41,501 nucleotides of DNA from the IMG/VR virus record IMGVR_UViG_3300032330_001524, positions 1-41,501 of that record; one strand, given 5' to 3'. Positions 1 to 41,501 of the stretch are shown here, piece after piece. A program made the position numbers and the translations under genes. The notes beneath the pieces are model-generated. The model was not told the DNA's origin. It did not search any database and saw only the letters and a list, made by a program, of their open reading frames with translations. The DNA comes from a virus. Lineage: Duplodnaviria > Caudoviricetes. Each line of letters opens with the position of its first letter. Position 1 is the first letter of the stretch.

Positions 1-123
1 CGTTCTTCGCCGCGCTGCTAATCTTGTGCGCCAGTTCCGGCTCTGTCCACGGTGGCGCGCAAGTCTGATTCCATTCTCGAAGCAAGGCTAGCGCTGTCTC
101 CTGATCTAGCCCGAAGCCTTCCA
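1..123. repeat. Terminal direct repeat (copy 1), circular-assembly overlap
   Basis: Bases 1-123 are identical to 41379-41501, and an ORF reads in frame across the junction. Confidence 0.95.
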
Positions 124-1006
124 CCAGCTCCATTGCCGCGTGGTAAGTCTGCCCATGGCCACCGCTGCCGCTTACCGCGCCGGGTATCTTCGCCAGGTAC
201 GCGCGGGCCCGAGCCACGGTGTCCGGCTCGGTTCGCTGGCGTTCCAGACTTTGCAGCGCCGCGGATTGCCGGGCCCAAGCGCCGACCAGCCCCACCTCGA
301 TGGCTCGGTTGTTAGTCTCGCGGGTGGCTTCGTCCAATACCGCCGCGGGGGCGCTTGCCACGAATGCGATTCGTTGGGGCCTGTCGCCGGTATCGGGGCC
401 CTTCCGCGCTCGGGTGCCGTATAGCTTCCAAATCCGGGCCGCGTTGTAGGTGACGGTATCTACCGCCGCTTCGGCTGTGTCGCACCGCTTCGCCAGCTCC
501 GCCAAGATTATCTTGTGCCGGGTCCGGCTGTCGTCATCGTTGGGCCAGTCTATCGGGTAGCAAAGGTGCCACCCGTTGCCACTAGAACCAATAACCGGCG
601 CCACTAGTCCCGCGGCACCCATGATTGCTTGAACGTGAGAAGCCACCTGCCACGCTGCCGCGCGCTCTGCTTCGCTTGCGTTGCTGCCGGTGGGCCTTGT
701 CGGGTCGATGTCGATAAGCAGCCACCGCCGGCGTAGGATGTCGGCGTCTCGCGTGCAGACTGTCGCCGGGCCAATCTGCCCGAGACGTCGCGCCGCTAAT
801 TTGGGCGCCACCGGGTTGGGTGTAAAGTAAATGCCGGTTGCTTGGCTTCGCTCGAGGTCTGCCACGGCCCGGGCTGCTGCGTCAAGGTTCTCGTGCTTAA
901 ACCAACCGCATACCGCACCGGCGGGAAGAAAAGCTCGAATCTCAATGATGTCGCCGGGTTCTGTGAAATACTCGAGGCATTCCAATACTCGTTCCTGTTC
1001 TGTCAT
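1..1006 (-). CDS. Primase-helicase, N-terminal part (AEP/RepB-like primase plus helical domain); continues across the junction to 40297
   Basis: Missing from the ORF track. Manual translation from ATG 1006 (SD GGAGAGG) gives MTEQERVLE...WLLIDIDP...SSGNGWHL...YNAARIWKLYGT...RARAYLAKIPGAVSGSGGH. The DxD, SGxGxH and RxxKxxG motifs are primase-like. It is in frame with 40297..41463; full protein about 695 aa. Confidence 0.85.
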   Translation of the reverse strand, partial: MTEQERVLECLEYFTEPGDIIEIRAFLPAGAVCGWFKHENLDAAARAVADLERSQATGIYFTPNPVAPKLAARRLGQIGPATVCTRDADILRRRWLLIDIDPTRPTGSNASEAERAAAWQVASHVQAIMGAAGLVAPVIGSSGNGWHLCYPIDWPNDDDSRTRHKIILAELAKRCDTAEAAVDTVTYNAARIWKLYGTRARKGPDTGDRPQRIAFVASAPAAVLDEATRETNNRAIEVGLVGAWARQSAALQSLERQRTEPDTVARARAYLAKIPGAVSGSGGHGQTYHAAMELVEGFGLDQETALALLREWNQTCAPPWTEPELAHKISSAAKN

Positions 1007-1023
1007 CTTCCTCTCCGTAAGAG

Positions 1024-1051
1024 GCGCCGGTACCGCGGAAGGTACCGGCGC
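1024..1051. other. 11-bp-stem inverted repeat between SSB-like gene and primase RBS
   Basis: GCGCCGGTACC-6nt-GGTACCGGCGC. No U-tract, so function is unclear. Confidence 0.6.
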
Positions 1052-1069
1052 GTTGCTGGTCAATCGAAA

Positions 1070-1552
1070 CTAGAAGGGCATATCGTCCTTATCGAAACTT
1101 GGTTCCACTGGCTGAGGCATGGAAGGCGCCACCGACGTGATGCGGATATTGTGCCACGGCTTGCCGGCTTGGCTAAGTCCCGAGGTTTTGTTGCACCGGA
1201 AGGCCTTCCCAATCAAGCCTGGCACCGTCTCCCGAAGCATGCGGGAGAAAGGCTTGCCAGCCGCTACCGTCCATTCATGGACTGGGTAGCCAAGAATTGC
1301 AAGGTCGGCGCCCAGAAGGTTTGCGCTTAGTGGCGTTCTAAAGAAGGTCGCCGCTTCGCATACCGTGCCGGTAAATGGCCCGGCTGTTACTCGGTACCGC
1401 CAGCGCAAAATTGTTTCGCCTGACTTGTCGAGGGTGACAAGTTCCGCGTGAACTATTTCGAGCTGGTAAGGCCCGTCTTCAAGCGCTTCCAAGCCCGCGG
1501 GCCTGCTGTTCTGTGACGGGTTAAACGCATGGTCAAACTGATCTAGGCTCAT
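1070..1552 (-). CDS. DUF669-like single-stranded DNA-binding protein
   Basis: LEDGPYQLEIVHAE...WRYRVTAGPFTG pattern; SSB-type acidic tail DKDDMPF; lies between annealase and primase. Confidence 0.7.
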   Translation of the reverse strand: MSLDQFDHAFNPSQNSRPAGLEALEDGPYQLEIVHAELVTLDKSGETILRWRYRVTAGPFTGTVCEAATFFRTPLSANLLGADLAILGYPVHEWTVAAGKPFSRMLRETVPGLIGKAFRCNKTSGLSQAGKPWHNIRITSVAPSMPQPVEPSFDKDDMPF

Positions 1553-2292
1553 TGTTTTCCTTCTCCCTGAATTGCTTTTCGTTCTTCAACCATTTCCTGC
1601 AAATCAGCAATAACGTTTGCCGCTTGCACCGCGGTAAGGTCCGCGGATTGCTTCACGTTGTAATGCTCTTTCACTCCCAACCAGAAGCTTGCATCAACCC
1701 CGGCCTCGCGCCCAAGGCGCGCCATTTCTGCCAGCGCCTTTACCCCGGCTTTCCGTTCCGCCGGCGCTGTCGGTGCTGCCTGAACTGGTGCAGGTAGTGC
1801 CAGAGGTTCCACCGCCGCCCCGGGAATGCTTTCGACTTCTGACTCGTCTAGCATCCCAAGGCCGCATATTGAAAGCGTTACGCGCCGCTTCGCCTTGGTC
1901 TCCGCCTTCATCAAGGCGTTAGCCACTGCGTCCACCTGAAGGCCTTTAACGGGCACTGCGCCGGTGCTTTCGTCTGTTCTGCCGTCGGGCATGGTGGCAC
2001 GTGCTGTCACTACGTGCACGCCGTCGGTGGTTTCACGGTTGACGATTGATACGCTCACCCGGTGCACTCGGCGCAACTGGTCGGTTGCGTCTCGGCGCGC
2101 GTACAAAACAAGTTTGCCACTAAGCCGGAGGTACTGGAACGGTTGGCTTTCCAGCGTAAGCCCGGTGGCTTCGCATATTCTGCGCACTAGCTCGAGACGC
2201 TCTGCCGGTTGCAGGCGCTCAAGGTTGCCATCGACCACCGCGGTTTCCCACCTCTCCGCGGTGCTTTCCATCGGCATAAGCTCACTTGCCAT
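1549..2292 (-). CDS. Single-strand annealing protein (Rad52/RecT/Erf-superfamily-like recombinase)
   Basis: Start taken at MASEL (SD AGGGAGAGG). ANALMKAETKAKRRVTLSICGLG helix resembles the conserved SSAP C-terminal motif; adjacent to SSB-like gene. Confidence 0.6.
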   Translation of the reverse strand: MASELMPMESTAERWETAVVDGNLERLQPAERLELVRRICEATGLTLESQPFQYLRLSGKLVLYARRDATDQLRRVHRVSVSIVNRETTDGVHVVTARATMPDGRTDESTGAVPVKGLQVDAVANALMKAETKAKRRVTLSICGLGMLDESEVESIPGAAVEPLALPAPVQAAPTAPAERKAGVKALAEMARLGREAGVDASFWLGVKEHYNVKQSADLTAVQAANVIADLQEMVEERKAIQGEGKQ

Positions 2293-2485
2293 CTTGATTC
2301 CTCTCCCTTCTAATTTCGCTTCTGTCAATCCGAACACTAGGCCCGGCGGTAATGCGCAGGCTCACACGCCCACCCGCCGCCGCCTCCACCATAATCACAC
2401 ACTCGTTTTCCCCTTCGCCGATCACTAGCTCTTCGCCGACTTTACGGTTTAAGTAGAGCCCGCCAAAACTTGGCCCGTATGTCAT
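2282..2485 (-). CDS. csrA: CsrA/RsmA-family RNA-binding translational regulator
   Basis: LYLNRKVGEELVIG...VSLRITAGPSVRIDRSEI aligns with the CsrA pattern MLILTRRVGETLMIG...VRIGVNAPKEVSVHREEI, including the equivalent of the RNA-binding Arg. Confidence 0.75.
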   Translation of the reverse strand: MTYGPSFGGLYLNRKVGEELVIGEGENECVIMVEAAAGGRVSLRITAGPSVRIDRSEIRRERNQDGK

Positions 2486-2742
2486 CTTGAAACCTCCATG
2501 GTTATGTGGGCCGCTACTGGCCCTTGGTTAATCGTTACCGTAATTGTTTCCGCGTGCCGGCACCCGGCCACCAATGCCAGGAGCGCCAAGCCCCACCGGA
2601 TTGATGGGCGCCCCTTCGGCACCCATGGACGGTATACCACGGGTTTGGCTGCTTCAATTTCCGCCTTGGCCTTAGCCTCGGCTTCCGCCAAGGCTTCAAC
2701 CGCTGGCTGTATTTCGTCGGGTTTAAGGTCAAGCGATTTCAC
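2482..2742 (-). CDS. Hypothetical protein with internal hydrophobic segment and lipobox-like LVAGC
   Basis: Overlaps neighbours in operon style (ATGA with csrA); contains RWGLALLALVAGC. Confidence 0.6.
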   Translation of the reverse strand: MKSLDLKPDEIQPAVEALAEAEAKAKAEIEAAKPVVYRPWVPKGRPSIRWGLALLALVAGCRHAETITVTINQGPVAAHITMEVSR

Positions 2743-2929
2743 GGTGAGGTCTCCGTGCTTTCACGCATTCCAGCCCGGGGTGCGTTAATCCGTTGGCAAG
2801 CTCGCCAAGCTTCCAGAGGCGTTTGTACAAAAGGTCTTCGCCAAGGCTTTCAAGGTCTGCAACTAATCGTGTTGCTTCGTAGGAAAGCGCCAAGAGGCGC
2901 ATCTTGAATTCGTCTTCCATTGATTCCAT
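2729..2929 (-). CDS. Hypothetical helical protein
   Basis: Start revised to ATG 2929 after SD AGGAG. Confidence 0.6.
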   Translation of the reverse strand: MESMEDEFKMRLLALSYEATRLVADLESLGEDLLYKRLWKLGELANGLTHPGLECVKARRPHREIA

Positions 2930-2950
2930 CGGTCCATCTCCTGAAATAAG

Positions 2951-3057
2951 TGGGCAGGCCTGTGACAAAGAACCCTCGGGGCCACGCACCCCGCGCCAGG
3001 CCTGCCCGGTTTCCCCACGCGGTATTTATCGGGTGGGGGTGGCGGGAAGGCCTGCCA
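2951..3057 (-). ncRNA. Candidate structured intergenic RNA (three hairpins), family unknown
   Basis: Stems UGGC/GCCA, CCCCAC/GUGGGG and an 11-bp GGGCAGGCCUG/CAGGCCUGCCC enclosing CGGGG/CCCCG, in an otherwise tightly packed operon. Confidence 0.45.
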
Positions 3058-3058
3058 A

Positions 3059-3247
3059 TCATTCCCTAGTCATGCACTGGTGTAAATCCCAAACGTCGCC
3101 AAGCTCTTCTCGGGAGCTGCCGTCGCGCTCCCACGTTTGATAGAAAATCTCAATGGCTTGCTCGATGTTTTCGGCGTCTACCCGTCGAGTGCCGTTGTAC
3201 CCGTTAGCCAATACGCTGTAGCCAAGCTGAAAGGTGAGGCGTTCCAT
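3059..3247 (-). CDS. Hypothetical early protein
   Basis: ATG 3247 preceded by SD GGAG; directly downstream of the hammerhead. Confidence 0.65.
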   Translation of the reverse strand: MERLTFQLGYSVLANGYNGTRRVDAENIEQAIEIFYQTWERDGSSREELGDVWDLHQCMTRE

Positions 3248-3270
3248 TCTCAATCTCCATAAGGTTTGCG

Positions 3271-3321
3271 ACCCAGACCCCGAAGGGTTTCGCCCCGGCG
3301 CCCCGGGGCTCGTCAGTGGGT
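3271..3321 (-). ncRNA. Type I hammerhead ribozyme
   Basis: ACCCA-CUGACGA-GCCCCGG(GGCG)CCGGGGC-GAAA-CCC(UUCG)GGG-UC^UGGGU. All core nucleotides and three stems are present; predicted cut between 3276 and 3275. Confidence 0.92.
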
Positions 3322-3322
3322 T

Positions 3323-3508
3323 TCAACCGCGCCTTTGGTCTACAATCCATTGGGGCGGTAAACATTCCGAAGGAGCTTCGTCGCGGGCCTTGTAACCGTC
3401 TTTGAATCCTTTTCTGTATAGGAAAGCTTCTTTGCTTGTCAAACCAGATTCGCGGCAAGAACAATCAGCAAAACCATCTTCAAAACCAACCCAGTAAAAC
3501 TTTTCCAT
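3323..3508 (-). CDS. Small early protein with duplicated YxxGFxDG motif
   Basis: YWVGFEDG...YRKGFKDG; has its own promoter cassette and SD GGGAG. Confidence 0.65.
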   Translation of the reverse strand: MEKFYWVGFEDGFADCSCRESGLTSKEAFLYRKGFKDGYKARDEAPSECLPPQWIVDQRRG

Positions 3509-3616
3509 CTTCCGTCTCCCGTTTGCGTTTTCTTGAAACCGTCCTTCGGCTCCATGCCTGTATTCTAATCAGCGTTGCGACCCTGTCAAGAGGTTCCGGA
3601 AGATTTTTCCGGAACC
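3509..3616 (-). promoter_or_regulatory. Early promoter cassette A (sigma-70 promoter plus structured leader)
   Basis: TTGACA (3589-3584), 16 bp, TAGAAT (3567-3562); upstream inverted repeat 3592-3616; leader hairpin with AAGGA loop at 3546-3542. Confidence 0.85.
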
Positions 3617-3629
3617 CCGAAAAGTTTTC

Positions 3630-3956
3630 TTATAAGGCTTCAATAGTAAGGCCGCGGTCCTTGGCGATTTTTTCCGCCAGGCGCTGGGCGCTACGCTCGC
3701 TCCGGCAATCATAAACCTTGCCGACCCACTCGCCGTCGATCATAAGGCCCACGCACCAGATAAGGCTTTCGTCATCGTCGCCCACTTCTTGGGCCTCAGT
3801 GATTGCCACGTAGTATTGCGATTGGATTTCTGGAAGCTCTTCGGCTTCGGTGTCACCGACAAACCCGGTGAACTTCAAGAATTGCTGGTCATCTGACTTG
3901 GGGTCAACCGCGCCGTTGTAGTTGGTGTTGACGAAAGAAAAGTAAGTCTGGCTCAT
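3630..3956 (-). CDS. Acidic early hypothetical protein
   Basis: ATG 3956 after SD GGAG; an in-frame upstream ATG at 4004 coincides with the predicted transcription start. Confidence 0.7.
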   Translation of the reverse strand: MSQTYFSFVNTNYNGAVDPKSDDQQFLKFTGFVGDTEAEELPEIQSQYYVAITEAQEVGDDDESLIWCVGLMIDGEWVGKVYDCRSERSAQRLAEKIAKDRGLTIEAL

Positions 3957-4066
3957 GGTCCCGTTCTCCGTGTTGGCGTTTCTGACTGCGTCCTTCGCTG
4001 TCATGCCTGTATTATGATCAATGTCGCGACCATGTCAAGAGGGCCCGGAAGAATTTTTCCGGGCCC
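3957..4066 (-). promoter_or_regulatory. Early promoter cassette B
   Basis: TTGACA (4038-4033), 16 bp, CATAAT (4016-4011); inverted repeat 4041-4066; AAGGA loop at 3995-3991. Confidence 0.85.
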
Positions 4067-4077
4067 AAGAATTTTTC

Positions 4078-4389
4078 TTAGAGGCTAAGGTAAAGCCCCG
4101 TGCTGCGCTCGATGATTTCAACCAGCTGGTCGGCATAAACACCAGATAAATCAAGCTTCACGTTTTCGCCCTTAATCGTCATTCGGCTGAAAACCATGGT
4201 GTAGGTGTCGTCGGCATCCAAGGTGATTTTTACCGAATTGATGCCGTTCAAGCCGCGGGCCTTGAACTTGAACCAAAGCTGGTTTGGTTTGCCGTGCCCG
4301 ATTTGAACCGTTCCGCCGATCATTACCATGGCGCGCACGCCGCCGATTTGAGCGAAGGTTGTCGATTCGATTTGATTCAAAGTTGCCAT
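4078..4389 (-). CDS. Conserved-looking phage early protein of unknown function
   Basis: AQIGG...M.G...DTYTMVF...VYADQL...TGLYLSL pattern that I recall from phage hypothetical proteins; SD GGAG. Confidence 0.7.
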   Translation of the reverse strand: MATLNQIESTTFAQIGGVRAMVMIGGTVQIGHGKPNQLWFKFKARGLNGINSVKITLDADDTYTMVFSRMTIKGENVKLDLSGVYADQLVEIIERSTGLYLSL

Positions 4390-4471
4390 TGTCCCGTTCT
4401 CCGTATTCGCTGTCTTGGTCCCGTCCTTCGGTTCCATGCTTAAATTCTAGTCGGTGTTGCGACGCTGTCAA
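4390..4471 (-). promoter_or_regulatory. Early promoter cassette C
   Basis: TTGACA (4471-4466), 16 bp, TAGAAT (4449-4444); AAGGA loop at 4428-4424. Confidence 0.85.
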
Positions 4472-4484
4472 CACGTGATACAAT
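4457..4484 (+). promoter_or_regulatory. Divergent promoter for the regulator gene, overlapping cassette C
   Basis: TTGCGA (4457-4462), 16 bp, TACAAT (4479-4484); SD GAGGA before ATG 4511. Confidence 0.6.
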
Positions 4485-4510
4485 AAATTTTTCACCACGA
4501 GGATTTTTCA

Positions 4511-4912
4511 ATGCTTGATCTGGTTCCGCATGTTAACGCTCGAGAGCTCGCAGCAATGTTGGGCATAACCACCCAATCGGTTTGGGGCTTGGTGCGCCGC
4601 GGTGCTATCCTGCCACCCATTCGCATGAGTGCCCGTCGCCATGTCTGGTGCCTTGCCACTGCTGAGGGGATTGTTCGCGCGCGGAAGGAACCTAGGCTCC
4701 CGCAGGACACCACCCACCGCCGGCGCCGCGGAACCCAGCTCACCGTATGGGTGCCGCCGGAGTTGAAGCAGGCGCTCCAAGGTTTGGCTAAGGAAAACGG
4801 TACCACGCTCACCGGTGCCGTTTGTGCCGTCATCAAGTCTTGGTGGCTTGTTTGGGATAGCCAAACAAGGCCCGGTGTTTGTTTGGGTAAACACGACGGG
4901 TTAAAGTCTTAG
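4511..4912 (+). CDS. Transcriptional regulator: AlpA/Xis-like HTH fused to ribbon-helix-helix domain
   Basis: ARELAAMLGITTQSVWGLVRRGAILPPIRMSARRHVW (HTH plus wing); QLTVWVPPELKQALQGLAKENGTTLTGAV (RHH). The only credible plus-strand gene. Confidence 0.75.
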   Translation: MLDLVPHVNARELAAMLGITTQSVWGLVRRGAILPPIRMSARRHVWCLATAEGIVRARKEPRLPQDTTHRRRRGTQLTVWVPPELKQALQGLAKENGTTLTGAVCAVIKSWWLVWDSQTRPGVCLGKHDGLKS

Positions 4913-5632
4913 TCGGCTTGGGGTTGTGGTTTCTTGTTTGGTTGTTTGGAAGCCCCTATATACACCATAGGGGCTGTTCAAACAAGTGACTTATGGTAGG
5001 TCAATTAGGATAGATTGGTCGGCAATGTATTGGTGATCGACACCGCCAAAAGAGGTCAGGCGCTCCGGGGCGATTAGGTCCGCGGGCCGCATGGCGCCCC
5101 GGAACACCCATTCGGATTCCGGCCCCGTTCCGGTCATCAATACGTACCAGGTACGTTCAACCGCGGGCCTGTATTTCCGCACCGATACCCGGAGGCTTCC
5201 GGTAGGGTAGCGGGTGCATTTGATGTCCACCCCCTCGCCATTGGAAAGCCTGCAATCTATTTCAAGCGCCACGCCGGCGCCCTCTCTGATTCCTTCCGGG
5301 TATATGTTCAAGAGCTTGCAGAACGCCAATTCGGAGCAGCTTGCCAGTAGGTCTTGATCTTGCCACGCCCCGGCCCTGCTGCCGTCGCCAATGGCCCACC
5401 CTGGGACCTGTTGACGCGCCCTCCATTCGGCGCGCCGTGCTGCCATGGCGCGGGCCAATTCCTGCTCCGGCGCCGCCAAGGTAACCGCAGTTCCTTTGAT
5501 CATCGGCGCCCCTTGTTGGTTTAGGCTGTTTGCATATGCCAAACAACCTTAAGGCCTTGCGTTGTAATGGTTTGCGTATGTTAGTTTGCAATTTCCACGG
5601 GGTAGGGTTTGTTGTTTGGCGCACCCAAACAA
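4847..5632. repeat. Three TGTTTG-N7-CAAACA palindromes plus related half-sites
   Basis: Copies at 4849-4867, 5527-5545 and 5613-5631; further TGTTTG/CAAACA half-sites and a long hairpin around 4935-4985. Confidence 0.75.
4991..5503 (-). CDS. PD-(D/E)XK nuclease-fold-like protein
   Basis: SELAF...IDC...VDIKCT arrangement (E...D...D-x-K); start at ATG 5503 after AAGGGG. Confidence 0.55.
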   Translation of the reverse strand: MIKGTAVTLAAPEQELARAMAARRAEWRARQQVPGWAIGDGSRAGAWQDQDLLASCSELAFCKLLNIYPEGIREGAGVALEIDCRLSNGEGVDIKCTRYPTGSLRVSVRKYRPAVERTWYVLMTGTGPESEWVFRGAMRPADLIAPERLTSFGGVDHQYIADQSILIDLP

Positions 5633-5635
5633 CGT

Positions 5636-5950
5636 TTAAGGCCTGCATTCAAGGCGCCGCCGGTAGTTCCCCGCGTCTTGAATTACGTGTTCGTTATAGC
5701 TGGTCCACGACTTCAGGTGCCCGAAGACAAAGTGGCAATCCCTGCAAAGCGGTATCAGGTTGGTGGGCTCCAATTCCAGTTCCGGCGCAATGTGCACCGG
5801 TACCAGATGGTGAGCTTCAAGGTCGCGATCTGTGCCGCATGCTAGGCAGTCGGCGCCCTTCAAGGTCCGGTTGCGAAGGGCACTCCACCCCGAGGCCCGA
5901 GGCGCCCCGAATATCATCCGCATGGTGGAAGTGAACAAGCCGTCAATCAT
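5636..5950 (-). CDS. HNH endonuclease
   Basis: CLAC...LEAHHLVP...NLIPLCRDCH...H. Confidence 0.9.
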   Translation of the reverse strand: MIDGLFTSTMRMIFGAPRASGWSALRNRTLKGADCLACGTDRDLEAHHLVPVHIAPELELEPTNLIPLCRDCHFVFGHLKSWTSYNEHVIQDAGNYRRRLECRP

Positions 5951-6122
5951 GCCGCACCCGCCAGGTGATTGGCGCCGGCTTGGTGGGCCCGGGCCTTGGT
6001 GTTGGTGTTGGCCGTGCTGTTGGCCTCCTCACTGGCGCGACGTACCGCCGCACCGATAAGGGCGCCCCGGGTCATGTCGGACATGGTGGCGCCGCCAAGA
6101 TAAACCAGACGATAGCAATCAT
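5943..6122 (-). CDS. Small secreted Pro-rich protein with in-frame UGA (candidate selenoprotein, CPTU)
   Basis: MIAIVWFILAAPPCPT-UGA(6074-6072)-PGAPLSVRRYVAPVRRPTARPTPTPRPGPTKPAPITWRVRHD. ATGA overlap with the upstream gene, 8-nt overlap with the HNH start, and a hairpin downstream of the UGA. Confidence 0.6.
6028..6061 (-). promoter_or_regulatory. Bacterial SECIS-like hairpin
   Basis: CCUUAU-C-GGUGCGGCG(GUA)CGUCGCGCC-A-GUGAGG; the apical loop starts with GU, 26 nt after the UGA. Confidence 0.55.
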
Positions 6123-6370
6123 CGGTACCTCACACACGCATACCAGCCGTTCCGCCCACGCGCCACGCCGATTTCAATTGCCACCCGCTGCCCGTAGTAG
6201 CAACAATTCCGGATAGCTTGCCCGGCGCTTGCCGCTGAGAACCCAACGCCTTCATACCGGTAACTGCCGCCCCTGTGGGCCATTCGCCCCGCCTGTGCCG
6301 AAGCTTGGGCGGAAGCTTGTGCGCTCTGTGCTGGCGCCAGTGCAAGCGCCGCCAATAGAATCCATGTCAT
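6119..6370 (-). CDS. Secreted minimal CAP/SCP-like protein
   Basis: Signal peptide MTWILLAALALAPA; RMAH...YEGVG...IGVARGRNGWYAC resembles CAP-domain H/E/GVA motifs. Confidence 0.55.
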   Translation of the reverse strand: MTWILLAALALAPAQSAQASAQASAQAGRMAHRGGSYRYEGVGFSAASAGQAIRNCCYYGQRVAIEIGVARGRNGWYACVRYR

Positions 6371-6403
6371 CAAATCACCCTCCAACCAGCTGCACCCGAT
6401 TCG

Positions 6404-6799
6404 TCAAGCAGGGTATTCAGCCTGCACCGGCTGTAATCCCATAGCGCTCAGACAATCAGCAAATCCCCAGAGCATACCCGTCGATTGCCCCGGATCATTA
6501 GTCGCATACAAAATCCCGTCAGGATTGCCACATCTCCAGTAGGTAATGCCAGGAGTATCATCGAGGCCTAGCGACTCGAGCGCCTGCCGTATCGCCTCGG
6601 TCACAACAAACGATGAGCCGTAATGAGTCGCTGGCTCTAATCCATTAGCGGATAGTTTGCAGCCATACCATTCAGGATGAGCCGGGTCTCTTGGAGCGCC
6701 ATCGTCACACGGGAACGCAATATCGAGCGCAGCGATTGCGCCCGGCATGGCCTGCGCGAGTGAGATCACATGGACGGTATGCTGCCAAATTGTAGTCAT
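6404..6799 (-). CDS. Hypothetical protein
   Basis: TAATG overlap with the upstream LamG-like gene. Confidence 0.65.
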   Translation of the reverse strand: MTTIWQHTVHVISLAQAMPGAIAALDIAFPCDDGAPRDPAHPEWYGCKLSANGLEPATHYGSSFVVTEAIRQALESLGLDDTPGITYWRCGNPDGILYATNDPGQSTGMLWGFADCLSAMGLQPVQAEYPA

Positions 6800-7533
6800 T
6801 AATAGATGCCCCACTTAGCGTTCAAGTAAGTGCGAACACTGGATTTTTCATTAGTGCTCAAACTTTGATCATACACCAGATATTCGCAAACAACGCCGCA
6901 CACACTCATGGCGTAAATGTTGCTGTTGACTACAGATGCGTTGCTATAAGTCTGATATGACGACCCATTTCTTAACAATTCGTCACTAGACTGTGATGAT
7001 TTCACAAACTCGATCAAGTATTTTCCAGTATCCGAATGCGATATTTGCGATCCTACAAAGCCTGAGTCTGCCCAAGCCACTCCATCTCGAACAATCCTAA
7101 ATGTAGAGCGCCCATTTGGGACTGCTAAACCAGAAGTGAAATAACGATAAGCAACACAATTTACAGTTGCAATCGAAGAAACTGGAAACCGGATAACTGT
7201 AAAAGTATGCCTAGGGTAGTTAGCCCCTGCCGTGCCACTGATCGTGTCATTTGAAACGTCAAATTGAATAGCATTACGCCCATTTTCTAAGGCTAATTTT
7301 AAAGCCGGTTTTTTTGTGCCATCGCTTTGTGTTGCGTGCCTTGTATTGCCGCTTTTATCCGCCCATCTCCCCACAACATCACCGTCTGCTGTCGCTGGAG
7401 TCAATCCAGCAGAATCCGTAAACAAAGTGCTTGCATCGCTGGCATCAAGCCATAATTGCAGACCAGCTATGCTTTGAGGTGAAAATGCTGTTGCTGGTGC
7501 TGAAGCGCCAACTCCTAGCAAAGGTAAACTCAT
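6799..7533 (-). CDS. LamG/concanavalin-like lectin-fold protein (putative receptor-binding)
   Basis: GLQLWLDASD...WADKSGN..HATQ...EYLVYDQSLS...YLNAKWGI; locally AT-richer DNA. Confidence 0.7.
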   Translation of the reverse strand: MSLPLLGVGASAPATAFSPQSIAGLQLWLDASDASTLFTDSAGLTPATADGDVVGRWADKSGNTRHATQSDGTKKPALKLALENGRNAIQFDVSNDTISGTAGANYPRHTFTVIRFPVSSIATVNCVAYRYFTSGLAVPNGRSTFRIVRDGVAWADSGFVGSQISHSDTGKYLIEFVKSSQSSDELLRNGSSYQTYSNASVVNSNIYAMSVCGVVCEYLVYDQSLSTNEKSSVRTYLNAKWGIY

Positions 7534-7561
7534 AGGATATCCGCCATAACAGTTTTTCCAA

Positions 7562-7882
7562 TTATACGTTAACTTCAATATAGCAAAGGTGCCCGGCAAC
7601 GTTTACCGCGCCGCCAAGGCTAAGGTTTAAGGCTTCGCCGGGCTCCGTCTGAAATAGACCATACGCGCCGCCGGGTGCAAGGATTCCCACCGATGCCGAG
7701 GCGCCGCCGGAACTGGCAAGGCTCATCGGGCCCGATAGTGCCGTCGATGCCGACTGCCAGGTTGCCGTAACGGCACCCGCTGCAACAATCACATAGGAAA
7801 CCACCCGAATTCGTTTACCCGTAACGGCTGCCACGATTGCGTTGTTGCCGCTGGCGCTTGCGTTAATGGCTGCAAATTTCAT
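7562..7882 (-). CDS. Small beta-rich virion-associated protein (paralog of 23254..23574)
   Basis: SGNN...GKRIRV..Y...W.S..TALSG.M...QT..GE.L.L...GH..Y.EV is shared with the head-region gene. Confidence 0.7.
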   Translation of the reverse strand: MKFAAINASASGNNAIVAAVTGKRIRVVSYVIVAAGAVTATWQSASTALSGPMSLASSGGASASVGILAPGGAYGLFQTEPGEALNLSLGGAVNVAGHLCYIEVNV

Positions 7883-7884
7883 AA

Positions 7885-8226
7885 TTAGAGCCCCAATTGC
7901 TTGGTGAGAATCCGAATTGCGATGCTCAAAACCAATGACCACGGGAACAGGCCTTGCACTGCTTGGGCGCAAGTCGGTTCCTGTTCGATAGCCGCCTCAA
8001 GCACCGCCAAGTCGCCGGCGCCTTCCAAGGTTTCAGCCACCGGGTCGGCTGTAATCAGAGGCCCACCGCCGAGGGTTTGCGATAGCGCATAACCTGCCAC
8101 GTTCCAGCACGCATGGACCAGCACCGGCGCCGGGATGTCGCCGCCCTTGACGCGATCCACGAGCAGCCCAAGGGCATAGGTTGGGAAGTCGGTTGGGTAT
8201 GGGGTAAGCATCATCAGATACTCCAA
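7885..8226 (-). CDS. Hypothetical protein, C-terminal hydrophobic helix
   Basis: LFPWSLVLSIAIRILTKQL; tiles between neighbours. Confidence 0.65.
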   Translation of the reverse strand: MEYLMMLTPYPTDFPTYALGLLVDRVKGGDIPAPVLVHACWNVAGYALSQTLGGGPLITADPVAETLEGAGDLAVLEAAIEQEPTCAQAVQGLFPWSLVLSIAIRILTKQLGL

Positions 8227-9101
8227 TTGATTCGGCGCGCCGGGAAGCCGTCAAGGCCTGAAAAGGCCCAACTGTCACCAGCTCCCAACATTCTATCAAC
8301 TACTTCCGCATCAGCCCAAAACCCGCACGCCGGCGGGTTGCCGGCGCCAATCGGCCCGGTGTGTTTGTTGTCGCCCCAGCTATTGCAAATAAATCCGCCG
8401 GGCCTGCTGCCGCTCTTATAGCCGATAAGCGCCATGCAATGATTCCAGGTTCCCGCGGCCTTGGCGAATCCGTCGGCATCTCGCTGGAACACAAACCCGC
8501 GGCTTGAACAGATTGCGATTCCGTACCCACTAGCCAAGGCTTGGCAAGCCTGTTGAAACGTTTTCACCAACGTAACAGCTCGCACTGGGTGGAGGCGCGC
8601 CACCGTCTCAATGCTGTCGGGTACACCAGTCCTTCCCCACTGCCGGCACCGTGTTTCATCGTATTGGCGCAAATCTTCGGCGCCGTAGACTTCCCGATCC
8701 ACGACACCCCACCGCCGCACAAACTCCGCCGCCCACGCGCCTACCGAACCGTCACCGCTGATCTTGCCTCCGCCCACTTCTACCCGACTTCCGGCGTAGA
8801 TGACTTCTTGCGCCAGGTCCTTGATGCCTTCCGCTTCGCCGGCCAGGATTTCCGCCGCCATGGTTGCTTCAATTGCTGCCGCGGTGCCAAAGCTCACGCA
8901 GCTCCCCACCTGCCCTTGGTTCCTGCCCGGCCACGGCTTGCCGGTGATGGTCTCGCGGGCTTTCCAAAGGAAGGCTTCCGGCGGTATGGTCTCTCGCTCT
9001 GCCGCGGGCGTCATCGAAAAAAACGGGAACGGCTGGGCGCCGGCCACCACCGCCACCGCTTCCGGATCGTCCACCCACCCCGGCACATAATCGACCATCA
9101 T
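8214..9101 (-). CDS. Papain-like (C1-type) cysteine peptidase
   Basis: RNQGQVGSCVSFG (Gln/Cys), NHCMALIGY (His), ICNSWG (Asn). Confidence 0.9.
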   Translation of the reverse strand: MMVDYVPGWVDDPEAVAVVAGAQPFPFFSMTPAAERETIPPEAFLWKARETITGKPWPGRNQGQVGSCVSFGTAAAIEATMAAEILAGEAEGIKDLAQEVIYAGSRVEVGGGKISGDGSVGAWAAEFVRRWGVVDREVYGAEDLRQYDETRCRQWGRTGVPDSIETVARLHPVRAVTLVKTFQQACQALASGYGIAICSSRGFVFQRDADGFAKAAGTWNHCMALIGYKSGSRPGGFICNSWGDNKHTGPIGAGNPPACGFWADAEVVDRMLGAGDSWAFSGLDGFPARRINWSI

Positions 9102-9751
9102 TTAAGGCTCTCCAAGATTTTCCCAAGCTTGTTATAAATTTCCGTTGCCGCGGTGCGAATAGAAGGGGTGAGCGCCGCGTCTGGGTCTGTTGGCAATACC
9201 GCCGCTAATTCCTCGCCCAATCGGTTCCGGATAGCTTCCAGCGCCATGGGTGGCAATGTCGCCACGGCCTGCCGGCGCGCAAACGTGAACAGGTCACCGG
9301 CTGTTTTGATCTCGGGATCTGTTGCCGCCTTGGCTGCTCGCCGGTATACGTCTGCCAGCGCCACCACCTGCTTTGCCTTGTCTGGGTCTTGATTGACTTC
9401 AAGCAGCGCCTGCAACGCCACCGCTAGCGGGTCCGTTGGTGCCACCGGCCCGGGTGGCACCGGTGGAGCGCTGCCCACTGTTACGACGCATACCGCCGCC
9501 TCGCTGGGGATGTCTCCCGCCGCCGTCCATGCCAAGACTTTGTACTGCCCCGGCGCCATGGCTGAAAAGATTGCGCTCCGGGTCGATTCCATCACGATAA
9601 GGTCGGCATCGTCTCCCGCCAGGTACCACCGGATTAGCTTGCAATCTGTCTTGGCTGCAATCTGTACTAGGCGCCCCGGCCTTGCCGCTACCGCCGGCGG
9701 TAGGGTCACCGTAGGATCTGCCGCCAAGGCTGCCAGTATTAGCCACATCAT
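9098..9751 (-). CDS. Secreted protein: signal peptide, Ig/PKD-like beta domain, Pro linker, helical domain
   Basis: MMWLILAALAA; PGQYKVLAW; PPVPPGPVAPTDP. Confidence 0.7.
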   Translation of the reverse strand: MMWLILAALAADPTVTLPPAVAARPGRLVQIAAKTDCKLIRWYLAGDDADLIVMESTRSAIFSAMAPGQYKVLAWTAAGDIPSEAAVCVVTVGSAPPVPPGPVAPTDPLAVALQALLEVNQDPDKAKQVVALADVYRRAAKAATDPEIKTAGDLFTFARRQAVATLPPMALEAIRNRLGEELAAVLPTDPDAALTPSIRTAATEIYNKLGKILESLK

Positions 9752-10005
9752 TGTTTCGCCCCATTCATGCGCGAGATTTCGGTGTTGGAACGGGCCAGCT
9801 CGGTAATTTCCCGCGCCATGTGCTCTTGTGTTGTTGCGATTGTTTCAAGGGTTTGGCTTAGGCTTGAAAGGAACTCAAAATGCCTGTCCCGAATCGGGAT
9901 GATTAGGTGCTGGGCGATCCATTGCGAAGTAGACCAGATGCCATAGCCGATAGCCACAAGCGCCGCCGTAGGCAATCCAACGGCTTGAATCCATGTCGGG
10001 TCCAT
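9748..10005 (-). CDS. Holin-like membrane protein
   Basis: One N-terminal TM segment followed by a coiled coil; first gene after the tail module. Confidence 0.55.
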   Translation of the reverse strand: MDPTWIQAVGLPTAALVAIGYGIWSTSQWIAQHLIIPIRDRHFEFLSSLSQTLETIATTQEHMAREITELARSNTEISRMNGAKQ

Positions 10006-10037
10006 CTACGTACTCCGAAGGTTTGGCGCCCATCATA

Positions 10038-11534
10038 TCACGGTTGGGCGTAGTCGGTGCAATCCGAGCATGATTTGAACCGGCTGCCCTGCGCGCCGAA
10101 CCGCACGCATTCGCCGTGAATGATGCACGAATGGAGCGCCGAACACCCGCACGCCGGCTTGGGGTCAATCAGTTCCCCGAGGTGCACGCATGCGGTAGCG
10201 GCCCGGGTTTTCATCCGCTCGATGATTGCCAGCCGTTCAACCTGATACGTTGCCGCTGGTTCCATGGGTGCCACCATTGCCGAGGGTGTTATTGCGTTGT
10301 CGACACACTCCGCGGTAACTCCCGACGGGAATTCCAGCCCGTATAGAATCACTACCGGGTCACCTGCCACGCCGCTAAACGTCACCGTCGCCACCCAGTG
10401 CCCGGTATCGGCCAGCACGCCGAGGTTAAGCGTATAGGTGCCGACGGTCCACGCTCCGCCGGGAATCCTAATGGCCACGCATGGCGCGCTCTTGGCCACG
10501 GATTTAACCAGCAAATCAAAACCGGCCACCGACGTATATTGTATCTGTTGTTTCTCTGCGCCGTTCACCGGGTCTTCGCCGCCGCACCCGGTGTTGAGAA
10601 GGTCTGCCAGGCTTGGGTATATCGGCGTTGGGCTGAGGTTTGCCGCCACCGGTGGAAGTAAGCCGGTGCCCGAATTGTTTCCCTTGAAACACCCCATCCG
10701 GCCACCGGTGCGGTTTACTCCGAGCTGGCTCCACTGGGGCCTGAAGGTTCCGGCCATCGCGGGTTTGACCAGCGCCGCCAGGCACGAATACGTTCTCTTG
10801 CCGGTGTCCATTGAACAATCCGATAGCGGCCCGTTCTCCGCCTTGCCATTACATCCCAAACGGTAGGGCATAAGCTGGATGGTTGCCGTTGCTGAGCGTA
10901 TGTCTGTCTCGCAATAACCGCCGGAAGGCACAAACGGTATCGGGTCAGGGTGTCCCATCACCCACGTTGTGTTCCTGTCGAGAGGGTCCGCCAATGGGTC
11001 CAAGATCCTGTTAAGCGTAACGCCGAAGGTCCCGCAGGTAACGTAGGTGTTGCTTCCATCCGCCGGCGGGGGCGAGAATTCAACCGCCGGCACCAGGCGC
11101 TCCATGGTCACCGATAGCCCGAGGCTTGCGTCTGCATTCACCACCATGACGGCTCGAAACCGAAAGCTCATGCCGTAGTCGGGTGGGCCTGCAATTAAAA
11201 TAGATGATAGGTTTGCTTCCCCCTGCCAAATGCCTTCCGGCGCCGGCGTCTGTGGCAAACACCCGAGGCCCATAGTTACCGGCTGGGGAATGTATCGTGA
11301 AGGGCCAGTACCCACCGAGGGGCACGTAGACGGATCACGCGCGAAGGTAAGGTAGAGTATGCCCATTTGCATAGGCCACCCGATAGCGGTGCACGCCAAA
11401 GCACAATCAAACGTGATCGGCACCGAATACCCCGCCGCGCTTGGCGCGCAAATATACTGCGCCACTGCAAACCGGTGGTTTCCCTTAGCTTCGCCTTCCG
11501 GCGGTATTAGGTTGATGGTTCCAATTTCAGGCAT
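10038..11534 (-). CDS. Tail-associated protein with Cys-rich C-terminal domain
   Basis: End of tail module; CVHLG...CGC...CIIHGEC...CSDCTDY. Confidence 0.65.
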   Translation of the reverse strand: MPEIGTINLIPPEGEAKGNHRFAVAQYICAPSAAGYSVPITFDCALACTAIGWPMQMGILYLTFARDPSTCPSVGTGPSRYIPQPVTMGLGCLPQTPAPEGIWQGEANLSSILIAGPPDYGMSFRFRAVMVVNADASLGLSVTMERLVPAVEFSPPPADGSNTYVTCGTFGVTLNRILDPLADPLDRNTTWVMGHPDPIPFVPSGGYCETDIRSATATIQLMPYRLGCNGKAENGPLSDCSMDTGKRTYSCLAALVKPAMAGTFRPQWSQLGVNRTGGRMGCFKGNNSGTGLLPPVAANLSPTPIYPSLADLLNTGCGGEDPVNGAEKQQIQYTSVAGFDLLVKSVAKSAPCVAIRIPGGAWTVGTYTLNLGVLADTGHWVATVTFSGVAGDPVVILYGLEFPSGVTAECVDNAITPSAMVAPMEPAATYQVERLAIIERMKTRAATACVHLGELIDPKPACGCSALHSCIIHGECVRFGAQGSRFKSCSDCTDYAQP

Positions 11535-12592
11535 TAAGCACCAATGAAAAACTTGAGATTGGAAAGCGAAAGATACGCCACTTGTTCCGTGAGTTGTTCC
11601 GGATTGTTGCTGTTCTGCAATAGCGGGAATTTAATCGGTACCGCTATACTTCCGCCCACCGAAGCACCGGCGCCGAAAAACAAGTAAGGGTCCCAAGGGG
11701 TGGTTATTCCACCGACAATCCGGGTGTAGGTCCAATACCGAAGCGCCGCCACCCGCGGACTCTTCAAGAACTTGCCGCTGCTATTTTTGGCCAAATAGAT
11801 CCAAACCTCGAGAACCAATATCTGCCGCTTCGGGTCAAGCTTCGGCACCGGAGGGGGCCCGATATAGACCATATCATCGGGGGGCTTCACCGGGTTCTTT
11901 ACCGCGCCGAGATTCCAAAACGCGATCCATGCTAGCCCATCAAAAGTGCCTTCCAGTCCGCCGGCTTCGTTGTACACGGGAAGCGCTTCGCAAAATGGGG
12001 TAAAATCTTCGTGTATTCCGGTGTTGCTTCGGTTCACATCGGATAGTGAATCCTCGAAAAACGAGTCGGCCATCATAGGTTCCGCCACATGCCGGTTGCT
12101 GTAGCACCACCCGCCAGGCATAAGGTTCCCGAGCCAGTCCTCGCCCCATGTTGTATCGGTTGCATCCTGCCAATAGACGCTGCCGGCTGCTAGGAACGGA
12201 TCGTTGGCTTGGTCGCGCTTGGTGAGCCGAATATAGGTGCTGGGCATCGTGAACCGCGGGCCTGTGTAGGTCACCGTATACGCCGGGATGCCGTAGGGTG
12301 CCGTCACCACCGGAAGCCACTTTGCCACGTCTGCCAGGTCAAATCTAACCTTCTGTCGAAACGTTACCCCGTTGGGAAGTCCGGTATCCGATCCATACGG
12401 GATTGCGTTCCTGCCTGCTGCATCATGCGGAAGAATCATCTTGTTGCCACACAAACCGGTTTGAAAATCCACGGGTTGCGTGATTTCCCGAGTGTAGAAA
12501 AGCACATGGAGCGAAACCGACGGAAACGCCGACCCAGCGTCTACTTGGTTGAGACAATTCCCGGCCAGCAGTTCGCCCTTAAATCCGTTCAC
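11534..12592 (-). CDS. Putative tail protein
   Basis: Start revised to GTG 12592 (GTGA overlap); position in tail module. Confidence 0.6.
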   Translation of the reverse strand: MNGFKGELLAGNCLNQVDAGSAFPSVSLHVLFYTREITQPVDFQTGLCGNKMILPHDAAGRNAIPYGSDTGLPNGVTFRQKVRFDLADVAKWLPVVTAPYGIPAYTVTYTGPRFTMPSTYIRLTKRDQANDPFLAAGSVYWQDATDTTWGEDWLGNLMPGGWCYSNRHVAEPMMADSFFEDSLSDVNRSNTGIHEDFTPFCEALPVYNEAGGLEGTFDGLAWIAFWNLGAVKNPVKPPDDMVYIGPPPVPKLDPKRQILVLEVWIYLAKNSSGKFLKSPRVAALRYWTYTRIVGGITTPWDPYLFFGAGASVGGSIAVPIKFPLLQNSNNPEQLTEQVAYLSLSNLKFFIGA

Positions 12593-13032
12593 ATTGTCAC
12601 CGCGTTGATATTGATTTGAAGTATTGAAGAGCCTTGCGTCAAGGCGCCGGCCAATGTGAAATAATAGACGCCACCGACAAACGAGCACCCGTTGCCACTG
12701 GCTGCCGGCGTGAAAATGCCGGGGCCAATACCGCCGACGTTGCCCACCACTGCACCGGTGGGCTCTGTGCAAAGGCTAAGCGTTGTCGAAAAGCTAAATG
12801 GTAAGCCGATGGAAAAGTAGCTGTAAACGTCCCCGCATGGGGATGATAGCGGTAAGGTAAATGCCGTCGGTGTTGTCGGGAATGTTCCGCAGGTTCCGCC
12901 GGAGCAATACCATAGCCCACTTACGCTAGCCGGTGGCGCCTTCCAACCGCAGCACGAATAGGGGCGCGGAAGGGCTCCGTAGAAAGTCGAGGTTTTGCTG
13001 TCCCAGCATTGGAAGGTTTTGACTTCGCCCAT
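12589..13032 (-). CDS. Cys-rich putative tail protein
   Basis: SCCG and CSGGTC motifs; tail-module position. Confidence 0.6.
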   Translation of the reverse strand: MGEVKTFQCWDSKTSTFYGALPRPYSCCGWKAPPASVSGLWYCSGGTCGTFPTTPTAFTLPLSSPCGDVYSYFSIGLPFSFSTTLSLCTEPTGAVVGNVGGIGPGIFTPAASGNGCSFVGGVYYFTLAGALTQGSSILQININAVTM

Positions 13033-13036
13033 GGTA

Positions 13037-13468
13037 CTACTCGTAGGTCACGTATAGGATATTTCCCACGCATTGAACCGATGAAATGCTTGAACCGCTA
13101 CCGCCGCCGCCGATATCGAATTCGTAGTTGACCTGCCCGCGGTTCTCACTTCCGGCGCCGCGCACCCGGAGTCGTACAATCTTGCCGGTTGCCGCCGCCA
13201 GGTTATTCATTTCAAATGCTTGGTTGGTTTCGCCGTCGCCGACGATTCCAAACTCTTTCAATTCATAATCCTGCCCGGTGCCGGCCACCGTCATTTCTTC
13301 CCACATGTAGATCGTGTTGCCGCTCTCGCTGGTGCCATAGCTGCCGGTGATTCGGCCCACTATTGCCTTGGTGCCGGCGGTGCCGATTTCAATTGCGTTG
13401 CCGCTCATTGAAAGCGTCGCGCCTTCGCCTGCCCGGAGCAATGGTAACTTGGGTTCCTGTTTCATCAT
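13037..13468 (-). CDS. Putative tail tip protein
   Basis: GRITG...YMWEE...AFEMNN; TAATG overlap with the upstream gene. Confidence 0.6.
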   Translation of the reverse strand: MMKQEPKLPLLRAGEGATLSMSGNAIEIGTAGTKAIVGRITGSYGTSESGNTIYMWEEMTVAGTGQDYELKEFGIVGDGETNQAFEMNNLAAATGKIVRLRVRGAGSENRGQVNYEFDIGGGGSGSSISSVQCVGNILYVTYE

Positions 13469-14532
13469 TACGCCACGTCGGGGTCAGTAAACAACAATTG
13501 GAACGGGAACGAGGGGTAAATCGGCTTCTTATTCAATGTCGATTCTACGTAATAATGGTACCGGCCACCGGCGCCAAACCACGGGAGCAGATTATGTCCT
13601 CCCGTCACGTTGTTACCGACTGCCGCCGGCGGTTGGTGCGCTGGGTCCGTCTCGGGGTCAAACCGGCTGAAGGTCATTTCAAGATCGACAAGCTTCAATG
13701 GCGAGACAATTGCCGGAGGCCCACCGCCGCCAAGGCCCACGAATCCCGGGTAAGCTGGAACGTACCGGCGGTGCGTCATTCCTTGAAACAATAGGGTGCC
13801 CGGGTCGTATGAATTCCAGTAGGTTTGGTTCACATGCCCAAGGCCTTGGAAAAGGTAGCCGTAGTGCCGGCTGTTGGGTTCTAAATATGTAATCGGTACC
13901 TGATACCAAAATATCTTTAGACCTGATTTGCGCTGGATTATTCGCACTTGCCCGGGAAGTGTTGCGCCGTCTGGGTTGTTGGTGCCGGCTGCGCCTTGGG
14001 CTTTAAATTTAAATTGCCCCTGCTGCGCTGTTATGAATTCCGCGGAAGGCACTTCATCATAGTCTGCAAACCTGTCCCATTCCTTCGCCCACGTATTGTT
14101 GTGCGATACCCCGTTGTCGTCAATCCAATCCATCTTGCCGACTTCAATTGCCGTATCTCGCAAAACAGCGTAGGGTCTTGGCGCAAAAGTTATTTCACAT
14201 CGGTATAGTAAATACTTGGCGAAGTTGGGAAGCGCCGGCGCTTCTAATCCGTTGGTATAGACTTCCGAGGTAGTGCCGTTCACGTCGAAGCTTACGCCGG
14301 AGATCGCCACGTTTTCGGCGAATAGCCAAGGAAACTGTGGGTGCGCCAATGGCAACACTCGAATCAAGGCGCCGTTGCCCTTGGGGGTGGAACTTCCGAT
14401 TATTTCTGTAATCACATCGGGTAAATCATACTTGGCTGGATCGACAAACCCCACCATGGTGGCTTTACTGCCGCCCATGTTATGGTTGCTGCTGCTGACT
14501 TGCCGGAGGCTCTCCACGAATTCAAACGCCAT
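13468..14532 (-). CDS. Tail tip/distal tail-like protein
   Basis: Directly follows tape measure; PLAHPQFPWL motif. Confidence 0.6.
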   Translation of the reverse strand: MAFEFVESLRQVSSSNHNMGGSKATMVGFVDPAKYDLPDVITEIIGSSTPKGNGALIRVLPLAHPQFPWLFAENVAISGVSFDVNGTTSEVYTNGLEAPALPNFAKYLLYRCEITFAPRPYAVLRDTAIEVGKMDWIDDNGVSHNNTWAKEWDRFADYDEVPSAEFITAQQGQFKFKAQGAAGTNNPDGATLPGQVRIIQRKSGLKIFWYQVPITYLEPNSRHYGYLFQGLGHVNQTYWNSYDPGTLLFQGMTHRRYVPAYPGFVGLGGGGPPAIVSPLKLVDLEMTFSRFDPETDPAHQPPAAVGNNVTGGHNLLPWFGAGGRYHYYVESTLNKKPIYPSFPFQLLFTDPDVA

Positions 14533-14535
14533 GGA

Positions 14536-16434
14536 TTAGCTCCCGTAAATAAGGGCGCCGGCTGCTGAGCCGATGCCGCGGCCCACTGCGCCAATTGTGT
14601 AATCGTATGCCGTTGCAATGCCAGAGCCTACCGCCTGCACGGCTGATTTTACCGGCTTGGGAATCAGGCTTGCCACGCTTGAAGCGATCTTAGCCGGAAG
14701 GGCATTGATTGCCGCTACCAGGTCCGTGCCGTTGCCGCCAATGCCTTCTAGCTCTGCCACCATGTCCGCGTAAAAGTCCTCGGGCTTCTTCCCGGCCTTG
14801 CCACCGGGAACCACCGACGCAATAACCGCCGCTAGCGCCGCATCCCTGCCCACCGACTCAATGCTTTTTACCTGTGCATTCTGCGCCGCCGCGATGCCTT
14901 CGGCGCTTGCCTTCGGCGCCGCTAGCCCCTTGAAAAACTTCGTGAGATTGGCAAGCGCCGACGTGAACCCAAAGAATTTCATGAGGCTTGCAATGCCGCG
15001 CACCAATACCGCCACGAGGTTATTCATTGCCACCTGCACGCCTTCGGCGAAGTCCTTCAAGACGTCACCCACGTTGAAACCGAATAGGTCCCGCATAATG
15101 CCGGCAAGCGCCGTTACCAGGCTTCCGAATGCTAGCCAAATGGCCTTGGCCACCGCCGCCAAGGCTGTAAATATCGGGGCGATGGTTGTAAATATGTCAC
15201 CCACCATTTCGACGATGGGCATAAGGGTTGCCGCTGCGACGAAGAAAACTTCCGTCATCGCATCGATTGCCGGCTGAAGTGATTCGATGATTCGCCCAAA
15301 CGTTTCCGCTACTAGCCGTGCCACCGGCAACAATGCCGAGGCAAAGTCTTTGATAATTGGAACGATAGCTTGCATGATGGGCGCCAAGGCCGTGCCGATA
15401 ACCGCGGTGAGGTCCCGCGTTGCCATATCCAGCTGTACCATGATTCCCGGGTTTACCGCGTCAACGAATGAGCCAATCTTCCCTGCCAGGCCTTGCACCA
15501 TTTCAAGGAACGCCACGGGCGCCGCCGCCAATGCTGCTGCCCCGGCTGCCATGCCGCCGGTAGCTGCACCGACTGCCGCGCCGCCGGCCTTGGCTATTGC
15601 TCCGCCGGCCTTGGCCATTGCCCCACCTGCCGGAGCTGCTCCCGGTGCCGCTGGCGTTGCCAATGTTTGGCCAGAGCTGCTAGGCGCCTTCGCCTTGGAT
15701 GTCGCCAAGGCCTTCATGGCTGCATCGTGTTCCGCCTTGGCGTCTGCCTTACGCTGGGCCAAGGCCTTGGCGCTGGCTGCCTCTTGCGCTTCCGCTAGGT
15801 TTTGATCGGCGTCTGCTGCCGCTTGAACTGCCGCCTGATATTCTGCCGCCGCCGCCGCCGTTGCCTTGCGCGCACTGTCAAGCGCGTCGGCCATTGCTTG
15901 GGTGGGGGATTGAAGCGCTTGCGCCATGGCTTCGGCTTCGGTTGCCTCGGCTGCTTGGCGCTTGGCAAGGCCTTCTTCTAGCCCCAGTTGCGCCGCGGTG
16001 TTGGCGTCAATTGCCGCTTGTAGCGCTGGGTCGATAATAACTTCCGCCGGTTCGCCTGCCGCCAAGCCTGCCGCTACCGTTCCACCTTCCTGCTCCTTAA
16101 GTGCTTCGACCACGGGTTTGGCTGACTGCTCCGGCGTTGGTGTTGCCGCTGGCTTCTTCTTCAACCATGCCACCATTGCCGTTGCCATGGGGGCTTGACG
16201 CTTGAAAAACTCGCCCACTGACGCAAACAGACCACCGCCGGCTTCGGGCGCCGCCATGGTCTCACGTCCCGTATCCGCGGTGTCTGCCGTCGGGCCTGTT
16301 GTGGCATCGGGCATACTCCCGGCAATGGTTTCAAGGGCTGCCGAATACCGCGCCAGGGCTGTAATTAACTCGCCAAGGCCGCCGGCACCGCCACCGGGCC
16401 CACCTGCCGCCGTCATGTCAATGCTGGCTGCCAT
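14536..16434 (-). CDS. Tail tape measure protein
   Basis: Ala-rich helical protein with periodic Pro/Phe amphipathic repeats; follows the frameshifted chaperone; start revised to MAASID. Confidence 0.85.
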   Translation of the reverse strand: MAASIDMTAAGGPGGGAGGLGELITALARYSAALETIAGSMPDATTGPTADTADTGRETMAAPEAGGGLFASVGEFFKRQAPMATAMVAWLKKKPAATPTPEQSAKPVVEALKEQEGGTVAAGLAAGEPAEVIIDPALQAAIDANTAAQLGLEEGLAKRQAAEATEAEAMAQALQSPTQAMADALDSARKATAAAAAEYQAAVQAAADADQNLAEAQEAASAKALAQRKADAKAEHDAAMKALATSKAKAPSSSGQTLATPAAPGAAPAGGAMAKAGGAIAKAGGAAVGAATGGMAAGAAALAAAPVAFLEMVQGLAGKIGSFVDAVNPGIMVQLDMATRDLTAVIGTALAPIMQAIVPIIKDFASALLPVARLVAETFGRIIESLQPAIDAMTEVFFVAAATLMPIVEMVGDIFTTIAPIFTALAAVAKAIWLAFGSLVTALAGIMRDLFGFNVGDVLKDFAEGVQVAMNNLVAVLVRGIASLMKFFGFTSALANLTKFFKGLAAPKASAEGIAAAQNAQVKSIESVGRDAALAAVIASVVPGGKAGKKPEDFYADMVAELEGIGGNGTDLVAAINALPAKIASSVASLIPKPVKSAVQAVGSGIATAYDYTIGAVGRGIGSAAGALIYGS

Positions 16435-17193
16435 GGTTGCCCCCCGTTTTCTTCTGCCAAGCCGCCTCAAGCTGGGCTTGATTGATTCCTAGACTGATTC
16501 CCATTGCGAAGTATTGTAGCCGTTCCTGTTCCGCTTGCTGTGCTGGCGTTAGTTCTGCTCCTTCGTGATCCACCGGTACCGGTAACGGGGCGCCGTCCTT
16601 GTCACGAGGTCGATAATAGCATTCTATGATCTGCCTGTCGGTTAGTTCTGCGATCTGGGCAAACGTGAGTTGGTACGGTTCGCCGGTGAGGTTGGCGTAG
16701 AGCGCCCACGCGTTGGGCGGGATGGCCGGGCCTGTTGGCTCTCCACCGGTGGCGCCGTTGTCGTTTTTTTTTGCGGGAATGACTCTTCCAAGATTGTTTG
16801 GAACAGATGCTTTAGTTCGACGTCGTGTTCCACGGTGAGGCTCACAATTTCGTCAGCAGTGCAGGGCCTGCCGGCGCTCACGTCGAATGATACGCTCGCC
16901 AGCAGTTGAGATACCCCGCGCACTGTCCCGAGGCTTGCCGCAAACGTTGGGCCGTTCCAGCTAAACACACCGGAGGCGATGTCGCGCCGGATTCCATCGA
17001 GGCTCTTAGAATAGCCGTCCTCGCCAAGAATCTCGCGGAAGTCTGTGATGGCTTGCATGGCTGCGCCGGTAAGAAAGCGCTCGTATTCTGATTTCACGCG
17101 TTGGGTGATTAAGCCAAACCGGTAGAGTCTGCCGCCAAGGCTGATTTCCCGCGGTGCTGCATGCGCGCCAAGCGCTTCCGAGATTGTTGCCAC
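16418..17193 (-). CDS. Tail assembly chaperone, long (G-T type) form via -1 frameshift
   Basis: A9 run at 16772-16764. The -1 frame stays open (…NAWALYANLTGEPYQLTFAQIAELTDRQIIECYY…) to TGA at 16418, filling the gap before tape measure. Confidence 0.8.
16642..17193 (-). CDS. Tail assembly chaperone, short form
   Basis: Between tail tube and tape measure; contains the slippery site (FPQKK). Confidence 0.8.
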   Translation of the reverse strand: MATISEALGAHAAPREISLGGRLYRFGLITQRVKSEYERFLTGAAMQAITDFREILGEDGYSKSLDGIRRDIASGVFSWNGPTFAASLGTVRGVSQLLASVSFDVSAGRPCTADEIVSLTVEHDVELKHLFQTILEESFPQKKTTTAPPVESQQARPSRPTRGRSTPTSPANRTNSRLPRSQN

Positions 17194-17202
17194 TGCGCCA
17201 CC

Positions 17203-17565
17203 TTAAAACAGGATTATAAAGTTGCCGGTAGATTGCGCCGTGATGGAAAACTTGGCCACCCCGCGCACATCCTGAGTGATTGTAAGGTCCCTTACCATAG
17301 CGGTAATGGCAAACACGGGCCCGGCGCTCGTTGCGCCGAAGCCAAACGTGTACACGGTGCCTTCCCGAATGCCGAGGGTGCCGGGCCAAAATCCCTCGGC
17401 TGTTATGTCGATAGACGAGATGTTTGGAAGGCTCACCACCGTTGCACCTTCCACCGCGTTGGTGACGTCCTCGATTTCATTCTGCAATTTAATCGACCAC
17501 GACGTGAACGGAAGCCTAGCTCCCGCCACCGATATAAACCCGGTTTTTCCCGGTAAGACTGGCAT
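17203..17565 (-). CDS. Tail tube-like protein 2
   Basis: GKTG...PFTSWSI...DVTN..EG...IDITAEGFW; paralog of the upstream gene. Confidence 0.75.
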   Translation of the reverse strand: MPVLPGKTGFISVAGARLPFTSWSIKLQNEIEDVTNAVEGATVVSLPNISSIDITAEGFWPGTLGIREGTVYTFGFGATSAGPVFAITAMVRDLTITQDVRGVAKFSITAQSTGNFIILF

Positions 17566-17936
17566 CAGGGGCTCGCGGAGAAGATGCCGTTGCTAGTCGC
17601 ACTGTAAGAAACTTTGGCCACATCTTTCACCGATAGGTCAACCTTCACCGAAGTGATCCGGGCCTTGACTGTGAAGCCGGCGGCGCCCACGCCGAGAAAA
17701 AACGTCACATCCTGCCCGGGTGAAGCGCCGGCGCTGCCGTCATAGGGTCCACTGGCTGAAATATCTGCCGATGCGATCCCGGCCACGTTTTCGGTAACGC
17801 CTTCGGATAAGAAGTTGGTAACTTCCACCGCGTCTGATTTAAAGTCTACGCTCCAATCGGTGAGGGGCTGGGAAGCGCCGTTCACCAATACGCTGCCTGT
17901 TTTTCCATGGGCAAAACTGGTACTCGTTACCGGCAT
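17565..17936 (-). CDS. Tail tube-like protein 1
   Basis: GKTG...PLTDWSV...EVTN..EG...ADISASGPY; strong SD GGGGAGG. Confidence 0.8.
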   Translation of the reverse strand: MPVTSTSFAHGKTGSVLVNGASQPLTDWSVDFKSDAVEVTNFLSEGVTENVAGIASADISASGPYDGSAGASPGQDVTFFLGVGAAGFTVKARITSVKVDLSVKDVAKVSYSATSNGIFSASP

Positions 17937-17951
17937 GATATCCCTCCCCTG

Positions 17952-18380
17952 TTAGCTTGCCCGCGCCTCGAGGCTGCGGTAGGTCATGGTCATTCCTGAA
18001 ACGTCGTAATTGTTTACGCTGCCCGAGACTACCTCCAAGGCTGGCGATGTCTCAATCATTGTATCAAATACGCTGTTCACGCCTGCAAGCGCCACCTTGT
18101 ACAAGGCGTTGCGCACATTCTCCCGCAGATCCAACCACGCCACCACATCGGGTTCGTGAATGCGGTTGCCGGCCTGCACCATGGTAACGTTCACTTGGTA
18201 GTCGTAGTTCACATTCCCGCCAAACGTTTCAATGCTTACTGATTCTCGCCCCGGCGAAACAACGATAAGGGGAAGCTTGTCACCTTCAAGAAAGATGGCT
18301 CGCTTGCGCACCACCACCGGCACACCGACGGTTGCCAAGGCTGTTTTAACCGCGCCCAATATGTCTGAAAACTTGCTCAA
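17952..18380 (-). CDS. Tail terminator-like protein
   Basis: Size, LPLIVVSPG motif and position directly before tail tube. Confidence 0.65.
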   Translation of the reverse strand: MSKFSDILGAVKTALATVGVPVVVRKRAIFLEGDKLPLIVVSPGRESVSIETFGGNVNYDYQVNVTMVQAGNRIHEPDVVAWLDLRENVRNALYKVALAGVNSVFDTMIETSPALEVVSGSVNNYDVSGMTMTYRSLEARAS

Positions 18381-18988
18381 AACGTCTCCCCCGCGTCGGC
18401 TGTTGTTTCAATTTCCCAACAATTGGAATGTACCGTATGCGAAACTCGATTGATGCGAAACCGGTTGCCGTATGTGTCAATCAGGGCGCCGTTGGTTTGT
18501 GGCGCCACCGGACAATCTGCGCCCCATATAATCCACTGGGTAGCGTTGCCATATGCCGACATACTGCCGGCGTCTGCTAGGTCCACGGTACCAGGTAGGC
18601 GAAGGGCCCGCGGTATCCGAATAGTGGCGCCGTCGCGCTGAATCAGGGTAACTATCTCAAGGTTGTCTACTACCACATGGTCACCCGCGGGGCTCCACTG
18701 AAACAGGCGCGCCGGCGCCGCGGTTTCAACCCGGAAGGTTCCAAGGCGAGATCCGAAAGCCGCTCCGCTTCCGGCCCACGTATACATAACCGCGCCGGCT
18801 TCGGTGGTGGTGTAGTCGTACCGGTACACGCCCACCGAAACCCGGGTGATACTGGCGCCGGTAAGCGTAATGGTTGCCGCGGTGGGCGGTTCAATGGTAA
18901 GAGTCACCGCGGGATCGGTAAGACTCCCGTCCCTGTTCTTAAAAACGGTTTCTAACCGTACCACGTCGCCCACATAGTAGGTCATCAT
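18377..18988 (-). CDS. Ig-like domain fused to head-closure-like domain
   Basis: N-term YVGDVVRL...GVYRYDY...W; C-term beta-barrel-like LIDTYGNRFRI...WEIET. Confidence 0.55.
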   Translation of the reverse strand: MMTYYVGDVVRLETVFKNRDGSLTDPAVTLTIEPPTAATITLTGASITRVSVGVYRYDYTTTEAGAVMYTWAGSGAAFGSRLGTFRVETAAPARLFQWSPAGDHVVVDNLEIVTLIQRDGATIRIPRALRLPGTVDLADAGSMSAYGNATQWIIWGADCPVAPQTNGALIDTYGNRFRINRVSHTVHSNCWEIETTADAGETF

Positions 18989-21786
18989 AAATTAGTACCC
19001 GCCCTTCGCAGGTCATACGTTGAGACGCTAGTACCGCCGCCAGTCGTGATCGGTGCCACCCGCGCCGCCGGGGCAATAACCGACACCGTTACCCCGGAAG
19101 GGTTCCCGGTGGCGCTGGCCGTTATGGTGCCGGCGCCGGGTGCCGTCATGGTCACCGTGCCGAGGGCGCCGATACCGCGCACAATAGCCAAGGCTGTGCC
19201 GGTAGGTGCCACCATGGTGATGGTGGCAAGGGGCGCCGTGAGGGTGCCGGTTGCGCTGCCGGCGGTTGCCGTCATGGTCACCGTGCCAGGTGCGCCGGTT
19301 GCCACGACTGAGGCTCGCGCCACGCCTGCCGGTGCCGTCATGGTCACCGTTGCGCCGCTGCCGGTTGTGGATGCCGTGCCGGTTGCAGCTCCCGCCGCCG
19401 CCGCGATGGCCACTGCTGGAAGGCTTCCGGCTGCCGATACCGATACTCGGGCCGCTCCACCGGGTGCCGTCATCGTTGCCGTGCTTATTGCGCCGGTGCC
19501 GGTTGCCGTGCCAATTGATCCACCTGCCGGCGCCGCTACCGTCACCGTCGCGCCTGCCGGGCTCGCCGTTGCGCCGCCGGTTCTTGTCGCTGCCGGCGCC
19601 GCCACCGTGATGGTTGCCAAGGCTCCGGCTGTTGTCGCTGAGGCTGTCAGGGTTCCGGCGGGTGCCGATACCGCTACGGTTCGCCCCGCGCCGGTGGCTG
19701 CTGCTGTTCCGGCTGCACTGCCGACGGTAGTGCCTACCGCTATGGTTGCAAGCGCTCCACCTGCCGCCGCGGTGCCAATTGCGCTTCCGGAGGTAGTCGT
19801 CATTGTGACGCTTGCCAAGGCTCCGGCCTTGGTTGCCGTGCCGGTTGCGCCGCCGGTGGGCGCCGTTACCGCTACCGTGCTCGGCGCTCCACTCGCTGGC
19901 GCCGATCCTGTCGCCGATCCTGCCGCCGCCGATAGTGTCACCGTGCCGATGGTGCCGGCGCTTGCCGCTCCGCCGGTTGCAGATCCTGCCGGCGCCGACA
20001 CCGTGACGGTTCGCCCCGTGCCGCTAGCCGATCCGCCGCCGGCGCCGAGGCCTGCCGGCGGTATCGTCACCAGGATAGTGGGCCCGATAGTTTCGGCGCC
20101 AATCTGCACCCGGCCCTCGGGTGGCACCATGGTAACGGTTGGTATGGGTTCGGTAATCCAAGACGTTGCCACCGTGCCGGCTGGCGCCACCATGGTGATG
20201 GTTCGCCCCGTGCCGGTTGCCGATGCGTTCACCGGGATAAATGCAATCCCCGCCGGCGCTGCCATCGTGACGGTGGCGCCCGCACCCGTTGCCGATCCGT
20301 TGGTTGGGACGACTGCCGCCCCGGCTGGGGCTGTCATGGTAACGACTGCGCCGGCGCCGGTTGCCGATGCGTTGGAAGGAGCAATGGCCGTGCCCGCAGG
20401 CGCTGCCATCGTAACGGCAACACCAGCGCCTGTTGCTGTACCGTTAGGGGAAGAAGATACTTCGGTTCCGGCGCCGCCGTTATAAATTTGTTCGTAATCA
20501 AATCCGCTTAATTTGTTTTGAAACAATCTCACATCGTCAACGCTGGTATAAATTGTTGAATCTGTATTTGGCAATGTGAAAATTATAGGAGTAACGGTAA
20601 AATATGAAGGAACCCCTCCTGAACTTGCTTTCTCTTTTGTGGTGCCGTCTGAATGACGATAAATAAATCTTTGAGCTATTGAATCATATGCTAAAAAGAA
20701 AAACCCCGTACTTGTTCCACTTGTTGAAACCAAAGTAGTTCCTTGTATCGCAATATCACTTGATCCCATACTGTTTTTTCTTAGAGAAAATTCGTAGCCG
20801 CTTGAATGATACCCATAACCTATTGTTGGCATTAAATAACCGGAAGCGTTGTATGTAGTTGTATCTGATTCCCAAAATGATATTGAATAACTATTTCCAG
20901 ATGTCCAACCAGAAGTTGCAGAATTATTCCACCAAACTGTTGGCAAATTTGTGTTGTCTGAAAGATTATCATAAACACGTAAAGAATATGGGCTTGCACT
21001 GCAAAGTCCGGAATTATAAGCAATTGTTCCTGCCGGTGCTCCCGGATTATTAAATGTAGATGTTCCAATTGAATCAGTTGTATTGTTATTGCATTTGTAA
21101 TGATTAGCTGGATATTGCCACCGTAAAGCCGTGCTGCTTGCTTCCGCGGGAAGCCCAGCGTTATAGATTCCCGCTATTTCTCCCGATGAAAGCGAGTGAT
21201 TGAACACGCGCACATCATCGACTCTAGCATAAAGCGCTATGTATAGGCTGGGCGATCCAATACGTATACCGTTGAATTGTGTTTTCCCGCCAGTGCCTGA
21301 ACCTGTCGCCCAAGAATTTGTTGATTCAGTTCCCCCGTTTACTGATAAATAACATGTGCCGCCGGTAACACGCACCGTGAAAAACACCCATGTTCCTGTT
21401 GAACAAGCTTTAGTGATCCCACGAAAAGTTAAGCCGCCAAGCTTCTGATCGTAATATAAGTATGCCGATGACTGCCCAGAAGTCGAACTAAGCAGATTAA
21501 TTATTTGCGTTGTAGTCCCACTACAATAAACCCACCCCGTCATCGACCACGCCGAAACTCCTGCCGCCGCTTCACTAGCATCTGCCGCAAGAAAGCCGCT
21601 TGCCGCCGCTCCTGTGCCAGTACATCCGAGAATGTACATGGTCATCATGTCGGATGCTACTGCGCCAGTGCTGCCGCCAAGCTTGCCCGTGGTGTAGGTG
21701 GGCGTTCCAAAATCGGCCAATAAATCAAACGCGCCGATACTGTCGTAAAGGTTGCCGTTAAATTTGTAGTAATGAATGAGTGCCAC
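18985..21786 (-). CDS. Fibre/adhesin: two LamG-like domains plus Thr/Ala/Gly-rich ~15-aa repeats
   Basis: HYYKFNGN...VDDVRVFNHSLS...IYNAG occurs twice; many TVTMxAPAGxA repeats follow. Confidence 0.8.
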   Translation of the reverse strand: MALIHYYKFNGNLYDSIGAFDLLADFGTPTYTTGKLGGSTGAVASDMMTMYILGCTGTGAAASGFLAADASEAAAGVSAWSMTGWVYCSGTTTQIINLLSSTSGQSSAYLYYDQKLGGLTFRGITKACSTGTWVFFTVRVTGGTCYLSVNGGTESTNSWATGSGTGGKTQFNGIRIGSPSLYIALYARVDDVRVFNHSLSSGEIAGIYNAGLPAEASSTALRWQYPANHYKCNNNTTDSIGTSTFNNPGAPAGTIAYNSGLCSASPYSLRVYDNLSDNTNLPTVWWNNSATSGWTSGNSYSISFWESDTTTYNASGYLMPTIGYGYHSSGYEFSLRKNSMGSSDIAIQGTTLVSTSGTSTGFFFLAYDSIAQRFIYRHSDGTTKEKASSGGVPSYFTVTPIIFTLPNTDSTIYTSVDDVRLFQNKLSGFDYEQIYNGGAGTEVSSSPNGTATGAGVAVTMAAPAGTAIAPSNASATGAGAVVTMTAPAGAAVVPTNGSATGAGATVTMAAPAGIAFIPVNASATGTGRTITMVAPAGTVATSWITEPIPTVTMVPPEGRVQIGAETIGPTILVTIPPAGLGAGGGSASGTGRTVTVSAPAGSATGGAASAGTIGTVTLSAAAGSATGSAPASGAPSTVAVTAPTGGATGTATKAGALASVTMTTTSGSAIGTAAAGGALATIAVGTTVGSAAGTAAATGAGRTVAVSAPAGTLTASATTAGALATITVAAPAATRTGGATASPAGATVTVAAPAGGSIGTATGTGAISTATMTAPGGAARVSVSAAGSLPAVAIAAAAGAATGTASTTGSGATVTMTAPAGVARASVVATGAPGTVTMTATAGSATGTLTAPLATITMVAPTGTALAIVRGIGALGTVTMTAPGAGTITASATGNPSGVTVSVIAPAARVAPITTGGGTSVSTYDLRRAGTNL

Positions 21787-21789
21787 GGA

Positions 21790-22371
21790 TTAGCCCCACT
21801 TCGGAATGTCGGCTCGAATATGGGCCAAGGCCTGCTCGTTAAATGGCAAGCCTATCAAATCTGTAACCGCTTGCAATTGTGTCGCCGGGTCAATCGTCGT
21901 TTCGGGAAACGCCACCCGCATTCTATCCGCCTCGGGCCAGGCCTGAAACAAACCTTCCAAGCTTGCCACTTGACTGGTGATTATTTCCCGCGCCTCTTCA
22001 ATTGAAAGATCGTGCCGGAGGGTTGAATAGGATGCCAACGTGGTTTCGATGTTTCGGGTGGTCCAAACCAAAACCTTGCGATCCACTTGGCATGCCTCAA
22101 CAAATGATTCCATCATGCCGGGAATAAATAGAAGCCGGTGGCTTTTAATGCCCCAAACGTCGGGCATTGAACGGGCTGCGAAGTATTCGTCCCACCCCAT
22201 AAAACCTTCAACGTCAAGAATCCTGTCCTTGTAGCTGCCGGTTGGATGCCACCCGGGCCAATCGCGCTCCACCGGCGCCGGGTTCATGTCTGCGCCGGAT
22301 TCATGCAAGAACCGCGCCAGCAATGAGGTGCCGGCGCGGTAGGTTCCTGCAACAATCACGCAGGTTGCCAT
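21790..22371 (-). CDS. Sulfotransferase-family (P-loop) protein
   Basis: IVAGTYRAGTSLL (5'-PSB-like), WGIKSHR, TTRN..TTLASY (3'-PB-like); start revised to 22371 (TAATG overlap). Confidence 0.7.
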   Translation of the reverse strand: MATCVIVAGTYRAGTSLLARFLHESGADMNPAPVERDWPGWHPTGSYKDRILDVEGFMGWDEYFAARSMPDVWGIKSHRLLFIPGMMESFVEACQVDRKVLVWTTRNIETTLASYSTLRHDLSIEEAREIITSQVASLEGLFQAWPEADRMRVAFPETTIDPATQLQAVTDLIGLPFNEQALAHIRADIPKWG

Positions 22372-22787
22372 TAGTTCTGGAAGCGTAGCGGGCTTGAGAT
22401 CGTCACCGAAAACGTGCCGGCGGTGCTGGTCACGTCGGTGCCAAAATCCACGTAGGCCACCAGTTCGTCGGCGCTTGCAAGGCCTCCGCGAGATTTGTAA
22501 ATCACACCGGCCCTGGCCGTGATGGTTGCCGTAGTCCAAGACGTGATTGCGAAGGTGATGTCCTCGCGGTTGTTCGTGTTGTCCTTGGTGCAGGTTGCCG
22601 CCGCGGCGTTGCCGCCGGTGGTGTAGCCGGTACCGGAAACCTCGTTGGTGACGTCGCTACGCTTGGCGTGAGTTTTGGCCGCGGTGTAGGAACTGGTCAC
22701 CAAAATCATCTTGAAGGTGTCGGTATCAAAATCAATTGACCCCTTAACCGTATCATCGAGGCATGAGTTATAAATCAGGCTTGCCAT
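22371..22787 (-). CDS. Virion structural protein (fibre-associated)
   Basis: IDFDTDTFKMIL...NEVSGTGYTTGG...ITARAGVIY...LVAYVDFG pattern typical of phage minor structural proteins. Confidence 0.7.
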   Translation of the reverse strand: MASLIYNSCLDDTVKGSIDFDTDTFKMILVTSSYTAAKTHAKRSDVTNEVSGTGYTTGGNAAAATCTKDNTNNREDITFAITSWTTATITARAGVIYKSRGGLASADELVAYVDFGTDVTSTAGTFSVTISSPLRFQN

Positions 22788-22798
22788 GTAAAAACCCC

Positions 22799-23257
22799 CT
22801 AGTTAATAAAAGAATCTGTCACCTGGTATTGTAGCCCCTGCCCGGTAATGGCTTGAAGCTGTGGGAGCAGGTCTTGCAATGTATCTTTGAGCCCAAGGCG
22901 CCGGTATCGCACTTCCAACACTGCGCCATAGAAAGCATTCCGCCGGAGTCCTACGCGCACCCTGCCCGCCGCAATTATGCCCGCAATATCTGTCGGGGCG
23001 AATGTCACATTGGCTTGAAGAAAGCCGGTGCGCTTGTTTGGGTATTCGCCGGGCCGCGAGGCGCCGGTATAGCGTACCCTGCCGTTGGCCCGTACTGCCG
23101 GCGCCGGCTTGTTCAAGCGCCGCTGGTGTTGGCTCATAAGGTAAACCGCGGCGCGGGCCAATTTGCTAGCCTGCCGTTGGTCCATCTCTTCGGTGGGCCT
23201 GCCGCCAGGTCCGGTGAGCGCCGCGAAGGCCTGTGCCACCCCGATGGAAAGGTTCAC
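22799..23257 (-). CDS. Neck/tail-completion protein (HK97 gp10-like)
   Basis: SRPGEYPNKRTGFLQ...YGAVLE; GTG start after GGAGG. Confidence 0.7.
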   Translation of the reverse strand: MNLSIGVAQAFAALTGPGGRPTEEMDQRQASKLARAAVYLMSQHQRRLNKPAPAVRANGRVRYTGASRPGEYPNKRTGFLQANVTFAPTDIAGIIAAGRVRVGLRRNAFYGAVLEVRYRRLGLKDTLQDLLPQLQAITGQGLQYQVTDSFIN

Positions 23258-23574
23258 GCTAAAACCTCCCCGTAGGTGATATGTCCGCCAGCAATTTGGG
23301 CACCATTGGAATATAGCACCAAATCTTCGCCTACTGCCGTCTGAAGCACCGGCATTCCACCCGCGGGCCAATTGTCGCCTAAGTGAATTGCCGCGTTGCT
23401 TGATGCCGCCATGTGCATCTGTCCGCTTAATGCGGTAGTGCCTGATTTCCAGATAAAATAATTGTTGTTTGCCGAAAACAGAATATAGGCGTAAACGCGA
23501 AACCTCTTGCCGGGAATGCCCGACAAGATTACGTTGTTGCCGCTTGTCGAGGTGTCAATGATGGCCGTTTTCAT
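23254..23574 (-). CDS. Small beta-rich virion protein (paralog of 7562..7882)
   Basis: ATGA overlap start; paralogy visible over the full length. Confidence 0.7.
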   Translation of the reverse strand: MKTAIIDTSTSGNNVILSGIPGKRFRVYAYILFSANNNYFIWKSGTTALSGQMHMAASSNAAIHLGDNWPAGGMPVLQTAVGEDLVLYSNGAQIAGGHITYGEVLA

Positions 23575-23792
23575 ATCGGCCTCATTCTTGTAACCTTCTG
23601 GAAGGGGCCCGCTAGGCTCTGCTGTGCTGCCTGCAATTTCTGCAATTGCTCGGTGAGCATGGAAAGGTAGCTGCCCCATGATATCGACTGTCCACCCACC
23701 GAATAGTCGGGCTTGGGCTGGGTTGTTATCTCTCGAATCTGCGCCGCCACGTTTGCGATGGCCGCGCCGATGTCATCCGCCGGTGTTGGCAT
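23571..23792 (-). CDS. Head-tail adaptor, lambda gpW-like
   Basis: Helix-hairpin-helix with YSVGGQSIS; 73 aa; follows the capsid genes. Confidence 0.65.
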   Translation of the reverse strand: MPTPADDIGAAIANVAAQIREITTQPKPDYSVGGQSISWGSYLSMLTEQLQKLQAAQQSLAGPFQKVTRMRPI

Positions 23793-23991
23793 GGTCTGGC
23801 TCCACTACCACAAGGGGGCGCGAATGGGCGAGACTGTACATATCGCAATAACGCCGTTTGGCGTCTACGGTGTTGAAAGCTTCCACCAGTCGCCGCGGGG
23901 TGAACTGCCCGGAGACTTCGTAAATGCGAAGCACCGGGGCCGCTTCTGCCGCCGGTGCTTGCTTGGTTTGCTTCGCTGGTACTGCGCTCAT
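23773..23991 (-). CDS. Small hypothetical head-region protein
   Basis: TAATG overlap with the capsid stop. Confidence 0.6.
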   Translation of the reverse strand: MSAVPAKQTKQAPAAEAAPVLRIYEVSGQFTPRRLVEAFNTVDAKRRYCDMYSLAHSRPLVVVEPDHANTGG

Positions 23992-25322
23992 TAGTTCTTG
24001 TTCCGCACGATGTGCCAAGGGCTCCACACTGATGGTACGCCCCTCTCGTTGGCGAAGTATGCCGCGACGATACCCCGATCCAACATTTCGTACTGATTGG
24101 GCGCCGCTTGGCTGACGCTGAGCGGGTAGTTCTGCATATAACGGAAGGCCTTGCCGGACTCAAAGGCCCACCAATACTCGTCGGCGTTGGCCTGCGAGAT
24201 GTTCAAGCCGTCGGCTGCAATGCAGCGCTGTTCGAGCAGTGGGGAGGTGATGATTTCCATGCCCGTATACGGTGCGCCGGGGCTCACTGATACGTTCAAG
24301 GGGTTGCTGGTTGTCTGCGGGGTGGTGGCGCCGGCGCCAGTTCTGCGCTCGGTGCTGGTTGCCGCCATGATCAGGTTGGCGGTTGCAATGCGCGCCGGGT
24401 TCACAACAATTGTATCCGGCTTGGTCAAAATACGTTTGCCGGTGTTTGGATCTTCCTGACGCATGAACAGCATCATGGCCGCTTGAATGGCTGTCCAGTC
24501 CGTAAGCGGGTTGCTCAGATCGTTCAAATAGCCAAGGGTTCGGCTCGTCTGGTAGGTGTTGTATGCGGTGCCGCTCCAATTGAACGAGTTGGTAGCGCCA
24601 ATAAACAAGTCGATGACTCGCAGTTCTTTTCGGTATGCGATTTCATCGCCCACCGCCGCCGCGGATTGAAGAACCTGCCCGGACAAGTCGTAGAAGACGG
24701 CTTCCTTGCTGACTTCCACCGCCAAGGCATATTCTGAAGTTTCTGGTGTCTGTACCCATTTTTCGCCGAATTGCGCGCGTGGGTGAGGCTCTCCAGGCTT
24801 GCGTTCTTTGGCCTTGTCGCCGATGCGCGAGATGCCGATGATTTTCTGTCCGTTGAGCTTGGTTGGTTCCGCGGGCATAAGCTTATCGGCGATCAAAGAC
24901 GGGTTGCTGAAGGCCTCGAGGATCTTTACCTCGACAAGCCCGCCAACAACACTGGTAAAGGTATTGATGTTGAGAAAGGCGGTTGGGTCGATACCCACGC
25001 CGGTATTTTCAAGCAGGTTCCGCGGGTCGCCGGTGTCGAGCAGGGCGCGGGCTGTGGTGTAGCGGTTCAAGGCCTGGCTGTCTGGCGCAAACAGACTGCG
25101 CCATGATGGGCCGACGATTCCTTCGGCCAGCTCGCTGAGGCTGAAGGATTCAGGACGAAGGGCTCGCTCTTTTAAGATGCGGTTGCCTGCCAGGTCCCTG
25201 TGGTCATTGCCGTTGGCGTCGCATAGGCCAAGGCCTTGCTTCATTTCGGTGAGAAAGCGCCACCTACCGTTGCTCTGTTTTGAGCGAGATTCAAATAGAC
25301 TTCGGATCTTAACAGGATTCAT
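23991..25322 (-). CDS. Major capsid protein
   Basis: 443 aa following decoration and scaffold; Mu gpT/HK97-like features (VSKEAVFYDLSGQV, PDTIVV, PWHIVRN). Confidence 0.85.
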   Translation of the reverse strand: MNPVKIRSLFESRSKQSNGRWRFLTEMKQGLGLCDANGNDHRDLAGNRILKERALRPESFSLSELAEGIVGPSWRSLFAPDSQALNRYTTARALLDTGDPRNLLENTGVGIDPTAFLNINTFTSVVGGLVEVKILEAFSNPSLIADKLMPAEPTKLNGQKIIGISRIGDKAKERKPGEPHPRAQFGEKWVQTPETSEYALAVEVSKEAVFYDLSGQVLQSAAAVGDEIAYRKELRVIDLFIGATNSFNWSGTAYNTYQTSRTLGYLNDLSNPLTDWTAIQAAMMLFMRQEDPNTGKRILTKPDTIVVNPARIATANLIMAATSTERRTGAGATTPQTTSNPLNVSVSPGAPYTGMEIITSPLLEQRCIAADGLNISQANADEYWWAFESGKAFRYMQNYPLSVSQAAPNQYEMLDRGIVAAYFANERGVPSVWSPWHIVRNKN

Positions 25323-25350
25323 AGCTACACTCCGTTGGTTTGGTTATTGA

Positions 25351-25839
25351 TCAAAATACTTGGCGGGCCGCTTTGCCGTAAATTCGGCACCGTACCGTTG
25401 TGGTCGCACTTGGGTAGTTGCCCACTACAACGCCGATGGCTTCGGTGGTCAGGGCGGTGGCGTCGATCTTCTGGTCTTGGATTGCGCCGGCTGCCGCGGT
25501 GCCTGAGCTGAACGCGGTAACAAGCGCACCCGCTACCCATGTTTGGCTTGCACAGTCGGCTTCGTAAATGCAATCGGTTTCAACCGTCACCGTGCCGTCG
25601 GTGGTTTGCGCCGCGATTCTGCCGCTTCGAGCAACGCCAACAAAATTGTCGTGGACAAACACTTGGTCAGTGTTTACCGTGCCGGAAGCCACCTTGGAAC
25701 TAAGGGGTTTGGCATAGCCGTCGCTGGTGTCCAAATAAAGCAAATCGCCCACGCCAATGGCGATGCCGCCCTTGGCTGCATAAACCACCGTGCGCGTCAT
25801 GGTGGGCTGACTAAATCGTGATCCTGCAAATGCTCCCAT
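25351..25839 (-). CDS. Head decoration/cement protein
   Basis: AIGVGDLLY...FVGVA...V; located between scaffold and capsid. Confidence 0.7.
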   Translation of the reverse strand: MGAFAGSRFSQPTMTRTVVYAAKGGIAIGVGDLLYLDTSDGYAKPLSSKVASGTVNTDQVFVHDNFVGVARSGRIAAQTTDGTVTVETDCIYEADCASQTWVAGALVTAFSSGTAAAGAIQDQKIDATALTTEAIGVVVGNYPSATTTVRCRIYGKAARQVF

Positions 25840-25864
25840 GGCCGATACCTCCCCTTGTTTGTGA

Positions 25865-27136
25865 TTAGTTAGCCAACCAGGTGAACAGCGCCGGCCCGGT
25901 TGGAATGCCGCTGCTGTCGGTGTTGCCGGTGCGTCCTTCCGTCATATAGCTACCACTACGGGGCGCCTTGGATTTTTGCGCCAATGCAAGGCGCTGTACC
26001 TGACGCGCCGCGGTTTCCCTTGGCATGCTGGCCAAGTCTCGGAGCAAGTCCTTAGAAGGTTTCAAGCCCACCGCTTCGCACAATTTGCGCGCGTTGCGAA
26101 TGGCTTTGGCTTGGCGCCCTTCCATGGAAGGCTTTTTCTTTTCTTCGGGTGGCTCTTCGTCCATTTCGGAGCCTTCGCCGTCTGCTTCTACTGTCTCATC
26201 ATCCATGGCCGATTTTTCTTCGGCTTCCATCGCTGGCTTCTCTTCCTCGCCGTCGTAGGCTTCCTCGGAAGGAACCTCTTCTTCGCCGCCAAGGCTCATG
26301 GCCAGTTGGTCAAGCAGGTCTTTCAATTGCGAAACGATTTCCGTTGTATCCATTTTCGTTGCTCCTGTGGCTTCGGGCAAATCTGTAGAAGTCGGCTTGA
26401 TTTTTGAAAACCTTCCATTTTTGTAATTCTTGGGATCGGGTACCGGTTCCCCCCTACTTGCTTTTGTGCCGGCGTCCTTCATAATGCCTGCAATAAGGAT
26501 CGCAAAGTATTCCCAATCTATCTTGCCTTGCTTTGTTTTTGCGCTCTTGGCGTTGTCAATTGAAGTATGGTATAGCTTCTGCCATTCTTGAACCAATTTC
26601 ATGTCTTCGCTGCTGGCTTCCTCAATTGGCGCTGTTGCTTTTTTCATTTTCTTGCTCTCGCTCAGGCTCTTGGTTGTTGCCGGGTCTGCCACAAGGTCCA
26701 CGTGCCGCACCTCCACAATCTTGGACACGACAAACACCCCGTCCTTGTTTTCTTCGCCCTCGCCTTGGGCGTTGTGAGACATCCCGAATGCGTCTGGCAT
26801 GCGCTCCGCCGCTTCGCAAATTCGTTCCGCCATGGGGTGGGTTTTCAGGTACACTAGGTCCCCGTAAAGGCCTTCGCCCTCCACCCACCGAATGCGAGTA
26901 AGCTTGCCAAATCTGTCGTAGGCGCTGCGCTGTTGGTCCGGTGAGTCCTTCGGGTGGTCAATGTTTACGTGAACGCCTTCATACAATTTCTTCGCCGCTT
27001 GGATTGCCGCGGGAAGGTACTGGCGCCCATTCTCGCTGACAAGGCCCAAGATCTTAACATTGGCAATGGTGCCGGCTTCCCGATTAACTCGGATGCCGCG
27101 ACCACTCAAAACAGATTCGTGTATGGGGCGTCTCAT
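25865..27136 (-). CDS. Prohead protease-scaffold, possible independent in-frame start
   Basis: ATG 27136 (MRRPIHES) starts the protease domain; TATACT lies 8 nt upstream. Confidence 0.6.
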   Translation of the reverse strand: MRRPIHESVLSGRGIRVNREAGTIANVKILGLVSENGRQYLPAAIQAAKKLYEGVHVNIDHPKDSPDQQRSAYDRFGKLTRIRWVEGEGLYGDLVYLKTHPMAERICEAAERMPDAFGMSHNAQGEGEENKDGVFVVSKIVEVRHVDLVADPATTKSLSESKKMKKATAPIEEASSEDMKLVQEWQKLYHTSIDNAKSAKTKQGKIDWEYFAILIAGIMKDAGTKASRGEPVPDPKNYKNGRFSKIKPTSTDLPEATGATKMDTTEIVSQLKDLLDQLAMSLGGEEEVPSEEAYDGEEEKPAMEAEEKSAMDDETVEADGEGSEMDEEPPEEKKKPSMEGRQAKAIRNARKLCEAVGLKPSKDLLRDLASMPRETAARQVQRLALAQKSKAPRSGSYMTEGRTGNTDSSGIPTGPALFTWLAN

Positions 27137-30100
27137 GGGGTTTAAGTATAAACACCGGTGAGGTACTGCGCCAAAAGCTTCGCCCAGCGTGATTCCTGCC
27201 CGGAGTGCTCGGCGTTCCAATCTGACTGCCTCTTCTAGTCGTTTCTTTTCTCCGGCCTTCCGGATTGCTATGTCTAGTTTTAGCTTTAGTTTCTTGGCTC
27301 GTTTCTCTAATTCACTCCGCTGAAAACCAAACGCCTCGTAGCTTTCATACCCTGATTCCTTTTTTCTGCGCGCGAGCTGCGCATCTCGCCAAAAGTCTTG
27401 CCCGCGCTTGACTAGCTCCGCCGGTATTGGTTCGCCGATTTCATACGGGTGGTCGCCGGCCATTATGCCAAACCGTTCCCCCATCTCAACGTTACCAATC
27501 ATCCATTTCCTAGTAGTTGGGCTTGTTCTGCTCACTTCAATAACCGGCGGTGGTTCCATCGCGTCCACTTCCGCCTTGATCTCATCTGTCTCTTTGATTG
27601 CCGCATCAAGCACACTGATTGCCATTTGCATTTTTGCATATGTCTTGGCGGTAGTGGCAATGTTGGCAATGTCTTGGGCCTGCCCGGGAGTGTACCCGAG
27701 CAAACGCGCCGCGGTTTCTAGGCTTACCAGCCTAAGCGTTCCATCGGCGCCTCGAACCTCGAATTTGTGAACAATCAGTCTGCCGGTTTCGTCGCTCACG
27801 TCGGCGCGATCCCAATTGCTTACCTTCTTTGCTACCACGTCATCGGCTGTCTGCACATCTTCGACTTGGTAGGCCCACTCATACGAAACCAGTTCGGCGC
27901 CGGTGTTGCCTTTGATTGCCACCGGGAACACCACCTGCGCGTCGGATTTCAACCGGCCCGCGGGAATGTACTTCGGAAGCTTCTTTGGCTTCGGTTCCGG
28001 TACCGGCTCGGGCTCCGGCGCTGGCTCCGGTTCAACGGTTTCCTGTGGCGCCGGATTATATCCGTAGGCGTCGCCTTCTTCCTCTTCTTCATCCCATCGG
28101 CGTTCATCTTCCGCAGGTTCCGCCGCCGCGGTTTCCGTCGGGAAGTCCCAAGGATCGCCGCCGCGGGCTGCTCCGGCTGGCTCCCAATTGGCTTCGCCTT
28201 CTTCATCTTCCCATCGGCGTTCATCTTCTTCGGGTTCCGGCTGTTCCGCCGCCAGGGGTGGCGCCACCGCGCCGCGGGCGAATGGGTCATCGTCCCACGG
28301 GTCGGGGTCCGGTGTTGCCACCGCGGTGGGCGCCGTCACCCATTCGCCTTCTTCGTCATCCCACACTCGCTCGGGTTCTTCCGCCGGTTGCATCGGTGGT
28401 TCTGCCGGTGCCGGCGCGTCATCGTCCCAATTGAATGGCTCGGTTGAAACAGGAACGACGGGGCGCTCGGGATCAAACGCGTAGTCGGGGTCGCCCTGCA
28501 ATTGGTAGGCTTGATCCGCGTAAAATCTTTCTTTGTCGGGCCTTTCAATGCCACCGGCTTGGTGGCGCATCAAGATATCCCACAAAATCTGGTTGGGATC
28601 GGCTGAGGCTTCGTTTTCGCCTGCCGCTGCTATTTCTGCGTTTCTGTCGCCGAATAGAAGCGCCGACCACTCGAATTCCCGTTGCAAGCTTGGGAGAATT
28701 AAATCCCAATGCGGGAACTTGGCGTAGTCATTCCATGCCGGGCTCTTCCGTGATGGCAAGGGGAGCTGTCTTTTCTTTCCGCCCTTGGTGGCTCCTGTTT
28801 TTTTTGCCTTTGCCACCTTGTCGGCTTGCGCCAAGGTGTTTTTTTCTTCCTTTGGCTTTGAACCTTTGGATATTTCATACGCTGAAAACTGCCTCTTGAA
28901 TTCTTTTACTGCCTCGACTTCCGCGCGGTATTTTTCTAGTTGGAAACTCCACCCTTGTTCTGCCGCTGCTCGTAACGCCGCGGGGTCCACGCCTGCCGCT
29001 ATAGCGTTCACATCAATAATCTTGTCAACCGTCTGCCGCTTGATGATTGCAGCGTATAAAGCATCTCGGCGCTTAACTGTGCCCAGTCCCGAATCCGGAA
29101 GGGTTGCAAAATCAATCCCGACGTGAAGCGCCACCTTGGCAAGCTGCTCGCCGCTGAGTTCGCTTAGGCCATTAAACAGTTTGATATTCTTGACGCCCTT
29201 GCCGAATGCCGCTTGGGCCAAGGTCACGATTTCGCCGTACCTGTCCATCTCTACATCGTCGGCGCCGTCTGGCATCGGTTCTGCTTCGTCCCGTACCACG
29301 TTTACTTCCGGGGGCGGTGGCGCTGTTGCCTGTGGGCCTGCCGGCGTCATTACGTCAAGCGCGTTCCGGAACTTTTCGGCTTGGCGCCGGAGCTTCTTTT
29401 CAAGGCCTTCCACCTGATCCGCCACGCCGCGGGCTTCCTTGCGAATGGTTCTATGATCCGCGGGCAAACCCGCCGCGCGCCGCAGTACCTCGGCTTGGTT
29501 GTCGCGCCATAGGTTCAATGCCGCGGTTCTGATTCCGCGGTTTAACTTGGGGTCCTCGGATTCATCAAACACGCGGAAGATTATGCCGTCAACAATCCAT
29601 GCCCGGTTTTTGCCTTCGTCGCCGGCGGGGTAACGTGTCGGCGCTGGGCCTTCCATCTCGCGAGTCTGGCGCCATATGTCCTCGGCTTGGTCTGCCTGTT
29701 GTTGCAAGAGCGCCTGAACTTCCTTGCCCACCTGAATACGCCACGTTGCCGCGGCTATCTGTTCGTATTCTCTTACTTTGGCGGGCTTCAATCCTAGCGC
29801 TTGCGCCGCTTCCGCCGGCGTTGCCAATACAGAGCGGGTGCCGTCGGGCGATGTCGTCAATGTGGTCTTGGGCTCGGCAAACAGGTCCCTTGGCGTGAAC
29901 TTGTCGATGGCCACCAATTGTTCCCAAACGCCCTTGATGGTCTCAATGTTGTTGCCGGCCAATTTGCCGCCAAGTCCAAATACCGGGCGGTAAACCTCAT
30001 GCGATATCGTCGCCCCGGTGGGGCCTTCCAGCTTGTACGAAAACTTGATCGGCTGCCCGTAGCTGGGCACTTGTTGCAACGGGTCGGCCTTGACTGCCTC

Positions 30101-31531
30101 GCCGCGGAAAGCTTCGCCCTTGCCTGCCTCGCGGCTGAACTTCGCCTGCTCGGCGTCAATCCTGTCTTGCTCCACCGGCGCCGGTAGTGGCAAGGGCTCC
30201 GGCGCTTCCGGTGTTGGGCTGTCCGGTGCCGTGTACGGGTGAGGCGCCGGCGGGGTGAGGTCTTGCACCGGTAGCGGTTCGCCTCCGTCTTCCGCGGTGA
30301 GATAGCCAAACCGTTGTACCTGCCGAGCCAGTCGTTCACGCTCCGCCAAGACTTCCGCCACCCGGTTCATCCGGGCTTCACGCCGCGCCGGTGTCTCGGC
30401 TATCAGGCGCTCCAATTGCAGAAGCTGCCCGGTGGCGGGGTCGATGAAGTGAGCCCACGTCGGCGCCTGCCCGGCTGGAAGGCCTGCTGTGATTGCCGAT
30501 AGGCGCCGCGCCCCGACTGCCCACCGGCGCTCTTGGTCACTGGCGTTGGCAAACCAATCCGAATAGACGTTTGGATCTTGGACTAATTTGTGATCATTAT
30601 CGGTGAACAGGGCCCGCGCCGCGGGGTTGTTTTCGATGTCGGGGTCCACGTCCAATACCGGCGTAAGATAGCACCGGCAATTGTGGGCGACGGTTCCATC
30701 TTCTTCAAGCGGGGGCCGCGGCATATGCGTTGTAGATTGTTGCCCCGGCTTGGGCCGCACATAGTACACCGTCCCGTTCCTTGCCGCGTGATGGGGCCTG
30801 ACGCGCCAGTCCATGGTTGCGTGAATCTGGTAGCCTGCCACCAAGTCCCCAAGGCCGCTGTAGCAATCCATCCGCGCTTCATGCGCCACGCGCATTCCCT
30901 CAGTTCTTGCCACTCGCCGCGCCGATGTTCTGACACCCTGCACCGCGGGCAGCATAGTCCGCGCCATGGCTTGGATTGTTTGGCCCTGGCTGATTCCTTG
31001 GATCACGATGTTGGCAAGCTGCTCCGGTGGCGCCAAGGCGCTTTGGGCCGCGATGCGGGCCTGCCAGGTCAGGCCGTTGGTTGGACGGGCAATGATTGCG
31101 GTGGTTTCGTCATGGTCAAGCGCCGGGAACAATTGCGCCTCGACTTGGGCCCGTTGTTCCGGATTAAGGCGCCGGGCTTCGGTGAGGTCAGGCCTTGCCG
31201 GCGCCGCCAGGGTCAGGGCGGTGGCGATGACTGCCCGCGGGGCTTCCGCCAGTACTTCCTCACGCGCCGCGGTGTGGGCCCGTTTGGCAATCTGCCGGAG
31301 GCCCGCATCCAGCCCCTTAACGGTGAGCGTTTGAATCTCCCGCAGGATTGAACCCAACTGGGTGCGCGCATCCACGGGAAGGGGCTTCAATGCGATCAGG
31401 CGCAAGGCGCGCTTCCATAGTCGCACTACCTTGGCGTCAATGCCGTCGGCCACCGCGTCGGCATGCGCCAGGGTGCGCGCCTGATTGACGCCCACCCGTG
31501 CCGCCATGCGTGAATTGAATACACTGCCCAC
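25865..31531 (-). CDS. Head polyprotein: MuF (Mu gpF/SPP1 gp7-like) + cargo region + prohead protease + scaffold
   Basis: ARRVARTE...DWRVRPHH..RNG...PP...NCRC (MuF); NGRQY...IDHP...GMSHNAQG...VDLVADPA (T4 gp21-like protease); acidic helical C-terminus. Confidence 0.85.
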   Translation of the reverse strand: MGSVFNSRMAARVGVNQARTLAHADAVADGIDAKVVRLWKRALRLIALKPLPVDARTQLGSILREIQTLTVKGLDAGLRQIAKRAHTAAREEVLAEAPRAVIATALTLAAPARPDLTEARRLNPEQRAQVEAQLFPALDHDETTAIIARPTNGLTWQARIAAQSALAPPEQLANIVIQGISQGQTIQAMARTMLPAVQGVRTSARRVARTEGMRVAHEARMDCYSGLGDLVAGYQIHATMDWRVRPHHAARNGTVYYVRPKPGQQSTTHMPRPPLEEDGTVAHNCRCYLTPVLDVDPDIENNPAARALFTDNDHKLVQDPNVYSDWFANASDQERRWAVGARRLSAITAGLPAGQAPTWAHFIDPATGQLLQLERLIAETPARREARMNRVAEVLAERERLARQVQRFGYLTAEDGGEPLPVQDLTPPAPHPYTAPDSPTPEAPEPLPLPAPVEQDRIDAEQAKFSREAGKGEAFRGEAVKADPLQQVPSYGQPIKFSYKLEGPTGATISHEVYRPVFGLGGKLAGNNIETIKGVWEQLVAIDKFTPRDLFAEPKTTLTTSPDGTRSVLATPAEAAQALGLKPAKVREYEQIAAATWRIQVGKEVQALLQQQADQAEDIWRQTREMEGPAPTRYPAGDEGKNRAWIVDGIIFRVFDESEDPKLNRGIRTAALNLWRDNQAEVLRRAAGLPADHRTIRKEARGVADQVEGLEKKLRRQAEKFRNALDVMTPAGPQATAPPPPEVNVVRDEAEPMPDGADDVEMDRYGEIVTLAQAAFGKGVKNIKLFNGLSELSGEQLAKVALHVGIDFATLPDSGLGTVKRRDALYAAIIKRQTVDKIIDVNAIAAGVDPAALRAAAEQGWSFQLEKYRAEVEAVKEFKRQFSAYEISKGSKPKEEKNTLAQADKVAKAKKTGATKGGKKRQLPLPSRKSPAWNDYAKFPHWDLILPSLQREFEWSALLFGDRNAEIAAAGENEASADPNQILWDILMRHQAGGIERPDKERFYADQAYQLQGDPDYAFDPERPVVPVSTEPFNWDDDAPAPAEPPMQPAEEPERVWDDEEGEWVTAPTAVATPDPDPWDDDPFARGAVAPPLAAEQPEPEEDERRWEDEEGEANWEPAGAARGGDPWDFPTETAAAEPAEDERRWDEEEEEGDAYGYNPAPQETVEPEPAPEPEPVPEPKPKKLPKYIPAGRLKSDAQVVFPVAIKGNTGAELVSYEWAYQVEDVQTADDVVAKKVSNWDRADVSDETGRLIVHKFEVRGADGTLRLVSLETAARLLGYTPGQAQDIANIATTAKTYAKMQMAISVLDAAIKETDEIKAEVDAMEPPPVIEVSRTSPTTRKWMIGNVEMGERFGIMAGDHPYEIGEPIPAELVKRGQDFWRDAQLARRKKESGYESYEAFGFQRSELEKRAKKLKLKLDIAIRKAGEKKRLEEAVRLERRALRAGITLGEAFGAVPHRCLYLNPMRRPIHESVLSGRGIRVNREAGTIANVKILGLVSENGRQYLPAAIQAAKKLYEGVHVNIDHPKDSPDQQRSAYDRFGKLTRIRWVEGEGLYGDLVYLKTHPMAERICEAAERMPDAFGMSHNAQGEGEENKDGVFVVSKIVEVRHVDLVADPATTKSLSESKKMKKATAPIEEASSEDMKLVQEWQKLYHTSIDNAKSAKTKQGKIDWEYFAILIAGIMKDAGTKASRGEPVPDPKNYKNGRFSKIKPTSTDLPEATGATKMDTTEIVSQLKDLLDQLAMSLGGEEEVPSEEAYDGEEEKPAMEAEEKSAMDDETVEADGEGSEMDEEPPEEKKKPSMEGRQAKAIRNARKLCEAVGLKPSKDLLRDLASMPRETAARQVQRLALAQKSKAPRSGSYMTEGRTGNTDSSGIPTGPALFTWLAN
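27145..27174 (-). promoter_or_regulatory. Possible internal promoter for a near-leaderless protease transcript
   Basis: TTGGCG, 18 bp, TATACT, 8 nt, ATG; no SD present. Confidence 0.4.
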
Positions 31532-31534
31532 CGG

Positions 31535-33151
31535 TTAAACCTTCCACCGCGGGCGCTTGCCTTCCGGCATTGGTGGCGCCGTTGGTGGCAAGTCTTCATC
31601 GGGTCCGAGGCTTGCCGGGTCCGTCGGGAGGGCGCCGGCTGCTCCGGATTCCTGCTGGTATTCCTGCTGGTTGGCAAGCTCGGTTTCCCAATCAAGGCCC
31701 AATTCGTGGGCGATGGTGGGCACCGACTTTACCCCCATGGTGGCGTAGATCTGGTTGGCGCTTGCTTCGGCGTTTTTGTCGCGGGTTTCAAGGCTCGGCG
31801 GTGTTGCCGATAGGTCGATCAGTTCGCAGATGTTGCCGGGAAGGCGCCCCGCCATGGCCGCGTTTTTAATGGCCGCGTGAACGACTCGCAGGAAGGGCCG
31901 CTTGTAAAAGCTTTGCAGGCGGAGGCAATTTCTTAAGAACGGGCTCTCCGCGGTAAGGCTGCTGGAATAATTGTTGTTTGATGCGTCGGCACTGACAAGC
32001 CATTCCGGCGCGTTATGACGGTTGCCGGCGCTTCTTAACAGGCTCTGGAATATCTCGAGGTGTGCGGTTGAATTCGCCGCCCCGGGTGGCGTTACGTAGT
32101 TCATCCCCTTCGGTATGTCGAGGAAGCTTCCCGACTGTAACGTCTGGTAGTCGGTTTCCTTCTGCGTCACCGTTGAATATGTGCTGTAGTCTGTCATGCC
32201 GGCATTGAACGTCTCCACCTGTCCCACGGTGTTGTTGTCGTGCTGTCTGATTCCCGCGATGGCCGCTTGTACCGCAGCGCCTTCGCCAAGGTTCTGCCGG
32301 AGCTTTGCCGCCACCATGAAGGCGTCCAGGGTTTCATAGCTGAAGTCGGATAGCCCGCGCTTGATGGCTCTCTTCACATTGCACTTGATGTGTACCACGT
32401 CTTCGCTGGGCACCTCTTCGCCGATGCCGTCTTTTGCATCCTCTTTGCCACCGGGTGCCAAATAGTGCACATAGTAGGCCCGCACGTTAAATACGTCGTC
32501 CAAGTCTGTTTTGATTCCGTAGGCCCAGTCTGCCAATTCGTGCCCCGGCGGTTGGAATATCTGCTCCGGTTCGATTGTGCGGATGTTGAGCTTGCCGTTC
32601 TCCTGAAAGAACATCCGGATGAAGGCTTCGCCATCCTCGCGGCTTCGCTGGAATATCTCCTGCTCCATTTCCGACCATGCGTTCCGCTCGCAGAATTCGT
32701 CGATGATGCGCTGCACCCGATCCATGGTGGCTTGGTCAATGTCTACACCCTTCCGCGGTTGGGCCTTGTACGTGTAGCCGGTGCCGATCACATACGACGT
32801 GAGGCCGTTCAGCAGGCCTTGCGCGTTGGGGTTCATCGTGGTGAGCATCCGGGCTTGAGCTCGAATCAGGCTAAGTTGCTGCTCCGAATACCAGAAGGGG
32901 AAGTTGCTACCGTACCTCCTGTCGGTGGGCTGACTTATCGGGTAGGCTAGCGTTCCACCGTCGCGATACCGGGCCAGGATGTCCGAATATGCGGTAAGCC
33001 AATAATCGGAGCCAGCGTAGCTTTCCTGTAATGTCTTGGCGCGCTTAAGCCGGCTGATCTTAAGCTCTTCCTCGAGGTTCTCGCGTATCTGGCGGGGGCT
33101 TGATGCCGCGGGTTGTGGCTGTCTGCCGGTGATGCGTTCCCAAAGTGTCAT
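31535..33151 (-). CDS. Portal protein (lambda-like family)
   Basis: Follows TerL; DGEAFI...IEPEQI...VVHIK...RGLSD...NNNYSS. Confidence 0.9.
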   Translation of the reverse strand: MTLWERITGRQPQPAASSPRQIRENLEEELKISRLKRAKTLQESYAGSDYWLTAYSDILARYRDGGTLAYPISQPTDRRYGSNFPFWYSEQQLSLIRAQARMLTTMNPNAQGLLNGLTSYVIGTGYTYKAQPRKGVDIDQATMDRVQRIIDEFCERNAWSEMEQEIFQRSREDGEAFIRMFFQENGKLNIRTIEPEQIFQPPGHELADWAYGIKTDLDDVFNVRAYYVHYLAPGGKEDAKDGIGEEVPSEDVVHIKCNVKRAIKRGLSDFSYETLDAFMVAAKLRQNLGEGAAVQAAIAGIRQHDNNTVGQVETFNAGMTDYSTYSTVTQKETDYQTLQSGSFLDIPKGMNYVTPPGAANSTAHLEIFQSLLRSAGNRHNAPEWLVSADASNNNYSSSLTAESPFLRNCLRLQSFYKRPFLRVVHAAIKNAAMAGRLPGNICELIDLSATPPSLETRDKNAEASANQIYATMGVKSVPTIAHELGLDWETELANQQEYQQESGAAGALPTDPASLGPDEDLPPTAPPMPEGKRPRWKV

Positions 33152-34647
33152 GCGCGTAACCTCCGCACCGGCGCCGCCGTCCGCCTGCCGTTGAATTGTT
33201 CGATCATAACACGAAGCGCCATTTCCAAGCTATCGGGCCCGTCGTCATGGTCCGCGGTGGGGAAGTCTCGCAATTGGTCCACCAGTAGCTTCGTGCCGGG
33301 GCTTGCCGACTTGAACCTTATGGTGCCTTGCCCGAGGTAGGGGCCAAGGCGCCGAATGCGAACAAGCTTGTTTACCGAATTGTGCAAGGGCACTACCGGT
33401 ATGGGCATGCCCGCGGCTCGGGCCCGTTCCGATAGCTGCACCGCCAAGAGCTCTTGGAACTGGTTGGCTTCGACCACCACCGCGGTGGCGCAGAAGTTCC
33501 GTTGGTGCTCTAGCGTTGCGTCGATGATTGCTTCGGAAGTCCGGCGCGCCAGATCTGCTTCCACGTATAGGGTGCCGTCGCGATCTCGCCCAAGCATCAC
33601 GATTGCTGAATAGTCTCCCTGCCTGCCGTCGCGCCCCTTGGACGGGTCCACCGCTATGGTGCGTGCCGTGATGGTGTTCGGCCAATGGTCAAACCAGATT
33701 GCCTTCCCAAAATACTCCTCGGGCCACTCGGTACCGCCGCCGCTTCGGGGCTGTTGTTGGTACAAGGCGCTCCACTGGTAGTCGCCGATGGAAGCTTTCA
33801 TCCGCTCTAAATCGGGAAGGTCAAACCGTTCCGGCCAAAGAGCCTGCCCGTGGGTCCGCTTGTCGTAGGCCGCGGGTTCCGGCGGCGCAATAGCCGGAAG
33901 GTTGATTAGGTCCCACTGGTCGGCGCCGGCTTCCGCTTGCGCCAAGGCTAGCAGTTTCCCCGCCAGGTCCTCGGTGTGCCACCGGGTCATAACTACCAGG
34001 ATTCGCGCATCGGCTTCCTGCCGGGTCGATAGCGTGCTCGTGTACCAGTCCCACGTACTCTGTCGATAAGAAGCGCTGTCGGCCTCTTCCCTGTTTTTCA
34101 CCGGGTCATCGACAATAAGCCAGCTTCCACCCATGCCGGTGATACCGCCGCCGACACCGGCGCTTCGGTATACGCCCCGCCGGCCCACAATCTCAAACAG
34201 GTCAGAATTCCGGAGCCAGCTTCCTGATACGGTTCGGTTGCCGCCGTCGTTGAGTCTGGTCTCGGGAAACAACCGTTGGTAAGCCGGGGTGTCCATCACG
34301 CGCTGAACGTCTCGGTTGTTCCGGCTTGCAAGGTCCGCGCTGTAGCTCGCCGCGATGATTGAAGCGTCTGGATTGATCCCGAGAAGGAAGGCGGGAAGGC
34401 GCCGGCTGATCAACTCCGACTTCCCGTGCCGGGGCGGTAGGCTGACGATAAGGCGCCGGGCCTGCCCGGTAATCATGCCGGCGATGCGCTCTCCAATGAG
34501 ATGGTGGTACCATGCCGGCTGATATTCCGGCATAGTGTACTGGGCGAAGCTAACCAGGTTCCGCCGGGCCTGCCTCCGGCGCAGTAGCTCCGCCGCCGCT
34601 GCCGGTGGCGCCACCGGCGCGGGCTGCGATCCTGGCGAGCTGCTCAT
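33148..34647 (-). CDS. terL: Terminase large subunit
   Basis: Walker A LPPRHGKS, Walker B LIVDDP, MTRWH, nuclease IAVDPS...HDDGPD. True start may be GTG 34614. Confidence 0.95.
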   Translation of the reverse strand: MSSSPGSQPAPVAPPAAAAELLRRRQARRNLVSFAQYTMPEYQPAWYHHLIGERIAGMITGQARRLIVSLPPRHGKSELISRRLPAFLLGINPDASIIAASYSADLASRNNRDVQRVMDTPAYQRLFPETRLNDGGNRTVSGSWLRNSDLFEIVGRRGVYRSAGVGGGITGMGGSWLIVDDPVKNREEADSASYRQSTWDWYTSTLSTRQEADARILVVMTRWHTEDLAGKLLALAQAEAGADQWDLINLPAIAPPEPAAYDKRTHGQALWPERFDLPDLERMKASIGDYQWSALYQQQPRSGGGTEWPEEYFGKAIWFDHWPNTITARTIAVDPSKGRDGRQGDYSAIVMLGRDRDGTLYVEADLARRTSEAIIDATLEHQRNFCATAVVVEANQFQELLAVQLSERARAAGMPIPVVPLHNSVNKLVRIRRLGPYLGQGTIRFKSASPGTKLLVDQLRDFPTADHDDGPDSLEMALRVMIEQFNGRRTAAPVRRLRA

Positions 34648-34984
34648 CGGTTAGTTCCTCCGCGGGTTGCGATATCGTCACCCGGGTCTCTTGCTGTATT
34701 TCCTGCCGATCCACGTAGCCGCGCTTTCGGCCAATGGTACGCAAGGCAAATTGAATCGCCCACGGCTGCTCCGTCACCACCGCCTTGTTGAATGCGCTCT
34801 CGGCGTTGTCAACGATTGACTCGCGGAAGTCTTTTGTAAGTTGCAATAACCGCGGGTGCCTTTCAACAAACCGCCAAAGCCCGTCGCGGGTGGCGCCAAG
34901 TCTGCGCGCCGCCGCCGCTATGTTGCCAGTGCAAGCCGTCAAGGCTGCAAAGACTTCATTCTGCTTTAGTCGCGGACCACCCAT
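34550..34984 (-). CDS. terS: Terminase small subunit (HTH)
   Basis: GNIAAAARRLG HTH; AIQFALRTIGRKRGY; immediately upstream of terL. Confidence 0.75.
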   Translation of the reverse strand: MGGPRLKQNEVFAALTACTGNIAAAARRLGATRDGLWRFVERHPRLLQLTKDFRESIVDNAESAFNKAVVTEQPWAIQFALRTIGRKRGYVDRQEIQQETRVTISQPAEELTDEQLARIAARAGGATGSGGGATAPEAGPAEPG

Positions 34985-35031
34985 CTTGCCCCTTCTGTGC
35001 TACTTTTGATTATTACAACAACCCAAACAGC

Positions 35032-36096
35032 CTAATCATCTTGTTTTCCCGGCCTTAGCCATTGATCAATAACGGCCCGTGCTATTTGTTCTGTCATTTT
35101 CGGCGGTACGCTCATGCCTACCATATATTTGCCAATCGTGTCAGTCTTGGCGTGGTAATCGTCGGGAAAACTTCCAAAACGCTTTGCTTCTCTGAAGGTT
35201 ATTCTTCGGCATTCATCCCAATGCCTAATAGCCGGGCCCGATGGTAATGTCACGCACAAGGCGTTTTTATCTAATTTCTTTATTGAAAAGCCTGTTTGTT
35301 TTCCCGTCTCTCTCATTGCCGGCTTTCCATAATCTGATCCGCATTTTGTTTTGTGCCACCACTTCCTATCGTTTGCTGTCGCCGCAGTTTCTTCACGTTC
35401 ACCCGCCGTCAATTCTTGCACATCTCTTGTTGCTTCGCCAGCACTAATCCATCGGTGCTTCGGCGCAAATCTTAATAATGGCGCCTCAATATCGTTTCGC
35501 AGCGCACAAAAAAACACTCGCTCCCGGCGTTGCGGTACTCCACAATCTGCCGCATTCACAAGGAACAATTGCGGCCTGTATCCAATTTTTTTTAGCCTTT
35601 CCATCACAAGCTTCGTGTAACCTTTTGCGTTGCCCATGATCATTCCCTTAACGTTTTCCGCTATGGCAACGCGGGGCTTTAAGCGCTCCACCAGGTCAAG
35701 GTAATCAAAGAACAAGTCGCTCAGTACCTGAGAAGCCTGCCCTTCCCGAAAGTGCTTTTTTTTACCCCAATCTTTTTGCCGATTCCCCGCCATTGAAAAC
35801 GTGCTGCACGGTGGCGATCCATCAAGAATATCCAAGGCGAATAATTCTTCGGGAAGCTCCGCGGTTAACAAATCACGAATCGGGCAAAGATAATACAAAG
35901 GCGGGTTCAAGTTTTTTTTGTAATGCCACGCCATTTCCGGGTCGATATCGTTTGCCGCCACAATCTTGCAGCCTGCCCGCTTATACCCCATTGAAGAGCC
36001 GCCGCCACAAGCAAACGTGGACATAACCTTGATGCCGTTTTGAGGCACTGAATCAAGGTCCGATAGCTTCCAACTTATTTCGCTAAGCTCTTTCAT
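35032..36096 (-). CDS. C5 cytosine DNA methyltransferase
   Basis: TFACGGG, GSPPCSTFS, ENV, QRRERVF, VGMSVPP. Confidence 0.93.
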   Translation of the reverse strand: MKELSEISWKLSDLDSVPQNGIKVMSTFACGGGSSMGYKRAGCKIVAANDIDPEMAWHYKKNLNPPLYYLCPIRDLLTAELPEELFALDILDGSPPCSTFSMAGNRQKDWGKKKHFREGQASQVLSDLFFDYLDLVERLKPRVAIAENVKGMIMGNAKGYTKLVMERLKKIGYRPQLFLVNAADCGVPQRRERVFFCALRNDIEAPLLRFAPKHRWISAGEATRDVQELTAGEREETAATANDRKWWHKTKCGSDYGKPAMRETGKQTGFSIKKLDKNALCVTLPSGPAIRHWDECRRITFREAKRFGSFPDDYHAKTDTIGKYMVGMSVPPKMTEQIARAVIDQWLRPGKQDD

Positions 36097-36595
36097 TGTT
36101 AAACTCAAATTTACATTTCGGGCAAATCGTATCAAACTCAAATTCTTCCACGTCTACTTCTTCCGTCTGGCCTTCTTCCGCGCCAGGTATCACTCCCGCG
36201 GCCTCCGCCAGTTCCGCTAGCATCGTTGCCAAGGCCTGATTCCCCGTCTGTACATCCCTCAGCAGGCTGTCCAACTTTGCCGCGTCGCTGTCCGCCATGG
36301 CGCCGATAGGGTCATAGGTTGCGAGTATCTTGTCGGCTTCGGACTCCGTCACATCAAGCACTAGCACCGGTATTATACCGGCGCCGGCGGTTTCGCTCCT
36401 CAAGTGCCCGTCGATCAACATCAGGCCTTCCGGCGTCTCGCGGGCCAATACCGCACCCGCAAACCCTACCTCGGCGAGAAGGCCTTGGAGCGCTTCGGCT
36501 TGGGCCTTGCCATGCGTGCGCCAGTTCCGCGGGTTGGGTATCAGGTCACACGCCGGCACTCGCCTGAGCTCTTTAATCCTGTCCCGAATCTTCAT
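36083..36595 (-). CDS. ParB/Srx-like N-terminal domain protein with C-terminal CxxC
   Basis: LIPNPRNWRTH...LIDGHLR...CPKCKFEF. Confidence 0.85.
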   Translation of the reverse strand: MKIRDRIKELRRVPACDLIPNPRNWRTHGKAQAEALQGLLAEVGFAGAVLARETPEGLMLIDGHLRSETAGAGIIPVLVLDVTESEADKILATYDPIGAMADSDAAKLDSLLRDVQTGNQALATMLAELAEAAGVIPGAEEGQTEEVDVEEFEFDTICPKCKFEFNNERA

Positions 36596-36908
36596 ATTCG
36601 ATCTCCCCCGAAAGCCGGTAGTCCAGTCCCCTGCCCGCGGTGTGCCGATGGTGCAGGATGGTATCGTGTTCGTTGAACGGATTGAGTCCCTTGGCCACTC
36701 GCTCTGTCATTCTAGCGATTTTCTCGGCGCTACCCGGTGCCGTGTCTGTTTGTTTTGTATCTTCAGGCCTGTCACCGAAAAACTCCGGCAACACAATTCG
36801 GCAAAACGTTTCCCATGCCTCGACTTCCATCGAGATTGCGCCGCTAGCCTCCTCGATGCGCTCCACCAGCACTCTGATTAGTATCGTCTGGTTATGGTTG
36901 GGTTGCAT
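36573..36908 (-). CDS. Hypothetical protein with T.T.PGS.EK...R...G..PF...D motif
   Basis: Start revised to MQPNH; the motif resembles one I recall from planctomycete proteins. Confidence 0.6.
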   Translation of the reverse strand: MQPNHNQTILIRVLVERIEEASGAISMEVEAWETFCRIVLPEFFGDRPEDTKQTDTAPGSAEKIARMTERVAKGLNPFNEHDTILHHRHTAGRGLDYRLSGEIEYEDSGQD

Positions 36909-37317
36909 CCGCGGGCCCCTTAATGCCATGGATGCGCACCCGTAGGAAGGCCTTGTCCTTGGCCTTGGGCGGGTCGCTGTAGGTAATGGTAATACGTCGA
37001 ACAATGTCGTGATTGTCATCGGGAATAAGTCCGGCGTGAACCAGGAAGTCTAGTATGGGTTTTAGCACGTTGTCGATGTCGCGCCCCTTGCGCCACCCCT
37101 TCCCGCCAGTCATCCACAACCGCACCGCCACCGGCCCCGGGAAGGCTCCCGGCCTGCCGATCATCAAGTGAGAGATGCGAAGCCAGGTGAGGTAGTTACG
37201 TGAGCGGAACACCTTGCCGCGGGAACCACGTTGCCAAATGTGGTTAATACTCGGGGGGGGCTCAAGGTTAAATGTAACCTTGGCTAGCGGTGTTTGATCT
37301 GGCCCGGGTGCGGGCAT
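36892..37317 (-). CDS. rusA: RusA-like Holliday junction resolvase
   Basis: PPSINHIW...RDIDNVLKPILDFL...IPDDN. Confidence 0.85.
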   Translation of the reverse strand: MPAPGPDQTPLAKVTFNLEPPPSINHIWQRGSRGKVFRSRNYLTWLRISHLMIGRPGAFPGPVAVRLWMTGGKGWRKGRDIDNVLKPILDFLVHAGLIPDDNHDIVRRITITYSDPPKAKDKAFLRVRIHGIKGPADATQP

Positions 37318-37319
37318 CG

Positions 37320-37619
37320 CTATTCTCTCATGTCTTGGTGTTCTCTGCAAACCCACCGTAAGAGCTTCCGGGCCGCCAACAAATCCGCCACGGCTTCATC
37401 GGCGCCTTCCCATGATCGGCTTAGAATTTCCATCACTTGGTGCTGCACCCTGTCCACCGCAAACCGGTAGCGGAGGTTTGCAAGGTCTTGGAGTAGCTGC
37501 TTCCCGTCGGCGTTGGTCAGCCGCTTCCCGCTTTCAAGCACTGCGTCCAACCGCGCAATGTCTGCGCAGGTGGTCACCGTGCCTGTGGAAGCGTCAATCA
37601 GTTCGGGAAGGTCAATCAT
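37320..37619 (-). CDS. Hypothetical protein
   Basis: Tiles between neighbours. Confidence 0.6.
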   Translation of the reverse strand: MIDLPELIDASTGTVTTCADIARLDAVLESGKRLTNADGKQLLQDLANLRYRFAVDRVQHQVMEILSRSWEGADEAVADLLAARKLLRWVCREHQDMRE

Positions 37620-37629
37620 GGTGCCGCCC

Positions 37630-37815
37630 CTATTCGTCGATTAGGTCCGGTGGCTCCTGTGCTTTCCAGCACCGGCAAGTAGTCCGCTCTTGCTGAATCT
37701 GCGCCTTCAACCGTTCCACTTCTGCCGTAGCTTCCGCCCACTGGTGGGCCAGGGCTTCAAGCGCCGCGGCTAGAACCTCCGGCGTCAATTGTCGCTCTAT
37801 GAAGTCCTTCCTCAT
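37630..37815 (-). CDS. Hypothetical coiled-coil protein
   Basis: SD GAGG; tiles in operon. Confidence 0.6.
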   Translation of the reverse strand: MRKDFIERQLTPEVLAAALEALAHQWAEATAEVERLKAQIQQERTTCRCWKAQEPPDLIDE

Positions 37816-37818
37816 TCT

Positions 37819-38565
37819 TTATTCCTCCCCTTCATCGTACCCCATGGATGACATCACGCTAGCAAGTTTCCGTTTGCTCTGCTTCCAAATTTGGTCCACC
37901 CGTTGCCGGGTAATACCGATTCGCCTTCCGATGGCTCGCTCTGGTTCTTCGTCTATTATTGCCGCTACGACTTCCTGTGAGCGCGTTGGAAGGCTTCGCA
38001 GGCCTTGCCGTACATCGTCCACCAGGTGGGCCGCTGCCCTTGCTGGGTCCGGCTGCCGGTGGTCTTCAATGTCGATGGTGTAGGATTCGCCATCGGTGCC
38101 GCGGGTGTGCAGGGATTGCGCCGCCAGGGATTTTCGGATGCGCTCCATGCGCACATATTCAACCGCTATCGACCAGCAAACCCGGTAGCACCAAGTGCTG
38201 AAGGCGCCCTTGGTTCCATCGAAACTGTGCAGGTTCCGCAGCACATTCAACGCGCATTCCTGCTGCCAGTCCTCAACGTCGATGCCCGTCGGCACCCATC
38301 GGCGCGCCGCCTTGTAGACTAAGGGCAAATTGTTGTCGTAGAATTCCCGCACTTCCGGCGATGCTGGCGGTAGGATCTTTGACTTCCGATACGCTTCAAC
38401 CGCCACGACGTTTGCCGCCGCCGCTGTCGGCGTCCAATACCGATGCCGGCGGTTCCGTATCATGCCGGTGGGTGGCGATATGATGCCGCGGTTTAGAAGG
38501 TGGGTCACGTTAGAAACGTGCATTCCGCACATCACCGCCAGGTCTTTTGCCATAATCCGTTCCAC
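37819..38565 (-). CDS. Sigma-70-family factor with extra N-terminal HTH
   Basis: Region 2 NLPLVYKAARR...EDWQQE...FDGTKGAFSTW; region 4 LPTRSQEV...IGRRIGITRQRVDQI. Confidence 0.85.
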   Translation of the reverse strand: MERIMAKDLAVMCGMHVSNVTHLLNRGIISPPTGMIRNRRHRYWTPTAAAANVVAVEAYRKSKILPPASPEVREFYDNNLPLVYKAARRWVPTGIDVEDWQQECALNVLRNLHSFDGTKGAFSTWCYRVCWSIAVEYVRMERIRKSLAAQSLHTRGTDGESYTIDIEDHRQPDPARAAAHLVDDVRQGLRSLPTRSQEVVAAIIDEEPERAIGRRIGITRQRVDQIWKQSKRKLASVMSSMGYDEGEE

Positions 38566-38568
38566 GGT

Positions 38569-38754
38569 TCAACCTCCCACCGCTTCAATTTTCAATAACA
38601 AATCCCGCACCCACTCGGGGTGATATTCCTCGCCGCAGATTTCCGCCTTGGTGTTTTCGCGCAGCACTTGCGCGGTTTCCTTCAAGATGCCCTGATACAT
38701 CATGATTGCAAGCTTGGCGCTTGCAAAGTCTGAGATGATGTAGTTGGCCATCAA
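38569..38754 (-). CDS. Hypothetical protein
   Basis: Overlap with upstream stop; SD AGGAG. Confidence 0.6.
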   Translation of the reverse strand: MMANYIISDFASAKLAIMMYQGILKETAQVLRENTKAEICGEEYHPEWVRDLLLKIEAVGG

Positions 38755-39047
38755 ACACGCTCCTTGCTTTTTGATATTATTTCTCTTACTTGTCGTTCAA
38801 TAACATCGCAAGCTTCTCGCGTCTTTGGGTATTGTTTCTTCATATAATCTGTAGGCAAATAAATATGATTGTTTTCATCTGGATAATACTCGGCGCCTTC
38901 CTGTTGCATTACATCCCAAAGAATTACAAACTCAAGTCCAGCCAAAGCCGCGGAAACAAAAACTCTTCCGTCTATATATAGGCCTGCTTTTAGTGCCCAC
39001 TTGGGAGCCTTTGCTTTAGAGTTTTTAACTTCAGTCCATTGCATCAT
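38751..39047 (-). CDS. Hypothetical protein (AT-rich)
   Basis: Start revised to ATG 39047 after GGAG. Confidence 0.6.
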   Translation of the reverse strand: MMQWTEVKNSKAKAPKWALKAGLYIDGRVFVSAALAGLEFVILWDVMQQEGAEYYPDENNHIYLPTDYMKKQYPKTREACDVIERQVREIISKSKERV

Positions 39048-39139
39048 GATAATACTCCATAAATAGCCAATAAAAACAAACCGCCCAAACCAAACACAAA
39101 ACAAACCAGCACGCAAAAAAACACCCACGCCAATAACAT
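39044..39139 (-). CDS. 31-aa membrane peptide
   Basis: MLLAWVFFCVLVCFVFGLGGLFLLAIYGVLS; ATGA overlap with the next gene; below the ORF-track cutoff. Confidence 0.5.
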   Translation of the reverse strand: MLLAWVFFCVLVCFVFGLGGLFLLAIYGVLS

Positions 39140-39164
39140 GGCCACCGGTGTGGGCGGGATTCGT

Positions 39165-40310
39165 TCAATCATCTCTTGCTTCCTCCGCTATCCTCCTGCC
39201 GATCCACTGCATAACCGGCACCGCCATTGAATTGCCAAGCGCCTTGTATCGCGGCCCGTCTGGTGATTCAGTCTTCTTGCGCCAAGGTATATTGGTGTAA
39301 CCATCTGGAAAGCCTTGCAGTCTTTCGCATTCTGTTGGCGTGAGCCGGCGCACGGCTGTTGATGTTGCCACCGCTGCCGTGGCGTTTCCGCTTTTGCTTC
39401 CGCTTCCTAATGCGTGAGTAGTGTTTTCGCTGCTGATTGGATCTTGTGTTGGATGGAAGGCTATCGCCACCGCTGTTTGATTATCGCCCATGTTTTTTCG
39501 TAGCGTGCCTGTGACCTCATTCGTGAAGCGGCTTTCGCCACCTTCTCGGCCTGCAATGCCTGGCTCAAAGGCGGTGGCAATTAGTCTGCCTGTGTATGCG
39601 TCTTGTCCTGAGTAACTGCCGGGGTGCGAGTCAGGGCATAAGGCACCAACAACTAAATGCTCTCCTCTGGAGCTTGGCACTCCTCCCGCACCACCGCTTC
39701 TAAGGCAGTTCGCAACATTGGTGGCAATTCCTTTCCCCTTTTCTCGGCTCGGCGCAGGATTCCGGCACACGCTTTCGCACTCAAAAAGAACCTTTGCGGC
39801 ACGTTGCCAGTCTCCAAGACATCCGACAACGAAGACACGACGGCGCCGCTGGGCCAATCCGAACCACTGAGCGTCAAGCACTCGGTAGGCCCACCCATAC
39901 CCCAGCTTTGCCAGCGCCCCGAGGAAGGTTCCAAAATCCCTTCCTCGGTTGGACGACAATACTCCGGGGACGTTTTCCCAAACGAGCCATCGAGGTTTAA
40001 ATCGTTCAGCAATCGCCAAATAGGTGAGCATGAGGTTCCCGCGGGGGTCGTTAAGTCCTTGCCTGAGCCCTGCAACGCTGAACGACTGGCAGGGGGTTCC
40101 TCCGGCCAAAACGTCAATTGCACCAATTCTTCCACTATCCCACTCCCTATATTTCAGCATATCGCCTAGGTTTGGCGTTTCCGGGTAATGGTGCGCCAAT
40201 ACTGCTGACGGAAAAGGCTCGATTTCAGAATACGCCACCGCCTGCCAGCCTAGTGAATGCCACGCTACGGTAGCGGCTTCAATGCCCGAGCAGACGCTAA
40301 GATATTTCAT
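39165..40310 (-). CDS. C5 cytosine DNA methyltransferase
   Basis: MKYLSVCSGIEA, GGTPCQSFS, WENVPG, QRRRRVF, RRLTPTECERLQGFPD, LGNSM. Confidence 0.95.
   Translation of the reverse strand: MKYLSVCSGIEAATVAWHSLGWQAVAYSEIEPFPSAVLAHHYPETPNLGDMLKYREWDSGRIGAIDVLAGGTPCQSFSVAGLRQGLNDPRGNLMLTYLAIAERFKPRWLVWENVPGVLSSNRGRDFGTFLGALAKLGYGWAYRVLDAQWFGLAQRRRRVFVVGCLGDWQRAAKVLFECESVCRNPAPSREKGKGIATNVANCLRSGGAGGVPSSRGEHLVVGALCPDSHPGSYSGQDAYTGRLIATAFEPGIAGREGGESRFTNEVTGTLRKNMGDNQTAVAIAFHPTQDPISSENTTHALGSGSKSGNATAAVATSTAVRRLTPTECERLQGFPDGYTNIPWRKKTESPDGPRYKALGNSMAVPVMQWIGRRIAEEARDD
39653..40135 (-). CDS. Nested alternative-frame ORF in methyltransferase (beta-polypeptide-like)
   Basis: 160-codon same-strand ORF ending LSDVLETGNVPQRFFLSAKACAGILRRAEKRGKELP; arrangement like M.EcoHK31I alpha/beta. 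Confidence 0.55.
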   Translation of the reverse strand: MEELVQLTFWPEEPPASRSALQGSGKDLTTPAGTSCSPIWRLLNDLNLDGSFGKTSPEYCRPTEEGILEPSSGRWQSWGMGGPTECLTLSGSDWPSGAVVSSLSDVLETGNVPQRFFLSAKACAGILRRAEKRGKELPPMLRTALEAVVREECQAPEESI

Positions 40311-41501
40311 CCGGTAGCCTCCACCATTGCTTGCCGTCTCGCTCCTCTTGTTCCACCCGGGCGCCTTCCTTGGCTTTATATAGCCGACTTGAACCGATGC
40401 CAGAAGCCTGAGCATCATTCCGGATTAGGGAAACTCGCTTCGGGCCCAATGCCAATGCCTCCCGTAACCAATCCATGTCGCCCCCCAGGTTTGCCGCGGG
40501 CCTGTCCGGTTCGCCGCCGGTGGCGTCGGCGCCTCGGGGCGGGTCCAAATCGTATTCGTTGCCGGCGCTGCCCATCGTCACCCCAAGCGCCGGCGGTTTC
40601 TTGCTGTTGGTTTTGCTTACTTGCAACCGGCGCCGATTCTCGGCTGTTGCGTCAGGGGCGTCAAGGTTAATGACCTGCCTTACTGCGCCAACAATCCGAT
40701 TGCCCAAAACCTGCCCGCCACGGTTTAGGTGAGTGACCAGCACGATTGAAACGTTGGATCGGGTGGCGATCTCCGCTAGCGGTTTAAAAAACGCCTTGGC
40801 TTCCTCGGGCCTGCCCTGATTCCTATCGGTTGCGTTGCCGCACGTGTCCACAAACACCACCACCGGTTGCACTCGCCGGATTCGCCGCTCAAGCGCTGCG
40901 AGGTCTTCAATGCTGTCCAAATTGGTGCCGGCGTATGGGTTGGAGCGGTTGCCGTTAAGAACAATCGCTTCCGGTGCAAACCCGAACTCCCCCGGTATGG
41001 TCCCCAGTTCAGCCCATTGACTATCGGCTGCAATCCACATGACGCGAGAGCCCACCGGGTGCGTCGCCGGCGTTCCATCGGGCCACGGAAGGCCCAACCA
41101 TAGGCGCCGTGCAATGTCGGCACATAGGCGAGTTTTACCAATGCCGGGGTCACTTGCCAAGCAGGTAAGCGTCCCGCGTTGAATCCACCCCGGCCAAGTC
41201 CACGTGATGGTTGCCTGAAGGGCGATAAGGTCCGCCGCGGTTGCGTCTGGGTCACCTTCCGGCGGTATATCCTCCGGCACTGACTCCGGCCCGAGGTACG
41301 ATGCCGCGGGCCTTGGTGCAGGCCTTCCCGCGGGCTGGGCCTGCCTGCCGGCGCCAAGTAGCCGGCCAGTTTCCTTGGCGTTCTTCGCCGCGCTGCTAAT
41401 CTTGTGCGCCAGTTCCGGCTCTGTCCACGGTGGCGCGCAAGTCTGATTCCATTCTCGAAGCAAGGCTAGCGCTGTCTCCTGATCTAGCCCGAAGCCTTCC
41501 A
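40297..41501 (-). CDS. Primase-helicase, C-terminal part (RecA-fold AAA_25/RepA-like helicase)
   Basis: Walker A SDPGIGKT, Walker B VFVDT, LVTHLNR; joined to 1..1006 across the junction. Confidence 0.88.
   Translation of the reverse strand, partial: EGFGLDQETALALLREWNQTCAPPWTEPELAHKISSAAKNAKETGRLLGAGRQAQPAGRPAPRPAASYLGPESVPEDIPPEGDPDATAADLIALQATITWTWPGWIQRGTLTCLASDPGIGKTRLCADIARRLWLGLPWPDGTPATHPVGSRVMWIAADSQWAELGTIPGEFGFAPEAIVLNGNRSNPYAGTNLDSIEDLAALERRIRRVQPVVVFVDTCGNATDRNQGRPEEAKAFFKPLAEIATRSNVSIVLVTHLNRGGQVLGNRIVGAVRQVINLDAPDATAENRRRLQVSKTNSKKPPALGVTMGSAGNEYDLDPPRGADATGGEPDRPAANLGGDMDWLREALALGPKRVSLIRNDAQASGIGSSRLYKAKEGARVEQEERDGKQWWRLPDEIS
41379..41501. repeat. Terminal direct repeat (copy 2)
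   Basis: Identical to 1-123. Confidence 0.95.

Follow-up and report, generated by a model that had tools for sequence, protein, structure and literature searches.

A divergent phage CsrA and GGA-loop leader hairpins in the early region of an uncultured phage: a candidate translational repression circuit

The closest described systems are mRNAs on which a dimer of CsrA, RsmA or RsmE bridges an upstream ANGGA loop and a GGA in the Shine-Dalgarno (SD) sequence, as in E. coli glgC and P. protegens hcnA. L4 and R44 are critical on the RNA-binding surface of CsrA, the dimer bridges sites 10-63 nt apart with an optimum of >18 nt, and CsrA protects the flhDC 5' end from RNase E (PMC7652899). AAGGA and AGGGA pentaloops are described as high-affinity RsmE sites in excerpts of Duss 2014 (PMC4005645, quoting Lapouge 2013). 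A csrA homologue is present in 30 of 2517 phages (~1%), and that survey of phages and plasmids, in its available passages, identifies no target and asks for tests by loss of function (Sobrero and Valverde 2020, PMC7366521). In csrA-tldR-fliC loci, RIP-seq connected an accessory CsrA to its flagellin target, whose 5' UTR contains a GGA stem-loop, according to an extract of PMC13418256. We found no report in the open-access literature of a phage CsrA acting on the mRNAs of its own phage. RegA and RegB of T4, the latter acting on GGAG, exemplify phage proteins that shut off early mRNAs post-transcriptionally at their ribosome sites. T4-like phages also carry promoter early stem-loop (PeSL) cassettes, reportedly described by Arbiol in 2010.

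Promoter-leader cassettes in front of the earliest genes

The same promoter-plus-leader cassette opens the three earliest genes of a 41.5-kb uncultured phage genome, all 41,501 nucleotides of which constitute the window analyzed here. Each of the three cassettes, all on the (-) strand, begins with a sigma-70 promoter; next come a 22-nt hairpin that starts at the predicted +1, a linker rich in A and C, a GGAG ribosome site and a second GGA (Table 1). The promoters (TTGACA-16-YAKAAT, at 4471, 4038 and 3589) each match 11 of the 12 consensus bases, and 6 nt past each -10 box lies an ATG (4437, 4004 and 3555), the predicted +1. The original prediction placed CG-AAGGA-CG at an equal offset behind this ATG, as we found in all three cassettes (loops starting at 4428, 3995 and 3546); it also saw ACGGA/GGGA motifs at the ribosome-binding sites, where we read ACGGAG or GGGAG, and the genes start 48, 48 and 47 nt from +1.

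Table 1. Features of the early region and adjacent elements (positions in the window)
Feature	Position	Strand	Details
Divergent gene	4511..4912	+	Weak HTH_17 and RHH matches; overlapping promoter on + strand (4457-4484); may read the spacer palindrome
Promoter P1	4444..4471	-	TTGACA-16-TAGAAT; spacer palindrome GTYGCRAC at 4456-4463
Leader hairpin 1	4416..4437	-	From predicted +1; AAGGA pentaloop 4428-4424; 3+3 bp, 2x2 internal loop
Ribosome site 1	4390..4404	-	ACGGAG and second GGA; ATG 4389 next
First gene, cassette 1	4078..4389	-	103 aa, phrog_9437 (unknown function); other genes in its place in relatives
Inverted repeat upstream of P2	4041..4066	.	PeSL-type stem-loop, terminator-like on + strand
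Promoter P2	4011..4038	-	TTGACA-16-CATAAT; spacer GTCGCGAC
Leader hairpin 2	3983..4004	-	AAGGA loop 3995-3991
Ribosome site 2	3957..3971	-	ACGGAG and second GGA; ATG 3956 next
First gene, cassette 2	3630..3956	-	108 aa, no family match; same gene in 8/8 cassette-2 copies
Inverted repeat upstream of P3	3594..3614	.	
Promoter P3	3562..3589	-	TTGACA-16-TAGAAT; spacer GTCGCAAC
Leader hairpin 3	3534..3555	-	8 bp; AAGGA loop 3546-3542
Ribosome site 3	3509..3522	-	GGGAG and ACGGA; ATG 3508 next
First gene, cassette 3	3323..3508	-	61 aa, no family match; most relatives have another gene
Predicted type I hammerhead ribozyme	3272..3320	-	CUGACGA...GAAA...UC; predicted cut after 3276
Conserved structured intergenic stretch	2940..3058	-	Between early cassettes and csrA/replication genes
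csrA homologue	2282..2485	-	67 aa, 8-residue N-terminal extension
Downstream genes	1070..2292	-	247-aa protein without family and DUF669 protein; both GGAG and second GGA

The 9-nt sequence CGAAGGACG occurs exactly three times in the genome (3540-3548, 3989-3997 and 4422-4430), compared with a mean of 0.36 in shuffled sequences, of which 0 of 100 reached three copies. Because the cassettes are paralogous repeats (66-72% identity across 106 nt), this test demonstrates the repeat rather than selection, the evidence for which comes from relatives. The 24-25-nt 5' pieces fold into a hairpin with an open AAGGA loop (-7.3, -7.3 and -9.4 kcal/mol; z-scores -2.8, -4.2 and -3.8), and z-scores across whole 57-58-nt leader pieces are weaker (-1.2, -0.3 and -2.1). 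When the coding sequence is included, the closing pair has a probability of 0.58 in unit 2 and of 0.97-0.98 in units 1 and 3, and the loop is unpaired with probabilities of 1.0, 0.6 and 1.0 in the three units. The differing stem arms do pair, as proposed, but less perfectly in two cases: GGAAC/GGACC is limited to two 3-bp stretches flanking a 2x2 internal loop, and an A.A mismatch interrupts TGACAG/CAGTCA.

Several elements absent from the original prediction accompany the cassettes, namely, the PeSL-like swapping units, the second GGA that returns at the majority of early and replication genes, the spacer palindrome and a hammerhead within the interval. The hammerhead was recognized by its core consensus, and an Rfam search returned no match to it or to the leaders. 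A leader with four GGAs follows the hammerhead in 6 of the 8 lineage genomes, compared with only one GGA here. The divergent gene is 77-92% identical in 8 relatives. Downstream, the 247-aa protein is taken, from its position, as a recombination protein, and the primase start at 1006 likewise has GGAG and a second GGA.

Conservation of the loop, stem and GGA sites

The cassettes of this lineage were located via the promoter, not via the loop, yielding 25 cassettes in 9 genomes. All 25 have an ANGGA loop (AAGGA in 20, AGGGA in 4 and ACGGA in 1), and among the 24 tabulated cassettes, invariant positions make up 4 of 5 in the loop, 5 of 17 in the stem and 0 of 10 in the linker. In an alignment of 22 rows (21 distinct), 88% of the stem cells are paired, compared with 13-41% in slid controls, and both sides have changed in 4 of the 8 pairs; two pair-count measures of this test were reached by 58/500 and 186/500 shuffles and are thus not significant. 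A G-C to A-U change adjoining the loop is silent in the +1 reading frame.

An encoded KD dipeptide had been named in advance as the explanation that would undo the RNA reading. Conservation instead follows RNA pairing, given that the stem covaries in 4 of 8 pairs and the peptide residues vary. More broadly, the AUG at +1, which is present in every copy, might be translated into a leaderless peptide or an N-terminal extension (MEPKD/MTAKD), with the conservation reflecting coding or translational coupling, a reading that we consider very improbable. The AUG is in frame with the gene in 8 of 24 cassettes, and a TGA overlaps the gene start in 11 of 24 (12 by the script's count, but one of these already terminates at codon 9); stops are rare anyway in leaders so poor in U. 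CsrA is said to control iraD through a coupled uORF, which would provide a precedent. However, residues 2-5 vary (EPKD, TAKD, EPRD, TARD, GPKD or KPTD), the leader measures 46, 47 or 48 nt even ahead of the same gene, 5 of 24 cassettes are neither fused nor coupled, and U2 and G3 of the AUG take part in stem pairs. The conserved dipeptide or uORF was rejected on the varied residues, the varied leader lengths and these 5 cassettes.

The loop is closed by G-C, A-U or G-U and does not have the canonical C-ANGGAN-G hexaloop form; judging from its sequence, it fits the alternative ARGGA pentaloop class, with AAGGA and AGGGA accounting for 24 of the 25 lineage loops. ACGGA and AUGGA pentaloops were reportedly poor RsmE targets in the 2013 work of Lapouge. 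In the leader, GGA starts at position 12 in the loop and at 35-37 in the SD in 24/24 cassettes, with a third GGA at 42-44 in 23/24. The loop and SD GGAs are thus about 21-22 nt apart, inside the 10-63-nt bridging range, although the SD site is weak evidence because every GGAG SD contains GGA. At least two GGAs lie within 22 nt of the start in 51 of 60 early genes from 7 lineage genomes, compared with 8/41, 1/16 and 18/108 in other hammerhead-sharing phages, the gene starts being hand-picked or called automatically by a crude script. In the window, 7 of 10 early genes have this doubling compared with 3 of 13 late genes with GGAG (p 0.04), and the A content of ribosome sites is higher in early than in late genes (0.37 versus 0.24). 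The presence of A(N)GGA at ribosome sites (10/10 early versus 3/13 late, p 0.0004) was rejected as a discriminator, because a sister lineage with a fused CsrA mostly has A(N)GGA too and early sites are A-rich.

Behind the 24 cassettes stand first genes with 10 different N-termini (two differing by one residue), and only cassette 2 is constant. This diversity accords with a reading in which no CsrA is involved: the leader would be a generic 5'-protective PeSL hairpin, its loop shared by descent and by recombination among copies, and the doubled GGA a tandem SD habit of this lineage. The PeSL architecture of upstream stem-loop, sigma-70 promoter, SD and variable gene is indeed matched, as far as the excerpts of PMC4122927 describe it. 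Early cassettes often carry 5' hairpins whose loops vary, and similar hairpins with loops of unrelated sequence are seen in sister groups and in the phage G002; lineages without csrA have SD words of their own (for instance, GAAG near the SD in L365), and L386 (56% complete, no csrA seen) has 5 of 8 doubled sites. Nevertheless, the paralogue stems have diverged with compensation, the loop keeps four fixed bases and varies only at N, in three states, N-only variation arises independently in the phage G001 (AUGGA in 5 loops, AAGGA in 1), and, as G002 illustrates, protection by a hairpin does not require the loop to be fixed. We therefore regard a role without any CsrA as doubtful, and some CsrA-family reader, whether from phage or host, probably acts on the leaders.

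The phage CsrA and candidate readers of the leaders

The csrA homologue expected downstream on the same strand is present: ORF 2282-2485 matches Pfam CsrA PF02599 with 35 bits (cut-off 27) and also phrog_9500 (CsrA-like). In the alignment, L12, R14, R55 and E57 are equivalent to L4, R6, R44 and E46, and R55 is unchanged across 51 homologues. The predicted CsrA fold was likewise recovered, with a structure model (pLDDT 88) for which the top 14 Foldseek PDB rows are all CsrA, RsmA or RsmE (prob 0.97-1.0), none of the 14 reaching E<=0.001; neither beta1 nor beta5 comes out as a strand in this monomer model. The protein falls far under the equivalog cut-offs (TIGR00202, 23.8 versus 70.1; PRK01712, 22.7 versus 73) and departs from CsrA by T5N, Q29R, R31S and the N-terminal extension. 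By these sequence comparisons, it is a divergent CsrA paralogue and not a housekeeping orthologue. The ribosome site of csrA itself has one AUGGA and no second GGA, and a putative pentaloop over its SD (AACC-AUGGA-GGUU) has closing-pair probabilities of 0.0-0.93 in 8 genomes, 0.01 here. A tblastn search of CsrA against GenBank phages gave no match, and the P0009 locus search for the nearest monomeric CsrA relatives found no viral locus; the CsrA alignments were too diverse to serve locus searches.

By analogy with the known glgC mechanism, the hairpin would tether the protein and the SD would be bridged: one face of the phage CsrA dimer would bind the ANGGA loop and the other the GGA at the ribosome site, which would shut off translation of the earliest genes. 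The csrA gene, further down the same strand, would be made by read-through from P1-P3, so that CsrA would lag the early genes. The cassette likely doubles as a recombination joint swapping early genes, and any gene arriving behind it would then inherit the control. The reader may be the phage protein rather than that of the host; that the phage CsrA bridges hairpin loop and ribosome site and represses early translation is the reading we tentatively favor.

The distribution of csrA complicates this reading. Among 8 csrA-bearing groups, csrA and GGA-rich leaders co-occur in only 2, and the nine genomes represent one lineage, so that the pairing counts once, or twice with L154, an unrelated csrA phage (72% GC) in which one promoter precedes a hairpin with an AUGGA loop and an SD plus ACGGA. 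GGA-rich ribosome sites are absent from six csrA-bearing groups (the fused-CsrA L215/L216, L368/L393, L404, L389, L370 and L400), and 5' hairpin loops in the fused-CsrA lineage and L404 are AACGAC, AACAAC, AACUGA or ACAUC. Conversely, the unrelated G001 (57 kb, 97% complete) has six promoters followed by CG-ANGGA-CG hairpins and no detectable csrA, with the loop and SD GGAs only 8 nt apart, below the bridging minimum. Thus, of the feedback originally proposed for phage or host CsrA, the loop type and the dimer-bridging spacing fit, whereas co-occurrence across lineages does not support a specific phage-CsrA circuit.

Both G001 and the sister groups with csrA and no GGA leaders would be accommodated if the leaders were read mainly by host CsrA, which could block RNase E by binding the 5' end, for which flhDC is a documented precedent (PMC7652899), or be soaked up; in that case, host mRNAs would be the targets of the phage csrA, or it would be a competitor of the host protein. 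The loop variants also suit a conventional RsmE-type reader. Against this, most early genes carry extra GGAs within the SD and directly after it, which is the geometry of repression, and one loop per leader would make a poor sponge compared with the multi-GGA CsrB and RsmZ (eight GGAs in RsmZ). On balance, we consider host CsrA unlikely to be the main reader. A CsrB/RsmZ-type sponge sRNA was itself rejected, as each leader has one loop, with an SD and a gene behind it, and no Rfam match.

Other candidates for independent occurrence did not hold. G002 was dropped as convergent support, its unbiased promoter list showing variable loops (AGGGA pentaloops in only 2 of ~30 promoter-like sites over 20 kb), and G004, L416 and L475, as single copies, were left out. 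Promoter-ATG-N6-AAGGA gave no evidence of a widespread motif: 120 viral-contig loci were mostly ordinary SDs in unrelated phages, with the hairpin plus downstream SD, and csrA, confined to the loci of this lineage, and a metagenome scan of 119 loci yielded no further lineage. In the host search, terminase matches were at most 42% identical and the Planctomycetaceae match was too weak; the host may conceivably be a planctomycete. L411 sits in an assembly titled Sphingorhabdus, probably by co-binning.

A bolder extension of the preferred phage-CsrA reading is that phage CsrA paralogues are reprogrammable early-gene repressors, co-evolving with the leader word of their own phage. The words differ by lineage, with GGA here, ACGA/GAY in the same places in the fused-CsrA sister and ACACGAG/AGAC in a third lineage. 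The 106-aa single-chain fused CsrA, assigned as such by a custom profile and by 51% identity across 45 aa, matches nothing in Pfam or NCBIfam and has a single-sequence model of pLDDT 35; apparently, a single beta1 and a single beta5 remain in it, amounting to one RNA-binding face. We judge this extension quite unlikely. If true, CsrA could change its specificity, which backbone contacts are believed to fix, and a private translational clock would run on swappable cassettes in each phage.

The csrA genes of phages gain a concrete candidate target and a ready test set, comprising the 67-aa protein, three 47-48-nt leaders and the loop and stem variants that occur naturally in eight relatives, with sister phages carrying other CsrA paralogues and leader words as built-in controls. 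If host CsrA alone binds, phages would be plugging early expression into the host Csr state.

Comparison with known systems

The cassettes share with the PeSLs of T4-like phages a repeated stem-loop, sigma-70 promoter and SD, with small genes behind them that vary from one close relative to the next, but lie in a 41-kb phage with a lambda-type portal and have a transcribed fixed-loop 5' hairpin and a palindrome in the 16-bp spacer, judging from the passages of Comeau 2014 (PMC4122927) at hand. The stem-loop just upstream of the promoter is clear at P2 and P3, with only a loose inverted repeat at P1, and genes behind the cassette do differ in close relatives; from these gene swaps, we infer recombination at the cassette.

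The idea of early shut-off resembles that of T4 RegA and RegB, although the proteins are unrelated and neither was matched among the 37 window proteins scanned. If the phage CsrA reads the leaders, a phage would have adopted a bacterial global regulator as its timing switch, a counterpart to RegA/RegB. Compared with the phage alleles in the surveyed extracts (PMC7366521), which share the presence of csrA, candidate targets are here found in the same genome. The csrA-tldR-fliC loci differ from the phage early region in their location on gut-bacterial chromosomes, canonical CAAGGAUG site and flagellin target, according to the text excerpted from PMC13418256.

With CsrA/RsmA/RsmE bridging at glgC and hcnA, the locus shares the CsrA fold, L4 and R44, an upstream ANGGA loop, a GGA in the SD ~22 nt away and AAGGA/AGGGA loops, which the excerpts of PMC4005645 list as pentaloop sites. 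Unlike in those systems, which have a C-G-closed hexaloop, the candidate site here is a G-C-closed pentaloop at the extreme 5' end, a third GGA lies between the SD and the AUG, the protein is divergent with an N-terminal extension, and the putative regulator and its candidate targets reside in one phage genome.

Predicted leader hairpins behind three early promoters

The three early promoters (P1, P2 and P3) are of the sigma-70 type, each with 11 of 12 consensus matches and a 16-bp spacer, and the promoter-leader units are repeats, 66-72% identical to each other. An ATG lies 6 nt past each -10 box and is followed by CG-AAGGA-CG, which was found at these three genome positions only, three copies being reached in none of 100 shuffles; the noted recurrence of the motif at one offset is borne out. 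In folding, the 5' 24-25 nt of each leader formed a hairpin with an open loop (z -2.8 to -4.2), the stability of the whole leaders not being unusual. The original prediction that the differing stem arms still pair holds as regards the hairpins and was slightly overstated as regards complete pairing, because stem 1 is interrupted by a 2x2 internal loop and an A.A mismatch occurs in stem 2.

Relatives were sought with CsrA, a 247-aa neighbour, the promoter spacer, the sigma factor and the hammerhead, yielding eight related genomes or contigs, which together with the window form the lineage. Cassettes (promoter, leader hairpin, ribosome site and gene) were gathered by promoter or spacer, the loop not serving as a criterion, to a total of 25 (22 + 2 + 1), one of which has a damaged -35 box. 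Their loops read AAGGA (20), AGGGA (4) and ACGGA (1). Invariant positions amounted to 4/5 in the loop, 5/17 in the stem and 0/10 in the linker of 24 tabulated cassettes (one with a 17-bp spacer is omitted). In the alignment of 22 cassettes, pairing held in 88% of stem cells, compared with 13-41% in slid structures, and both sides had changed in four of the eight stem pairs. Percentage paired and the covariation score lay above all 500 shuffles of these 22 related copies; two pair-count measures were not beyond the shuffles, 58/500 and 186/500 of which reached them.

The ATG at +1 could alternatively open a short uORF, with the conserved letters encoding a KD dipeptide. This reading is highly improbable, since the frame is not conserved: leader length varies from 46 to 48 nt, residues 2-5 occur in six versions and an early stop interrupts one copy. 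Given the pairing and covariation of the stem, the invariant loop and the unconserved frame, the element is best accounted for, on sequence comparison, as an RNA hairpin whose loop is under selection.

The spacer of every cassette copy contains the palindrome GTYGCRAC, partly a consequence of the search design. A divergent HTH/RHH gene is conserved in eight relatives and was not detected in the loci tested of the sister lineage (L215, L216 and others); its product is a likely reader of the palindrome, a candidate operator. Ten first-gene N-termini stand behind 24 cassettes, cassette 2 retaining one gene. Within the lineage, the 35-kb contig L411 lies in an assembly titled Sphingorhabdus, with which it was probably co-binned, and Sphingorhabdus is not taken as the host; cassette 2 of L411 no longer has a -35 box but keeps the leader.

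The CsrA homologue and GGA at ribosome sites

The predicted csrA ORF scored 35 bits against PF02599 but fell far under the cut-offs of the equivalog models, and the top 14 structure matches of its model (pLDDT 88) were CsrA, RsmA and RsmE, none at E<=0.001; the assignment as a CsrA homologue is upheld by this score and these matches. L4, R6, R44 and E46 are kept, I3, T5, Q29, R31 and P37 are altered, and there are eight extra N-terminal residues. The protein is 94-97% identical across relatives, and its nearest Atlas clusters are mostly viral CsrA (scores <0.9), a neighbourhood that serves as a lead only.

GGA starts at leader positions 12 and 35-37, with a third at 42-44 in 23 of 24 cassettes. 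The enrichment is not confined to cassettes, other lineage genes near the hammerhead sharing it: at least two GGA within 22 nt of the start were found for 51/60 genes called by script close to the hammerhead in 7 lineage genomes (the incomplete contig L377 was omitted), 8/41 genes in 5 of the 12 fused-CsrA loci of the sister lineage, 1/16 genes from three third-group loci and 18/108 genes in 18 other loci hand-chosen from the 73 hammerhead loci. Among window genes with hand-picked starts, GGA was doubled in 7/10 early genes versus 3/13 late GGAG genes (p 0.04). csrA is the regular exception, its ribosome site having one AUGGA only. Four GGA occur in the 40 nt behind the hammerhead in 6/8 genomes; the window and L377 have a different gene there, with one GGA.

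Each phage group repeats its own word at early ribosome sites, csrA or not: GAAG in L365, GAT in L342/L398/L401/L409 and AGAC in L404/L368/L393.

Distribution of csrA and ANGGA leaders

The sister lineage has its first gene (88-90%) and the hammerhead in common with the window lineage and encodes instead a tandem CsrA-like protein, for which no Pfam match was found. In its N-terminal half this protein appears to retain beta1 and in its C-terminal half beta5, and so it may be a single-chain CsrA that offers only one face for RNA binding. Downstream of its early promoters lie ACGA-rich leaders whose 5' hairpins carry AACGAC, AACAAC or AACUGA loops. These leaders begin with a word similar to the spacer palindrome GTYGCRAC: GTCGCAAC, GTTGCAAC, GTCACAAC.

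GGA-rich sites are lacking in the csrA-bearing L368/L393, L404, L389, L370 and L400; outside the lineage only L154 combines csrA with an AUGGA hairpin, giving 2/8 csrA-bearing groups. A scan for a promoter plus C-R-ANGGA-Y-G gave, among the matches listed, a stable pentaloop in 8 of 119 new loci, one of them from the window lineage. The unrelated phage G001 (57 kb, 97% complete) has six promoter cassettes, five with AUGGA and one with AAGGA loops, and no csrA was detected in it by Pfam or custom profile; csrA was likewise absent from 39 control records examined, mostly fragments. Several G001 cassettes carry an additional AGGA at the 5' end.

The co-occurrence expected from the original prediction was therefore not borne out: from the 2/8 groups and from G001, ANGGA leaders recur and look selected, yet do not track phage csrA. 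Leaders such as these might be read by host CsrA, which we consider rather improbable for the window, or might have no CsrA role at all, which is doubtful. The covarying leader element and the CsrA homologue are both real, and the link between them is attractive but unproven.

As described in PMC4122927, a PeSL places a stem-loop ahead of a promoter, with an SD and a gene varying between close relatives behind it. The L549 region (G002 C1 74000-93999), where 20 kb hold ~30 strong promoter-like sites with a common SD leader, many of them with long 5' hairpins, is a large PeSL-like host-takeover region; its loops are variable, and G002 was dropped as a further ANGGA-leader case.

Genome setting, proposed circuit and known systems

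At 41,501 bases, the window spans a complete virus record, which bears direct terminal repeats. The minus strand carries nearly all genes, in the order early small genes (from 4437), csrA, DUF669 protein, primase and helicase domains (across the ends), methylases, sigma factor, RusA, terminase, portal, capsid and tail. The C5 methyltransferase pair, sigma-70 factor, sulfotransferase-like gene and papain-like peptidase occur together in one 41-kb phage. TGTTTG-N7-CAAACA palindromes, possible operators or origin sites, number only three in the genome, all in one stretch.

Coordinates of features in the window and in compared loci
Feature	Position	Strand	Remarks
Sigma-70-type promoters	4471, 4038, 3589	-	
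GTYGCRAC spacer palindromes	4456-4463, 4023-4030, 3574-3581		
CsrA-like ORF	2282-2485	-	
Divergent HTH/RHH gene	4511-4912		
TGTTTG-N7-CAAACA palindromes	4848-4868, 5526-5546, 5612-5632		
Predicted type I hammerhead	3272-3320	-	also in 73 viral loci
Conserved structured intergenic stretch, 120 nt	2940-3058	-	7 genomes, compensatory changes
Papain-like peptidase	8214-9101		protein family search of window
Sulfotransferase-like gene	21790-22539		protein family search of window
Two C5 methyltransferases	35032-36141, 39165-40418		protein family search of window
Sigma-70 family factor	37819-38565		protein family search of window
Tandem CsrA-like protein, 106 aa	L216:4682-5002	+	also L215, L218, L341, L344, L348, others
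G001 cassettes	G001 C1 about 35800-40900 (L547, L548)		each GCGGCG-A(U/A)GGA-CGCCGC then AAGGAG

The hammerhead, for which an Rfam search gave no match, has stem I fully paired in 38/40 distinct variants, with many compensatory forms, and usually lies 20-45 nt ahead of an SD and start; hammerheads sited between phage genes are already known from PMC3088659. Three CAGGCCT-like arms in the structured intergenic stretch permit alternative pairings right before an SD, and the stretch is possibly a switch or attenuator ahead of csrA.

We tentatively favour a circuit, plausible though short of probable, in which phage CsrA shuts off early translation. On phage entry, host polymerase would fire P1-P3, and the open, A-rich ribosome sites would permit immediate translation of the early genes. 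CsrA would be made later, by read-through beyond the hammerhead and the structured intergenic stretch, and would dock on the 5' loop, then bridge to the SD or to the GGA behind it.

Phage csrA alleles are recorded without an assigned function (PMC7366521), and our open-access literature search found no report of phage mRNA being a target of phage CsrA; at chromosomal tldR loci, a hairpin target has been mapped for an accessory CsrA (PMC13418256). The leader pentaloop differs from the optimal RsmE site, in which an ANGGAX hexaloop is closed by a C-G pair (Duss et al., PMC4005645). Of the cassette loops, 24/25 are AGGGA or AAGGA, pentaloops with high-affinity RsmE binding according to the same source, which credits Lapouge 2013. 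The loop-to-SD GGA spacing of the cassettes falls inside the 10-63 nt bridging range given for CsrA dimers (PMC7652899; PMC4066749), and the cassettes of the window lineage have the same design as the PeSLs described for T4-like phages.

Follow-up and report, generated by a model that had tools for sequence, protein, structure and literature searches.

The DNA analyzed here (the window) comprises an entire virus record of 41.5 kb, whose minus strand carries genes for terminase, portal, capsid, a sigma factor, methylases, a papain-like peptidase and an HNH endonuclease. On the same strand lies a gene of 180 bp (6122..5943) with an in-frame TGA at codon 17 (6072..6074), which yields a product of 59 residues if the UGA is read as sense; its translation is MIAIVWFILAAPPCPT*PGAPLSVRRYVAPVRRPTARPTPTPRPGPTKPAPITWRVRHD*. 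The ATG (6122-6120) overlaps the TGA of an upstream 88-aa gene (6119..6385, minus strand; hydrophobic N-terminus, weak CAP-domain lead) as ATGA, and the Shine-Dalgarno-like sequence GAGGT (6127..6131) is located 4 nt upstream, confirming the coupling to the upstream stop that the first-pass annotation had described. This ATGA coupling is confined to the window's clade; most relatives have GAGG/GCGGT-type elements ahead of the gene start. Residues 2-11 (6090..6119) form a hydrophobic N-terminal segment, as judged from mean hydropathy and the helix of a structure model. They are followed by the C-P-T-UGA (CxxU) motif, in which Cys14 (6081..6083) is invariant in the family and encoded synonymously by TGT or TGC. 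The TGA is likewise invariant, and the next bases are always CC (Pro). A SECIS-like hairpin (6027..6061) consists of a lower stem of 6 bp, a 1x1 mismatch and an upper stem of 9 bp (6054-6034), with the apical loop GUA (6043..6045) located 26 nt past the TGA; the hairpin with a GU-starting loop at this distance had been noticed at first reading and was found as described. The Pro/Arg/Lys-rich tail (5946..6032) terminates in an invariant Trp motif, the Trp sitting 3-6 residues before the C-terminus throughout the family. As originally reported, the frame stays open for 42 codons past the UGA, and its final stop overlaps the start of the downstream HNH endonuclease gene (5636..5950, minus strand, PF01844) by 8 nt; the HNH gene adjoins the recoded gene in the window's clade and in the relative L096 only. 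The same annotation had called the gap of 170 bp otherwise unexplained, which did not hold, since a 45-codon ORF in another frame (6084..5947, minus strand), a gene-finder call whose frame is not conserved, fills the same gap.

The TGA is kept in all 26 related records besides the window, which represent at least two phage groups. Together with the window, the family comprises 21 distinct gene sequences with a protein identity of 57-93% (19 aligned). Different searches gave the same result: TGA was found in all of the 10 viral loci detected by protein search, in 22 of 22 records detected with DNA patterns that allowed any codon (21 viral records and one genome record), in 14 of 14 distinct family members from an N-terminal scan that covered 38 of 64 parts and left the third base of the codon free (TGN), and in both metagenome contigs matched via the protein. 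The 53 matches of the pattern scan comprised 23 family members and 30 chance matches, which were discarded. A metagenome scan covering 53 of 64 parts yielded at least seven loci, two of them true members, both with TGA; of the other five (L167 to L171), the two that were read, L167 and L169, were rejected as members, being without the gene start and the VRR motif. Since an assembly error at this codon would have removed the basis of the proposal, sequencing runs were compared. The likely source run has the same letters at a depth of 74, which is not independent of the window record. Contigs from all four other runs, belonging to four studies, span the codon and show no variant at 6072-6074; in the same contigs nearby synonymous sites vary and indels in the gene tail are 6 nt long, and one contig of run X4 has a compensating pair of 1-nt gaps at 6058/6063. 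The internal TGA is thus real and not a sequencing or assembly error. Its invariance alone is weak evidence for recoding, because many true TGA stops are likewise invariant among close relatives.

The region downstream of the TGA evolves as a coding sequence. Parsimony changes at codon positions 1/2/3 amount to 16/6/47 upstream of the TGA, 15/5/17 between the TGA and the hairpin, 0/1/13 within the hairpin and 43/39/86 in the tail. After the TGA, pN/pS is 0.50 in the TGA frame versus 0.84 and 1.37 in the other frames of the same strand and 0.71-1.25 in the frames of the opposite strand, values obtained from an alignment that was codon-guided in the TGA frame and from sequence pairs that are not independent. 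The TGA frame remains open for 36-47 further codons in all 21 sequences, so that homologues conserve the downstream frame, as the proposal demanded, and this frame is under codon-level selection. The codons between the TGA and Val24 include an invariant Pro and one 3-nt insertion and show the codon pattern of selection.

These data bear on one alternative, a true stop that releases a 16-residue peptide, followed by a separately started product. Such a product could come from the ATGA-started frame, which comprises 42 codons in the window and is coupled to the HNH gene, or from a GTG at Val24, which opens an ORF of 36 codons. In all but one of the 21 sequences the TGA is part of an ATGA, the frame in the window ends in ATGA on the HNH start, and its protein is the one deposited by gene callers; the GTG-started 36-aa ORF also exists in the window. 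However, the ATGA-started frame runs for anything between 15 and 52 codons across the 21 sequences, is interrupted by TAA in the close relative L120 and has no ATG in L096, and the deposited protein belongs to a cluster of only two members. A start at Val24 is impossible in 4 of 21 sequences, which have GTT or GTC, and the codon lies inside the stem; the selected codons ahead of Val24 also argue against it. We therefore consider a true stop highly improbable. Nothing beyond the occurrence of a stop in an open frame speaks for a sequencing error, a pseudogene or a genome-wide reassignment of TGA. Error and pseudogene are contradicted by the TGA in all relatives and in the contigs of four other runs, and by the selection downstream. 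Elsewhere in these genomes TGA serves as a normal stop: it ends 16 of 45 genes in the window and is exchanged for TAA or TAG at 12 of the 42 gene ends compared, which does not agree with a code of the 4/25 type. In addition, no tRNA, tRNA-Sec included, scored above the cut-off in the window or in 23 related records. This group of explanations is next to impossible. Since the frame past the TGA is coding and TGA is not reassigned, recoding is specific to this site, and the UGA is very probably read through as sense.

The hairpin of the window has a folding z-score of about -2.2, with 7 of 200 shuffled sequences equally stable. A published model of bacterial SECIS elements, in the part of the article (PMC13188914) dealing with it, specifies a loop of 3-9 nt, a stem of 4-16 bp and at most -7.5 kcal/mol; one of the first two bases of the loop must be G (followed by G or U), at a distance of 16-37 nt from the UGA. 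This model was applied with a custom script rather than with bSECISearch. When one mismatch was allowed, all 21 sequences satisfied it, showing that homologues conserve the hairpin; the background was 4-7.5%, from 62 of 1500 codons picked at random in the window and 60 of 800 GC-rich codons. With a contiguous stem required, 15 of 20 relatives passed; for random codons the figure was 34 of 1200, and one true TGA stop out of 16 passed, without a GU loop. Twenty of the 21 sequences have a GUA loop at 26 nt, and L096 has GUU at 29 nt. The G of the loop occupies the third position of a CGG Arg codon, and both this G and the closing C are invariant. Three synonymous sites in the hairpin vary solely between bases that keep the pair, the single amino acid change (Tyr to Phe) affects the free third loop base, and one site loses its pair in four sequences. 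Two-sided compensatory changes were absent from the family alignment, in which the covariation score was no better than that of shuffles. Folding z-scores of seven members range from -4.2 to -0.3, two of the seven being no better than shuffles, and L115 and L097 favor another fold over 60-70 nt. Because the hairpin overlaps the conserved VRRYVAP codons, constraints on protein and on RNA are confounded. Rfam gave no match and no holder of the RNA was listed. A covariance-model search of the window and related records revealed no second site, only antisense echoes and weak matches, and a scan for the TGA-plus-hairpin pattern (30 of 64 parts) revealed no new family.

An alternation of TGA with TGY among homologues had been suggested as a test, and here no Cys form was found. 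A word-index protein search with the read-through product detected no homologue, HMMER against 1.84 billion representatives returned one match, to an unrelated repeat protein, and no Cys or Trp version, and the annotated phage collection contained neither a homologue nor a Cys form. Pattern scans revealed no Cys or Trp version at the TGA codon, nor did a six-frame survey of 158 related loci (1.1 Mb of related phage DNA) reveal a Cys form. These homologue searches reach close relatives only, the query protein being short and of low complexity. Pfam, NCBIfam and PHROG gave no family match for the product. According to passages of PMC13188914, nearly all selenoproteins have Cys homologues.

Given that the codon is read as sense, the question is by which route. 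We consider it likely that the UGA is decoded as selenocysteine via SelB and tRNA-Sec of the host, resulting in a 59-residue peptide. A programmed leaky read-through that needs no selenium, with a near-cognate tRNA for Trp or Cys inserting at a fixed ratio, would give products of 16 and 59 residues. The coat/A1 pair of phage Q-beta is a precedent for two products made in this way, and UGA followed by C is a weak stop context in bacteria; in the family the TGA is always followed by C and is preceded by ACA in 20 of 21 sequences. Leaky read-through also works without a Sec host and, should both products be required, accounts for the absence of a Cys or Trp version. Yet it leaves three features unexplained, a Cys that is invariant three residues before the UGA, a loop G that is invariant at a synonymous site and a SECIS-fitting loop 26-29 nt away in all 21 sequences, and TAA or TAG never takes the place of the TGA. 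On balance leaky read-through is distinctly unlikely. A SECIS-dependent insertion of cysteine by a host SelC*/tRNA-ReC, instead of or besides selenocysteine, fits all of the sequence evidence equally well, since tRNA-ReC decodes UGA as Cys given a downstream SECIS, as stated in the relevant part of PMC13582414. The same part of that article reports tRNA-ReC-type tRNAs in about 17% of Sec-type genomes, alongside tRNA-Sec in the cases it lists. This rarity and co-occurrence tell against cysteine insertion as the route, and for a gene requiring just Cys a mutation of TGA to TGY would suffice, a change that was not seen in any sequence; we give this route very little credence. Selenocysteine thus remains the favored reading of codon 17.

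Gene-carrying phages are 30-42 kb in size, and the family comes from freshwater phages. Carriers of the gene are phages similar to the window and an HK97-type group that bears an integrase and has few genes in common with the window; together with its codon and hairpin, the gene is common to phages having unrelated terminases. It is always encoded on the strand of the structural genes, and its neighbors change: in other members the next gene encodes a 101-aa protein, a tail-region protein or a metallophosphoesterase, often without overlap. The 101-aa neighbor lies before the terminase in some members, and the 113-aa gene of the window does not align with it. Among related records without the gene, none of seven extra records and neither of two virus records showed a credible match, and several of them are near complete. 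The gene is an accessory late gene, since related complete phages do without it. A selenium-dependent coupling to HNH translation had been offered as a purpose of the read-through; this is rejected, because the next gene varies between members and often does not overlap. In the window the ATGA frame at the TGA (5947-6075, minus strand) ends in ATGA on the HNH start, and in the window's clade a ribosome stopping at the TGA could be handed on to HNH; the hand-on frame is broken in L120 and absent in other clades. The placement of the gene in a lysis-position cassette was borne out in part: in L096 it lies two genes after the papain-like peptidase, whereas in others it is found in the tail region or before the terminase. 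The peptidase, which may have a role in lysis, is encoded in 8-9 of 11 records compared, two 18-kb fragments being without it; its co-occurrence with the recoded gene says little, because it is also present in relatives that lack this gene.

Further observations were made on the surrounding genes. A block at 8214-10005 (minus strand) contains genes for an 85-aa protein, a 217-aa protein, the papain-like peptidase (PF00112) and the 113-aa protein; it is common to otherwise dissimilar phages and is a candidate for an unusual lysis module. In distant phages (L070, L072, L077, L079 and L080) other small genes occupy the same slot after the 88-aa gene; they have short hydrophobic starts and basic low-complexity tails, several end in a Trp-basic motif and one has CxxGxC. 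The window also encodes an 1888-aa protein (25865-31531, minus strand) with an N-terminal head-morphogenesis domain of the phage Mu F / SPP1 gp7 type and a long remainder without annotation, and two C5 cytosine methylases (35032-36141 and 39165-40418, minus strand) with a patchy distribution in relatives. A gene of the sulfotransferase family (21790-22539, minus strand) lies among the structural genes.

Sec machinery was not found in the phage, as had been noted, and the machinery would have to be supplied by the host. The sole named genome record with the gene is a Sphingorhabdus bin, which is without SelA; among 101 genomes of that bin's family, one was found to have SelA. Contigs C1 and C2 of this bin (L191) are a near-whole relative of the phage, filed there, and RefSeq proteins take the Sphingorhabdus name from it. 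Three observations led to the rejection of Sphingorhabdus as host: the two phage pieces are separate contigs that match the phage from their ends, the single CsrA match in 61 genomes of the bin's family lies on that phage contig, and the attP-like tRNA-Pro half of a gene-carrying temperate phage matched 1 of 401 Pseudomonadota genomes, with two mismatches. The Sphingorhabdus label is probably a mis-bin. A related phage is labeled Betaproteobacteria in the databases, in conflict with the Sphingorhabdus label. Searches with terminase, sigma factor, sliding clamp, integrase and peptidase pointed to no informative host. Judging by how the short signal peptides are built and by the presence of a CsrA gene, we suspect a planctomycete. 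Full Sec gene sets occur in some planctomycetes (G. obscuriglobus, I. pallida) and not in others, as far as the relevant section of PMC4807772 goes. The CsrA-family translational regulator (PF02599) is encoded at 2282-2485 (minus strand) of the window and also in a temperate relative (L468:6218-6553). A 3' half of tRNA-Pro(GGG), 47 nt long, lies just before the integrase gene of the temperate phage contig L316 (586-632) and recurs unchanged in L468 and L470; it is likely an attP core, through which the host might be traced. A 59-nt tRNA-like element (L312:1501-1559, minus strand; L453:16300-16359) with acceptor, D-like and T arms and no anticodon arm occurs in those two gene-carrying phages that diverge most; it resembles tRNA-Sec weakly (21.7 bits, E 0.77) and may be due to chance.

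The products of the family are 52-64 residues long and mostly unstructured. They contain about nine basic residues and 17-32% proline, and acidic residues are nearly absent. The hydrophobic start, with a mean hydropathy of 2.2-2.8 in the 21 sequences, appears from the sequence to be a short signal peptide or membrane anchor. An AlphaFold model shows a single N-terminal helix (residues 2-10) and no fold, at low confidence (pLDDT 61.5, pTM 0.17). With about 60 residues, a hydrophobic start, a Cys, many prolines and a position in a late operon, the product is reminiscent of Rz1-type o-spanins, which have a lipoprotein signal with a lipobox before the Cys. Unlike Rz1, all members have A-P-P-C, with no lipobox and no charged n-region; no overlapping Rz partner was seen, the position is not fixed to a lysis block and there is no PHROG match.

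In its recoding signals the gene corresponds to bacterial SelB/SECIS genes (consensus bSECIS), with the same in-frame UGA, a G-U-N hairpin within the ORF and the CxxU motif, a common Sec motif according to excerpts of PMC13188914. It differs from them in being phage-encoded without Sec genes, with no Cys homologue found, and in specifying a mostly unstructured peptide instead of a folded oxidoreductase. The SECIS of E. coli fdhF, as presented in part of PMC8659212, has G23/U24 in the loop, a bulged U17 and an upper stem 11 nt from the UGA, whereas in the phage gene the GU is at positions 30-31, the loop is farther from the UGA and there is no bulged U. Closer in size are the selenopeptides KCU-star/DUF466, CC/Se motif NF041239 and selenobacteriocin TIGR04081, described in sections of PMC13188914; they are likewise short, have Sec near Cys and, like the phage gene, are easily missed by gene callers. 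Compared with the selenopeptides in those sections, the phage product is phage-borne and has an APPCPT-U-P motif, a hydrophobic N-terminus, a Pro-rich tail and no NCBIfam match. A tie between phages and Sec decoding is also suggested by three huge wastewater phages that carry tRNA-Sec; the corresponding part of PMC10747093 describes tRNA genes only and names no selenoprotein gene, so that a tRNA without a named gene there stands against a candidate gene without a tRNA here. A bacteriophage selenoprotein gene was not found described in the literature searched, mostly open-access journals, and a term search of the main texts of a 2026 review and of BSepDB returned neither 'phage' nor 'virus'. 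What is new is a peptide family confined to phages and apparently Cys-less; the recoding itself is of the standard SECIS type.

With selenocysteine at codon 17, the following course can be envisaged. Host SelB bound to the GU loop would deliver Sec-tRNA to this codon; without such delivery the ribosome would stop, and a stub of 16 residues would be released. Through its short hydrophobic start the full peptide would reach the cell envelope, placing the Cys-Pro-Thr-Sec pair beside the membrane, followed by an unstructured, basic and proline-rich tether that ends in the terminal Trp motif. From the motif and the late-operon position we tentatively put forward that the peptide has a thiol/selenol redox function, exerted in the envelope at a late stage of infection. 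Cysteines of envelope or virion proteins might be reduced or reshuffled, and the phage's own papain-like peptidase would be an obvious candidate target. As a broader and rather unlikely reading, the family may be a phage-born, Sec-only peptide without a Cys form, exchanged among unrelated small phages of one freshwater host group and acting as a selenium-dependent redox switch in the envelope, with the host selenium supply deciding between stub and 59-residue peptide and thereby tuning a late step (lysis or virion maturation).

If the UGA is indeed decoded as selenocysteine, small phages without machinery of their own would exploit Sec decoding by the host, and the gene would mark the host of its phage as a freshwater Sec user. 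The product would be one of the smallest selenoproteins, invisible to searches for Sec/Cys pairs and mis-called by gene finders.
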